NCBI GenBank assembly: GCA_013115145.1
Contig: JAAPAO010000058.1
Coordinates: 34,994 to 98,993 of the forward strand
Direction: 5' to 3'
DNA from: Perkinsus chesapeaki ATCC PRA-425
Lineage: Eukaryota > Protista > Perkinsozoa
DNA length: 64,000 nucleotides
Both the position numbers and the translations under genes were made by a program. The notes beneath the pieces were generated by a model that was not told the DNA's origin, searched no databases, and worked only from the letters and a program-made list of their open reading frames with translations. Positions within the stretch are counted from its first letter, which is position 1. Each line of letters begins with the position of its first letter. Of this stretch, positions 1-64,000 are shown piece after piece.

Positions 1-1162
1 TATAGGGTACTATGCCATGGGGCCACCTCAGAGGGGCGAAGTGAGAGAGGAGCGGTATGGTGGCTACACAGGTGCCGATAATGGCAAAGGCGAATACCAG
101 CTGTGCCCAGTGTGCCTGAAAGCTTCTAATAGACAACACTCAGAGAAGAGCAGAACGGCCATAAACGAGCTCGCAGTAAGATGTATGCGCCGAAGAGCGT
201 CCCACTGTTACTACCCTCTGTCCGATGTTACTAACGGTGATGAATACCATAGCAGAGCAGAAGCTACCGCACAAGCACACTATGATAGCCAACCATCTAG
301 GCAATTGGGAATCGACGTTATCCATGGCTTCATAGGTAGCAGCAGAGGCACCGAATAGCCAGGTAGGATGGGCTATGAAGAACACCTGAAACCAACGAAT
401 ACATGAGGCTACGCTGAACAAGAGGAATCTATCATTAACGGATATGTCTACGAGGCGGTGACGCGACCCTAGAGGCACCACCGGTGTCTCTTTAGGTGTC
501 ACCGGTGTCACACCGGTGACGTCGGTGCGATGGTGACGCCATTAGCACATTGGACGCCATCGGCGCTTGATATTGGCCGCGGGGAGGAGCCATTCCCATT
601 ATTACACCGCAGATAGCAAAGAGAACAGCTAGGACCTGCCTAGGGGCGATCTTCTCGTGAATCAGTATAGGGGCCAAGGTTAAGGTAAACATAGGCTGGG
701 TGAAGAATAGGCTTGAGGCATCGGCCAGTGGAAGCTGAGATAACGAATAGTATCTGAAACGATATATATAAAAGGGCAGAGGAGTGATGATGCAGCAGAG
801 TAGTACAGGATCCAGTTTCCAGCAGCACCGAAGAGCCCTCGAAGCATAACCCACCAGAACAGGTGGTGAGGCGCATGGATGCTAGGCAGGACCGGGACCT
901 TTGCCGCACGGCAAGCCAACCAGGCAAATATGAGCTGCATTATGCAACGGACAAACATGGTCTCAGAAGAGGCAAACCAACGACTAGCGATGGAAGCCAG
1001 GAAGCTCATCGTGGAGAAGGCGATGGCCGATATGAATACAAACGTAACGCCGAGGCCCATGTGAACTTCCCCACGGCCAGAGTTGGCCCGGGCACGAGAG
1101 ACTGCGGAGCCTGACTTGGCAAGCAATGGTGACGTTGAATGGGTTGAGAAATCTGTTGTCAT
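1..1162 (-). CDS. EamA/DMT (SLC35G-like) transporter, copy 1, spliced; 3' end runs off the window
   Basis: ATG at 1162. Hydrophobic exons 'ISAIAFSTMSFLA...RGLFGAAGNWILY', 'LPLADASSLFFTQPMFTLTLAPILIHEKI', 'LAIIVCLCGSFCSAMVFITV' are typical of EamA repeats and closely match the copy at 1403-2655. Confidence 0.85.
386..605 (-). other. Expanded 220-bp intron with clustered CACCGGTG palindromes
   Basis: GT..AG intron between codons ICG and VFF; the same intron in copy 2 is 43 bp. Contains GTCACCGGTGT-C-ACACCGGTGAC (498-520) and a further CACCGGTG. Confidence 0.7.
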
Positions 1163-1402
1163 AGAAACAAAGAAACACTGCCGACTTCAACTCCGACTCG
1201 AGATGCCTTTGCTACAGCTGCCACTGGAGTAGAAACCCAACACTCCGAAGAGCTCGTAACGTGGTGGAAATAACTGGCGACAAATCTAACAAAACCAGCA
1301 GTATGTACGAAACTGTCCGAGTCCAGGTAATATGAGAATAATAATAACATAACACTTGAATGCATTTAGCGGCCCTCATTTTGAGGGTCGCCATCGCGGC
1401 AG

Positions 1403-2655
1403 CTACACCCTTTCGCCCAGCGTATTGCCTGATCGGGTCCCTTTGGCACCCATATAACCTCGAGACTTGAGCTCAGCTAAGAGCTTGGGAACTGCATCCA
1501 CTAGAGCACCGCAAAAGACAAAGGAGCCTCCTGTTATGGAATACAATGTTAAGGGATGATCCAGAAACAGTGCCTGAAAAGGAGCCTCAAGTTTATTGCA
1601 CTCCGCAGCGTTTACCTGGTAAATGAATGCGAAGACTAAATCGGTCTGCCTAACCAAGGAGCTCGTCACTGCCGACTGACACAGCTGCATTCCGTAGTTG
1701 AATGTAGACTGGCCGAGCAAGGCGCAGCAGCCAAGCGAGAAGAGCATTATGAAAGGCCCGGGAGACGATGGCATTCTCATAGGGGACCATTGGAAATACA
1801 AGGGTAACATTGCAACTACTGTACCGAACGCCGCGAAAGAGAACACCAGTTGAGCCCAGTGCACCTGAAGGGGCCATCTAACAGGCGCTGCACTACAGAG
1901 TGAAGCTCACCCTTTTGCCTATATGAGTGACGGTTATGAAGACAAGTGAAGCTATGAAGCTACCGCTAAGGCATACTATGATGGCCAGCCACCTTGGGAT
2001 CTGGGCATCGACGTTATGCATTACAACATTACCGGCTGCAGAGGCGCCAAAAAGCCACGCAGGTCGAGCGATAAAAAATACCTGACAAACGGAAATGCCT
2101 CAGAAATGGGTACATCTGGCTTACCCCGCAGATGGCCATAAGGACCGCCAAGACCTGCCGAGGGGCGATCCTTTCATTGATAACCAGTGGAGCTAATATT
2201 AAAGTGAACATGGGCTGTATAAAGAAGAGGCTCGATGAGTCGGCTAGAGGAAGCTGGCTCAGAGAGTAGTACCTTGACAAGAAAAGTCCCCCAAAGAGAT
2301 TTCCCCAGATAGATTACAGTATCCAGTTGCTAAGTGCTCCAAAGACACCTCGAAGCAGGACCCAGCCTAGCAGGTTATCCGGCTCCCTTGGACTAGGCAA
2401 AGGGGGTACTCCCGCAACAACGCACGCCATATAGGAGAATATCAGTTGCATTAGACAGCGTGTAAACATTATCTCCGAGGACGAGAACCAGCGGCTGACC
2501 ACCGACGCCAGACAGCTCATTGTTGAGAAGCCAACGGCCGATATTAGGAGGAGTCCAATGCCCTTACCGAGCTGGACTTTACCCCGAGGATTCGAGGGTT
2601 CATCGAGAAGGGGAACGCTTACAGCAGGCGATCCAACTGCTGTAGTGCCTTGCAT
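1403..2655 (-). CDS. EamA/DMT (SLC35G-like) transporter, copy 2, spliced
   Basis: ATG at 2655 (MQGTTAVG). Exons 'ISAVGFSTMSCLA..RGVFGALSNWIL', 'LPLADSSSLFFIQPMF', 'LLGQSTFNYGMQLCQSAVTSSLVRQTDLVFAFIYQ'; stop at 1403. Confidence 0.85.
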
Positions 2656-3052
2656 TAGCGGTGAACAAGGTGACTGTAAGAGTAGTGTAGGGAGGATGAA
2701 CGCAAGAGACGTTGGTCGAAGACCAGAGAAACGTTCCAAGCATTTATAATATGTTCTAAAAGGAACACACCATTTAAGGAATAGTAAATGTGATTTGACC
2801 GCAGCCTTCACAGAAGGTGCAGCTGACACACAGAGAGAGATAGAAACGTAAAAACATACACAATGCCTGGTAGGTACCAAGGCGACTAGACAACACATGA
2901 ACGAGATAAGCATATAACGCGTACAAAAGGGGATCTCGATTAAAGGGCAAGCACTGCCGCTAGGACACTTTAGAGTTACTATAGGCTGGCCGATTCTTAG
3001 ACCGGTCCGACCCAGGGTTTTTAAGGCTCCAAATATATAGGTTTTTGAGTGA

Positions 3053-5232
3053 CTATTTGGAGTTGTTTCGATCAGCAGTAGCTGCTACGTCTCCTGCTGG
3101 GACTTTCTTAATGTGGAACAGCTTACCAGCAATAAGAGCCAATGGTGCGCTTATCACCGACAACAACGCACCGAGTTTAGCCTCGGCTAGCAGAGCAGGT
3201 TCTCGGTATGCAGACTGGGCCACAAAGAGAGCTACAGTGAGGCCTGCACCAGAGACTATACCGACAACGAAGAGATGTCGGTATGTCATTCCTTCGGGGA
3301 GACCAAACTTCATGAGGTAGCTGGCAATCCAACCGAAGCTGAAGATACCAATAGTCTTGCCGACTATAAGGGAGGCCGTCACACACAGTGTCACATACCC
3401 GACAGAATCACTGGTAAATTTGATACCGGCGTTAGCAAGGGCAAAGAAGAACAGACCACAATGCACCCAGAAGGCACAGTCGTAGTTGAACTTCTCTAAG
3501 GGACCTTCGATAATGCTGCTGTCCAGTGGCGTCTCGATGGTCTCGTTAGCAGAGTCACACTGAGAAGAGACGTCATCACTATCCGCCTTCCTCTCCTTCC
3601 ATCGCCTCCACGCTTTAACCACAAAGTTGGGCTCTCTGGTATCAATCTCCTTGGGCATAAATGGCACGATTAAACACAGGGCCAAAGAGGCATGTACAGA
3701 TGCCTTCAACAAGCCATACCATGCCAGAGGGCCACACAGGAACACATACCAAGCCCAATGCCTGACCTTCAGCTTCCTTAGTAGGAACGCCAACAAGCAC
3801 GCAGCCACACACAGGAGCAAGTATATATATTGAGCCTGGTGGGGTGACGGGTAGAATATAGCGATCACCAGCATACCACCGACATCATCGGCAACTGCTA
3901 ATAACAATATAAACCGTATGGCTGCGTGGCCGCCTCCGAATACAAAGGAAGCCACTAACCAAGCGATTGATATGTCAGTTGATACTACAATACCCCAGCC
4001 ATTAAGTATAGCACTGAGATCCTCATCGTAGTTGTCAAAGCCTCCACAAGCGTTAATGATGTAAACGAGGGAGAAGAATACGAGAATTGGGCCAAGCATG
4101 CCACCGAGCGTACCTAAGGCCGAACATAGGCAAAGGCTAGAGAGGCAGGCACGGGCTCACTCATTAGAGGTACAATTGCCTTCTTTATCGGGGACAATGA
4201 GCCTCCTGGAAGTACAGCTTCGACCACTTCAACCATGGCAATACCAAAGAAGAAACACATAAAGACGTCATTTAAAAGGAAGTTCAGAGTAACCTGATAA
4301 CCATCCTCACTCGACGTGATTTCTTAACTCTTCATCGTCTGCAAAATGGACACCCGGGATTCGAGAGCAGCTGCATTTAGAATGCCCACTGTGTGCCGTC
4401 CATCCTCCTGAACCCCTACTACCGGTTCCCCAGCTATAGTAGCACCGCCAAGATCAAGCGTCTTATCTTCATCCGTGCCCCAAAGATACACATAGCTGTC
4501 CTCGTCTAGGTTAGCCCACAGAAGGCCAGCTACCACACCAAGCTGGAGTGGTATGAAGTATGTTGTTACTATACGGCGGATATACAAGTACCAATGCCTC
4601 CATGTGGTCAGGAATCTGATCCCAAACCGATTGGAGCGACCCCTCCTTCCCACTACTACTTCCTAGGATTCTTAACATCGGCTACTAGTGTCTCATCATG
4701 GCCCCTGAAGAATCTATCGTGGGACTCTAATGCAAGCTCAACCCTCAGCCTGGTAGCTTCCGTCGCCAGAGCTCCGTCCGTCTCCGCGCGTTTTACGTTC
4801 TGCAAGAGTCAGCACGATGATGCCTGACATTGCCCCTTCAGGTGTTACATCTTCATAGACGTCCCGTGGAATCCTAGTGGGTGATGCATCCCTGAACTCC
4901 GAGTCGGTCCTTGGCCTTATAAATCTGTCATGCTGCGGCACAATCGTTGTCTTGCTCCTCGGCACGGTCATCGTCGGTACCTTGGACAGGCCACTTCCAA
5001 AGTAACAGAATAAGCGCTTAACAACCGCACGAGATGGGAGCCGACAGAGATATTCTCAAAGATTGGCTCCCCGACGCTCAAGAGGATGTTCCTCCTCCCT
5101 AGACACTGCGGAGATTAGTACATCAGATGCGAAGGTCGCATGCTTCTTTGGGGCAACCTCGCTCCTCTTCGGAAGCGTCGTATCGGCACTTGAGCGGCTG
5201 TTCTTGGTTCCACCAGTCCTTTCAGATGTCAT
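3053..5232 (-). CDS. nhaA: NhaA-type Na+/H+ antiporter, copy 1, with spliced N-terminal extension
   Basis: NhaA motifs: [29 protein letters not shown] (D133 equivalent), [11 protein letters not shown] (D163/D164), [11 protein letters not shown] (K300), [11 protein letters not shown]. Confidence 0.92.
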
Positions 5233-5758
5233 TAATATTATTAATCCTGACCATTTCCATATACCCCATCTGACAGCACAGCAACGCACCATAAGCATTG
5301 GTCCAGGATCGGTACTAGCTAGACTACTCAACCCAATGCAGTGCCAGAAGAGCAAAGAAACTTTTCAAAGGCAACGCCAGCTTCGCCAACCGACACCACA
5401 GCGAGGAGCTCAACGACAACTATTAAGACAACTGCTAAGATTCGATGAAGATTACGAGGCGAAACCATCGAGCGCAACTACATTATTAAGGCTGTAGTGG
5501 CACTGTAGGTTATCGCACATTAATATTAACATTAGGGGTTACCTATACACATGGGGTTGGTTAGGATGGGGGAGATGAATATAGACGTGCTATGCTTAAC
5601 ATCTTAATGCCACCAACAATAAGGACACTACTATGGATAAGATCTACTTTATTGGTAAGACACTTTAACAACCAGCAAGAAGCCCTTTAAGCTGCCATCT
5701 GGATATGTAAACACCAATGACGACAAGAACAACAACAACAACAAAGCTCAATGCTTCA

Positions 5759-7768
5759 TCACTTGGCTACAGAAGCAGTCGGTTCAACGACAGCGGCTGA
5801 TGGCGACTCGCCGGCGGGAACCTTAACGATTCTGAAGAGACGGCCAGCTACTATCGCCACTGGAGCAACTATAATTGATAGAAGAGCTCCGAGCTTAGCT
5901 TGGGCCAACAAACCCGGCTGGGTATAAGCAGACTGTGCCACGAAGAGGGCTACAGTAAGACCGGCACCGGAGATAATACCAACCACAAACAAGTGCTTTA
6001 GAGTCATACCCTCAGGTAGACCAAACTTGAAGAGGCTGCTTGCAATCCATCCCAGAGTAAAGATACCAATAGTCTTACCAAAGACAAGTGAGCACGTAAT
6101 GCTCACTGTTACAAGGCCAACCGATTCCCCACTCAGCTTTACACCAGCATTAGCTAAAGCAAAGAAGAACAGGCCAATGTGGACAAAGAAGGCACAGTCG
6201 TGGTCGAACTTCTCAAGTGGGCCGGTGACTATACCGCTGCCCTCCAGCGGTTTCTCGGAGTAATCTATACTTGAGCTCGTCTTAGAACCTTCCTCCACCT
6301 CCTCGACAACATCCTTCTTTCTCCATCGCCTCCACGCTTTAACGAAGTAGTTGGGCTCTCTGGTATCAATCTCCTTGGGCATGAAGGGCACGATCATACA
6401 CAGGGCCAAAGAGGCATGTACAGATGCCTTCAGCAAGCCATACCATGCCAGAGGGCCACACAGGAACACATACCAAGCCCAATGCCTAACCTTCATTGTC
6501 CTTAAGAAGAGCGCCAAGACACATGCCCCGACACACAGTAGAAGGTACACGTACTCCGCAGCGTAAGGAGATGGATAGAAGAAAGCGATAATTAGGACGC
6601 CACCGACATCATCAGCAACGGCCAGAAGCAAGAGGAATTTGATAGCAGCATGGCCACCTCCGAATACAAAGGAAGCTACCAGCCAAGCTATCGAGATATC
6701 GGTGGCCACGACAATACCCCAGCCATTGAGTATTGTAGAGAGCTCTTCTTCGTAGCTGTCAAAGCCTCCAAAAGCGTTCATAGTGAACATAAGGGCAAAG
6801 AAGATACTTATAGGCCCGAGGATGCCTCCCAGAGTTCCTAATAAAAGAGCTTGCTTCCAGAACACCTCAGCTATTGGCCGCCACCATCACCTTACCCATT
6901 AGAGGTACAATTGCCTTCTTCATCGGTGATAATGAGCCTCCTGGCAATACTGCCACGACAATCTCAACCATAGCAATGCCAAAGAAGAAGCACATAAATA
7001 TATCATTAATAAGAAAATGTAACGTTACCTGACAACAAGCACATGATCCACTATAGGTAGTAGCCTACATGATGGCCGCCAATAGTGAAGCCTAGATCCA
7101 ATGTCTTATACTTATCAGTCCCCCACAGATATACGTAATTATCCTCATCGATATTAGCCCATAACAACGCTGCAAGAACTCCCAATTGCAATGGTACAAA
7201 ATAGGTTGTCGCTATACGTCGGATATACAAATACCAATGCCTCCACGTAGTCAGGAACCTACACACAATTGCCGACCCCAATGACGACAGCAGCAGCGCC
7301 TTCCCTACTTCCTCGGGTTCTCCACGCTTGCCAGCGTCTGGTCATGCCCTCGGAAGAACTGGTCATGTGACTCAAGCGCCAACTCTACTCGCAATCGAGT
7401 GGCCTCAATCGCCAATGCCCCATCAGTCGCGGCTCGCTGAACATTTTTCTGAAAGCCATCAGATTGCAAGACGATCCTCTGCGACAGACTACTACCTCCT
7501 CGTAAACATCTCGAGGAATTCTGGTAGGAGATGCAGCCATGAACTCAGAATCTGTTCGTGGCCGCACAAAGCGGCTCTGCTGCGGCACGCCTTCTGTTGT
7601 CTGACTGCGGGACACTACCATGTCCGGCACCTAAGGAGTCAGTATTTAACGACCAAGCAGCAGGAAGGACGATACCTCCAAGAAGGCCGCCCGCTTCCTC
7701 TCGGAATCTGCTTTGAACTCGGCATAGTTCAGAGAGAATGAAGAGTCGCCAATAGGACGATTATCCAT
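5759..7768 (-). CDS. nhaA: NhaA-type Na+/H+ antiporter, copy 2
   Basis: Same motifs ([31 protein letters not shown]). Shares the N-terminal segment RF(I/V)[20 protein letters not shown] with copy 1. Likely ATG at 7768. Confidence 0.92.
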
Positions 7769-8097
7769 TAAAGTAAGCTGGCAGCAATAACCATCAGCCT
7801 CTATACGCCCCAAAGAGGAAGAAGCCGCTCTACTATACAGCAATACTGCCGATACTGCCGAGATCTAGCGAAATGTGAAGACAATACCTCCAACATCATA
7901 ACACAATACTGATGACTGCAAGCTAGTGGACGACTTTCCCAGCTCGAGACTGTGATTGTTTCTGCGTCACATTTGTAAAAAGCGCTCGCCCAATAAGTTA
8001 TTGCACATACGCGGCGCCACCGTGATTGTCTATTTTGTTGTTCCTAATTAGTCAAAGGGATATTAATTAAAAACTCAATGCCCCGTTGATTATAAGG

Positions 8098-9834
8098 TTA
8101 AGGCCTTTTAGAGGCGTTCGCTGATAGCTTCCTGCTCTGCTGTATCATACCGGAAACATTATAAACCGAACGCATAAGGTCAGCTATGCACTCCATCACG
8201 GAGCTCTCGTCCACTGTAGGGTCCATGTACTCAATAATCTGACAGAGACAACAATCCACTCAATCTTAAGGCAAAGCCATATCCTACTTTAGACTGCTCG
8301 CTTCTCCATGGAGCTGGGCTTGCCGCCCCGGCATTCTCATCCGACTTGGTGCCTCTGGGGCTCTCCTCCAGCTCACCGCCAGCCGAGGTTGACACCACTT
8401 CGAACCAGTTGATATGAAGGACACGGCAAGTAACGTATCTAATTAAACCCCCTACACTGGGCTTCCTATATGCCTACATCGCCGCTATTGCGAGCACTTC
8501 GGGCCGATGCTTCAGACAGAGTGGCGCACGAAAACTAAACAAAGGTTCGACCCAGGCGAGCACACAAAGGCTCGGCCTTACCAGTCATTGAGAGTAGCCT
8601 TAGCCACCCTGGTTATAATAGCTCTGTCAACACCAGCAGGGAAGAGGGACTCTGCTGGATAGATATGCAGCTCCAGCAAGGACGCCATTGTGTCGTACCT
8701 AACCCGTACTGTACACAATAACGTCTTTCTATATCCAATTGTTAGCGGCGGAAAGGTAGGTCTGTTGTGCTGTCTTATTATCAATGGCGCATTCAGTACA
8801 GTGCACGCATACGTACGGTGCGGTACTTGTAGTGGTGCGCACGCCGGTAACTATGCCTTCCACGTTCATGCTTTCCCATGTCACTCACGGCAGCTCTGGT
8901 TGGAGATTAGAGCCAATAACTCTCAGTAGCACCAAGCTCTCTATCAACGATACTTTATCCCGCAGTAATCGTCTCTGCTCATGAAGCCTATCAGCATGCA
9001 CTGTAGTCTGTCCCGACATATGGGCGATGGCCGTGTCCAATACCTACTACGACAACTACGACAATACAACTACCACTGCATGCATATTACCGCACGCATA
9101 ACCTGAGTGAAGCTGGCTGTCCCCTGCTGCGTCGTCGCTGTACTGCCGCCGCCGCCGCCGCTGCGAGGGGCAGCCAAAGACCTAGGCAACTTATCCTCGC
9201 ACACTTTGCAGGCCAACACAATAGACGCTATTGCTATCAACTGATCAAGGAGAAGGTTGGCAACGAGAAGACTTGGGGAGTTCTCACATATCGATCATCC
9301 GACAGGTCTTTCACCTTCATCTTTTCCAGCACCGAATGAAGGTAGAGCATAGCCGTCGCTGTCACCTGCATCAACGCTGCTGCTGCTGTTGCTTACTAGA
9401 GGCCAATACCCTAGTGGGGTAGCCTACCTCTTCTGGAAGGTCCAGCGTAAAGCAGATTTCAAATACGAAGCGTGATAGATTATATAACCGAACACTCTGC
9501 TGCCGTTGTCTGATACAAGCCAGTTGTTCAACACGTAGCGGCCGAATAAGAGCTTACTCGGCAGACTCCCACGAGCCCATCGTGGCTGTCTTTACCGGCC
9601 CAGTCGCTCCATCAATTCCCCTTGCACTAGCCCCTGCATCACCGGTATCTCCAATTCTAGTGCTTCCAGTAGCTGGAGCTCCATCAGAGGACGCCTAAGA
9701 ATCCTAATGAAACTAACAGACATCCCTACTGCGTTGTTACATCGGGGCTCGGCGCCGCACCGCCAAGATTCTTGTACCGCTCCGCTAGCATGGATGCCGC
9801 CATCTTGACGTAAAGATTCCCACCACCTCTCCAT
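8098..9834 (-). CDS. Cyclin of the transcription-associated group (K/T/L/C-like), multi-exon
   Basis: Hand-translated exons give cyclin-box segments: FVFEICFTLDLPEE; AIASIVLACKVCED; LRDKVSLIESLVLLRVIGSNLQPELP; VAKATLND; PLCLKHRPEVLAIAA. Stop at 8098. Confidence 0.75.
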
Positions 9835-9965
9835 TACAGCAACTTTACTCAACTCAGCGCCATCAGGGGTCAGACGACTATAGTTCGACTACTGTAAAAA
9901 ATAAGCTATTGTGCATTTAGACTAATACCGAAACATCATCAACTTGTTCGACACTACAGGGCCTC

Positions 9966-12368
9966 TCAGTTGGCAGGGTGGCCAGCTCCACGGTGACTCG
10001 GCCTCAAATCGATTATACAAACCGAAATATCGTCGTGGAGCCTCCGGCGCTGATTCCCCTGCGGCAGAGCCTGAAGCTCCGCCAAAGTCTTCGCGCTCTT
10101 CTTGGCCGCTCTATTCAACACTTCACTAGTTAATGCCTCGGCAACTGAAACAACAAGGGTAGCAAGGCTATCGGCACGCTACTCCTAATCGTTAATAAAA
10201 TATTATCGAGCTGCTACTAATGGACTCTAGAGCACCGAATTGATGACAAGCCTAGGGTTTGCCCACAGCCCAACTTCCTTACCAGAGTTAGCAGTCCAAT
10301 TGCTATCATCCGGCAGCAGCAACCGTCGTATAAACCCTACAGCCTCTTCATCAGTAACATTATCCCACAAGCCGTCACTGCCAAGTACTATAAACCTGTT
10401 ACATGGCGGCTACCTTAGTGACAGCCTTCCTTCTAAGCTCCTACTTATCATCCTCATGGCGCGGATATACCATAACTTCGGGCTCACTAGTAATGTATGG
10501 AAAGGAGTGATCGAGAGGCTCAGTGCTGCTGCTGTTGTTATGAGCTGCTGACACTTTAGCCTCTGGGGGCGGTAGGAAATTCCGGCCCGATGTGTGATTA
10601 TAGAGGAACTCTGCCGACTGAAAGGAAACAAGACGTTGCTAAATACTTATTTTTACTGGTGTATGCTACGCACCACAAAAAGGAAATCTTGTAAGACTAG
10701 AACGCTGTTACTATAACAACTACTATACTATAACACACTACTATATACACTACTATAACAACTAAAAATAATACTATTAACAATATGAAGGATTGATATG
10801 ACGTATACGTCCACGGTATAGCATCGAGTAAGTGTGAAGACAGTGCGTAAGACCGACGTAAGATCTCTTAAGAAGCTGCTCACTTTAAGGTAGAAGTCCC
10901 CAAAGCTACGAGTGGGCTGCAGACGGCCTTTAACGTAGCAGCCAGAATACTTGGTGGAATGCTCCAATCGTTCAAGCTCAACAGGGTAACCAAGCCAGGA
11001 CTTTACGGCCAGCCAACCACCTATCACATCACCACTCCACCACGGCCGCATGGCCTACACAAGTAAGCTCACTCTTAGGGACAGCCACTATAACAGGTTC
11101 ATGCCATTCCTTCCTGCATCTGCAGCAGCAGCAGTCAACACTACTACTATATCACAATAACTGATGTTATTACCGGACAACATTATCCTCAAAGGGATGC
11201 TCCATCTCCAGCCTCCTCTGCTCCCGTATATCACTGGCATTGTGCTGCATATTCAGTGCCAAAGCTGGGCGATCCTCTCTATAAAGAACCTTTAAAGGGG
11301 AAGCAGCTGTAAATCCAACCCTCCCAGCGAGACTACCGCCTTGCAATCTCCAGCATTCGCCACAACTATGCTTGTCTGCGTTATCAGCACCGCCAGTCCA
11401 CAGGCGCCTGTCTTAACTGGCTGGGAAAATCCCAACCTAAGGTAGCCTTCAAACCGATTGTTTGGCCGGCTCCTGTTACTTCTGAGCCTCCCTGGCATGC
11501 TCCTCTAGCTCTTGGTCTGCTACCCTGAATGCCTCCTTACAAGCAGACTCTATTACTCTAGCGTCTATGTGACCAGCCTTCTGTGGAAAACGAGTGGCTA
11601 GCAGGGATGGCAGGTGGCCACGGAGATACCTGAGAGGGAATACAGTGAAAGGATAACTATCGCATCCAGTTACTCAGCCACTTGCCATCCGCCATGGCCA
11701 TCGAAAACACAAGCACAAAGGGTGCCACCGGGGAACTGCTTAAGAGCCAAGCGATCCTCCGACGGGGCGTTTGCTGCGTATTGATGGCAACCCACGCGAA
11801 TGTTAATCACCGGTCGAGGCGGAGCGGGCTGAGCGGTCTGACAGTGGAGGTGCCGCTTGATAGCGTAGACTCGTCATACCGTTATAAGCATCGGAGGGCC
11901 CTCTACTGTGGAGACAGCCCCTTGTGGAGGAGCCTGCTCACACCGCGACCGTCGAGCAACCTACACTGTAGTGGAGCCGGATTGGAGTTGGACAGACTAT
12001 TACCTCTGCGACCTTAACAGCTGCTACTACTGCCGCAGGCATCCATACCAATGCGGGCCGAAGTAGACCCGACATGTTAAACAGTTAATTCAAAGCAAAA
12101 GCAAAGAGTTATAAATGACTGATGCAAAAAAGCCGCATATTAGTACATACCGCAAAGCCCTGGCCAGCATGAAGAAAACTATGTCACGATCCTGATCGGG
12201 TAGGTCTCGAACGCAGAAGCCCTGTGGTCGATAGGAGACAAAGCCCTCGGAAAGTTCCATCATTATGTTTCCTGCAGACACACTGGCATAGGAACCTCCC
12301 CCCGTGGGCCGAGAAGAACACAACAGGAATAGAGGGTAGCCATAAAGAGACAGAGCTCTGCTAAGCAC
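9966..12368 (-). CDS. PP2C/PPM phosphatase (PDP-like), copy 2; 5' end uncertain
   Basis: Exons QYAANAPSEDR..CVFDGHGGWQVAE; VVANAGDCKAV; CYVKGRLQPTRSFGDFYLK; VLGSDGLWDNV; RRRLHDDISVCII. Stop at 9966. Confidence 0.88.
10709..10785. repeat. Low-complexity ACTAT/ACT/AAC intronic repeat
   Basis: Imperfect runs of actata/actact/aacaac inside a PP2C intron. Confidence 0.7.
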
Positions 12369-12559
12369 ACATAAGCCTCTAGAGTGACAATCGGTGATGA
12401 CAATTCACTTGATAGGTCCTCTGCAGATGCAGGGCTATATAATAATAACATCCTAATATCCATAGGGTGATGATTCATGGCAATGGTGGCTATGTTGCTG
12501 TACTCAATGGTAGTGGTGACAATATAATAATAATAAAGTACTTGACAAAAATGGTAGAG

Positions 12560-14773
12560 CTAGAGTCGAACTATAACTACTGTAACATCATCATGGATGT
12601 TCCTTCTAGTCCTGCCAGGCTGCATACGCCGGACCGAGCTAGCGCTTAATTTAGCCGACTGTGCTGCCTGTTCAATGACCTATCATATATCTTCCTATAC
12701 ATTCCACCTTGAGGCCCTACTCTAGAAACTAAGGCCTCTGCTGCAGCCTGTGGCCCCTCTCGCTCAAATACGTCCACAGCAACGGAGACAATGTCCGGAT
12801 CGGGAAGGTAGTCCCATAGGCCATCAGATGCCAGTATCAAAAACCTACTAACTATTAGCCGCCCACCAACAGCAACGCAGTACATGTCCCTAGTTGGATC
12901 CCTCTGTTCAGTTCTAACATCGGGGGTGGCTGATATATATGGCGGTGTGAAGTTTGGTAATGGGTTATCTAATAGACCTCATTCCCTCCACCACAGCAGC
13001 AGCAGCCCACGCACTACCATCCTCATCCTTCTGTTCATGTGGGTAGGGTGCAACTCTGGCTACCCTGGCAATATCCATATCCTAAAGAGCAGCACCAGCA
13101 GCTACGGGATAGCTTAGTCCGAGCCGCGAACAAACGCACTATCAATGACACAGTGCTTGGCTTATAAAGAAAAGGCCGAGGAATTGCTGCCCAATATTCC
13201 ACCATATGGTCGGAAGATGTTCGCCATTCTACGGCGACTTTAACGAGAAAGTAAGTTCTAATCTTTACTCATAACGATTAGAGTCTGTAAATATCCCGAC
13301 TAACAGCTCACCTCACCAAAGAAACACATTTGTCAGCTGAGTGCGCGGTGCTAATAACATGGCACACACTGACCTTAAAATAGAAGTCCCCAAAGGCTCG
13401 TGTAGGCTGAAGTCTTCCTTTAACATAACATGCTCCCCATCTCGTACCAACTGTTTTACCCTCACTGTCTGAAAAGCCACCAAGTGAGCAGATCACCAGA
13501 GGTGTCTGACTACCTAGCAGACGCTACCTACCACTACAGGGCGTTCCGACAAAAAAAGGTAACACTGTAAGCCATCGTATCCCGATAGCACATCTCAGCA
13601 AATAAGTTACTTATTCTTGCCGGAACACCCTGTACTACCCAAATTACCTAACTCGATGATCTTCTGCTTACAGTGGACCAGATCTTCCTCTCCGGGATGT
13701 TCCGCAATCAGCCTTTCCTGTTCAGTCGGTGAATCTGCATTATGCGCCGCGGTCAGCCAATCAACCTCGATGTTATCAGGGATCCCTGCAACCTAAGATT
13801 CCCCCAAAATATTCGCCTTTGCCTCACCTCGTAAAGTCAAACTCTCCGGGCTTCTCTTGCCGTCAATTTCCCGCCTCACTCGCATTGCTCTGCAATCCCC
13901 CAAATTCGCCACACAGTAACTGTCTTCCCCAAGCAGCACCGTCACCGCACACGCGCCCGCCTGATCCGCGCACACTCCACAACGTCGTCCAGCATGAGCC
14001 AGCAGCCCACCTGCATCTTCGTTAGTGTAGATACAGTTATCTTAGGTGGATGATTCTCCAAATTCCCACCAGCAATAGCTCGCCCATGCGCTAAGGGGCC
14101 GTCCACCTATACCAATGCTGCAAGCGGACACTTTGCTCCTACTGCTTCACCTCCCGCCTGGTCCAATCCAGTAAATCGGCCTCCAGCTCCTTGTGAGCCT
14201 CAAGCATTACACTACTGAGATCGAACTCCTTGGCCTCTTGGCCAACGATAGAATACATAAATGCTGGCATATACGACGCTACAAAATCAGCTACATGGGA
14301 CCCGCCATGGCCGTCAAACACTCCGGCCAGGATAACCTTGCCATCACTCGGCACCTATGCAAAGAACCTCCAACTTTCCCAGATACTAGCATTACCATTG
14401 TCCTTATAAATCGATCCTCATTAGGGTTGTTGCTGGCCACAGAGCACGCCCCAACTATATAATTCATCCTTACAGGATTGTCATAGTGTCTTTGGACTTG
14501 TGGGCCCAGTTCGACCTATAGTGTGGTAAGATCCCCAAGAGGTCCACCTACTCTTACCCGTATCCTCTCAGTGTGTGTCCGTCTAAGACCCCTTCTAATA
14601 CCTTTCCTCGCCGTTATTATCTCATCCCATTCCTCAGCCAGTGACGTCTTATTATCACCAGCCAGATATCCCAAAGGCCCAGTGTACACACTAGCAGCCC
14701 CTGCTGAGAGCACAGCTGCCACCGGCGTGCTAAACACACGAGGGAAGGCACTGAATGGCCGACTACCCCACAT
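12560..14773 (-). CDS. PP2C/PPM phosphatase (PDP-like), copy 1, possible mitochondrial presequence
   Basis: First in-frame ATG at 14773 (MWGSRPFSAFPRVFSTPVAAV). Exons VASNNPNEDRF; GVFDGHGGSHVA; VANLGDCRA; CYVKGRLQPTRAFGDFYFK; LASDGLWDYL; RRNIHDDVTVVIVRL*. Confidence 0.9.
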
Positions 14774-14954
14774 AGACAGCGATCGAGGAGCTAACGTGGC
14801 CAATAAGATAAAACTATAAAGACTGTATAGACATCGACGACGACGACGAGGACAGTATCAGACTAACCCAAGTCAGCTAGCGCTACCTGAACTAGTAACA
14901 ATATGCGTAAAATGATACGCCTTCAACAGGCTAAGTCAAATTGACATTAAATTT

Positions 14955-16133
14955 TCACAAGGCCTTCTCATCAGAGCTCGACTCTCCCCCGTCTCGATCA
15001 GCCTTGTTCATCTCTTCTAAAAAACGTTCCTTCGACATATCGGTTCTCTCGCGCAGATAAACTGGAAATCGAGGACGCCCTGTGACGGCCGAAATCTCAG
15101 AGTACTTGTACTGAATAACAGTGCCAACCTAACAAAGCCTTACAGTTGCTACACAATGAGGTGCCCTTACCGGTGGTGGATCCTTTCGAACCTCATCAGT
15201 CAGCCCCGACCCTAACTTGAATATAGTCCTATCCCTGTCCACCGCAACCAAGGAGGATACCCCTCTGTCGGCACCGCGGCCTTCATAGGTTACATGACCA
15301 ATTACCAATGCTTCCGAATCATCGTGGAGCTTCACTTTAACAATACCTGGGTTCCGCTTGCCAGATAGATACTTTCCTTGGGGATCTCGCAATATAAGTC
15401 CCTCTCCGCCAGCTTTGACCATATCCTCGCATAGCCTAGTAACGTCACTGTGACCCTCTAGTGTACAGAGCGGCGAGTGCAGGAATATGTGTGGATGGGG
15501 AAAGGATGGAGACATCAGCCAAGCCGCCGGGATATCTTTGGGAATCGCACTAGAAAGATTTGTAAGGTCAACTCCGGCCGTAATGGGTTCTAGGAGTTGC
15601 CGCAAGATATCTAAACGCTCCGAGTAGGGCAAGTGCGCAGTTTCGTCCGAGGCCAAGTCGTAGATATGATACTGAACCTGGAAATGACACGGTCAGCGAA
15701 TCCAAGCTTGAAATATCTTACCTTGGCCCAACCTTCTGGGCAGTTATGTCGTCGCACAATCCCCGCGGCTTCACAAAAGGTCTGCCTGCCCATCCAGAGC
15801 TCACCATCCAAAAAAATATTCGGGCCGAGATGGCGCTCCAACGGAGCTCCAAACCATGGTGGCGGCCGGAACCTACACAGGTCGCTTTCAGTCGCAGCCA
15901 TACCGATGCTGTACATACGTAAGACCATAACGACTATGGAACTTTCCTTGGCCCCACATGGCTCTAACACCATCAAGCTTTTCGGCGCAGAGCCAGCCTG
16001 CGTAACTGTGCTGATCCTTCAAGGCCTTTGAGCACAAGGTAAAAGCCGGCCGCGATGGTAGACGACTCCGAAGTACAGGAGCGGTGGCTAGAGTAGTGGA
16101 TACTACACTTTGGGGTAGGGTAGCAACCGACAT
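14955..16133 (-). CDS. Minimal ATP-dependent DNA ligase (adenylation domain + OB fold only)
   Basis: Motif I AEKLDGVRA, III IFLDGELW, IIIa YHIYDL, IV EGLILRDP, V VKVK, OB fold FKLGSGLTDE..VIQYKY..GRPRFPVYLR. ATG at 16133, stop at 14955. Confidence 0.92.
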
Positions 16134-16712
16134 TCAACTGAGGACAATGTAATTGCGTTAATCCTTGGAGTTTCTGGGCGCGCGCCATTTTCAAAATTCA
16201 TTATTTTTATCATTATCGGCACGTGTGCGTGGTAGATTGGTTGTACTTAAATGAGTGACCGTCCACAGCAGCAACAACAGCCTGGATGCTTCTCCTGTGT
16301 CAAGGAGATGCTCTCCCGTGCTGGCTTACTCCTTAGGAATGAAGTTAAGGAAACTAGATCAATGCTTAGTAGTGCCGCGCTTCAACCTAAGATTCCCGAA
16401 TGCTCCACTAGGTGACCGCGAAGGTTTCAGCGGCACTCCTCAGTTAAGCCCATTTGTGGTTGATCGTAATAGAGTCCGTAGCAGTAGTACTGTCAGTCGA
16501 CTAGGCCTAGAGTAATACCTCTATCTCTCGTGACTGGTATTGTTTCCCTCTATCAGTGAGACCGTATCCTGTCGAAGACCCTACGCCAGCTATAGCACAG
16601 CCAGTCGACTAGGCAGAAGGTAGCTACTACTTACTCTTAAGTACTGGTGAACCCTCCCTTCAGTCCCGACGATGTCCCATCCTATAGCAGTAGTGATTCT
16701 TGTAGAGCACGC

Positions 16713-18124
16713 ATGCCCGTAGTCGCCACCAAGGTAGCTACTATTGGAGGACTTCATAGCAGCTACTTGATCAGGTCAGCATAATTTGTGATGATGTAGT
16801 ACCGTGCGATTCCCTTATTAAAACCGTGTGCTCGGGCTGCAAGGCTAGCAGCATGTTCGACGACACCGTGGCGTAATACACCCCTATCGAGTGGACTCGC
16901 TAACTAGCTGCACAGGATCTGGTCGTCCTCGTTCCTTTCCTCGTCATCTTCCTGTGGTTCATTTATTAGCACTAAGAGTAACGAAAGCAATGAGTATCTT
17001 ACTGAGATGGCCGGTCGAGTGCCCCATGAGGCATGTCTGATGGCCGACCTATCTACCGTGGCCAAGTGGGCCGATATAATGGTACTAAGGGGAGGGCGGC
17101 TCGGTATTACAGATTCTACATCAGATCCTCGCGGTTTCTTCTAGAGTTTACGAGCAAGTTCTGGTATCATTAGTAGGAAAAATTAAGCAGGCTTCAGAGA
17201 AGGCCCCGTCACTTTGCCTGGTACCTTGGAACTCTGGCGGTCTTGGCTTTGACTTTTAAATAGTACCTCCGCCCGGGCCAGAATATCCCTATCGATGAGG
17301 ATGGCTTCATATCCCTCTCTGATATGGCCATCACCACTCTACGACCAAGTGGGTTGGCTAGCGCCACTGTGGTAAGTCCGACGCCCGCCGATATCATTAC
17401 GCTAATAACTCAGATGTTTAACCTCGGCACGAAGAGTCCCCGATTCGTAATAGGATCTCACGACCCTTCTCAAGGGGAGTTGCTGGCCGCCTTAATAGAG
17501 TCGGCCAATGCTTCAGCGGATGCATGGGTGATCGAGCAGCCGAATGCCGTGGAGGCAATCTTCGCTCTCGGTCCCTTGGTGAAAGCAGCAATAGCCTCTG
17601 GCCCGGTAGATGGAAGGAGCTCGCGAGAGTTGACAATAATAGGAGAAGTGCAGACACTACTTAGGCGATATATGCGGTATAATAAGGTAGCATGAGAGGA
17701 CCTATGGATGGCTAGGGGGACTTTGGGACACTCAGGAACCATCGTGTTGTCGGCTTATACCGCAAATTGTCCACTACATGGCCTCGGAGCCAGCTGGTGG
17801 TGATAGTAGTGGTAGCGGTCTATCTACTCTGTGTCTTGCTCGGGACTTCCTCACTTTTGTGCACCACAAGAATCTCACCAATAAAGTTCCGGAGCTCACC
17901 GGTGTGGCCTGCGATATACTTGGTAAGCATCTTCAAGCCGAACTACTGGTATGATCTTTCTATTAGAGGAAAAATACGGCCTTAAAGCCATCACCGGGCC
18001 AGGTGAAATGTACAGCCCCGCAGCCACACGTGCCGAGGGCTGCCCTCCTCCTTCATCGGTCGATGCACCTACAGCAGCAGAAGCTATTACAAGCCATCAA
18101 CCTCTCGCTATTGTTGCCAACTAA
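16713..18124 (+). CDS. Hypothetical multi-exon protein with Ser-rich N-terminus
   Basis: GT-AG-bounded exons join into one open frame (MPVVATK.., EYLTEMAGRVPHE.., ILHQILAVSSRV.., MFNLGTKSPRF.., LARDFLTFVHHKNL.., EEKYGLKA..AN*). No family recognised. Confidence 0.55.
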
Positions 18125-18403
18125 TCCTATGTCCAAATGAAGATGATGATGACGCTGTTCGATTCTAACTTAGCTGTATCAGCGTAGTTTTGTAGTAGCC
18201 ATTACTAGCACTTCAGTATCAATACATATCCTTTCCTTATCGATATTATCCCTCCTGCAGCAGCTCAGCGATGCTCCGTGCCGAGGTTGCCGCACAGACA
18301 TTGCTTATTGGGCAGGTTGGAACTCTATAGGTTTTTGACCTCATCATCATGGCTGCTACTGTCCTACGTATTATTATTGCTATAGGCTGCTAAGTTGTCT
18401 GTC

Positions 18404-21039
18404 ATGCTCTATTACGGTCGCCTGGACTCCCTACTGAGAATGGCAGTAGTATTATTGCCCACATTATATCGATGTTGACACCGCTTGTGCTCCTGCTTCT
18501 CGTTCTCCAACCTTTGGGGTTCTCCGGAGCCATCGCAAGTCGTTCGATCCATTGGCCGTTTTCCTTCCCTCAGGAACGGCATTCGTCTCGCCTGACCAAG
18601 TTGCTGTGCAGGCTCGGCCAGATATACCCCGGCGTAGTTGTTACCGTCGGAACCGTGGTTTCGTTTCTCTCGTGCGTATTCGTGGAATGATAATCAATTT
18701 ATGTCACTGTCCCCTTTCTTGTGTTGCTCCTCCTTCTGGACTTGGCCTTATTAAGTTACCTTTGAATGTCCAATAGATCACCTTTTCGGAATCTCTATGT
18801 CTCCCACGCTCTCTCGACAATCGGCGATAGGATATGGCAGGTAGCGGCGTCGAGCTTGGCTTGGACGCTGCAGTCTCTTTTGCCTCAGTTTGCAGTGCCA
18901 CTCCTCCTAGTGGATATATTTCCCTTCACGCTCCTCCCCACGGCCATATTCGTATTCTTCACAGGCCTTGCAAAAGCAGCGTTGTTGCCCTTCTTGGGGA
19001 GGATAGTGGACAGTAGGAATGGATTGCCTGGGCGAGGCGGGAAATGGCTACTCTAGTACAGAATTTCAGGGCTGCTAAGTTTTAAGGGTAGTATCTGGAG
19101 GCATGGGTAGATGAGCTAGTTCGTGGTATTGTTATAGGGCGTTCGGGGGGCGAGGCGTTGTTTTAATGTCGTAACCTCCGTAATGTAGAGGAAACTATTG
19201 CAAGTAGTGCGATTTGGAGCAAATATGTATCTAGAGTCCTCGGAGATCCGCTGCCTTTTAGTTGTCGGTCCATCATCGCCGCCCTTTTAAGGTATTTCGC
19301 TCCATTCAAGTCCTGCTAACAGGCACTGATCGGTTGCTAGTGGCCAAGATGGGCTCCTTTGTCCAGAATGCTGCTATTGCTATCTCAATGGTTCTCCTGT
19401 TCGTACTGGATATAGTCACAGACTCCCATAGCCATCACCCATGGACTGCAAGCTCTATTGCGCTCTACGTGAGCCGATGTTTTCCATTTTCCTGCAAGTT
19501 GCTCTTCTTCGTAGGTTGTCTTCCTCATAGTGGGCATTACTGGTGATGTCATCTCATCGGTAGCGACAATCAACGTGGAGAAGAACTGGGTTATGATAAT
19601 AGTTGAAGATACTTGGTAGTAGTACCGATGGCCAATCTATCTTAGCAGTGGCCTTCCAGCTCAGTGGACCCTACAGAGAACCCCATGGACCTTCAGACTC
19701 ATTTAAATAGCATTCTTCGGAGGATCGATTTGGTGGCTAAAATGGCCAGTCCCTTGGTTATCGGTCTTCTCCTGGTAAGGCCTTACCCATATCATCTCAT
19801 AGTGTAGCGAGCTCTGCTCTTCAGACCGGTGGTCGTAGCACTGTTATACGAGGCCTTGTAGCTGTAGGTGGATGGTGTTTGCTTACAGCATGGCCCATCT
19901 ATGCTACGTGGAAGCGAGTTTATGACACCTATCCAGGCCTCAGGGTTAAGCCTACCGCAGGGGAGGCTCCCCCGGCAAGGAGTAACATATTAGCTGTGCT
20001 TTGGAGCAGCTGGGCATCGTAAGAACCAGACGTGAGTTAGTCGCCTATTTGAGGGTTTACACAGGATAGCGGGTGTCAGTGCCGGTATAATGAACCCGTC
20101 TTAGTGAATGTCTTTAGTATATGTTAACCAACTACAGCGACGCTAATTGCTATGATAGCATCACTCCTTTCCGGTGTGAAGGGGTTCCCTTCAGGTACTC
20201 TCGTCATCCAGTATTTCTAGCATCGCTCAGTTATTGCTTCCTACACTTCACAGTCCTATCTGATCATCACCCCCTCAGTACGCCCCTCGCTCTGCACCAT
20301 CCTCGCCAGATTGTTATTTCTCAGCTACCGCCTTCCTTGCTGAGGAGAATATGTCGCCGTTCGCCCTCGGTGTCGCCAGAGCTGCTGGTAGCATCTCGGG
20401 GATCTTGGCCACGGCAATCTGGCCTAAGATCGTCAAAACTTGTCACGACGACAGCGTAAGTTATCGTTGCATTGCCGGATTGTACCGCTGCCTACTAGGT
20501 ACGAGCTGGCGGTTTGGCCTTGTGGGCCTTCTGGGGCTGCATCACCCTCATTGCGATTGAGTTTGCGTTTCACACACCGTAGGGACTGGCTTCTGTACAG
20601 GAGGCAGAGTATTCCTAGTGTTAGGATCGAGACTGCGTTCATGTTGACTATGATTGTCATTTCGAGGATGTTCCTATGGCAATTCGACTTGGCCAATGTC
20701 GCCATTATTCAACGTCTAGTCGCCCAGAGTGAACGAGTAGGTCTACCAGCCTTGCCAACTCAATTCTCTTCCAGTCGGAACTCACAGCCACACAAGTAGC
20801 GACATGCCAGCTGTTGGAGATGCTGATGGGCCTCTTTGGTATATTCCTCAGCAAGCCAGCCGATTTCAAGGTCACCCGCAACTGCTCAGCCGTTGCTGTA
20901 TCACTTCGTTATCTTTTAGGATCTCGTATGGCTCTCTACGGCGGGTATATCAGCCAGCTTGGGGCTCTATCTCATATGGCAGACCTTTGTGTTACCCAGA
21001 ATACTAGGCACTACTGTCAGGCATCCTTTGCTGCTCTGA
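18404..21039 (+). CDS. FPN1: Ferroportin (SLC40/IREG) family iron exporter
   Basis: LYVSHALSTIGDRIWQFAVPLLL (ferroportin TM1), LGRIVD, VQNAAIA, INVEKNWV, LNSILRRIDLVAKMASPLVIG, and later hydrophobic exons; about 90-aa N-terminal extension. Confidence 0.88.
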
Positions 21040-21167
21040 TCAAACAGTTTCACCGACTCGATACGTCCCGTCTGGCAGGGCCTATTCCGCATTGCGTCGG
21101 TTCGCTCGGTTGAGTTCCTTCTCAGGAGCTGTCAAGCTTATCAATACTGCCCGTTAGTTTCTTCCAT

Positions 21168-23196
21168 ATGTCCGGTCTTCGTCGGCATTCCTATCCCACT
21201 CCTTCCGAGGTTAAAAGCAGCGAATCTAGCTGTCATGCGTGCACTGAGAACGTTCGCGCTCTACTGGATGCGCGGCGTCGACTTGAAGATCTCACGGCCC
21301 AGGTATCTTGTTCATTTTCGCCGATCCCCATGAGCTTCCCCAACTCAGGTCGCTAACAGTGGTCCGGAGGGGCTGAGCCCATCGCACATGGTCAACGAGC
21401 AATTAGGGGTACAGTTGGAGGAGATGAAGGAAAGTCGGTATAGCGGCCTTACATGGGATGCAACATTCTGTTCGTTGACAGTTGCCGGGCAGCTTGCAGA
21501 GCTATTCCGAGACCTCCTCGCTGTCCTCGAGGCTGGTTATCATAACAAAGCTGATGTCGGCACTCTCGGGTGAGCAGACCCTTAAACTTGGTACCGGTTT
21601 ATTTATTCAGCCTTGATTTGCTCAAGTGTCTGGCACCAGTGAAAGGGTTCGGGCAAATCCTGACGGATCACTATGACCGTTTCGAGAGTTCCATAGCAGC
21701 GGCCGGCTACAAGACGATGGAACGCCCAGCTGTGTATCCTACCCCACGGCCACTACCTGACCACGGCAGAGCCCACCAGGAGTTCTCGGACGTGGTCGCC
21801 GCGTACCGTTCCGAGCGCTATCCGCTAGAGTCAGATTCTGACAGCGCGTCGACGGGTTTTAGTGCCGCAAGACGGCGACTGCCGCCGTCCTCCGCGGCCT
21901 CCTCCTCAGAGCACGCCCGTCCTCCTCCTCATATCCCAAGCCCTTCCCGAGTTGGTGCTGACATAGGGGTGGCCCGGGGCATGCCTTATAGAACTAGAGC
22001 GGTAGAGGAGCATGCTGAATCTGATGATGAGGATCTCGGTTCATTCCTCGACCATTTGCGGCGGAAATCCATGCGGACACCTTTGCCGAGTTCATCGGTC
22101 GCGACTGACCGAGACGAGGAAGTCTCCCGATTTCTGGACAGAGTAATTCCGCAAGGCGCTCCCAGTCGCTCCTCGGTCCCAGCAATACCTTACCACGGCG
22201 ACGGATGGCGGGCCGGCTCCACAAGGCTCCATCGGCAGACTTTGGCCTAGCTGTTAGGCGAGCATGCATTTGCGCTTGATAGCTGATGTTGACTTGCTTT
22301 TGCTGTTGTGTTAGTGTGCCGCCGCCGCCGAATGAAGTGTCTCCTTTTCCTTTCCCAGTTTACTTTGTTGTTATCTTTGTGTTTATTGTATGTTGCCCAT
22401 TCCCAGTAGAACCACAGCAGCCAGTCTATCCACTAACTCTCAAAAGATCAGCTCGACTGTCTTTTTAGACCACTGTAATGGAACCGAGGTGAGCCTAAGC
22501 TGAAGCTGTGTCTTCCACGGTTCATGTTCTCCTAGGCTGGTCGTCCCCACGCGTGCCCTTCATTATCCATCCCTGCGTGCGCCAGTGCTTTCTCCGAGAA
22601 TACTATTTTCGATGACGAGACTGCATTGGACACCCGCATCATCAAGGCCATGTATAATGCTGAGTTTAATAAACGAAATACCGCCGCTACATGTCACAGC
22701 CCCAGTGTCAAATCTGATAACGGTTCGGACTCCACCACGGAGACTTGGTCGGATTCAGTACCAGCCTCTGGGAAGAGAACAAAAAGTGTCTACTTCAATG
22801 AGCAGGTCAGCAACGATACACTCACCCCCTTTATTCGGTAGCAGTGGTTCCTCTGTAGGTAGAATTCAACTTCCCAAATTCGGTCCAAGTCCAGCGGGGC
22901 GGCGTTGGCGACGGCCTCGAAGATCTCCGACTTGTTAGCGATGTGAAGTGTTTCGATGGTCGCAGCATCTATTCACTTGCTGGTGGATGTCCCGGTCTAT
23001 GGAAGGATGCCTCTCATGCCTCCATTCGGAAGATGGTGAGGTGGATGACAACTTCAGGAGTCGATGTACCATCACATCGTGAACGCGCAAGGTAACCTTA
23101 CCATCTACCTAACCAGCGATTATTGCCAGCAGCACCCAATGTTTCAGGTCGTACTATTCTGCCGATGATATGGCCAAGGACGGCTATCTATGTTAA
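21168..23196 (+). CDS. Hypothetical low-complexity/coiled-coil protein (possibly two genes)
   Basis: Spliceable exons incl. 21168-21303, the 21570-22250 ORF and the 22626-22805 segment. No family motif recognised. Confidence 0.4.
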
Positions 23197-23599
23197 TACA
23201 TCTCTTTTCCCTACACTTCTACGGGAAAGTCGCCCCCCGCTCAGTAGCATGGGTTTTCCTAGATTTTATATTAGCATTCTTAAACATTAGCAACCCTCTC
23301 GCGCTTTGTAGTGCCATTGTATCATCACCACTGATCAAACCTATCGGTCATTCCTCCATGGGTTTGCTGGCGCGATAGTGTGTACATTTGTTTTTCGTGG
23401 CCTTAGGCCGCCTACTAAGCAGACTTTGTCTGATTGTATATCCAACACCACCATCTAGAAGTTTTTTTCCTTGTTAAACGGATCATTCCGTATCACCACT
23501 TTGTGTCCCAGTTGCGTTGGCAGTTCTGTGGCGGGCATGGGTGGGATGGTAAACGGTAGCCAATACTGCTGGTAATAGAAAATATGCGTTTGATCTTTC

Positions 23600-25359
23600 A
23601 TAACCCAACACCATCAACCAGCGATAAAGAAACTCCCCAAGAGGATAACAGTGAAGAGGAGGATTTCGAGGCGGAACTGAAGGCCAGGGACACCGACTTG
23701 GACGAGCTTAAAGTAGGTAATACAGGATGACCGAGGTGGATGGGCCTCACTTCGGTACAGGCCTCCCTCGCCTCTACTAGAGAGGACCTCAATGCAACGG
23801 CGAAGAAGCTAACAGGGGATCTAGGCAAAGCTGAGGGAACTATTGAGTCTCAGAAAAGGGAGTTGGTCTGCGCGCAAGACCTCTACAAGTGAGTATCAGG
23901 TTTCGCTACTCATTCGGGAAGTATAATGTGGCAGGTTCTCGTCAGAGCAATGTAAACTAATCGCAGATTATTGGCAAGGGCAGGCCGCGATGAAGGACCA
24001 GAATATCGCTTTTTTCAATCAGAAGTTGGCGGATGTACCACACGGTCACAGCACGCCTGAGTGAGTAGAGTATCCATGTTCAGGCAGAAGCGGGGGGTAG
24101 CACAGCCAAGGGGACGGTCATTGGTCACTTCAAAGAACCTGCCACGGCGAAGGACGAACTTGAGTGTCTTCAAGACCGGCATGACAAGTTGCTGGTCACT
24201 TGTCTGAAGCTGGAGAGAGAGCTGCATCGTTTGAGGCAGCCAGATGATGATAGGCGGGAGGTAGTGTACCGAGTAGCGGGTCATGTTGATAGGGACGTAA
24301 TAATCAGGATCACACCGACGGTAGTTCTGTGGCCAGCCCAAATTCAACACCATCGCAGAGCAGCAGCAGAAGCGTGTCACTACGAGCCCAAGACGACAGC
24401 GATGAAGATGATGAGGCGAAGTCATCACCATCCCCCTTGAAGCGGTAAGGCTGGTCGGTTTAATTTCATTGATCACATGGCTGTAGGTCTACATCAGAGC
24501 CCTCCTGCCTGGGGGGTACATCGGAATCTAGCTGCGTTCGTCGGGCATCCTCTGTCGACCTTCAAAGAGCGCCTAGTAGTTTCGCCAGTATAACCTCCGA
24601 CTCGTCTGAAGAGGAGGATGAGGTTGCAGAGGCAGTGCAGGTATAATCGATTGTCGCCAGTTGTTGTCATTTCCGGCACCTCTCAGAATTTGCATCACTG
24701 CACTTGGCGGGCCCAGCTAGGAGTGAGAGTACAGCAGCTTGAGAGGCTGTCTAAACAGCTTGATGACACGTAGTGCTCTCTTCAAGGCGCATGGCGCGTC
24801 GCTTTATTCATACCGTATTTTGTATTATATTGTGAACTTGTGATGGCCTAGTAGTCAACTTCTGGCCTTGACCATCCTAGCCAATGTTGATGTTGGAAAA
24901 TGAAGAGCTGGTAGAGATGCATTCTTACTACTTATCAGATACAACACTAGTTTGAATCTTGGCGACCAATTGCGCCAGCAATCTGAGCAAATACTGAAGC
25001 TGCAAGGGCGAGTTAATGAGCTAGAGGTGTCAGAAAAGAAGTGGCAGAAGGTCGGTTCTAAGGTGCTATTATCTCCATCTTCCATTCTTTGAGCTTGCCT
25101 CCCAGGCCCAGACACAGTTGGGCATCTGCTTGGCAAGTTTGACCCAGCAGACGTCAGAGATGGACCAGCTGGCCTTGAAGCAGAATGATCATCGACTGGC
25201 CCGATCTGCGACAGCATGGAAGGCGAAGGTCGAGAGCTACCGAAAAGAGGTATCCTCCACGGTGACTTTGGGGTGTGAATCAGTGGTCAGATTGAGAACA
25301 TGCGAACGGAGATAGAGGACGCGGAGCGATCTGCCCCGGACGGATCTCGAATTCATTGA
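23600..25359 (+). CDS. Coiled-coil protein, multi-exon; 5' end uncertain
   Basis: Heptad-rich exons: FEAELKARDTDLDELK; LQDRHDKLLVTCLKLERELHRL; LRQQSEQILKLQGRVNELEVSEKKWQK; IENMRTEIEDAER..IH*. Confidence 0.55.
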
Positions 25360-25629
25360 TGAGCCCGATCCGCTGGCATTCACCTGTTAACATTTCCCAC
25401 GGTCGGGTTTCATAAGAGATGTTGTGTTTTTGGAGTGCAAGCTATGAAGGGACAGCGTGTCAGCGTGCTGCCTGTTTGGTTGTTATGACCTCTCCAAAGG
25501 CAAGGAAGAGATCTTCCAATGGCATTCAGGAGGGGACAACGGTGAGTTGTGCAACCGCTAGGCTCTTCGGACTGACCACTTCAGGAAGTTGATGAAGTAG
25601 AAGATGCTGCAGCCTGGGCGCTCTCCCAC

Positions 25630-28600
25630 ATGAACGATGATGATGCGGCTGATGGGCCCGTGCAGGACTCGGCTCTGACTGCGAGTGGTGCCGCCACAGG
25701 CACTCAGCAAAAACAGGTGTGTCTGCCTATATGTTGTATAGTGTATCTATTTCATCAGGTTCATAGGTTCATAGCCGAGCTTCAAGGGAAGGAAGAGGAG
25801 GCTTGTGCTGCATTGAAGACAGCAGTCTACCGTTGCCGCCAGGGGGATTTTTCTGGCCTCAGTACGTCTGCCTTTAACGCTACAGAGCGACAAAGTCTCC
25901 AACTCTCAGAACGTTACGTTGTCCTGTCGCCAGCGTGTGGTGAGCTCTTCACCCTCGCTGAACGAAAGGATCAGTCGGAGGCTGGTCGGACCATCAGCAC
26001 TACTGCCCTCTTCCTAGTGGAGCTGCTCGGTACGGAAGGGTACTCAGCGGAAATTGTCACTCAAGTCCCGAATGTTCAGGTTGGATACTGTTGGGCTGTG
26101 TTGAGGGGAGGTTCCCGAGCTCCTCGGTGACCGGCAATGCCGTCTGCCGTGGCATATTAAACTCCTCTACTATGTTTACTTCGCGCTGTCTATTCGCAGT
26201 CTTGAACACCTCCAGGGACTGGGCTCTCATCGGGGCCCTCAGGCTCCTCAAAGGTGGTGGCATCATCCACTGCCATTAAGGGATAGTTAGACTTTCGCTC
26301 AGGCCTCTTCTCGTTTTCCCCTCGAGTGGCTTTACAGACCAACACTGCTGTGGCCAATTGGACGGTCACTCGAGATGCCAAAGGCACGGCGGCGAACGAC
26401 ACAACTGAGCATGGTTGGAAGGCGCTTTCCAGGCTGCTTGGGCGACGCAGGGTTACTGTAATTATAGCGAACGAACTGCTGCTCGAAACGATTGCTCCAG
26501 GCCGAGGGCGACACTGTTAGAGAGCACGGCCTCCATCTGGCCGTGGCCATCTTGAAGGCCGCCGAGACTAACAAGGATCTCGCCGCTCAACTTGTCCTTC
26601 ATCCGGTAGCAGTACTTCACGCAGTACTGGAAGAAGTGTGACCATGTCAATGCTTAGATGTGGCGACCATTCCTCAGCCGAGCGTTGGCTGGTAGCGGCA
26701 ACGAGACGTGCGTGGCTCCTCAACAACGTGGCGAAAACAACGACAATCGCCCACGGGACGTAACTATGGCCTTGGAGAGGATGCGCCAGGCTGAAGTGGC
26801 AGTGCTGGAGCAGTTGGGCCACTTCCTTAGGAACGCTAAGGTGAATCACTCTGCCATCTAGAGCTGTCCATCACAACTTTTATTCAGTCCCGCCGGACCC
26901 GCCTATTCACTGACCAGGAGTTCTTCCTTCCCCGTCTGTCCCGTGTGGTGGTGGAAGCCACTGACGAATCCGTTCTGGATGCGGCCGAGGCACTCTGGAC
27001 TTCGATAGCCACGGACACTGAGCTCTGGTCTGGAGATATGAACAGCCTCGGTATCGCTCTAGCAGCTATAAAGCCACCTTGCGACTCCCAGACTAACATC
27101 CTCTCCGAGGCCCTGTCTGCGCACAAGTCACCGGAGCTATGGCACGCAGTCGCAGAGAAGTCATCCCTCTCCTTATCACCAACGCCATCTTTACGGTGGC
27201 TCGCAGCTGTGGCATCGGCCGTCGAATTGCTAGATGACCCAACTCCCTGTGAGGCTCCTCTGCTGCCGTCTTGCCTGAACAGATCTGAGCTCACCGCCGG
27301 CCTGTTGTTCGCTGGCAAGGACCGAGTACTTGTCCGTACAACCACTCTAGGTCTCATTACCGCAGCCCTGAAAAGATTGACTAGTAACCACGTCCAGAAT
27401 ATTGCGGTAAGATCGCGCCTTTTTCGTTGAAGTGTTTTAGGCTACTTTTCAGGTGCTCAACGAGGTCGCTAGCATCCTCCCCGATATGCAAACGATCCTC
27501 AACGTCAAACCACCTTCCACGTCCACGAGCGCTCCCTACCTCCTGGCCTGGTCCCAGTGCATTTGCGCCTACCAGGAGGCTCTGCCCGGACGCTTCCTAC
27601 AATGCAAGTTTGACTGGGGCCGATCCCTTATCGAGTGCCATGAGCCCGTTCAAAGGGCGGTGCTGCTGCCCATGACCACACGGGTCCTCGCCAGCTTCCC
27701 GCTGGGCAAGAGCAAGCTCGCTTGGCTTAGACACCTCGTCGAGACTGACGCAATCGACGAGTTTTCTGAAAGCCTTTACGCCACTGGTCTATTCAATAGC
27801 CAGAAAGAGGCTCGGCACTGGGCGAGCTTGCCCACCAAGCCCGAGAGGCTTTGGGTCATCTCCGTCCTGCAGCAACTGGCTCAGCATCCTCTATTGCCAG
27901 TTGACACCTGGGCATCTGACTTCGTTAAGCAAGCTCTAACAGGGAAGCCCTCGCCCCCTCCTGGCAGCTGTTGTGTGGCTGATGCCGTGCTGTTGTTGGT
28001 ACAGTCAGGAGAGGTCCCTATAGAGGAGTGGAGGCGCTTACTCGGTCAGTACGGCAACCAGGGAGACCTGCTCAAGGACCTGGACTTGTCAAGTTCCACT
28101 AGCGACCTCAACTGCAACGAAACCAAATCCCGTTCACTCGATCCCTTAGACAGTTTGATCGCCCGTGCCACCGATGGTAGCACTGACTTGTCAGCTGCCG
28201 CCCAGTCCCCGACGCTCTTGGCGGCTGCAGTTGACGAGCTTTCCTATGAAGGGGAGTTCTCTGCCGCACTCGACATCATCTCGTCGGTGCCCAGTAAAGG
28301 GTACGATGTATTCGGCCTCGACGGTGTCCTCGCTAAGAATCCTGCCCTACTCTCCGCCATTGCCAGTGCCGATCCGGAACAGTTCCGCCACGGTTTGCTC
28401 TGGGTCCTATCTCCGAGTGTATTCGTACAAGTTGCTCAGTACCGCAGTGCCATTGCCTTCGAGACCGCTGACTACTTACAGCACAAGCCCAAGAAGCTGA
28501 GGAAGAAGTGGGGACCGCAGCGCTTCGATCGCTCCGTGGTTGGCGCTTGTTGTGCTTTGGTTGCACATGATGGCGATGAGAGGGCCCAAGCCCTGGCCAA

Positions 28601-30972
28601 TGAGTTCGGTCCTATATCGATGGAGCTGGACCAACTACCTCGAAGGCTCCTCCCTCGTTTGCCCTCACGGCTCATCGACATCAGCTCACTGAGCACCGCT
28701 GCTATCATTGCCGAGAACGACTCTGCTCTCTCACAGTGGTGGGTTGACGGAGGCCATCTAGATCTCGAAGACGGGTCCATGACAGATGATGTGCTCTTGG
28801 AGATCTTGGAGACGACCACCCTGCCGGAGGCCAGTCTGTCTGACCTTGTGAAGTCTGGTAGAATAACTCCATCGAACGCTGTTGCCGCCGGAAAGCAACT
28901 CAGTCGGCTGGAAGAGGTCAAAGAGAGCGTCCGCGAGTACTGGTATAGCAAGGTTGTCCCTTCCCTACCCGACCCAACGCTTCTTGGCGACGCCAGTACC
29001 GTCCTTGCTATGGCTTACAGTCCCTGCGAAGGCCACTATGAGTTGCTACAGCGGCTAGTGGGGCTTTGGGGCCTTAGTCGCTCCGAAAACGACAAGGCCT
29101 TACTAAGAATGATACTGGAGATAAGCTGCATGCATGAACTCTCCCGCAAGGCTGAGTATCGTCCTGACTCTAGGATACCACGTGCCATTGCCAAGGAGTG
29201 TCATAGGTTACCCGTACCAGCAATATTGTTGGATAACAAGTACGCTCGTGAAGCCACGTCTGATCTATGCTTGGATTCCTTTCAGCTTGTCTATGGTTAG
29301 CTCCGAGCCGTCCGAATCCCTCGACATAGACGCCTTCACTGTTTTCACTGCCGGCCGGATTCGGCGAGCAGATGCCACAACGACTGATGAGGACTGGCAG
29401 AACTACACGCCAGCAGCCGAGTTGGACTCGCTCGCCACAGAGCTTTGCTCCAGTGGCCGTGCGCTTGGAGCCCTACTGGTCGCCACTTCGAGTCGAGATA
29501 AGATCGTCAGAGACCTGTCCAGAGATGCGCTTGGTCGGATTACCAGCTGCCTGGAATTGAAGGTTCAAGGCCGCGACCAGAGCGGCATCCGACTGGGGTT
29601 CCGAGACGCACATGAGGTAACTCTAACCTGCATCTGTGCCAGGTGTATTGGCATTGTTTCGCCAGGTGCTGTTTCTCCTGCATGCCTACCTCAACTCTTT
29701 GCCCGAATCGACGGACCAGCCATCGCCATCAGTGCTGGCCCATGCTGTAGCGCAAATGGCCAACGTGGTGGTGCGACCTGAGTCCCCTGAGTACGAGGAG
29801 GTCTGTCATTCCCTGCTGGCCAGGTAGGCTCATCATTAGCATCTATTCAGGCTAGAATGCTCTATTAGGCCAGCTTTGGACACCACAGATGTGCCCCTTT
29901 GGTTTGATCTGTTTTACTCCAAAAGCGTCACCAACTGTACCCACCATAGACGTTGGATACTGCAAGTGCTCACTACACCTACTCATCCGGACTACATCAC
30001 ACCAGGTCGGCGAAGGGGGCTCGCTGGTAGCTTTAAACCGCTCTGTTAGATACTGTCACCGGGCCTTTGGGGAAGCGTCGCGTTCCTGAGGCTCTGATGG
30101 CTCTTACTGCCGATGTCACCCAGACTGATATCCAATTGGAAAGCTACTCCCTCGACATTGTAAAGAGACTTTAACCTCACTAGCTTGTCCTTACACACTC
30201 CGTCTTTAGATGTACCACATCATTCAGTTTTACTGCTCGAGGCCAGCAGCACTCGTGAAGTTCGTGAAGAACCACGCTGTTGTAGAGTGGTCTTATAACC
30301 TCCTCCGGGACAAGGGCAATGTAAGGCCTCCCGTCCTCTTGGCTTACCAGAGTACCCCTTCAGGTGGAAGCACTTCGGTCCACGAGTCTGGACATAGCGA
30401 GTCTACTTCTTGCCAAGCTGCCTGCGCATCCTAATCTGGTTGGGTTACTCGATCTCTTCGCGGATCTTGCGGACACATCACGGCTTCACTCACTGGCAGC
30501 TACCGTCCTACCGCGGTACATACGATGGGCTACCTCAAAGCTAGTCGACAAACTAGCTGTGATGCAGTTGCCGCTCACTAGCCTGCTTCGCATGCTCTCC
30601 CAAAGGCCCACCGATCCTTGCTTGATGAAGTCGGTTGTTGCATCCCTAAAAGCTACCACAACTACCAAGGCTCCTGCGGAATTGGAGACTGCTTTCATCT
30701 CCGTCTGCCGCTCGGAAACCCCTGGCGCCATCGACTTAGCACGGAGAGCATCTGGGTTGATGGGATTGACGTGGAAGTCTCGAATCGCAATCGCCAACAT
30801 CCTTCTTCGTGGCAACAAACGAGCCCTCCTAAGTCTGCCCGTGGATGCACTGGAAGCCATGAGCCGACTGCCCACCGTAGAGGATCTGCCCGACTGGCCT
30901 GATGAAGTCGATAGGGATGTTATCGAGGACGCAGAGACCCTCATGCGAGCTGCTATCAGTGCCTCAGCTTAG
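25630..30972 (+). CDS. URB1: URB1/Npa1 nucleolar pre-ribosomal-associated protein
   Basis: Very large helical protein. Its C-terminal exons LPGVLALF..AHAVAQMANVVVRPESPEYEEV and TDVPLWFDLFYS..HRRWILQVL..DY..GRRRG resemble the NopRA1 domain. Confidence 0.7.
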
Positions 30973-31489
30973 ACGTATCTACTAACGTATTTTACCAATG
31001 TTACTCTTGAATGGATTTCCCATCCTCGAATGATTCGCGTTGTCAGTATAACTATTTAACTCAACTCTATCATCACGTGTACGCCTCTAACCTCTACTAC
31101 TACATCTACACCTACATGACAGATTCAACGATTGTGGAGTGCTACGGATAAAATAGTGAAAAGACGATGAAATAGTACAAATACGAACATCATTATTCAA
31201 CAACTGCTGCCGCTGCTGTCGTCTGTTTTTTAACTCTTCCAATAAACTACCATTTGGCGCTTTCCCTTCAAAGATAAGTGACATCGCTGTCGACTTTAGC
31301 AGCAGCAACAACAGGCAGACCAGAGCATCCATCCAACCACAGTGTTAAACAAGAATCATGCAGATCACTTGCTTGTGGCTTGTATGTCAAAGACTCTATA
31401 GAGCTTCGATCATCATCATCATGGTAGGGGTGTTGTTGATGTCACTACGACCATCAAGACGTATTTATTCTGACCAACCAGGCGGCGTC

Positions 31490-33721
31490 TCAAACTGCGG
31501 GTTCCTCCCGAGGAGGTGGCATGGTGAAGTCAGGATTGGGCATGAATTCATCCTTCACGAAGGTGTAGCTTACAACATGGGTACGCAGCCAATGGATCGA
31601 TTCGGTCTTCTTCCACGAAGGTTGTTTCTTGACCCAGTCGCGGTACATGTCGTTGGAAACAATAACACCATCCTTCTTTCTTGCATACTGGAGACAGTAA
31701 GAATCATCGTAATCCTAAAAGTGAACATATTGCCCACTTTTAAAGGAGCGTAAAGCAATCTCACCTTTGAAGGGGTGAGGGCGAGTCTGCCCTGAGTTTG
31801 CAGCTTGAGCAAGATGCCTATGTTATCCACCGGTATGTGGGTTGGTGCGGCCTTAATGCCATGTAAAGTCTGAACCTTCATCTTCTGAGCATTGCGAAGC
31901 TTAAACAACTCGTTACGGTCAACCAAGTAGTCCGGGAGAAACACCATCACCTAAGCCACAATAATGCACCCTCGACACCATCGGATCATCACACCTCGTG
32001 CCCCCGAGATACATAGTAATCGACACAGATCTGCAGTCCCTTGCAAGTGAACTGTTGTCCGCCATGTCGGTTAGCAACATTAGGCCCATCAATCAGCACT
32101 AGTGGCTTGTAGTCATCTTGAGCAGGGCTATCGCGGAATCGAACTTCTGGTGTATAGCTGTTGGTTGACGTTCCACTTGAACCATCTTCTAGAAGGTTTC
32201 CCTGAAGCAGCAGTCTCATTGGCCATATGCCTTCAATGAGAGCTTACCCATCTATCAGTGCCACTATTTTTGAACGTGCAAGCTCGGCGAACTGCCGTAG
32301 TTGGTTTCGCTCTTTCCCGTTCAACACTCCTGGATTTCCTTACATAACGCGGCTTTGCCCGCTTCACCTCCACCACCGGCTCCGAGGCCTTCCTGACTCC
32401 TATATCCTTCGTTATCGAATACATGCCGCGAGGCTTTGACTTAGGAGAGATATGTAGACAGATGCTCACCAGCCTGCTAGCCATCGCCGCGCTCGGATTC
32501 TCACTGGGTCGACCTGGAGTCATGGCTTTGCGGAATACGTCGGTTTCAACAGTGGACGCCCAAGGACTGTCGGTAACCGTGGCTGCGTACTTGGCACAAT
32601 GTGCCTCTACTATACCATCTACATCAGCATCACCATGCCAATGAGGTCCCATGAATTCAAGGCTAAGGAGAAGTGAGCACCATAGAGCAGAGGTCGATAT
32701 CCTATCAGCCTCCAGGACTGGTTCCAGAGCCAATGCTGCTCCTATCGACGAGATCAACGCCTTAACTGGCCCCCGCTCCTCTTCGGTTGAAGAAAGCGTA
32801 AGTGCAGCAGTTAGCAAGACCAACCAATGCCAAGTACCCGTTGAAGTCTTCGGCGGCTCGTCCACCATCACCAAACCAGCAAGCTTCAATGGCTCAGGAG
32901 CTTGTGATTCGCCCCGCATGCACGCCGTACACTGACTTAGGATGCCCTTCGCGAATGCCTGCGCTGGCTCCGGCACTTCCTTTTGGCGCCGAGCAGCGCT
33001 ATCAATTTTAGCAACTAAATGCTCTGTCTGTTCCCCACCACCAGCCGAGTCGTAGCGCAGAAGATCGTAGCAGATTTTGACGAGGCGTCTACGCTGGAGA
33101 CTGGAAGTTATCGATAGGAGGCCGACGGCTGGGGAATGACGAGGCCCCAAGTAGCGCACACAACGCTCGTAATGCTCCACGGCTAGGTTCAAGTGGCTTG
33201 GCTCGACAAAGCTGCCAACATACCTGAAGCATCCAACTCACGACCATCGGGTCAGATAAGTACCTCTCGAGATCGCCAAAGACAACCTCGAAGCGGCCGT
33301 CCAGGACACGCAGTACAGCAGCGTCACCTTTAGCTCCTTTGCTTTCCCCAATCCTCCGTCGTAAATCCGTGAAGTACATATTCACAGTCTTGGCCTGCAG
33401 TCTAAGCTGCTCCTTTAGTTCCTCACGTTTGCCGCTGCCTGCCTCTGCTCCCAGAGACCGCAGAGCAGCCATCGTTTCGGATAAAGGATCATACCTGCCC
33501 AAGGCCTCATGGCCAACCACAGCGCCGCCGCCCTACACTATCTTCCAGATCTTGCCAACTGCCCTCCCCTTCACTGCCTCAACGAACTTGTCCTTATCGG
33601 CGCTGGTCAAGGCCGTCTCATAGATGTCGAGCCTCTCCACCGGGCTGGTGGGGCGCGATCGATTGCTCCGAGGATCTTCGCTGGCCTCCTCACTGGAGGT
33701 CGAGCTATTACCGTCATTCAT
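31490..33721 (-). CDS. SMG6L: Smg6L-like NMD nuclease: EST1/SMG-type TPR domain + Regnase (Zc3h12a)-type NYN/PIN RNase
   Basis: Spliced VFGDLERYVG..LAVEHYERCVRYLGPRHSPAVGLLSI..RRRL..Y resembles the EST1/SMG6 GDxxRY..A..Y....P region. C-terminal LIDGPNVA, DYDDSYCL, IVSNDMYRD and SYTFVKDEFMP carry the Regnase-type acidic catalytic residues. Confidence 0.82.
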
Positions 33722-33874
33722 CAACTAACTTAACTGACTGCACCTGTTATACTGTAATGACCTATCCCAACGCAAAAGAGGTGGTTTAACAAAGCGACAA
33801 ATAATAATAGCAAACACCAGCACCACACCGCAGGTTGCTGTTGTGGATCGGCGGCGGATAAAACTGTATCATTT

Positions 33875-36800
33875 TTAGCGTCTCTGAGAGCTTCTGCGAT
33901 TGTTGCCTCGACCTCCTGAGCGTCCACCGCCACCTCGATCGCTAGACCTCCGGGAGTCTCCCCTGAATCTGAACCCAACAAATAGACCGCTGGTTGATGA
34001 CAGCTAATGAGGGCCTACCGGTCGCGGCTCGCACCACGGTGACTCGATGAACGACGGTATCCCTCATCGACCTTCCTATCTCGACTATGGTAATCCCGAT
34101 CGTCCCGATGTCTGCTGCCCGATCGAGACCGACTGCCACACAACCAAAACATCATCACCATACGTACCAATGGTTTTATTACCTTCTGGTGCCAGGCTCC
34201 CATCGATCAGGTTCATCCTCATATTGCTCACTTCTCCTATCCCTTCTATGACTCGACTGCCGGTGACTGCGCTCTCCCTTATCTTCCTCCTCGCCGTGAT
34301 GACGGTCTGGGGGGCTGCTGGCTCTCCGTCGCCTCTTGCTTAGTGTCGCCGCATTAACCGATAGTTTACATTCATGTTTACGCCGTGAGCCAACCCTCTC
34401 GCATGGTAAAGGATGACGGTCGTAGCTAGGCCTATTGGAAATAACCTGCCCCCCGGTCTGAGGCAGCCACTGCAGTGGACTGTCCGCAGTGATGTCAACC
34501 AAAGACAATCCCTCTGTGTCCGGACCTAATCGGTACCTCATGATGAAACGTGCAGAGTTCACTCGACCACCGGCGCTTTCGACACAATGGGGCCGGATCA
34601 AATCAACAGTTCCTTCACTAGAATTCTGCACCATCAACAAAGGCTCTTGATAATAGGGCAAGTAGATCGGCACCAAAGCACTTGCAGTGGAAGAGACCTT
34701 CGTTCGGGACACTTCTGTCCATTTACCATCAGCCAAGGGTAAATGAGCAATCACCAGATACCCTGGCTGTTCCAACCACGCCATGAAGACCTCCACTGGC
34801 CAGGTATTCACCGAAAGCCTTCGAGCAGCGTAGACGTACAGCGGCACCGGTCGACAAGCCGTTCCGATGTTACCGTTGGCTTTAGCCAGAGCCTTCGGCT
34901 TAGATATCTCGACGGTAGCCCTCTGAGGATCCGCAATGACACGAATAGAAGTGCCATGGTCAGCCGTGTGGACTATGAAGAATGTGCAGACTTGCTGCTG
35001 CTGTCCCGGGGCCTTCGAGTGATGGTAGAGCACCTCCACCTCACAGGAGCTATCGAAGAACTCCGGCTCTTGAAGCACGTCAACCTCTCTCACGAACTGC
35101 CAGGCCGTGGTGGGGTTCTGGACGAAAAAGACACCACCTTTCTGACTAGATCGGTGCACCGCCATAACGAACAAGTCGGGCTCGGTGGAGGTGCTGGTGA
35201 CAGGAGAGAACATGAAGGGATAGAAGTGGCATTGAGAGAAGGGCACAGCTTCATCGCCGAACTCGAGCAGTGTTGTCCATTGGTCGCAGTGCTGGCTGAC
35301 GTCAGCCGCGCAGACCTTGGTGGATTGATGCTTGGCGTCCTGTACCACCACAAAGAGGCATTCCCTATTGGGGGCCCATCTCAACGGAGTGACTCTCATA
35401 CTCTTCGATGAGCTTCGACCAGGAGCTATCACGCTACTTGGAAGGGCCTTCATGTCCAAGTCCAGGCCCTGCAAAGTTGAAAGGCAGCACGCTGCTCCTT
35501 TACGACTGCTATGGGCAGCAGTAGCAGTAACCTTGGTGGGGCTGCCAGAACTGCCATCAATCGCCGATCCACAGTCTTCTCTGACCCAAAGTATGCTGGT
35601 ATCGTTTTCCACCGGTCGAGGTGGCGGAATATTAACAGGCATAGGTGGCTCGAAGGGGAGCCTCTTGTCGACGAAGCGCCCATCGTAGCGATCTGGAGCA
35701 GCCAGGTCGGTGAGGGGCAGATCCATTGTGAGATCTCTGACGCTGCATTTGGTGACCCTCGGCACTTGCATCTGTCGGACTACCCGAGGATTCGGGCTCA
35801 TCACCAGCCGATCGCACGATAGGCCTTCAGATAGGTAAAGCCTCCACACCTGCATCGTCCCCGCTGCTCCAGCATCACCTGCAGATGTCGCCAACAAAAG
35901 AGGCTCCGGCAAGTAAGGAAGATAGACCGGGGCGATCCTCGTATGCGGAGAGGTGCTCAGCGTGACAGCGGCTACCCTCTGCCAGGAGTCGGTGGCCAAG
36001 GCGTTGAACTGGGGCAGCTTTGCTATACGCAGCATGCCACCAGCTACCCAAGCCACGTAAATGTGGAAGTTGGGCAGCGAAGAGTGGGACTCTCCAGAGG
36101 AGGAAGGAGGCAGGACGTAGAGGACCTTAAGCTTGCAAGATACGTCCACGTCACCGTTGGTGATAGAGCTGTTCACCTTGACCCAGGCAGCTGTGGGGTC
36201 GCAGATCTCCCTCAATGCACAAGCATCACCGTCCTGGATGAAGACGAATGTTCTCCCTTGCATATAAACAGGAGTGACTCGAACGTTGCATCTGACTCCA
36301 GGGGTCACCGACCATTCCTCTCCAGGAGCTATGTCCCTCAAAGGCACCCACGGCTGGTTCGGGGCGCTCACTTGGAACACTCTACCCGCACCAGTGGGAC
36401 GGTGCAGAGCCAGGACGATCATCAGATACTGGCCAGGAGAGTCTGGGGTCTCTCCGGGGGCCAAAGGAGCCCGAAGCATCATCGGCACCAACTTGGACTC
36501 TGCCAGAGCTTGGTCATCTCTGGTCTCGAACATCGTCGGCCACATCTCCATTGGACTATCCGACCGCGACACGCACATGCGCAGTCGGCCAGTCTGCTTG
36601 TGCTGGAGGATGACGAATGGCTCCTTCTCGTTGGACCATCTCAGAGGTGTGCACTTCCAGCCCCTCTCGGTAGGCTGGGCTGCATCAGGCTTCGATAAAT
36701 AAAACTGTTCACCTTCAGACTTCAGCGTCGACAGCTCACTCACGTCCAGGCCAGGAGGGTTCTTCAGTGTAACCATCACCGGTGTACTGGCAAGTAGCAT

Positions 36801-38819
36801 ATCCCCACTGGGGAGAGCACCACCATTAATGACTCCAACACCCGGCGGCGGTGGCGGCATGCCTCCAATTGGCGGTGGCGGTGGAGGCGGAGGCTGTTGC
36901 TGGCCTCCCATTGGTGGCGGTGGTGGGGGAGGGGGAGGCTGCATTGACCGACCGTAACCTTTACCACTGTTGGTCCTATGAACTGGCTTGGTCTCCTTAG
37001 CCCATTGCAGGACATGATCGACCAGCTTAGTGAACTCCTCTTTGGCTAGGGCAAGGACGTGCTCCTTCGGCTGGGGGCCAGGGCGACCGCTGTCGTAATA
37101 GACCATGATATGGACCCTTGGGTCGGTGAAGACAGAGCCATAATTCTTCATACTTCGGGCGGCCAAGGTAACCCTTGCCTTGCACACGGACGCGATCTGT
37201 TTCACATTCATACCAGACGGGCCCATGAGGCGGCTGAAAATGTTGTCGTGGCGGTAGGCGCCCATCGACCCTTGGAGCATCCTCTGGCTGTCGGAGAAGG
37301 TGACAACCATCGGCTCATCCATCGCCTGGGCCCCAGGGATGATCTCAGAAGCGAACTTGCCATCTATCGCGTCCTTGCAGGCCGAAGCGCCATCGTGGGA
37401 CTCAAAGAGAACATAGGCCTCGCCTCGGGACTCGGTCGGGGTGGCACCGCCATCACGGACGATGAAGACCTCCATGATGCTACCGTACTTCGACAGCGAC
37501 ACGCCGATCTCCTGAAACGAGATAAATCAATAAAGAAACAGCGTAGACGCATAAGACCGAAACCTAACCTATTTGGTATCTTGTTGCGCACGGCGAAGAT
37601 TTATTGCTGCCCTCAGGAAGGAGACATATCACATTCGCGAGGAGGGTTCTGGGGGCTTCCACCAAGAGGGTTCTGCTGCCACTGACTGCCAATTTGGGCA
37701 ACACAAGGCCAGGGGATCATCAATTCAGCCCGAGCTAGAAAGCCCAGGGCTTGGATCGAAAGAATCATGTAAAGTTGAAGCGATTTGGAGTGAAAGAATT
37801 GTTATGAGCTACTGGAGGTTAGTGATGCCAAAGTCGATGACGTTACATTATCTGAGATGGACTTGGGCAAGTTGCGGATGAAGAGCTCGTCATCAGACTG
37901 CACTCCGGTGGTAGTGTAGGGCTCTCCATCATATCTATTTTGCAGGTCTAACTCATCCACGTAAATCTGATAGAAAAACCGGATAACATCAACAACTCAA
38001 AGCCTTCCTTACCTTTTCAAAAGGCATGTGACTATTATTGACCCTTGAATGGTCTAGCTGATGAGGTGGAGGTGCCCCCATAGACATTCCTCCCGGGGGC
38101 GGTGGTGGAGGAGGCGGGGGTGTCGCCGGACGAGGATTGGATCCTGTCCCTTGACTCCGGGCCGGACTTCTGGACCTTTCGCGCCGTACAGCCTCCTACA
38201 GTCAGACCGTAAGGCTCCCCTCTCAGGCGTCCATAGTTTCCTTACGGCAATTGCCGACTTAATCATCTCCATTGCTCTATCAACCTTCGACTTTGGGCCA
38301 GTAACATCGATACGCCTCATGTTCATAGCATCAGGGGCTCTATCGATCTGAACGTGAGCTCCACTCTCGTTCTGGATGCCACTGATCCTCTCGCCGTTCC
38401 TCCCTAAATGGATAAGGCAAACCTGATTAGTCTATCCCTCCTGGATGATGCTGGCTGCACCATCATCATCATGGTGGTCTCGCTATGCCCAAGGAGCTTG
38501 TGCCGGCAGAACCGTTACTTAAAACTCAAAACAACGCGAAAGGCCATGCTCGTGGTCTAAGTCATGTTGGCCGCAGCCGGTGCAGCCGATAGCAGTAGCC
38601 GCAGTTCGTACGGAAAGAATAATAATGCTCACCAATAATGATGCCCGCGAAATCGTTCCTAATCAACTGATGCTCGGAGACCTCAGGCTCGGCAGGGGTC
38701 GAGGGGGCTTCAGGCTCAGCCGGCGAAGCGGACGAATTGGCGGCCCCTTCCACAGCAGCTAACGAAGTTGCTTCTGGTGGGGGAGTTCCTTGAGGAGGAG
38801 AAGGAGTCGCTGTTGACAT
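33875..38819 (-). CDS. Large RNA-binding protein: KH - RRM - SF1-type KH - Pro-rich - two copies of an unrecognised ~330-aa domain - RS/RGG tail
   Basis: KH1 AGIIIGRNGERISGIQNESGAHVQI; RRM ELFIRNLPK..RGEAYVLF; KH2 NIFSRLMGPSGMNVKQI..DPRVHIMV; 3.3-kb exon 34179-37502; final spliced exon RSSDRGGGGRSGGRGNNRRSSQRR*. Confidence 0.8.
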
Positions 38820-39230
38820 GAACGCAAAGGCGCTTGGAGGTTGGTAGAAATTGTTCAGCACGAATTCCAGGCGGAGCGAAGCGATTCACGTTCTTGCAGT
38901 TTTCTTGCAGAGCCTAATGCCCAAGAGACATCGCAACAGTAGCACTTTTGGCAGCCGATGGAGTGAGGGGGGTAGGTTCAGTGTTATCGTGTAGCCCGTC
39001 CTTGAGTAGTTCATACCAAACACTAAGGGGAATCAAGTCGCTGTAACAAAATCTTACCCCACTGCTGTTTGTAGGCAGCTGCTGATTTCGTTAGGGGGAT
39101 TCCCACAGATAATCTTTATGGGACATGCACTTGTCGTTCTAATGTGAATCGTTCGAATGGCTCTGCTTAGCAATGGATCCTCGCGTATAGACGGACAATT
39201 CCATCTTTTGATGAAGGGTTTTTTTCAATC

Positions 39231-39251
39231 CTAAGGCAGAGTCTGCCTTAG
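39231..39251. promoter_or_regulatory. 21-bp palindrome in a divergent intergenic region
   Basis: CTAAGGCAGA-G-TCTGCCTTAG, perfect 10-bp arms, between the KH/RRM gene and NCKX. The function is inferred only. Confidence 0.4.
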
Positions 39252-39354
39252 CATCATCCGGTAACGAGTGACTCGTTTGCAATAAGGTCATCTCATTTAC
39301 CTATCTCGACCGTATCTCCTCGACGACGGGTGACTCTATCACAACTGGTCTCGT

Positions 39355-40875
39355 ATGAAGTTCCCTCGGTTCAGTTGGATGAGGCTGCTCGTACCACTCC
39401 TATCCCATGCCATCCCACTAACCATCGCTTCCCAACAAGTCCACTCATCAGTGGACTTCTCAGCATGGGAGGCTCTGTCTCACCGTAAGTTGTCGGCTGG
39501 CGCTGGCGAATCCAGCTCCATTCTGGCTCTCGTATTTGGAGAGTGCCTGTGCACCGGAGCCCTCGATTGCAACACCGAGGTTGATGGGTCCAGCGTCATT
39601 CCCCCCGCTCTGGACCTCTTAATATCCTTCATCATCATGCTTTACATGTTCAAGCTCCTTGGGTCCATGTGTGATGAATACTTTGTCCAATCCTTGAGCA
39701 GCATCTCAGAGGCCCTCAATCTCTCCCCAGACGTCGCCGGTGCTACCTTCATGGCAGCTGGCTCCTCCGCGCCAGAGCTCTTCACCTCGGTTATGGCGAC
39801 GTTTTTAATCGTCAATGAAGGAGGCGTTGGTACCATTATCGGCTCTGCCATATTCAACATCCTTGTCATTGTCGGGGCCACCTGCTTGTTCGCGGGACAG
39901 GCCCTTAAGATTTGCTGGTATCCGTTGGCCCGGGACACTACCTTCTATGTGATAGCCATTGTGATGATGACACTGTTCCTCCTAGATGAGGAAATTGTTC
40001 TTTGGGAGTCCCTGCTGATGATTATCGGCTACGTCGGTTACTGCACCTACATGAAGTACAACGACTGGATTGCCGCCAAGCTCGGCGTTGAGAGGTCGAC
40101 GCCCGTCCTGGATTTCCACGACAGCGTCCCTCTTCCAGTCCTCCCTGTCGATGGTGGCACTGGTGGTCTCTCCGACGGACCACGCAGTGCGCCGTCATCA
40201 CGGAAGTCTTCGTTAGAGGCTCCGGTCGGTCATATGATGCGCAGAGCAAGCACACATTTCGGGGAGCTCAAGTTCAGGGCGAAGGTTCACACCGAGACCA
40301 CTCTCATCCAGGAGGCATCAGTCGAGGATAAAGAGGGGGAGGAGGAGCCGCGGCTGTATGACCCTATACTTGTTCTGTGGAGGAGGACCATGCCATCTGA
40401 CGACCACTATTGGCTGCTCTTCACTGCCTCTGTGCTTTGGATAGGCTTGCTGACCTACCTTATGGTAGATGCATGTAACAGGATAGGTTGCCTGTTGAAT
40501 CTGCCAGTCCTCGTAATGGGCCTGATATTCCTAGCAGCCGGCACCAGCGTGCCCGATGCCCTGGGCTCTATTGCGGTAGCACGCCACGGTGAAGGCGATA
40601 TGGCAGTATCGAATGCGATAGGCTCTAACGTCTTCGATATCATGCTTGGCTTGGGGGTGCCTTGGACACTTAAACTGGCGATGGGCAAGGAGGTACTCTT
40701 TCCGACCGCTAACGAAGAGCTTCCCCGCTATATTATAATATTGGTTATTGTATTGGCATTGTTCCTATTCTCTGTAACAGTTGCCAAATGTGTTTTGAAC
40801 CGTTTAATGGGGGTCTGCTTATTAGGACTGTACTGTTGCTATATCGTGTATGCCTTGGTTATGGCTGCTACCTAG
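39355..40875 (+). CDS. NCKX: K+-dependent Na+/Ca2+ exchanger (NCKX/SLC24), intronless
   Basis: alpha-1 repeat VAGATFMAAGSSAPELFTS, GTIIGSAIFNIL; alpha-2 repeat LAAGTSVPDA, MAVSNAIGSNVFDI. Confidence 0.95.
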   Translation: MKFPRFSWMRLLVPLLSHAIPLTIASQQVHSSVDFSAWEALSHRKLSAGAGESSSILALVFGECLCTGALDCNTEVDGSSVIPPALDLLISFIIMLYMFKLLGSMCDEYFVQSLSSISEALNLSPDVAGATFMAAGSSAPELFTSVMATFLIVNEGGVGTIIGSAIFNILVIVGATCLFAGQALKICWYPLARDTTFYVIAIVMMTLFLLDEEIVLWESLLMIIGYVGYCTYMKYNDWIAAKLGVERSTPVLDFHDSVPLPVLPVDGGTGGLSDGPRSAPSSRKSSLEAPVGHMMRRASTHFGELKFRAKVHTETTLIQEASVEDKEGEEEPRLYDPILVLWRRTMPSDDHYWLLFTASVLWIGLLTYLMVDACNRIGCLLNLPVLVMGLIFLAAGTSVPDALGSIAVARHGEGDMAVSNAIGSNVFDIMLGLGVPWTLKLAMGKEVLFPTANEELPRYIIILVIVLALFLFSVTVAKCVLNRLMGVCLLGLYCCYIVYALVMAAT

Positions 40876-41005
40876 ATTCGTATCCAGTTCATCATGTCAT
40901 TATTATCATGTCACTACCAGTGTGTTGTTGAGGGCCATGGCAGTTGCGTTAGTATCCTTTGGGGAGTGGAGGGGCATCATCAGGGTTGGAAGTCGAGAAC
41001 CGAAA

Positions 41006-43365
41006 ATGGAGGCAATGTTCAACATGGTTAACATGATCCCTAAACCGGGTTAAGATTCTTGAGAGGTTGATACGCTAACCTCTGGAATTTCAGCAATTCC
41101 TCATCTACCAACTATCGACCTCCACCACCTACCCAAGGAGCACACAAGCACGTGGAACGCTGATGGAGGTATACAACTGCCTACGCCGGTCCCGAAGCCC
41201 TCAGTGGGATCACCATACTGTGTAGGGTTCGATGATGAACTCGAGGATCACAGAGTTCACAGGTGTCAGATTCCCAGTAAGATCATCTGTAAACTTGGGC
41301 CGGCCGGTGAGATCCTCTTCTGTGCCAAGCACTGCATTGGCCGCTATGTCTATTCCCCTAAGCCATGTAAGCTTATCGACCTCAGAGGTGGCACTTGTCC
41401 CCCCTACAGGTCATTACGTGATGTCCCTGAGTCGAGTTTGCTGCCCGGGCCGAGGTGGGAAGCCTTCGTGCCTGCCAATAGCTGATCCACGCGTTAAGTT
41501 TGAAGGCACCAGCTCATGTGCTCCTCTGTTATATGATTCCATGTCTAAACATAGACCATCACTGCAACGTTGTCGTATCATCTTTCTATGGCTCTGACAC
41601 AGTTGCGTTGCTTAGTAGAGTTGGTCAGGCTAGCGGCTGTCGTTGAATCTTCAGCAATGCCAACTCGTACTATCCGTCAACAAAGCGTTGACTTCTCTGA
41701 CTATCCCTTCAAGGCTGGTGAGATAGTTTTCTGCAAAGACCGAGAAGAGTGAGCCATAATCGCTTGGGCATCCTTTACGTTGCCATGTATCAGTGTACTT
41801 GACGCCGATGGAAGAGTTATCGAGATGTATCCAGCTCGACCAGTTGTTCTCGTTAAAGAAGGTCACCGACGTGCCAACTCGTGGGAGGTGAGGCCTTCGC
41901 CGATTCATTTTGGACCGGTTGTGCCGAAGTCTACTTGTCTTAGTCAGTGATGACTGGCGTGCTGCCTGATTTCGTTGTCTAAGTCATGGTCGCTGTTTGT
42001 TCAAGGTGATGTTCTTCTCCCCTCATGAGAAGGCTGCCACTGAGGAAGTCCCCGCATCTTCTCTACTTCCATACGATGATGGTTACTCCAAGTTCGAGTC
42101 AGTGAGAGTGTGCAGTAACCCACGACCAGGGCACGAGAAAGTATGCATTGGAAAACTCTGCCACACCAGAACAGTCGTTGTTCAGATGTACATGGAAGCT
42201 GTCGGGTGCCAGGTCGATACGGCCTCAAGAGTTCACAAACACAAACAGCCCTTGCCAGCGGGGATGCAGAGTGTGCTTGATGCAGCCGCCACAGCTACTA
42301 GCGTACAGCAATTGCCTACATCTATGAAAGGACTCATCGACCGTAGGTCAAAGCGGAGGCTTCGAGCTCTCGAACACGTGTGAGAACGAGAAGTCGCAGC
42401 TCATCTCGCCGGACGGCCTCAGTCGGCAGTCCTGCCTCTCTTAAGGTAGGTCATGTTTTCCTTGCCCTCATGCTCACTCAAACCAATAGGGACGGGCTCG
42501 AAGTCCGGGAAGGCCAGCGGCTGGTAGTCGAGTTCAAACCCATGCACCTCCACTCGAACATCCGACAAGGCATTCCAGACGAACACATGAGAACCTCTCC
42601 CCTGGAGGCTTTTATAGAGCAACAATCACACGCATGCTGCCCGAGTCGGAAGTCTACATGCCAGAAGCGGGCTCAAAAGCGGTGAGTGAAATCTAATACT
42701 CTTGTAAGTGAGCAGCACCGTTTGCTTTCAGTTGCCAATCGATTCGAGCCCGAGTAGCTCCAGTGCTGTGGAGGAGTCGATAAAAAGTACCACCGAGGAG
42801 GGTACGTTGAGCCCTTCTCCGATGTGGAACGTGCGTTTATGAACATCAGTTACTTCCTCGCCACCTCCGGAGGACGTTGGAGCTCTCCAAGCCAAGGAGG
42901 CAGCACAGCTTGCTCAGTTGGCCCTGTACGAGCAGGCTGATCGTGTATGCAGTTAAACGTGTTATCCTGTCTTGCAAGTTGCTTTATCAGGCATATAACT
43001 TTTTGATAGAGGGCAGCGACCCAGAAGAATTCATCCAGAGACTTTTCGAAAGCGCCGCATTCGTGTTTGGAGGAGACGAGTCTGATGTGAACGACATGGG
43101 GTAGGCCGCAGTTTCCCCGCTTCCGTGATTAATCAATTCGCTATTTAGGATGATTTTGGCGGGCATAAGATTGGCCTTGAAAAGGATTGAGAAGTCCGAA
43201 GAGAAGTTTGATGTAGCCAACCTGCGACGGTTGAATCTCGCCTTATATCAAATCCTGCGGCCAGCTGGATTCGGCGACCTTCGAGGAGCCCCCAAGCTCT
43301 ACACTTGCGCAAATCTTTTACGGAGCATTATTAAAGATATGATTGCCGATGCCGACATGGGCTGA
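41006..43365 (+). CDS. Hypothetical multi-exon protein
   Basis: Series of GT-AG-bounded coding segments ending LLRSIIKDMIADADMG*. Segments 'FKAGEIVFCKD' and 'FKVMFFSPHE' are weakly PWWP/Tudor-like. Confidence 0.45.
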
Positions 43366-43588
43366 AGCTACAGTCTCGAGATCTCGCTGGGACTTGGGTT
43401 GAAAGTGTTCAGACACACGCTCGTGCAATCCTAATAAATTACGCGTTCGGAGTTCAGTTAATACAGAAGTCCAGGAACTGCTAAACTAAAGGCAGAGTAT
43501 GATGTCAAAGTACAGAAATGTTTTCCTGGGCCACAAGACACACAAAATTTTAGTCGACCTGTCATGTCAGTATTCATCGCTCTCTTCG

Positions 43589-46500
43589 CTACTGCTGCCG
43601 CTGCTCACTTGAGGAACCTATAGTCTATTACAAGCTCAATTCCCGTATGCAAGACCTCACCTTTTGCCTTGCCCTCGCAACAGCCGCACTTGCCTCGTCG
43701 CCGGTCAATAGGGGGAGCGGCGTGCTCTTCGTATATTTCTGCGCATTCTCGCTGAAACCTAAGGATAACAGAGTTCACGCAGCGGGAATGCAGCAAGATC
43801 GACTGACCTCCGATCTTGTGCACGCTGCGGCTCTCATCATCCGAGTTCACAAGAGGATCGAAGCTGAGAGGCTCCTTTCTGCTGGGCGAGTCAAGGCCGC
43901 CTATCAGTGGGCCGTCGACCATTAACTGTGCCACAGGAACCTGTGGACGAAGTATAGCTCAGCGACGCCTCTGGTGAAATCCGTCGAGCAGCAGTCTTTG
44001 AGGCAATACAACATTACTGGAACTTAGTTGGTAAACTTGAATTGGTGACAAGTAATGTAGTTTACCCTCGGTGCGTCCGTAGTAGCGCTGTTATGCGCCG
44101 GCGCGCTGAGCTGCAGGAGGTCGTCATCCGAGCCAGAATTGTCGCTCCGTTCATGGAAATCCTTAAAGTCGAGGGGCGGGCCTCGAAGGGCTGGCTCCTG
44201 CATTTCCAAGAGATCACCAAAGTCAGGTATCTGCTCGAAGAGAGCTTCACCAACAAGTCAGCCCTGCTTAACCCACGTTGTTGTTGGCGTCTGTATGTTC
44301 AGCTCTCCGAGAACCGTGCTTGTGGTGATGGCCCCGACCGTTAGACCGTCTTGCGCTTTCGGACGAGGAGCTACTTGGCGTCCGAGATGAACCAGATCGG
44401 TATCGATTCGTCTCACGGTGCGACGACTGAGAAGAGATAGAGCTCCTCATGAACAAGCAACTCCTCCGCCTAGACCACCGAGCACTCTGTGAAATAAAGC
44501 CGGGAATCTTTCCCTGGGGGTCCTCGAATCCACATGGTGCAGGCGCACCCTTCTTAACTTGGTACGTACATGTTTGGAGGATCGCTCGGATTCATCACTA
44601 GACCCATCATTCTTATCCTCTGACCTACGCCTCCTATGTCGTCTTCGACGCCGCCGACTATGTGAGCTTTTCTCCTAGCAAGGATACCATGAGCCTGTCA
44701 GTTACGCAGGGCAATGACGCATACCTTCCGCTTTTCCTTCATGGCGGCATTCATCTCATCCTTCAATCGCCGTCGTTCCTCTCGCTTTTCCATAACTCGT
44801 TTCTTGGTCTCCTTTAGTTTCTCAATACGCCTTAAATAGACAACCTTAACTCTTCACAACAAATAGTGCTCAAAATCCTTCGTGGGCTTTCCCTAGGCAA
44901 TACCATCCAGAGCAGAAAATGCGCGATATAAGTTGTATCACGTACAACGCTCAAAAGTGGGTAAGCATTGACGCATCTCATCCTATATTACTTAGTCGTG
45001 GTTGGCATCCGAACCTCCGTATGAGGCACGCCCTCCTCATCCTCCCCAGCAACATCACCTACACTCCGCCTCTTCTAGGTATCACCATTTAACTGGCCTA
45101 CTTTGGGAGCTAGCCTTACGACCTGCCCTTCCCATGGAGCTATGCTGTTGACCGATAAGGTAGTCCAATGCTGCCTGAGTATCGTTATTACAATGCCGCA
45201 GAGCCTTCCTTGCCGAGCTCTCTTCAAACCCTGAGCAACATGCAGTCGAGGACCGGCGAAAAGGTCGGTATACCTTGGCTCATCAGCGAGCACAGCGAGA
45301 GAGGGTCCACAGCTACAGCTGGTTCGGATGTGGGTGCCGATCCCTAAGAACGCTACTTCAATCTAGATGCTGTTAACAGTCATCGCACTGCATCGGTATC
45401 AGACTTATTCGTAATATCGGGCAACACGTTTCGACAAAGAGGATCGCTGCTGCCAGTAGCATGTACCGTAGTCGATATAGGAAGGGTCGAAAAATAGCCA
45501 TAAAACTCGACGAAGCCGAGTTGCTTTTCAAGTTCCCACGGCATCGTCTCCTCCGGGCGGGAAAAGTACGCAGGCATCCAATGGCTTACGTCCTTCTGCA
45601 TTTTATCCAGCAGGCGATCAGAAAATTTGCTCAGCGGACCGTGACGGCCACCACCGATGCCTGAAGGTGCTCCTACCAACGAGCTTGGGACACAGGGGCC
45701 CTCTCACCCCGGAGCTCATTCTCTGATGAGGTATTCTCATCACTGTCCTTATCACCCTCATCCAGATCCTCCTCCTAATAATCGATACAAATGGACATGT
45801 CACTCCACCCATAGAAAGCATACCTCCATTGAGAGCTGGATCTGTCGTTCTAAAAACTGAGGGGTCATCTCCACCATTGGCCGGAATTCCATCCTAATAA
45901 GAACGTCGGAGTAATAGGATAGTCCGAAAGTCATCACCTGGTAGGCAGGACGTTCGCCACAGCATGGGCTGAAGAGGCAAAGAACTCGTACTGTAAATAC
46001 CTGACAGTTCGAAGAGACATCACAAGATCTCCTATAGCCTAGAGCTGCTTCGAGTACTTGTACTTCCCTGCCTACTTTAGTGTTTGCAATGCGCTATCAA
46101 GGACGTCTCCTTTATACTCCTCTAATGTATACAGCCATTCAAAAACCTGCCCAACACTCCCAGAAGGCTCCCCTCTCCTCGTAGTACTTCTCTATCTATC
46201 TCCAAAAATTCCCTTTTAGAAATATCTCTAGCAGACTTGCAATCGTCATACTTCCTATCGCCTTGTCGTAGCCTTTTCGACTTACATTCGTCGAAGGCCT
46301 TATCAGCAGCTGTGAACTCCAGCAGCTTTCGCCTAAGCATACCGCGGTCCGCCCACTGCCAGCAACCTGGCCTACCTCCGAAGCTCTAAGGTCCCCTTTA
46401 AAGAGCGATTATTGATAAGATGAAGCCTGAGAGGATTCACTACGTTATACTCTATGTCCCTCTTCAGCTTGGCTAGACTGGAATGGGGGGCATCAGCTCT

Positions 46501-47021
46501 GAACAACTGTTGTTTAATACTGCTCGCAGCCCTATGCTTGGCTACCGTGCTATACTATTGGCAGCTTCCCGCATCTTCAATGTATCGGACGCTATCAATG
46601 GATCTTCCTGAAATGCAAGCGTCCTGCGGCAATCCGCTGTTCCTCTGGCCGTGCTGGGCTACTATGCGCAAAACCTGGTTCCGGTAACGCCTTTCTTGAG
46701 CCCTTCCAGCAGCAGGCGGCCACCCTGTATATCCCCTTTACTACCATTTTCCCCATCCCATTCACCATTGTCTCCGACAGCTGCATTATACCGGCACACA
46801 TGTTCTCACTCGAACGGATAAATACGTCCACTGACCGATAAATTTCCTGAGAGCAATGGCCACGAATGCTTAACGTACCGAGGCCTTACTTGCAAGGTGT
46901 TATCGAACTGAAGGAACTGACGAACTGTTCCCTCGAAAACGGGATCGACTGACTCCCCGAAAACGTATTTCTCCTTGAGAAGATTGAGTTCATTCTTGAG
47001 AGACGCTAGGGAATCCTCCAT
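43589..47021 (-). CDS. Hypothetical multi-exon protein with BAR-like helical N-terminus and Ser/Arg-rich C-terminus (possibly more than one gene)
   Basis: ATG at 47021 (MEDSLASLKNELNLLKEK). Amphipathic exons FEGTVRQFLQFDNTLQDVFIRSS, LLEFTAADKAFDECKSKRL..YDDCKSARD; later KE-rich and SR-rich exons. Confidence 0.45.
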
Positions 47022-47126
47022 ATCAAATCAAGCGCTATTCTGACACCTCTAGCTGATTGATGACTTCCGAACCAAAGGCAGGTTGATGACAGTATCCAAG
47101 TAGGAACGCTACTAATACGTTGTATA

Positions 47127-47807
47127 TTACACATAGTGTGGCATAACGGCCCTAACGACCGTATGGACTACTGCTAATTCAATTAATAGGATACACAATG
47201 GTGTTATGAGATCCATTGGTCTACTGTTAACCTTCCCTGAGGAGGAGGAGGACACATCCCTGCTATCGGCGGTTTCGTGAACGTATTCGGTATCTTCATA
47301 ACGTGGAGGAGGATTCCGCCTCGCGTACTGACTGGTGTAAAAGTTATAGAAGTCCTCTGGATCGGATGAGTAAAACTCATAGTACTGGTCTGGCCCCTCA
47401 GACCTATACACATAGGTGTGTCTGTTCCGTCCGCCATTATAAGCGAATCCGTTCTTGGCTTTATTAGCATTTCTACGTTGAGTGAGCTGCCGTATCCCGG
47501 CGTTCCTCGCAGAGTCATAGTCGGAACGCGTTTGATGATTGCTTAGCACTTCATAGGCCTCGTTGATCTGGGCGATCCTCTCCGTAGCGTGAGGCTCTGA
47601 GCTGACATCGGGATGATGCTTCTTCGCCAAGGCCTTGTATGAGTGCTTAATTTCAGCGGTACTGGCAAGTTGGTCCACGCCCAGTATCTGGTAGTAGTCG
47701 ACCATTGGGTTGAATTTGGTGTTGGGGGCGACAGCTGATACAAAATACTGTGATGGCGTGAGGGTAAGGGATATCAGAAATGCAAGAATACCATTCATAA
47801 GTGACAT
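47127..47807 (-). CDS. J-domain (DnaJ type III) protein with N-terminal hydrophobic signal and C-terminal TM
   Basis: DYYQILGV..IKHSYKALAKKHHPD..INEAYEVLS..RSDYD; hydrophobic N-terminus and C-terminal LITPLCILLIELAVV. Confidence 0.92.
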   Translation of the reverse strand: MSLMNGILAFLISLTLTPSQYFVSAVAPNTKFNPMVDYYQILGVDQLASTAEIKHSYKALAKKHHPDVSSEPHATERIAQINEAYEVLSNHQTRSDYDSARNAGIRQLTQRRNANKAKNGFAYNGGRNRHTYVYRSEGPDQYYEFYSSDPEDFYNFYTSQYARRNPPPRYEDTEYVHETADSRDVSSSSSGKVNSRPMDLITPLCILLIELAVVHTVVRAVMPHYV

Positions 47808-47939
47808 TAAGATGAGAAAAGTCGATTGATGATGCTGATCGTAGGTCGGATGATTCCGTTGAGGAATCTCAAGAGAAGCAAGTTGAGCAAGGTTCAGCGC
47901 ACTTTGCTACTGACACGAGACGCAGGTTGAATTTGGAGA

Positions 47940-49872
47940 ATGCCGCATGATAACGAAGGCCAGGCAGGCACCAACCCGGAGGATGCCGGCTTATCGGTCG
48001 ATATGGCACCTTATGGATATGAGTCAGTGAAATACATTGGGAAGTAAGAGCGTTTTAGTTGGCTTTTGACGTGTTATATTGTGCTGCTCTTTATGCCATG
48101 TATGCCATGTCAGGGGCCAGTATGCAAGCGCCTGTCTAGTTCACCCAGTTGGCAGTGACACACCGCTGCTTGTGGCCAAGTTGGTTAACCTTGACGTCTT
48201 AAACGAGCCTGATCGGCGACTAGCTGAGCAAGAGGTTGCACTTCTCCAACAGTTATCTCATCCTAATATAGTATCTTATCATACTCACTTCATAGTGGAT
48301 ACCCCTCACTCTATTCTGGGCATAATAATGGACTTTTGCGACATGGGAGACCTTCGCACTGCAGTAAAGCACAAACAGAAGGCCGGTGGACACTTCTCCG
48401 AGCGACATGTGATGACCTGGTTCACCCAATGCGCTCAAGCTCTAGACTATATCCATAGCAGAAAGATTCTTCACAGAGACCTCAAAACAAGCAATATCTT
48501 TCTCACACAAGAAGAGAGCAATGAGTTCCCCACTGTCAAACTAGGAGACTTCGGTATTAGCAGAGTCCTCGAGGGTACCATGGAGGCTTGCCTAACTGTT
48601 GTCGGCACCCCGTACTACATGAGCCCCGAGCTCTGCCGTAACGAGCCTTACAGCTTCAAATCGGACGTGTGGGCACTCGGGTGTGTGCTTTATGAGCTAT
48701 GTATGCTACAGCACGCGTTCCGAGCTGACTCCCTGTGGGGGCTCGTGTACAAAGTAGTTAGCGACAACTACGAGCCTATACCACCTGACGTCTACTCAGC
48801 GAGCCTCAACGATCTTATCAGACGTCTCCTATGCAAATCAGCTGATGAGAGGCCGTCAACTTCCGAGATACTAAGCGATTCGTATGTCCGTAGATTCATT
48901 GGGAACTCCCTTCAGCAGTCTGAGCCACCAACAGCAACTGAAGTACCTGTGGTGAAGGTGAGCTCACTCGGAGGCAAGGCTCGGCCTTTGAATAGTACAC
49001 CTTCTAGCCCGACCAAGAGCAGCAGCTCTATACCACCGCCACCGCCACCTCGAAGGTCTCTGGGTTTAGGAAAGACAATTCCTCCTCCTCCATCGCCTCA
49101 GCGTAGGGAAGGATCTCTCGGCTTGTCCAATACGTCAAGTATTGATGAATACTACAATATATGTATGATGCGAATTCGACGAGAGTTTATTGTGCGGAAG
49201 TTCAACTGGGTCCAGGCGTTCGCCAAGTTCGATAAGGATGGACAGGGAGCGCTCGAACCGAACGACTTCATGCAGGCCCTCCTCACCATGAATCTCAGCA
49301 TATCGATATCAGAGGCGGAGGTTGTGGCGACCGTCCTCGCCAAGTGTCAGGAAAGTTGCAGCTCATCTTCGCCTGTGACCGCCGGTCTGATACCTCTCCA
49401 TCGATTTCAAGCAGGCCTTCAGTCAGTGTCCCAAAGCAAAGTCATGGGACTAGAGCAGTGGGCCCGAGAGAGGCTCGCCGGGGTCTCAACTGAAGACCTA
49501 TTTGAGCGGTTTAAGGCGCTTGGGGCGCACAAGATGGGCGGCATTGTTGACCAGCAAGGCTTCGAGGAAGTTCTTATGAACGCATGCCCGGGCTTAAGCA
49601 CAACCGAGGCATCTAGGATCTACTGGCTGGCGCAGAAAAACCAAGCTGGGCAAGTAGACGTTAGTGACTTTGTGCAGCGCTATACACGGACGACCGCGGC
49701 GTCCGAGCCTATTCTACCGGCATCTCCGACAAGTCGGCAGTCTCAATTGGGGGCACCGCTGGTCCCTACGGGAGCTCCTCCCCTGCCGCCACCGATGCCC
49801 TCTGGTAAGACCTTAGACATGTCACGAACGGCATTTATAACGGCGAGGAGCGGAGGCTTCAATGCAACATGA
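47940..49872 (+). CDS. NIMA-related (NEK) Ser/Thr kinase with C-terminal EF-hand region
   Basis: Exon 1 gives YIGK|GQYA. HRDLKTSNIF, KLGDFGISRVL, GTPYYMSPELC..PYSFKSDVWALG are NEK-typical. EF-hand loop DKDGQGALEPND. Confidence 0.92.
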
Positions 49873-50003
49873 TACCGCGCCGATTCCGTTGGTATGGGAC
49901 CAGTTTGAACCATTGAACATGAAGATGTTACATTTGCTGTTCTTTTCTGTGAAAGGTTGTGTTCCGCATCAGTATGTAACCTCTAACGCAAAACACGATA
50001 CTT

Positions 50004-53000
50004 TTACGTTAAACCATTTTCCTCCTCTGAGCTCTCTGGAGTTGTGGCTTGAGATGCCTGGGCACTCCGTATAGAAGCCTCGTGAATGTAACAGGCTAAA
50101 CTCCTGGCACGCGACACCACATACTCGTGGACTTCATTTGCTCGTCTGGAGAAGTTGGTTAGCGGCATTATTGCAGGCAGCAGCCTTACTTGGTGTAATC
50201 GCTGTCACGACCATTATAGGTTACGCAGTTGTCCCGCATGAGATCTATGTCCTCTATAAACTCCTCTCGAGTTCGATACTGTCCCTGATACCAATTGACA
50301 ATGTAGCTAGTCCAATAGAAATAGTGAGTTGTACCGTATCACACTTATTTTTCATGGTCTGTAGGTCCATGGGGAATTTGATAATATCATGGTAGTTCGG
50401 GGCTTCCTTGATTCTCACTGGTTCTCGGAAGGGCCAGGCTGAATACAGAACAGGTATTTCCGTATATGCGTTGCTATAATATACCGTATGGCTTCTTTGA
50501 CACAGCTGCTATGATGCTGGACATCTGCCCTTGTAATGTACCTATCCGGATATAAGGCCTACAAGGAGGACTGCATCTGCTTACTCTGCCGGCTGTTTTG
50601 ATGCACTTCATCCAGTTCTGGCGTCCAACCACACTCCATCACACCAGGTATTGCCATTGGATCTGATGAGGGGTCACCGGACAGAGCCCAGAGGTGTCTG
50701 ATACCTTTGGCCTTTCCATCCCCGAAATCGAGTCCTTCGAAAGCTTCCTCTGGCAGTCTGCTATACCTGACATCGCTCCAGCTTCACAACCGTGGCCTTC
50801 TGGTAAGTCTTTTACATCAAGTCATCCCAAACCTTTTGAGCGAGCTCTTCAAGGCAAGGGCCGAGATCTAAATAGTTTATCTACCATAAAGCATCACTAT
50901 TGTACAAGGGTAATATCTTTTACATTCTCAAACAGCTTGCAACCCATCAGACTCCCTCCATCATAGTCTTTGATGAACCTACCCCAGTTGTGGCAAAACT
51001 AAGTTCATTTTCCCAAACATACCCGTTCCACTGGGCCTTAGGGAACGACAGGTGCTTAGTGAACCCTTGCCGTTTAAAGTAGCCGATGGCTGAGAAAAGA
51101 CGTATGTCATCAAAGACAGACAGGATGGGCTACCATGGTTATCAGCATATGTGAGGAAGTAGTGGACACCAATGGACTTAGCATACCTTAAGGACCGCAA
51201 GGTAAAGGAGGAACAAGTGATCCTCGCTGGCTTACTCTTTCATGTGGTTCATCAATCGTGTACCATTGCCTTGGATCTGACCAACAGGGCTTCCTTTGAA
51301 TGCCGACTCAAGAGGCTGCTTACCTGGTGGAATGACCGCACTGCTAGGAATGCTATCTCTATGAAGTGGGTCTGAAACTGTCGAAAGCAGCAACCTCCAA
51401 GGATGGAGCTGAAACAAGAACATCCCCGTTCACGGCGGCAGGGTCCAAGGCGGGCATTACTCTCCTCGTATCATTACCATGGTCTCGTGCTTGCTGTCGA
51501 ACATAAGCCTTGAGAGATAGGCTTTGGGCATCTGCCAAAGAGATGACAGATCGATCCGAGGCCCTAGGGACAGCTCACCCGCGGCAGCTGCCGTGAGAAT
51601 ATATTCTTCACCACCAGAAGCTTCAGCATCTTCTCCTCTGTTGCGTTCGCATGAGATACCAACTCGAAGGTGATGCCCAGATCTGCTGGGGTGCTGGACA
51701 GCGGCGTCTCGTACGCATCTGACCGCAGAGGACCGTGCCTTCTCAGCCTTAGGTCACTTGAGGCCCACCGTGACTAGACCCTTCACTCCCCTCACTGGCT
51801 TCAGTAGCCCGCCCAGGAGTAACCTTCATAAAATATAACTAGACAGGATTTCCGTGCCATCGAACGGGTGAGACACTTCACCAAGGAGGTTCAGAATTAG
51901 GGCTCCGGCGATCCAAGAGTTGGTTCAGTTCCCATACTATGCAACGCAAAACAACTCCAATGGAGACAATAAGAATTAGTGTGGCGTCTACGAGAGACAT
52001 GGTGCATGACTTCATGCTCTCTTAAAGCCAAGCGACAGTCCCAACAGCCCCGGCAATATTGGCTTGCTCTGCGTTGGGATATCCGACACCACAGCAGCTG
52101 TTTCAGCTTCCTCCACCAGCGTGGTGCCTGCAATCGGGAACTGACCAGATAAAGAAAGCGCAAACCCGCGATCACTCTGTTCGATAATCCTTGCCAGACT
52201 CCCCAAGTCCTTCGCTTTCCCTATCATAGAGAGCTTCCTTGCAATCTCATAGTCCCCTGCGCCGACTGCCCTTCTCCTAGGCTCTTGTCAAGACATTAGC
52301 ACCGGCGGTCTGCCTTACCCAGCAGCGGCATTCTTCTTGGATGAGCTCTCAAGCCGCGGTAACGGAACCCCCGACGTCTCCGCAGTGCCTGAGAGCGTTT
52401 GTCACTCAGGGGCCTGAAGGACTTGGGTGGTTCTTCTTACTGTAGGCCTTCCTTCGGCGAGCATCAGACCGTGACTGACATCACAAATGCTTGCCAAAGT
52501 GATTCCTTTTTTTTCAGGAAATCAGGTAAGGGACGATCGACATAGTAGCCTGTTGTCGTTCACGACATTGAGAGCAGACGAAACTCGAAACCGCGTCCCA
52601 TCTCGACCTCGGCTTACTCGGGCCTTCATACCAAAGGGGGAGAACTTCACCACTTGCTCGTACAAGGCATTCGGATCGGATTCCTCGAGCTGCTTGTGGA
52701 ACTGAACAATGTCATCCTTGTACTGCCTCATTCGCATACGTATCTGTTGAGCTTTTAAATTTCTTGTCGATTCAGCCGACTGTACGTAATCATCATCTGT
52801 GTACAACCAGCGCCGTTTCTGAGCTCGCAGCTGGCCTAGATCCTCGTAATGTACGAAAGGATTTCTGTCCTCAATTTTCCGCGGCTTCACTCTGGGCGCC
52901 ACTCCTATTGTCTGGAAGCCTCCAATGTGGCACCGAGTTCAACAACAACAACAACAACTACCAGCTGCTCCTTTGGACCGGTGTGGTGGCGGACCATCTC

Positions 53001-54415
53001 AGGCAGTATCACATGGGAAGCTATGTCCGTTGCCACTGAGGGGAGGTGCCTGCGATGACGCTACGCTGGCCCACAACGGGAAGACTTGGTTACCCCCGTT
53101 TCGGACGAGAATATGACTTAGGCCTGTTTTTGCTTTCCCCAGAGCTTAAAGTCACTGAGGAAAAAGCGTTCGTGGAATAGAAGGTCGTGCCTTGGGACTC
53201 TTCAGCGACTCTTCTCGCCAGTGAGTCTACCAGGCATAATGTGCATGATTATCGTTACTGACCCTACCAGGCTCCAAGAGGGGTCGGCCATCAGCATCCT
53301 TCAGGACACGACAGAGCAACAAGGCGTGCTTACGAAGTCGCCTGCTTTCTATTGTCTCCCTACCCGACATAGTGCACAGGAAATCGGCGTATTCTACTCT
53401 GATTAGAGTAGCTCGCTGACCGACCGTCTAACTAGCAAAGTTCACCTAGTTAGAACCGCTAATTCGGCTGCTTCCCTTAGGAGTGCCACCGCCTGGAATG
53501 CGGATACGGTTAGATTAGGACAATAATGACTGACTGTCTGCGAGCCATCGGTGTTGCCCTCCCTCATTCTTTTCAAAGCCTCATCGGCGTCTGCAACTGC
53601 CCACGTAAATTCCTACAGTCCCACACGATTCGCGTAAGATCCACAGCATGGCCGCCGCACCGTCAAGGCCAATGCGATGTCTTTGTCACTAGAGTGTGGA
53701 TCGTCAACGATGAAGCGTGCAATTGCTAAAGCAGCACGACCTCGCTGGAGGATCGTACCGGGACCATCGTCCAGCCCACTGGCCCGGAGCCTATGAAGGC
53801 ACCTATTGAAGACCGGTGCGTAAATTATCTGTCCTGGCCAGATCTACCCTACAACTTTGCCCTCTGTAGCAAACCATCCCCAGTAGGTGGTTGAGGCTGT
53901 TCCGCTGCCATTTCGGAGTTGTCTAGGATGATGTCCTTCAATTCGGACAGGCTCAAAGCCTCCTTATTCGATACTCCACCACTGGAAGCTGAGACTATGC
54001 CTGCTTTTGGTCCGTGTATGTCCCAACCAACCATCTATAAAGCCTCCGCTAGGGTCACTGCAAAGGCCGTGGAGGGATATCAAATATGGTCGCTTCTGTT
54101 TCGATTGCTTCTTTCCGCCGTATCTATTTTTGCCCAAGTTGAAAACTCAGTACGGTACAAGTCTGACATTTCCCATGGCCCTCCCAGCCCACCTTTCCCG
54201 TATTCTCTCCTTTAGTAGGGTATGACAGCTTGCACTAAGGCCTTGTACATAGGATTTAGCCTGTAGAAGGAATGCTATGAATAAAAGACCATCGAACCGC
54301 CCTTAACGTCTATTAGTGAGCTACTGCTCCCACCACTGATGAGGGAAGTCCTGCTATCCCAGCCGGTAGAGCCTGTCTGAGCTCGTGGGAGGGGATGAAG
54401 GGAGGGAAGGGACAT
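50004..54415 (-). CDS. GCN5: GCN5 histone acetyltransferase with bromodomain and long N-terminal extension
   Basis: [22 protein letters not shown]; IEIAFLAV; [15 protein letters not shown]; [17 protein letters not shown]; [11 protein letters not shown]; [12 protein letters not shown]; bromodomain [32 protein letters not shown]. Upstream exons splice in frame at least back to ~53400; the ATG at 54415 is tentative. Confidence 0.9.
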
Positions 54416-54484
54416 TGAAGGGGAAGTTACAATAAACGACGCAGGTTTTAGGTGCTCATTCAATTCACGGACGGTCCGTTTGCC

Positions 54485-54541
54485 GATTCTCCGCCTGCAC
54501 GCAGGCCCGGCCAGGGTTCGATCCCCGGCAGGTCGCTTTTT
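54485..54541 (+). pseudogene. tRNA-like 3' half (Gly/Asp-like) with B box and T-run
   Basis: GATTCTCCGCCTGCACGCAGG...GGGTTCGATCCCCGG followed by TTTTT resembles the anticodon and T arms of eukaryotic tRNA-Gly. It has a 6-nt anticodon loop, a T-stem mismatch, and no 5' acceptor strand that I could pair. Confidence 0.35.
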
Positions 54542-54618
54542 CTTTCCGTAATTGTCGCGAAGTCGGGCTCCCGACCACCTGCTGTTCTTCTGTGCATTGT
54601 CAGTCTGTCGCCATTACA

Positions 54619-56218
54619 ATGTCCACCGATCAACGGTACAAGAACGTCTCGGAAAATACTGTATACGTAGAAGGTACTCAGAAGGCTTCGATTGGACCGA
54701 TTCACCACTTGACCAGGAGCTTCTCTTGGAAATTATTATGACCCGCCCGACTGCACCCGAATTGTGCCGTAATCTCTGTTTCCCTCAGGCCTGCCCTTCA
54801 GCTGGACAGAGGAGGATATCTATAACCATTTCAAGGAGTGCGGTCAGATCCTTAGTGTTAGGGCTCCTAAATGGGAGGACAGTGGTCGACTGGTGGGAAG
54901 CCCGGCCCGTGGTGTCGTTAATGCGTGTGTTGTAGAGAGGATACGCTCACGTAACATTGGCCGATGAGAATGCTTTCGGTGAAGCTCTGAAGCTAGATGG
55001 TTCAAAAGCATGGGCAGGAGGCAGTGGTAGACAACGGTGGCTGAAGGTTACTGAGGCGAAGGCTGGCGGACAGGATAGTGGTAATAGGGGGTTCAGGCTT
55101 ATAAGGGAGGGCCAACACTAGTTTAATAAGCTATCTAGTAGATAGTATCTACCCCGTATGAAAGTAATCTGGAAAAACGTCTGATACCAGGGCCAATGTA
55201 CAATCAGTTCCAGACAGATGGCCGGTGAGAATTAGGGTTTANNNNNNNNNNNNNNNNNNNNNNNNNNNNNNNNNNNNNNNNNNNNNNNNNNNNNNNNNNN
55301 NNNNNNNNNNNNNNNNNNNNNNNNNNNNNNNNNNNNNNNNNATTGTGGCCGGTGGGAATTAGGGTTTAATTGTGGCCGGTGGGAATTAGGGTTTAATTGT
55401 GGCCGGTGGGAATTAGGGTTTAATTGTGGCCGGTGGGAATTGTCTGAATAACTGTGTACGAGGTGGCCCATCTTAGCATCGTCAAAAAGCAACTATCTAG
55501 GCTGATAGGCTAGAGCTTGTTGCACAGGAACTCGAGATCAACTGGGAGGGGGGATCGTTGCAACTTCGTGTACCTCTGCGTGTTCATGTCCGCTTCACGA
55601 AGGTGCATCTTCGTGGTCGCCAAAGCAGGTCGATGATAAAGCGAAGATTCTCTTTGTTAAGAACCTTCCTTGTAAGCTATGATAACCTCCAACCACAAAA
55701 ACTAGTCCCATCAGATGATATATCCGAGGTCGAAATTTCGAAGCTTTTCGCTAAAATGGGCGGCATTGACAACATTCGAGTGGTAACCGCTGGTCCGGAT
55801 CGCCGCAACAAAGGTAGTTTGGTAGGAACCTGGAGAGTTCCCTCTAGTTCCCCTTACAGGCTTCTGTTACGTCACGTTCGAGTCTACAGGCGTAGTGCGA
55901 CGGATATGTGCTAGAAAGGAGCCTTGGAAGTTAAAGGGAAGGACTTTACAACTCGATGCTGATGATGGCACTGGTATTACAGGACTGCTGTCGAAAGATG
56001 TCCATATGTTGCTGGTTTTAGGATTAAAGGCTGGCTTCCATTACCGTGCCGAAGCCTATGAGACGGGACATGGGCGGAAAGTAAAACGTCAGTATACTAA
56101 TGGGGAGGAGGCGAAGACTGCCGCGGAGGAGGCACCAAGAAAGAAGGGCAAGACAGGCAAGTCGAGACCAGAAACGGAAGGGATTTCTGTTACTAAAAAG
56201 TCACTACTTGACGATTGA
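54619..56218 (+). CDS. Two-RRM RNA-binding protein (nucleolar Nsr1/Gar2-like)
   Basis: MSTDQRYKNVSENTVYVEG|LPFSWTEEDIYNHFKECG; RGYAHVTL; second RRM EISKLFAKMGGIDNIRVV..CYVTFES; Lys-rich tail. Confidence 0.8.
55219..55441. repeat. 27-bp tandem minisatellite (ATTGTGGCCGGTGGGAATTAGGGTTTA)n, intronic, spans gap
   Basis: Three perfect units at 55342, 55369 and 55396, a partial unit at 55423-55441, and a partial variant unit left of the gap. Confidence 0.95.
55242..55341. other. Assembly gap (100 N)
   Basis: Run of exactly 100 N flanked on both sides by the same repeat. Confidence 1.
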
Positions 56219-56329
56219 TTACCGATGTTCAAAACCTAGCTGCCTTACGAGCTTAACGATAGTTTCCACTGTAAAAGTCATTGCCGTTAGAGCTGTTATA
56301 TTGGTGGGAGGTGGAGACTATGCATGTAG

Positions 56330-57000
56330 TACTGGTATGGCTCCACTCAACGGCACAGAGGACAGTCTAAGCAGTTCGCCTACTCCATCGTCCGAATCAT
56401 CTAGCTCAGAGGCAAGCTGCTGTCCATCACCTTCTCCATCGGAAAGCACAGCGTCTATATGTAGCAACACTGGGTAGGGATCAACTGCCTCTTCGAGCAG
56501 CTGGGATGCTACGGGCAGATTTCTGGATTACCTCTGGAGGGGGGAATACAACACAATAGCCACCAGCTCCATGTCAACATATGGCGAGAACACCCGAGGA
56601 TCAATGCTCAAGCTGTTCAACGTCCTTAAGGTCACAGGTCTTGATGCTGTAGTGGATGACATTCCTGTATTAGGCTGACTACGGCTTGGACAACACAAGC
56701 GTTTTTCTCGACATCGGATCCGGTAGAGGGATACCATCTCTTCTTGCAGCTTTGATCGTACCTGGTATAAAGGCATCCCTGGGGGTAGAGTTTGATAAAA
56801 ATGTGTAAGTCGCTATGCAGTGGAGGAGCAGACTATACGGCTGATGGTAGATACTTCCTCTCCCTCCTGCATCACTTTGAGACTCTTCAAGAAGTCCATG
56901 GATTGGGCAGTGGTACGAACGGGAGGAGCACTGGGAACGTACGAGTAGAGGTCTAATAGGAGGATGTTTGGTAACAGGAATCAACTCCACCGACTCAATC
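56330..57000 (-). CDS. Possible hypothetical spliced gene or remnant
   Basis: Segments MDFLKSLKVMQEGEEV.., MPLYQVRSKLQEEMVSLY.. and NLPVASQLLEEAVDPYPV.. are bounded by plausible splice sites, but the last join does not resolve cleanly. Confidence 0.3.
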
Positions 57001-59309
57001 AGAGATGACCACGTCCTTGACCTTAAACACTCAGCCCTTGAATATTCACTTTAAGCTCATGAATGCTGCTCATCTGACACAGTTCGAGCCAGTAAGATCG
57101 TCTATGTCTTCGACCGATGAAAATGCGGCAGTCAGGTGACCCATATATACACCTTCGATCTTGCAATGCCTCCCGATTATATAGCTCACTTCGTAAAGCT
57201 CTTTAATCAATCCACAACATGCCGAGTGTAATATTTAAATAGCCCTATGGATTGGCTACTGGTTGGTCGAGGCAGATACGTAAGTTACCGATCGGATCTG
57301 GTGTCCAGCTTTGGCATGAAGGCAACGTTGTGTGAGAAGATCCTGATGACGATGACAACCAGCTCAGAAGACCACACTGCATATGTGTAAGTATTGTACT
57401 AGTAATCGCTACTGTATGTAAGTTACAAAGCAGGTATGTACGAGGAACAAAAGGTCATGCTGAAGATGCATATATGACACGAGCGGAGACAGTACAGTCA
57501 CTCTGTGCAACACTTAGAGCCAGACTAAGGTAATGCGGTAAGGGGTTCCAGCTGGACTCTGCCGTCCTGATGGTGGGTATGTCTCAGGGACCCTCGGTCA
57601 GACGATCTCGAGACAACTTGTATGCATCTCGTTCAAATGGCAACACGTCCTTTAGATCAACAAGTTGCTGAGCTACAGGTAAGAGGGCCCACAGATCATA
57701 TCACAATGGTCACGATCACAACCGCAATCTCAACGCAGCTCAAATCGCTCTGGCAGTCCTTGGCATACGGCTGGTGGCATGGCGATGGCGCACTATCTAA
57801 GGAGAGGCGGACCTGTAGGACCAAAGCAAATAGACATGGACATCACTCTCCCCCTAAAGCAACCACTGTCAGACCAAAAAAACGGAAACGTTGAGTTTCA
57901 ATTCCTTGTGATGTTGTGTTGTTAGCTATATATTGAGGGAATTGACGCCGTTCAAGATAGCGTACATATCCAAAACTGGTTGCAGAGCTCGTGGCCCAAT
58001 ACGATTGACACGGAACCGTCCTAACGGTGAAGTGGATCTTCCGGTTTCAGATTCGTGTTCTCAAATTCGCCCGTCGAGACGAAATTCATGTTCCTAAGTG
58101 AGAACTTGATTTTAAAAAGGTGTAGTAGTTCATCTGACTACAACTCATTGAACGACCATTTCAATGAACACGCGAGATGCGGTAGGTGGGCAGTCCAACT
58201 CGCCCGACCTACCTCATCACACTCTACTAGAGTGACTCTAGAAAATCTATGTCACAAACCCGGCAGTCGTCTCGAATAAATGTGGTCAACTACGTTAACC
58301 CTTAGTAAAACTCTATCAGTGTAGATAAACAACGCAGCAAAGATAAGGAGGGTAAGATAACTCACTAACGCAGACTTGAAACTTGGAGCATATTATAATA
58401 ATGAACACAAGGGTCGTGTAATACGACCTGTAGCGTGTGACGTGGCGCGGAATACATCTTATGCTCACGGGAGTACAGAGAAGCACAGGAAGCGCAGGTT
58501 CCGAATTCAGAAGCTCTGGGAAAAACAGTGACGACTCCGTTGGGTATATTATTTCTGAATCTCCCAATTAAAAAGCTTTATCGCACTTTCCCGGCATGGC
58601 CGCACCGCCTATGTACCTTACTCTGATAAGCTCCATGAGAATATGATTCCTAGCATCACATTCGTTTGCCGCGATCAGTTCCCATGACTCCTGTATTTGA
58701 ATTATTGCATTGCCCAGTCTGGCAACAACTGAATCTAAACACGGAAAGCCAAATTCCAAATTGCAGCCGCTCGGGGGAATATTGGAGACATCGTATTAGA
58801 TGCCGATTAAGTTGAGTAGGCCGAGAGCTGAGGGAGCCTTTATGCAATCTCAACCGCGCTAGGGACACGCACCAATGGAGAGAGTACTAGTAGACCCGCC
58901 GGCTCTACACGATGTTGCACTCGATGCTTTTCTATTTTCTCACTGATGAATATTCAAAGTGTGCACGTGCTGTGACATATCCCATGGGAATCGCGTGATG
59001 CGCCAGGGAGCTGACGCGCCCTGGGTCCCAAACTCGGCTGTGACGCTGAGATAATCCAAAGCCAATCATGTATATGATAGGCAATACTGATAGACGTGGA
59101 CGACGCAGTATGGTCCGGAGTCGACAACGCGGAAGAATAGGAGAAAGAGGGCGGCTTCTGGCCTGGTAAACTCAGCGCCTGGTCTGTGACGATGTCTATC
59201 TCGCTCCATCGAGACGCTCTGCCTGTTTTGATCGCAAGACCACTGTGTTCAAACAGTGTGTATACCTTCGCTGCTATTGACCGAGAACCATATCCTTTTC
59301 TGTTCAACT

Positions 59310-60422
59310 ATGTCCATTGGAACTTGGCACCGCCCTTTGTTATGGCTGGGATATGTCTGCTTACTGCAGGCCGGCGTGGGTGAGGTTCTGAGAGCTGATA
59401 TTGTGCATAGATATATGCCTGGTCATGGCGACGGCCTATTCTGCACGTTTGATTCCGGGCCGAAACACATCTGGGCCCTAGTCGATACGGGATCACCGGA
59501 CTTTTTCTTCGTCTGGAAAGGTTGGTACGAAAGCGAGGTCGGTGTTGGATCATGTGCTAACCTTGCAGCTGGTTGCTACACATGTACATCTCCTTGCGTA
59601 CCTGGTGAGGTATTTGAATTAGCATTCGATGACGGTGTCGAAGTCGAAGTGTTCGAACATCAAGGCACCGTCAGAATTGGTTCCACCGAAGTCCCTAACG
59701 TGCACTTCGGTTTGATGTGTGACCAGGATCCCCCTCCTACAGAGCAGGCGCCCATAAGCGTACTTGGCCTTTCACCTTTCGTCGAATACGATTTTAATTC
59801 TCTGTTGGAGCAGTTGGTGGATGCCAAAAGGATAGAGTCGCTGACCTTTGCGATCTATCTTCAGCTAGCTGATAATCCCAAGGGTGAGCTACTTCTCGGT
59901 GGAGGTGACCCGACCATCTATAAGCATCCACTGCAATATGTGAAGCTCAACAGTCATGATGAGTATACGATCACTTTGAAAAGCCTACAAGTTGGTGATG
60001 GCTATCTGCCTATCGGCATCAATCAAGATCTACTGCTCGACACTGGTACTAATTACCTTCGTGTCCCACAGCCTTACTTTGATGACTTGCTTGGCCGAAT
60101 TGTGCATGGCGCTAGGAAGTCTGCCGGAGCCATAATCCCTTTCACTTGGGATGAAGAGGCCAAAGTTTGGAGTTTTCCCTGCCTTTATCGGTCCTATCTG
60201 CCGCCGCTCAGGTTGGGGCTTGGATACAAAGGAGACGCCATTTTAGTCCTTAATAATGCTAATTATGTTCGCGTATTCGTCACTGAGTGTGATTTGACTA
60301 TTCGCAAAACACCAGACTCCCAGTGGGCGCTCCCGGCCGAGGGATTTATCGGTAAGTATTTCGAGTTCCAGCAAGAACAGGGTAGAGTGGGCTTTGCTGA
60401 CTTGGCTACCGGCAGGATGTGA
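59310..60422 (+). CDS. Pepsin-like (A1) aspartic protease, secreted, intronless, copy 1
   Basis: Signal peptide MSIGTWHRPLLWLGYVCLLQAGVG; catalytic ALVDTGS and LLLDTGT; GELLLGG; C-terminal FEFQQEQGRVGFA. Confidence 0.93.
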   Translation: MSIGTWHRPLLWLGYVCLLQAGVGEVLRADIVHRYMPGHGDGLFCTFDSGPKHIWALVDTGSPDFFFVWKGWYESEVGVGSCANLAAGCYTCTSPCVPGEVFELAFDDGVEVEVFEHQGTVRIGSTEVPNVHFGLMCDQDPPPTEQAPISVLGLSPFVEYDFNSLLEQLVDAKRIESLTFAIYLQLADNPKGELLLGGGDPTIYKHPLQYVKLNSHDEYTITLKSLQVGDGYLPIGINQDLLLDTGTNYLRVPQPYFDDLLGRIVHGARKSAGAIIPFTWDEEAKVWSFPCLYRSYLPPLRLGLGYKGDAILVLNNANYVRVFVTECDLTIRKTPDSQWALPAEGFIGKYFEFQQEQGRVGFADLATGRM

Positions 60423-61889
60423 TGTTCAGTTGGAGAGTTCTGGAATGGGAAAAAGTGAGATATATTATTGTGTTTAATCGCCTTCCAATACTCTATGCGG
60501 AGCTCCCAGGCTCATCCTCCTTCGGAATTCAAGTTGTGTTGCGTCATTCTTGATGGATCTCGTTCAATAAGCCGCCCCGTCAGAAAAGGAATAGAAAGCA
60601 TCGTCGTCAAACGCCAACTGCAGATTTTCACCGACGATGGACTGATGCCACATGAACTAAGAATGGAAACCCGGCAGATGCTGCCAGTCAGTATGGTCAC
60701 GCTGATCATACTTCCGCTGAGCACCTTGCAACCGTTCCACTGGGACCTCGTTTGTCTTTGCATCGTCCAACTAACTTATGGGCAGCGTGCTTCGACACAT
60801 AGTATTCCACCAACACTGTTAGATATTCGTTGAAGACTGCCCGTTGGCTAACCCGAGAATATGAGCTCACAACAACTTGCATGATGCCAGTTGCATGTCT
60901 CCTGCTCGATGGAACCCCCGCGGACCGCGGTACCATCTGCCGGTGCTTTTCCTTGAACCTAGGACCGCGATGGTTCAAACGTAGAAATTTTGAGTGAGTG
61001 TTTTTTCCGACTGGTTGAGGGGGTGGGCTTGAGATCCACAGTGGATCATTCACTGGACAAGCGTGGGCTCGAACCCCTTAGCACTCACCGTATACTGCAT
61101 TGTAAGCGTCGGCGTATAACTGGTCTACTCGTACCCCTTCACGAGGGGCCTGTGAAAAAGGGTATTATATTAGCCGAGCCTCGGTTTAGCCTAATATTTG
61201 TCCCCATCCTTGAGGCATAGGATATCGCACCGCACACTCCGCCACTACTGGTAAACCAGCGCTAGAATCCACATAACGGGCAGCTAGACTAACTCGCAAG
61301 TGACGTCTAACATGCCCGCTCGACAGGACTAACAAAAGCATCGGCTTAGAAGTTTAGTGCGAGTTTGGCTAGAGTGTGGTGGAGACAGAGATTGTCTCCT
61401 GCTTTTCTTCGGATTCTCTGATTCCTTTTCTCTGAAAGGAACCTGTGGAACTCGTAGTGTGACGAAGTCCTCATATCTTTGCTAAGCTGCTCTGTGCACA
61501 TTATTATTCCTGAGAATGGACAGCTTTTCTGTATGCGTGCAACTGTGGAGACAGTTGGTTTTGTCACGCTGTTACGCTAGTAGTACTGATAATTTTGTCA
61601 AATTCGAGTGCGCCGGTTAGTTTACGCGAGACCGCCCGAGGCCAACCGAGCACATCATATAACTGAAAGCAGCTGAGGAGGGCGTGGTATGCCACCTTGC
61701 GTCCGCAAAGGAAATATGAGCAACCGAGCGAGTTGTAGACTAGTGACGTATCCCAATATTGACAGCTCGGCGTTCTGTCTCTGATGCCGTCTCCTTGTCT
61801 TCTCTCCCCGCTTTGATCGAGAGGCCACAATAGTTGAACAGTGAGTTTATTCTCGCTGGTATCGTTAATCAACCACCCCTTGTTCTATT

Positions 61890-63005
61890 ATGTTCATTGC
61901 AACTTGGCGCCGCCCTTTGTTATGGCTGGTCTTGCTCTGGTTGCTGCAGGCCGGTGCGGGCCAGGTTCTGAGGATTGATATTATCCATGGACATATGCCT
62001 GATTATGGCTTTGGAATATTTTGCGAGGTTGGTTCCGGCCCGAACCAGCTCTGGGCTCTCATCGATACTGGCTCATCGGACTTTTTCCTTGTCTGGAAAG
62101 AATGGTATGAAAGCAAAGTTGGTGTTGGATCATGCGCTAACCTCGCTGCTGGGTGCTACACTTGTCCATCTCATTGTGTGCCTGGTGAGAAGTTTCACGT
62201 AACATTTGGAGACGGTCTGGAAGTGGATATATTCGGATATCTGGACACTGTCAGAATTGGCTCGACCGAGGTCCCCGACGTACTTTTCGGTTTGATATGT
62301 AACCAGGACCCGTCTCCCACGGAGGAGAAGCCCATAAGCTCACTTGGTCTTTCACCTTTCGTCGAAGAGGAATGTTTTAATTCTCTGTTGGAGCAGTTGG
62401 TGGATGCCAAAAGGATAGAGTCGCTGACCTTTGCGATCTATCTTCAGCTAGCTGATAATCCCAAGGGTGAGCTACTTCTCGGTGGAGGTGACCCGACCAT
62501 CTATAAGCATCCACTACAATATGTGGAGCTCGACAGTCGTGATGAGTATATGATCACTTTGAATAGCCTACAAGTTGGTGATGGTTATTTGACCATCGGC
62601 ATTAATCAACAAATTATTCTCGACACTGGTTCAAATCGCCTTCATGTCCCACAGCTTTACTTTCATGATTTGTCGAGTAAAATTATGAACGATGCTTCAA
62701 AGTCTTCTAGAACCGAGATTCCCTTCACTTGGAATGAAGGGGTTAAAGTCTGGAGTTTCCCCTGCGCTTACGGTTCCTATCTACCATCCCTTAGATTGGG
62801 ACTTGGGCATACAGGCGATGCCGTTTTAATCCTTACTCATGCGAACTATGTTCGTGCAATCGACGATGATTGTTTCCTTATTCTTCAAAGAACAGCAGAA
62901 ACAGAGTGGCTGCTCCCGGGCGATGGCTTCATCGGTAAGTATTTTGAGTTCCAACCAGAACGAAGCAGAGTGGGCTTTGCTGACTTGGCTACCGGCAGTA
63001 CATGA
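61890..63005 (+). CDS. Pepsin-like (A1) aspartic protease, secreted, intronless, copy 2
   Basis: Signal peptide; ALIDTGS and IILDTGS; FEFQPERSRVGFA; collinear with copy 1. Confidence 0.93.
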   Translation: MFIATWRRPLLWLVLLWLLQAGAGQVLRIDIIHGHMPDYGFGIFCEVGSGPNQLWALIDTGSSDFFLVWKEWYESKVGVGSCANLAAGCYTCPSHCVPGEKFHVTFGDGLEVDIFGYLDTVRIGSTEVPDVLFGLICNQDPSPTEEKPISSLGLSPFVEEECFNSLLEQLVDAKRIESLTFAIYLQLADNPKGELLLGGGDPTIYKHPLQYVELDSRDEYMITLNSLQVGDGYLTIGINQQIILDTGSNRLHVPQLYFHDLSSKIMNDASKSSRTEIPFTWNEGVKVWSFPCAYGSYLPSLRLGLGHTGDAVLILTHANYVRAIDDDCFLILQRTAETEWLLPGDGFIGKYFEFQPERSRVGFADLATGST

Positions 63006-63367
63006 TAATCGATTCTAGAGCGCTATTGCACAAATCCTCTGATCACGGCATCGGTTCTGATCACCCTCTTCTCACGTAGGAATGTGGTTGATCAGTTTTT
63101 CAAGTATTCCTCCTAGAGGACTACTCTGGGCGTTATGAGGCTTTTTGTTGTCTTCTGGTGTTGTTGTCTGCTTGACTAGCCCGGTATCCACTGGGGTGGC
63201 ACAAGACAGATACTACAGATCACATGGGAAACCTTCAGCCCGCACGCCGGAGTGCGGAGATAGATATACACAGTCGGACATGTGAACTCCCGAGAGGAGA
63301 GTATAGGGATACGAGATGAGACGGGTGTGGAGACAGTATTTGTGTCCTATTGAGGACAACAGTATTG

Positions 63368-63483
63368 TGTAATACTTACTTATAGATTACGCTACGCTAA
63401 GTAATCGATTATCTAATCCTACAAGAGACAATCTTAAGTTATACTTTTCCAGTTATTCTTATACGAGTTTGCGTACTATTACA
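63368..63483 (+). mobile_element. Candidate 5' LTR (or its 3' part) of an LTR retrotransposon
   Basis: AT-rich segment bounded by TGTAATA...TATTACA (7-bp inverted ends, TG..CA) and followed directly by a PBS and gag. Confidence 0.6.
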
Positions 63484-63484
63484 G

Positions 63485-63493
63485 TGGTAGCAG
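63485..63493 (+). mobile_element. Primer binding site (initiator tRNA-Met-like)
   Basis: TGGTAGCAG one base after the CA end; complementary to the ..CUGCUACCA 3' end typical of eukaryotic tRNAi-Met. Confidence 0.65.
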
Positions 63494-63502
63494 CTCCTGA
63501 TA

Positions 63503-64000
63503 ATGTCATCATCTATGCAACCTTCTCGTGGTATTCTACATCCTCCGATGTATACGTACTCTGAAGATTTTGAGTCCTGGGCTGAACGTTATCAATTGAC
63601 TATGAAGGCCAATGGTTATGACGATACTCGTGGTTTGTCTATTTTACCTTTGTATCTGGATCAAACAACTTACGCTCTCTATAAGGAGGTATCTGAGTCG
63701 TCATTGGGTACACTAAGTAATGCTCTAACAGCATTAAAAGAAGCCTTAAAACCTCGTACAGCAGTTACTTGGCTGGACTTTACTCAACAACGGCTCAAAA
63801 CGGGAGAGCATCCTATCGACTTCGCTACTCGACTACGTCATATGGTTGATAACCTGCTCCCAGGCCTGAGTCATGATAAGCGAGATGAATTATGTACTCA
63901 TCAGTTTCTCGCAGGTATTCCAGCAGAATACGCGAGAAGCCTTTGCTCGAATACGAAGACGCCTACTTTATTTGAAGCTGCTCAACGAGTTCAACAATTA
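63503..64000 (+). mobile_element. gag: Ty3/Gypsy-type gag ORF, open to the window edge
   Basis: Uninterrupted frame MSSSMQPSRG..DFESWAERYQLTM..LPLYLD..FTQQRLKTGEHPIDFATRLRHMV..LLPGL..RDELCTHQFLAGIP, with a major-homology-region-like segment. Absent from the ORF track because it has no stop in the window. Confidence 0.85.

Follow-up and report, generated by a model that had tools for sequence, protein, structure and literature searches.

A Protein of Perkinsus With a KH-RRM-KH Head and Twin Beta-Propellers, Encoded Next to a Smg6L-Type Nuclease

The Locus and Its Gene Model

The window, by which we mean the whole 64-kb stretch of DNA that was analyzed, carries on its minus strand two co-oriented genes of Perkinsus chesapeaki, one for a large RNA-binding protein and, directly downstream, one for a nuclease (Table 1). 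The first was rebuilt as a coding sequence of 7 exons in which 6 of 6 introns are GT-AG and the frame is open; its 1394-aa product is collinear with the P. olseni ortholog. A preliminary description, made from the sequence alone, had given the gene the same extent and strand (33875-38819, minus) and the architecture KH-RRM-KH, two homologous beta-rich domains, and an RS/RGG tail, which Pfam, alignment, and the gene model confirm. Reading the tail requires that two 50-bp introns be spliced. The gap between the genes, which had been put at ~150 bp, is 153 nt, counted between the end of the stop at 33875 and the nuclease ATG at 33721; the spacer holds a T-rich tract and several AG dinucleotides shortly upstream of that ATG.

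Table 1. Coordinates of the two genes and their parts, numbered from the first letter of the window
Feature	Position	Strand	Basis or remark
Whole gene: KH1, RRM, KH2, poly-Pro, propeller 1, linker, propeller 2, RS/RGG tail	33875..38819	-	Spliced model
Exons 1-4	38819-38633, 38403-38246, 38195-38013, 37966-37847	-	Rebuilt CDS
Exons 5-7	37511-34183, 34132-34019, 33968-33875	-	Rebuilt CDS
Exon 1: ATG, low-complexity Pro/Ala/Ser N-terminus, first KH1 strand (..FAGIIIG)	38633..38819	-	Matches P0002 residues 15-53
Exon 2: main part of KH1	38246..38403	-	Pfam KH_1, E 4e-10, 39.7 bits (cut-off 21.5)
Exon 4: start of RRM (RNP2 LFIRNLP)	37847..37966	-	RRM continues in exon 5
Exon 5, first part: remainder of RRM, KHDC4/BBP-like KH2, poly-Pro linker	36801..37511	-	Pfam and dinoflagellate alignment
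Propeller 1, including N-terminal closing strands	35649..36785	-	Residues ~458-838; alignments, AF2
Inter-propeller linker (disordered in AF2 model) and propeller 2 (residues ~890-1255)	34395..35615	-	AF2, fold searches
Basic RS-rich and RGG-rich C-terminal tail: end of exon 5, exons 6 and 7	33875..34394	-	Stop TAA 33877-33875
Spacer, stop codon to nuclease ATG, 153 nt	33722..33874	-	Read from sequence
Smg6L-type nuclease gene, multi-exon, co-oriented	31490..33721	-	Est1/SMG6/SMG7-like N-terminus and Zc3h12a-type NYN

The public P. olseni annotation divides the orthologous locus into products of 773 aa and 463 aa, but we consider it very improbable that our model is an artifact joining a KH/RRM/propeller-1 gene to a propeller-2 gene, with no tandem duplication inside one protein: one 3329-bp exon (37511-34183) encodes without a break everything between the RRM and the end of the second propeller, both propellers also lie in a 1082-aa open frame (P0001) of a further Perkinsus assembly, and in all proteins of the metagenomic clade A/B described below the two lie within one intron-free ORF. 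The analysis corrects the split gene model of that annotation.

The RNA-Binding Head

KH and RRM domains are well-known binders of single-stranded RNA. In the window protein, KH1 passes the Pfam KH_1 gathering score (its counterpart in the ortholog P0002 reaches 56.1 bits), and its GXXG loop, IIGRNGERI, is assembled across the exon 1/2 junction. The RNP2 motif of the RRM is followed in exon 5 by an RNP1-like GEAYVLF, and the exon-5 part passes the gathering score of Pfam RRM_1 (E 9e-7, 29.1 bits, cut-off 20.7).

KH2 had been likened to that of SF1/BBP, which overstates the case. It matches the Pfam subtype KH-I_KHDC4-BBP at E 2e-4 and 21.4 bits, below the cut-off of 30 and over profile positions 5-37 of 76 only; the P. 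olseni ortholog, at 31.0 bits, is just over that cut-off. The other features of SF1, a U2AF-binding helix-hairpin and CCHC zinc knuckles, gave no Pfam match at E<=0.1 in the pieces of the window protein or in P0002.

The Twin Propellers

Behind the poly-Pro linker stand two homologous domains of ~340-380 aa each. The repeats as originally drawn, 35649-36659 and 34419-35399 (both minus), align by BLASTP with 26% identity over 336 columns (E 2e-25). They are real, but their starts were misplaced: the true start lies ~40 residues earlier, at an LSTL strand common to both. The motifs first noticed in them (TPLRW, YLPY..EPLL, and D.T.D.PL) are invariant or nearly so in 12 repeat copies from 6 proteins, and Arg, Trp, and Tyr positions are strongly conserved in every propeller copy. 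In a tree of the repeat copies, the first and second domains form separate clades (D1, support 98/96; D2, support 100/99). The duplication is older than the split of Perkinsus from its uncultured, compact-genome relatives.

No family had been recognized for the repeats in the preliminary description, and neither Pfam nor PDB profiles supply one. The Pfam repeat families WD40, Kelch, YWTD/Ldl_recept_b, BNR, FG-GAP, EPTP/LVIVD, and PLL have no match at E<=0.1 in the window protein, P0003, or P0004, and a PDB sequence-profile search with the propeller family returned nothing even at E 10. The fold is another matter, and here the early guess of a beta-propeller-like unit holds in both AF2 models and fold searches. 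Propeller 2 modeled alone (m93235bfb8c59) has a pLDDT of 78.6, a pTM of 0.82, and ~23 strands; the model of both domains has a pLDDT of 72.6 and a pTM of 0.76, and its residues 1-382 (propeller 1) are all-beta. Foldseek lists 173 propeller matches at E<=1e-3 with TM up to 0.55 (0.5-0.55 in the structure atlas). VIA lists 587 chains at Z>=8, the best being the UmbA4 propeller (Z 16.7), with YWTD, sialidase, and kelch propellers at Z 13-15. Each repeat is modeled as an all-beta propeller, probably with about six blades, a number that we take from the strand count and from top matches that are mostly six-bladed.

Judged by these models, the matches are to generic propellers only and the fold is an ordinary, common one; what is new is the sequence family, its architecture, and its linkage to the nuclease. 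The six-bladed YWTD/LDL-receptor, sialidase/BNR, kelch, and PLL-lectin propellers, together with EPTP/LVIVD, have the same fold (VIA Z 12-17 over 250-314 aligned residues) at a sequence identity of 4-12%. Most of those families are extracellular or enzymatic; the Perkinsus-family propeller, in contrast, is fused to intracellular RNA-binding domains.

Some side observations can be recorded here. Two leads to known families came up, both weak: one LVIVD/EPTP protein in the large profile search (E 8.6e-5), and PLL-like propellers, for which a language model gave a feature score of 0.90 at low recognition. A motif that recurs in the blades, [S/D/N]-P-x-x-x-W, may occupy the position of the sialidase Asp-box.

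Distribution and Relatives

The propeller family is rare, with 36 representatives among 1.84 billion proteins. Its named members belong solely to Perkinsus and the dinoflagellates Noctiluca, Polykrikos, and Amoebophrya, and the large profile search found no ciliate or apicomplexan member; going by the sequences retrieved, the family is so far restricted to Dinozoa (Perkinsus and its relatives, and dinoflagellates).

Nearly all long members have KH and/or RRM domains N-terminal to the propeller. The dinoflagellate proteins (e.g., Amoebophrya sp. A120 CAD7961605.1, and transcripts of Noctiluca and Polykrikos) are true homologs, with propeller matches at E 1e-11 to 1e-31, and consist of FHA, 4-5 KH, RRM, one propeller, and Agenet; they thus have one propeller where Perkinsus has two, extra FHA and KH domains at the N-terminus, and Agenet in place of the RS/RGG tail. 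Another member has six KH domains, a propeller, and WW, and yet another RRM, KH, and propeller. Residues 53-356 of the window protein are colinear with the dinoflagellate proteins over their last KH, their RRM, and the stretch that follows it (E up to 3e-33). To call the architecture lineage-specific, as had been done at the outset, is too strong, for dinoflagellates have the KH-RRM-KH-propeller cassette as well.

A metagenomic clade, A/B, from uncultured organisms with compact genomes, has the twin propellers standing alone, without KH, RRM, or RS parts, and at 28-39% propeller identity to Perkinsus. No fusion of propeller and NYN was found among the 36 representatives in a Pfam scan of nearly all the long ones.

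The Downstream Nuclease Gene

That the neighbor encodes a Smg6L-type nuclease was proposed early and is well founded. A profile of six orthologs matches EST1A/SMG6 (4um2, E 4.5e-8) and SMG7 (1ya0, E 3.8e-5), and its closest NYN structures in sequence are those of KHNYN and ZC3H12A-C (E ~1e-16). Pfam RNase_Zc3h12a (PF11977) is found on the exon pieces 31992-32243 (E 4.7e-9) and 31493-31714 (E 4.6e-16). The window nuclease sequence alone yields no Pfam EST1 match; its N-terminal exons are colinear with the nuclease of the compact-genome contig L001, including GDLERYL versus GDLYRYL. The catalytic Asp/Asn residues of the NYN domain are intact in the window (LIDGPNVA, DYDDSY, and VSNDMYRDW) and invariant in relatives.

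Tetrahymena Smg6L has the same two-part architecture, an Est1 domain plus NYN, and the same catalytic residues. It is needed for nonsense-mediated decay, and its top co-purifying protein is Upf1a (Tian et al. 2017, PMC5499736). The likeness concerns the Perkinsus neighbor gene and not the KH-RRM-propeller protein; the Tetrahymena paper mentions no KH, RRM, or propeller partner.

Linkage of the Two Genes

The propeller gene is followed by the NYN gene, adjacent and co-oriented, in Perkinsus (the window and P. olseni) and in all clade A/B contigs examined (L001-L003, L005, L007-L010, and L012-L015). None of the other neighbors seen in clade A/B (cullin, Mnd1, MFS, Arf, Maf, and dynein) is present in the 64-kb window. 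A lack of conserved linkage to Smg6L, which the preliminary description had named as evidence against itself, was not observed, for the two genes are paired again in a distant metagenomic clade. The linkage is not universal: no nuclease lies next to the propeller gene in Amoebophrya (L004) or on contig L006. The independent lineages with the adjacency number only two, L005 not being a third because its upstream Maf gene is common to it and clade A. Because the clade A/B propellers, although they have no KH or RRM, keep the nuclease as neighbor, it is propellers and nuclease that the conserved link joins.

The 153-bp spacer itself is not exceptional, because other spacers of the orthologous P. 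olseni locus are ~300 bp. Genes in the compact genomes generally lie close together, and in Perkinsus the spacer is only moderately short. We found no credible intron in the compact relatives that could skip the stop of the propeller gene. A single retained pair among many lost neighbors could be a remnant of the order of genes in an ancestor. The occurrence of the pair in two distant lineages suggests that the two proteins work together.

Proposed Role

Our best reading, to which we would give an even chance, is that the protein is an RNA-recognition adaptor for Smg6L-mediated decay. The KH1-RRM-KH2 head would bind single-stranded RNA, as expected of its domains, the two propellers would serve as a docking platform for partner proteins and possibly for RNA, and the RS/RGG tail would add non-specific RNA and RNP contacts. 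The adaptor would thereby select transcripts and deliver them to the endonuclease encoded directly downstream. We count in its favor that the propellers travel with KH/RRM modules in nearly all long members. On this reading, the two proteins would bind each other, target RNA, and act in surveillance or decay.

Among the closest precedents are the animal proteins KHNYN and N4BP1, which likewise combine a KH-like module with a Zc3h12a-type NYN endonuclease. They do so in one polypeptide, whereas in Perkinsus KH and NYN are in two proteins, split by the stop at 33875 and the spacer; the Perkinsus nuclease has an Est1/14-3-3-like N-terminus where KHNYN/N4BP1 have KH, and its partner has two propellers and an RRM that they lack. 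The Perkinsus pair might supply in trans what KHNYN/N4BP1 hold in one chain. Alternatively, it might supply what KHNYN obtains from ZAP, the two being reported as an adaptor and nuclease pair (PMC11670115).

A possible but less favored account is that the protein is a scaffold for nuclear pre-mRNA processing or RNP assembly, for example, in cis- or spliced-leader trans-splicing, with propellers that dock spliceosomal or RNP proteins and a Smg6L adjacency that is a relic. The RS/RGG tail and a KH2 of the KHDC4/BBP subtype would be as compatible with splicing as with the adaptor; SF1-specific features, however, were not found. Multi-propeller proteins of RNA metabolism (SF3B3/Rse1, CPSF160, DDB1, Trm734, and Elp2) rank first among the Foldseek matches of the two-domain model, but the likeness of these tandem propellers is generic (TM ~0.2, rmsd >20 A), domain arrangement and blade number are not common to them and the model, and the window protein has no Pfam match to MMS1_N or CPSF_A. 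The FHA and Agenet domains of the dinoflagellate orthologs point the same way as the scaffold, as does the missing nuclease neighbor in Amoebophrya and L006; against it, the clade A/B proteins have lost every RNA-binding and RS part and kept the nuclease neighbor.

The adaptor idea can be pressed further, to an obligate, lineage-specific partner of Smg6L that selects surveillance substrates in Perkinsozoa, the two genes being expressed as one unit; we regard this as unlikely. The twin-propeller protein would then replace the missing SMG5/SMG7 or exon-junction-complex route, and a dicistronic precursor resolved by spliced-leader trans-splicing would make the locus a small eukaryotic RNA-decay operon.

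More doubtful still, by analogy with Gemin5, whose tandem WD40 propellers recognize snRNA, is that RNA is recognized by the twin propellers themselves, with KH and RRM as auxiliaries, the target being a lineage-specific RNA feature such as the spliced leader or its cap. The conserved Arg, Trp, and Tyr could be read in this way, although conserved propeller tryptophans are usually structural, and the propellers do persist without KH/RRM in clade A/B. Perkinsozoa and dinoflagellates are characterized by spliced-leader trans-splicing (PMC9399869), a range that equals that of the family. The resemblance to Gemin5, however, is limited in both structure and sequence to the generic fold. Such a role would be compatible with the adaptor.

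Significance

What emerges here is a new domain family, a predicted six-bladed propeller that is known so far in Dinozoa only and that nearly always shares its chain with KH and RRM domains. Should its linkage to the nuclease be only a relic, we would be left with an RNA-binding protein of restricted lineage and ordinary fold, of modest interest. The question addressed is how targets of nonsense-mediated decay are chosen in alveolates: in Tetrahymena, Smg6L is the NYN nuclease of a pathway that does without the exon junction complex and lacks SMG1, SMG5, and SMG7 (PMC5499736). As a conserved neighbor of Smg6L that in Perkinsus carries KH and RRM domains, the propeller protein is a concrete candidate, open to test, for the RNA-recognition partner still missing in Perkinsozoa.

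Gene structure and RNA-binding head

The gene under study was rebuilt as a seven-exon model with a product of 1394 aa; its six introns, of 46 to 335 bp, are all GT-AG, and its limits are exactly those of the preliminary description (see table). The closest named protein is a hypothetical protein of P. olseni (83% identity), and the DNA of the window, from an intron-bearing eukaryotic genome, follows the P. olseni locus collinearly, with 67-76% identity. From the N-terminus, Pfam places KH_1 in exon 2 (E 4e-10) and RRM_1 across exons 4 and 5 (E 9e-7), directly followed by a KHDC4/BBP-type KH domain (E 2e-4) that falls short of the threshold in the window protein and narrowly exceeds it in the P. 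olseni orthologue. A poly-Pro linker then leads into two repeats. These had been described as homologous domains, and they do align with one another (E 2e-25; 26% identity in 336 columns); the RS/RGG tail reported with them is likewise present and reads correctly only with two 50-bp introns removed.

An artefact in which two separate genes were joined is contradicted by a single 3329-bp exon across both propellers. The public annotation of the orthologous P. olseni gene (JABANP010000166.1) splits it into FOZ60_003276, a 773-aa product that breaks off within propeller 1 and has a non-homologous tail, and a second product of 463 aa. Both propellers lie on one continuous exon in the window and in another Perkinsus assembly.

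Coordinates of the features discussed, in the window unless another contig is named
Feature	Position	Strand	Details
Twin-propeller gene	33875-38819	-	Seven exons, 38819 to 33875
Blade motif [S/D/N]-P-x-x-x-W	34395-36785	-	Protein residues 540, 604, 659, 726; 961, 1020, 1147
Smg6L-type nuclease gene	31490-33721	-	NYN domain on two exon pieces
Stretch matching a P. olseni gene annotated with NopRA1	~28185-31010	Opposite to nuclease	Collinear with P. olseni
Na_Ca_ex family ORF	39355-40875	+	506 aa, intron-free; Pfam E 4e-54
P. olseni orthologue (L011)	8001-12993		Annotated as two genes
Site at member P0009 (L006)	3889-4388		Apparently cut short by a frameshift or short intron

A common fold in a new sequence family

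Neither Pfam, searched with the repeats and their standalone homologues (no family at E 0.1 or better), nor a PDB sequence-profile search with the 36-sequence alignment of the repeat (no match at E 10 or better) returned a relative. With the same alignment, AlphaFold2 gives a confident all-beta model of repeat 2 (pLDDT 78.6, pTM 0.82, about 23 strands); the model of both repeats (pLDDT 72.6, pTM 0.76) has a disordered linker between them. The earlier suggestion of propeller-like units was right, and every structural search returns beta-propellers: Foldseek against the PDB at a best TM of 0.55; VIA against 48,161 chains, with the UmbA4 propeller on top (Z 16.7) and YWTD, sialidase and kelch propellers, mostly six-bladed, next (Z 13-15); and the ESM Atlas with FG-GAP and EPTP/LVIVD propellers (TM 0.5-0.55). 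The matches from Foldseek/PDB, VIA wide/PDB and the ESM Atlas are generic, with no propeller family standing out, and against the multi-propeller proteins Trm734, Lgl2, SF3B3, DDB1 and CPSF160 the two-domain model likewise shows generic likeness only (TM about 0.2). From the strand count and the mostly six-bladed structural matches we infer that each repeat has six blades, which would be closed by the N-terminal strands preceding the TPLRW motif. The blade motif recurs in about four blades per propeller copy, with instances such as SAPNQPW, CDPTAAW, QNPTTAW and LADGKW; the Asp-box of sialidase-type propellers occupies a similar position. The fold of the repeat is thus common and its sequence family is new.

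Distribution and age of the duplication

Among 1.84 billion representative proteins, a profile search picked out 36 members of the propeller family with E values of 1e-3 or better, and 25 of them reach 1e-10 or better. Those with names come from Perkinsus and from the dinoflagellates Polykrikos kofoidii, Noctiluca scintillans and Amoebophrya sp. A120. The dinoflagellate proteins (1400-2200 aa) carry FHA, four to five KH, RRM, one propeller and, in some, Agenet; further architectures are FHA, RRM and two propellers; six KH, a propeller and WW; and RRM, a BBP-like KH and a propeller. In the window protein, residues 53-356 (KH1 through KH2) align colinearly with the dinoflagellate proteins from their last KH through the RRM and the stretch behind it (E up to 3e-33). 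The KH-RRM-KH-propeller cassette as a whole therefore goes back to the ancestry of Dinozoa and did not originate in Perkinsus; the description of the architecture as lineage-specific must therefore be given up.

A second group of proteins, of 737-922 aa, consists of two propellers alone and is encoded on very compact eukaryotic metagenome contigs; the N-terminal extensions of two family members (P0010 and P0011) do not resemble the RRM-KH2 part of the window protein. A maximum-likelihood tree of 35 propeller copies, built without the short copy P0015:810-1006, has three clades, which hold all first propellers (98/96), all second propellers (100/99) and the single copies of the dinoflagellates (97/94). 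The duplication is therefore older than the split of Perkinsus from the compact-genome clade.

On the compact contigs (up to 390 kb, from uncultured eukaryotes with extremely compact genomes), neighbouring genes are 35-120 bp apart, and the introns, which resemble GTATGT..TAG, are about 40 bp long. Their dynein heavy chain has its best named relative in the dinoflagellate Polarella glacialis (35% identity), which fits a dinozoan or perkinsean origin without settling it; we read the contigs as those of uncultured dinozoans, probably Perkinsea. The conserved gene order on them is Maf, twin-propeller, Smg6L-like, followed in clade A by the axonemal dynein heavy chain.

The nuclease and its linkage to the propeller gene

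A gap of 153 nt separates the stop codon of the propeller gene, whose last base is 33875, from the next ATG, at 33721, which opens the co-oriented nuclease gene. The nuclease carries a Zc3h12a-type NYN domain (E 4.7e-9 and 4.6e-16 for its two pieces) with the Asp/Asn catalytic residues present, and over its N-terminal exons it aligns colinearly with the compact-contig nuclease. A profile of six compact-contig nucleases matches EST1A/SMG6 (E 4.5e-8) and SMG7 (E 3.8e-5) at the N-terminus and the NYN structures of KHNYN and ZC3H12A-C (about 1e-16) at the C-terminus. The Smg6L-like label first given to this neighbour holds. Tetrahymena Smg6L has the same Est1-plus-NYN architecture; nonsense-mediated decay depends on it in that ciliate, and Upf1a co-purifies with it (PMC5499736). 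A word-based search with the nuclease profile returned metagenomic relatives only, and is no gauge of the wider distribution of the nuclease.

Linkage of the two genes is conserved: the order is the same in P. olseni, and an NYN gene directly follows the twin-propeller gene on the same strand in every clade A/B contig examined (L001-L003, L005, L007-L010, L012-L015). On L001 the two genes, both intron-free, lie at 10001-12214 and 12292-13884. The other clade A/B neighbours (cullin, Mnd1, MFS, Arf, Maf and dynein) occur nowhere in the 64-kb window, and propeller identity between Perkinsus and the compact-genome clade is 28-39%; the pair has outlived all surrounding gene order. Clade A has wide internal synteny, and the independent lineages with the linkage number two; L005 is counted with clade A and not as a third, because Maf lies upstream there too. 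The pair was not found in Amoebophrya (L004) or on contig L006. In P. olseni the spacer between the two genes is 132 bp, as against about 300 bp elsewhere in the locus; in compact genomes short spacers are normal, which limits the weight of a short spacer there. No family member scanned with Pfam is fused to NYN, and the spacer of the compact relatives was rejected as an intron fusing both ORFs, there being no GTATGT donor before the stop codons.

On contig L006, the next ORF after P0009, of 152 aa, continues propeller 2; DUF1604 lies upstream and CLP1 downstream, with no NYN gene. Downstream of the window nuclease, the stretch at ~28185-31010 is collinear with a P. olseni gene, on the opposite strand, that is annotated with a NopRA1 domain, so that Perkinsus-level synteny spans at least 18 kb. 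The Na_Ca_ex ORF, divergently upstream of the propeller gene, has no counterpart in the otherwise collinear P. olseni locus; in Amoebophrya (L004) the family member has a homologous gene immediately upstream (39% identity across 128 aa), and this shared neighbour could reflect chance or an old neighbourhood.

Proposed working

The standalone propellers keep their nuclease neighbour after loss of every RNA-binding part, and the conserved relation is therefore that between propellers and Smg6L. In the simplest model, to which we give roughly even credence, the propellers would form a docking surface that holds Smg6L, or a Smg6L complex with Upf1. In Perkinsus, the KH-RRM-KH head would pick the RNA for the nuclease so held; going by the established properties of such domains, this head and the RS/RGG tail would bind RNA. 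Such a pair of adaptor and nuclease would be comparable with ZAP-KHNYN, or with KH and NYN as they are joined in one chain in KHNYN or N4BP1. The main rival, possible but less probable, sees the protein as a scaffold for RNPs or splicing and its place next to Smg6L as a relic. That the propellers read RNA directly, which would be compatible with either an adaptor or a scaffold, is improbable.

Significance

Smg6L, the KH, RRM and NYN domains and the propeller fold are already known. What is new is the conserved gene pair of propeller protein and Smg6L, together with a propeller family that lacks sequence matches in Pfam and the PDB and that, as far as the sequences indicate, is restricted to Dinozoa and constantly associated with KH and RRM modules. 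The window protein combines RNA-binding modules with a propeller platform and may act as a nuclease adaptor. The compact-genome eukaryotes, possibly Perkinsea, may merit separate study, and the propeller protein is a specific, putative candidate for the missing RNA-selection partner of Smg6L.
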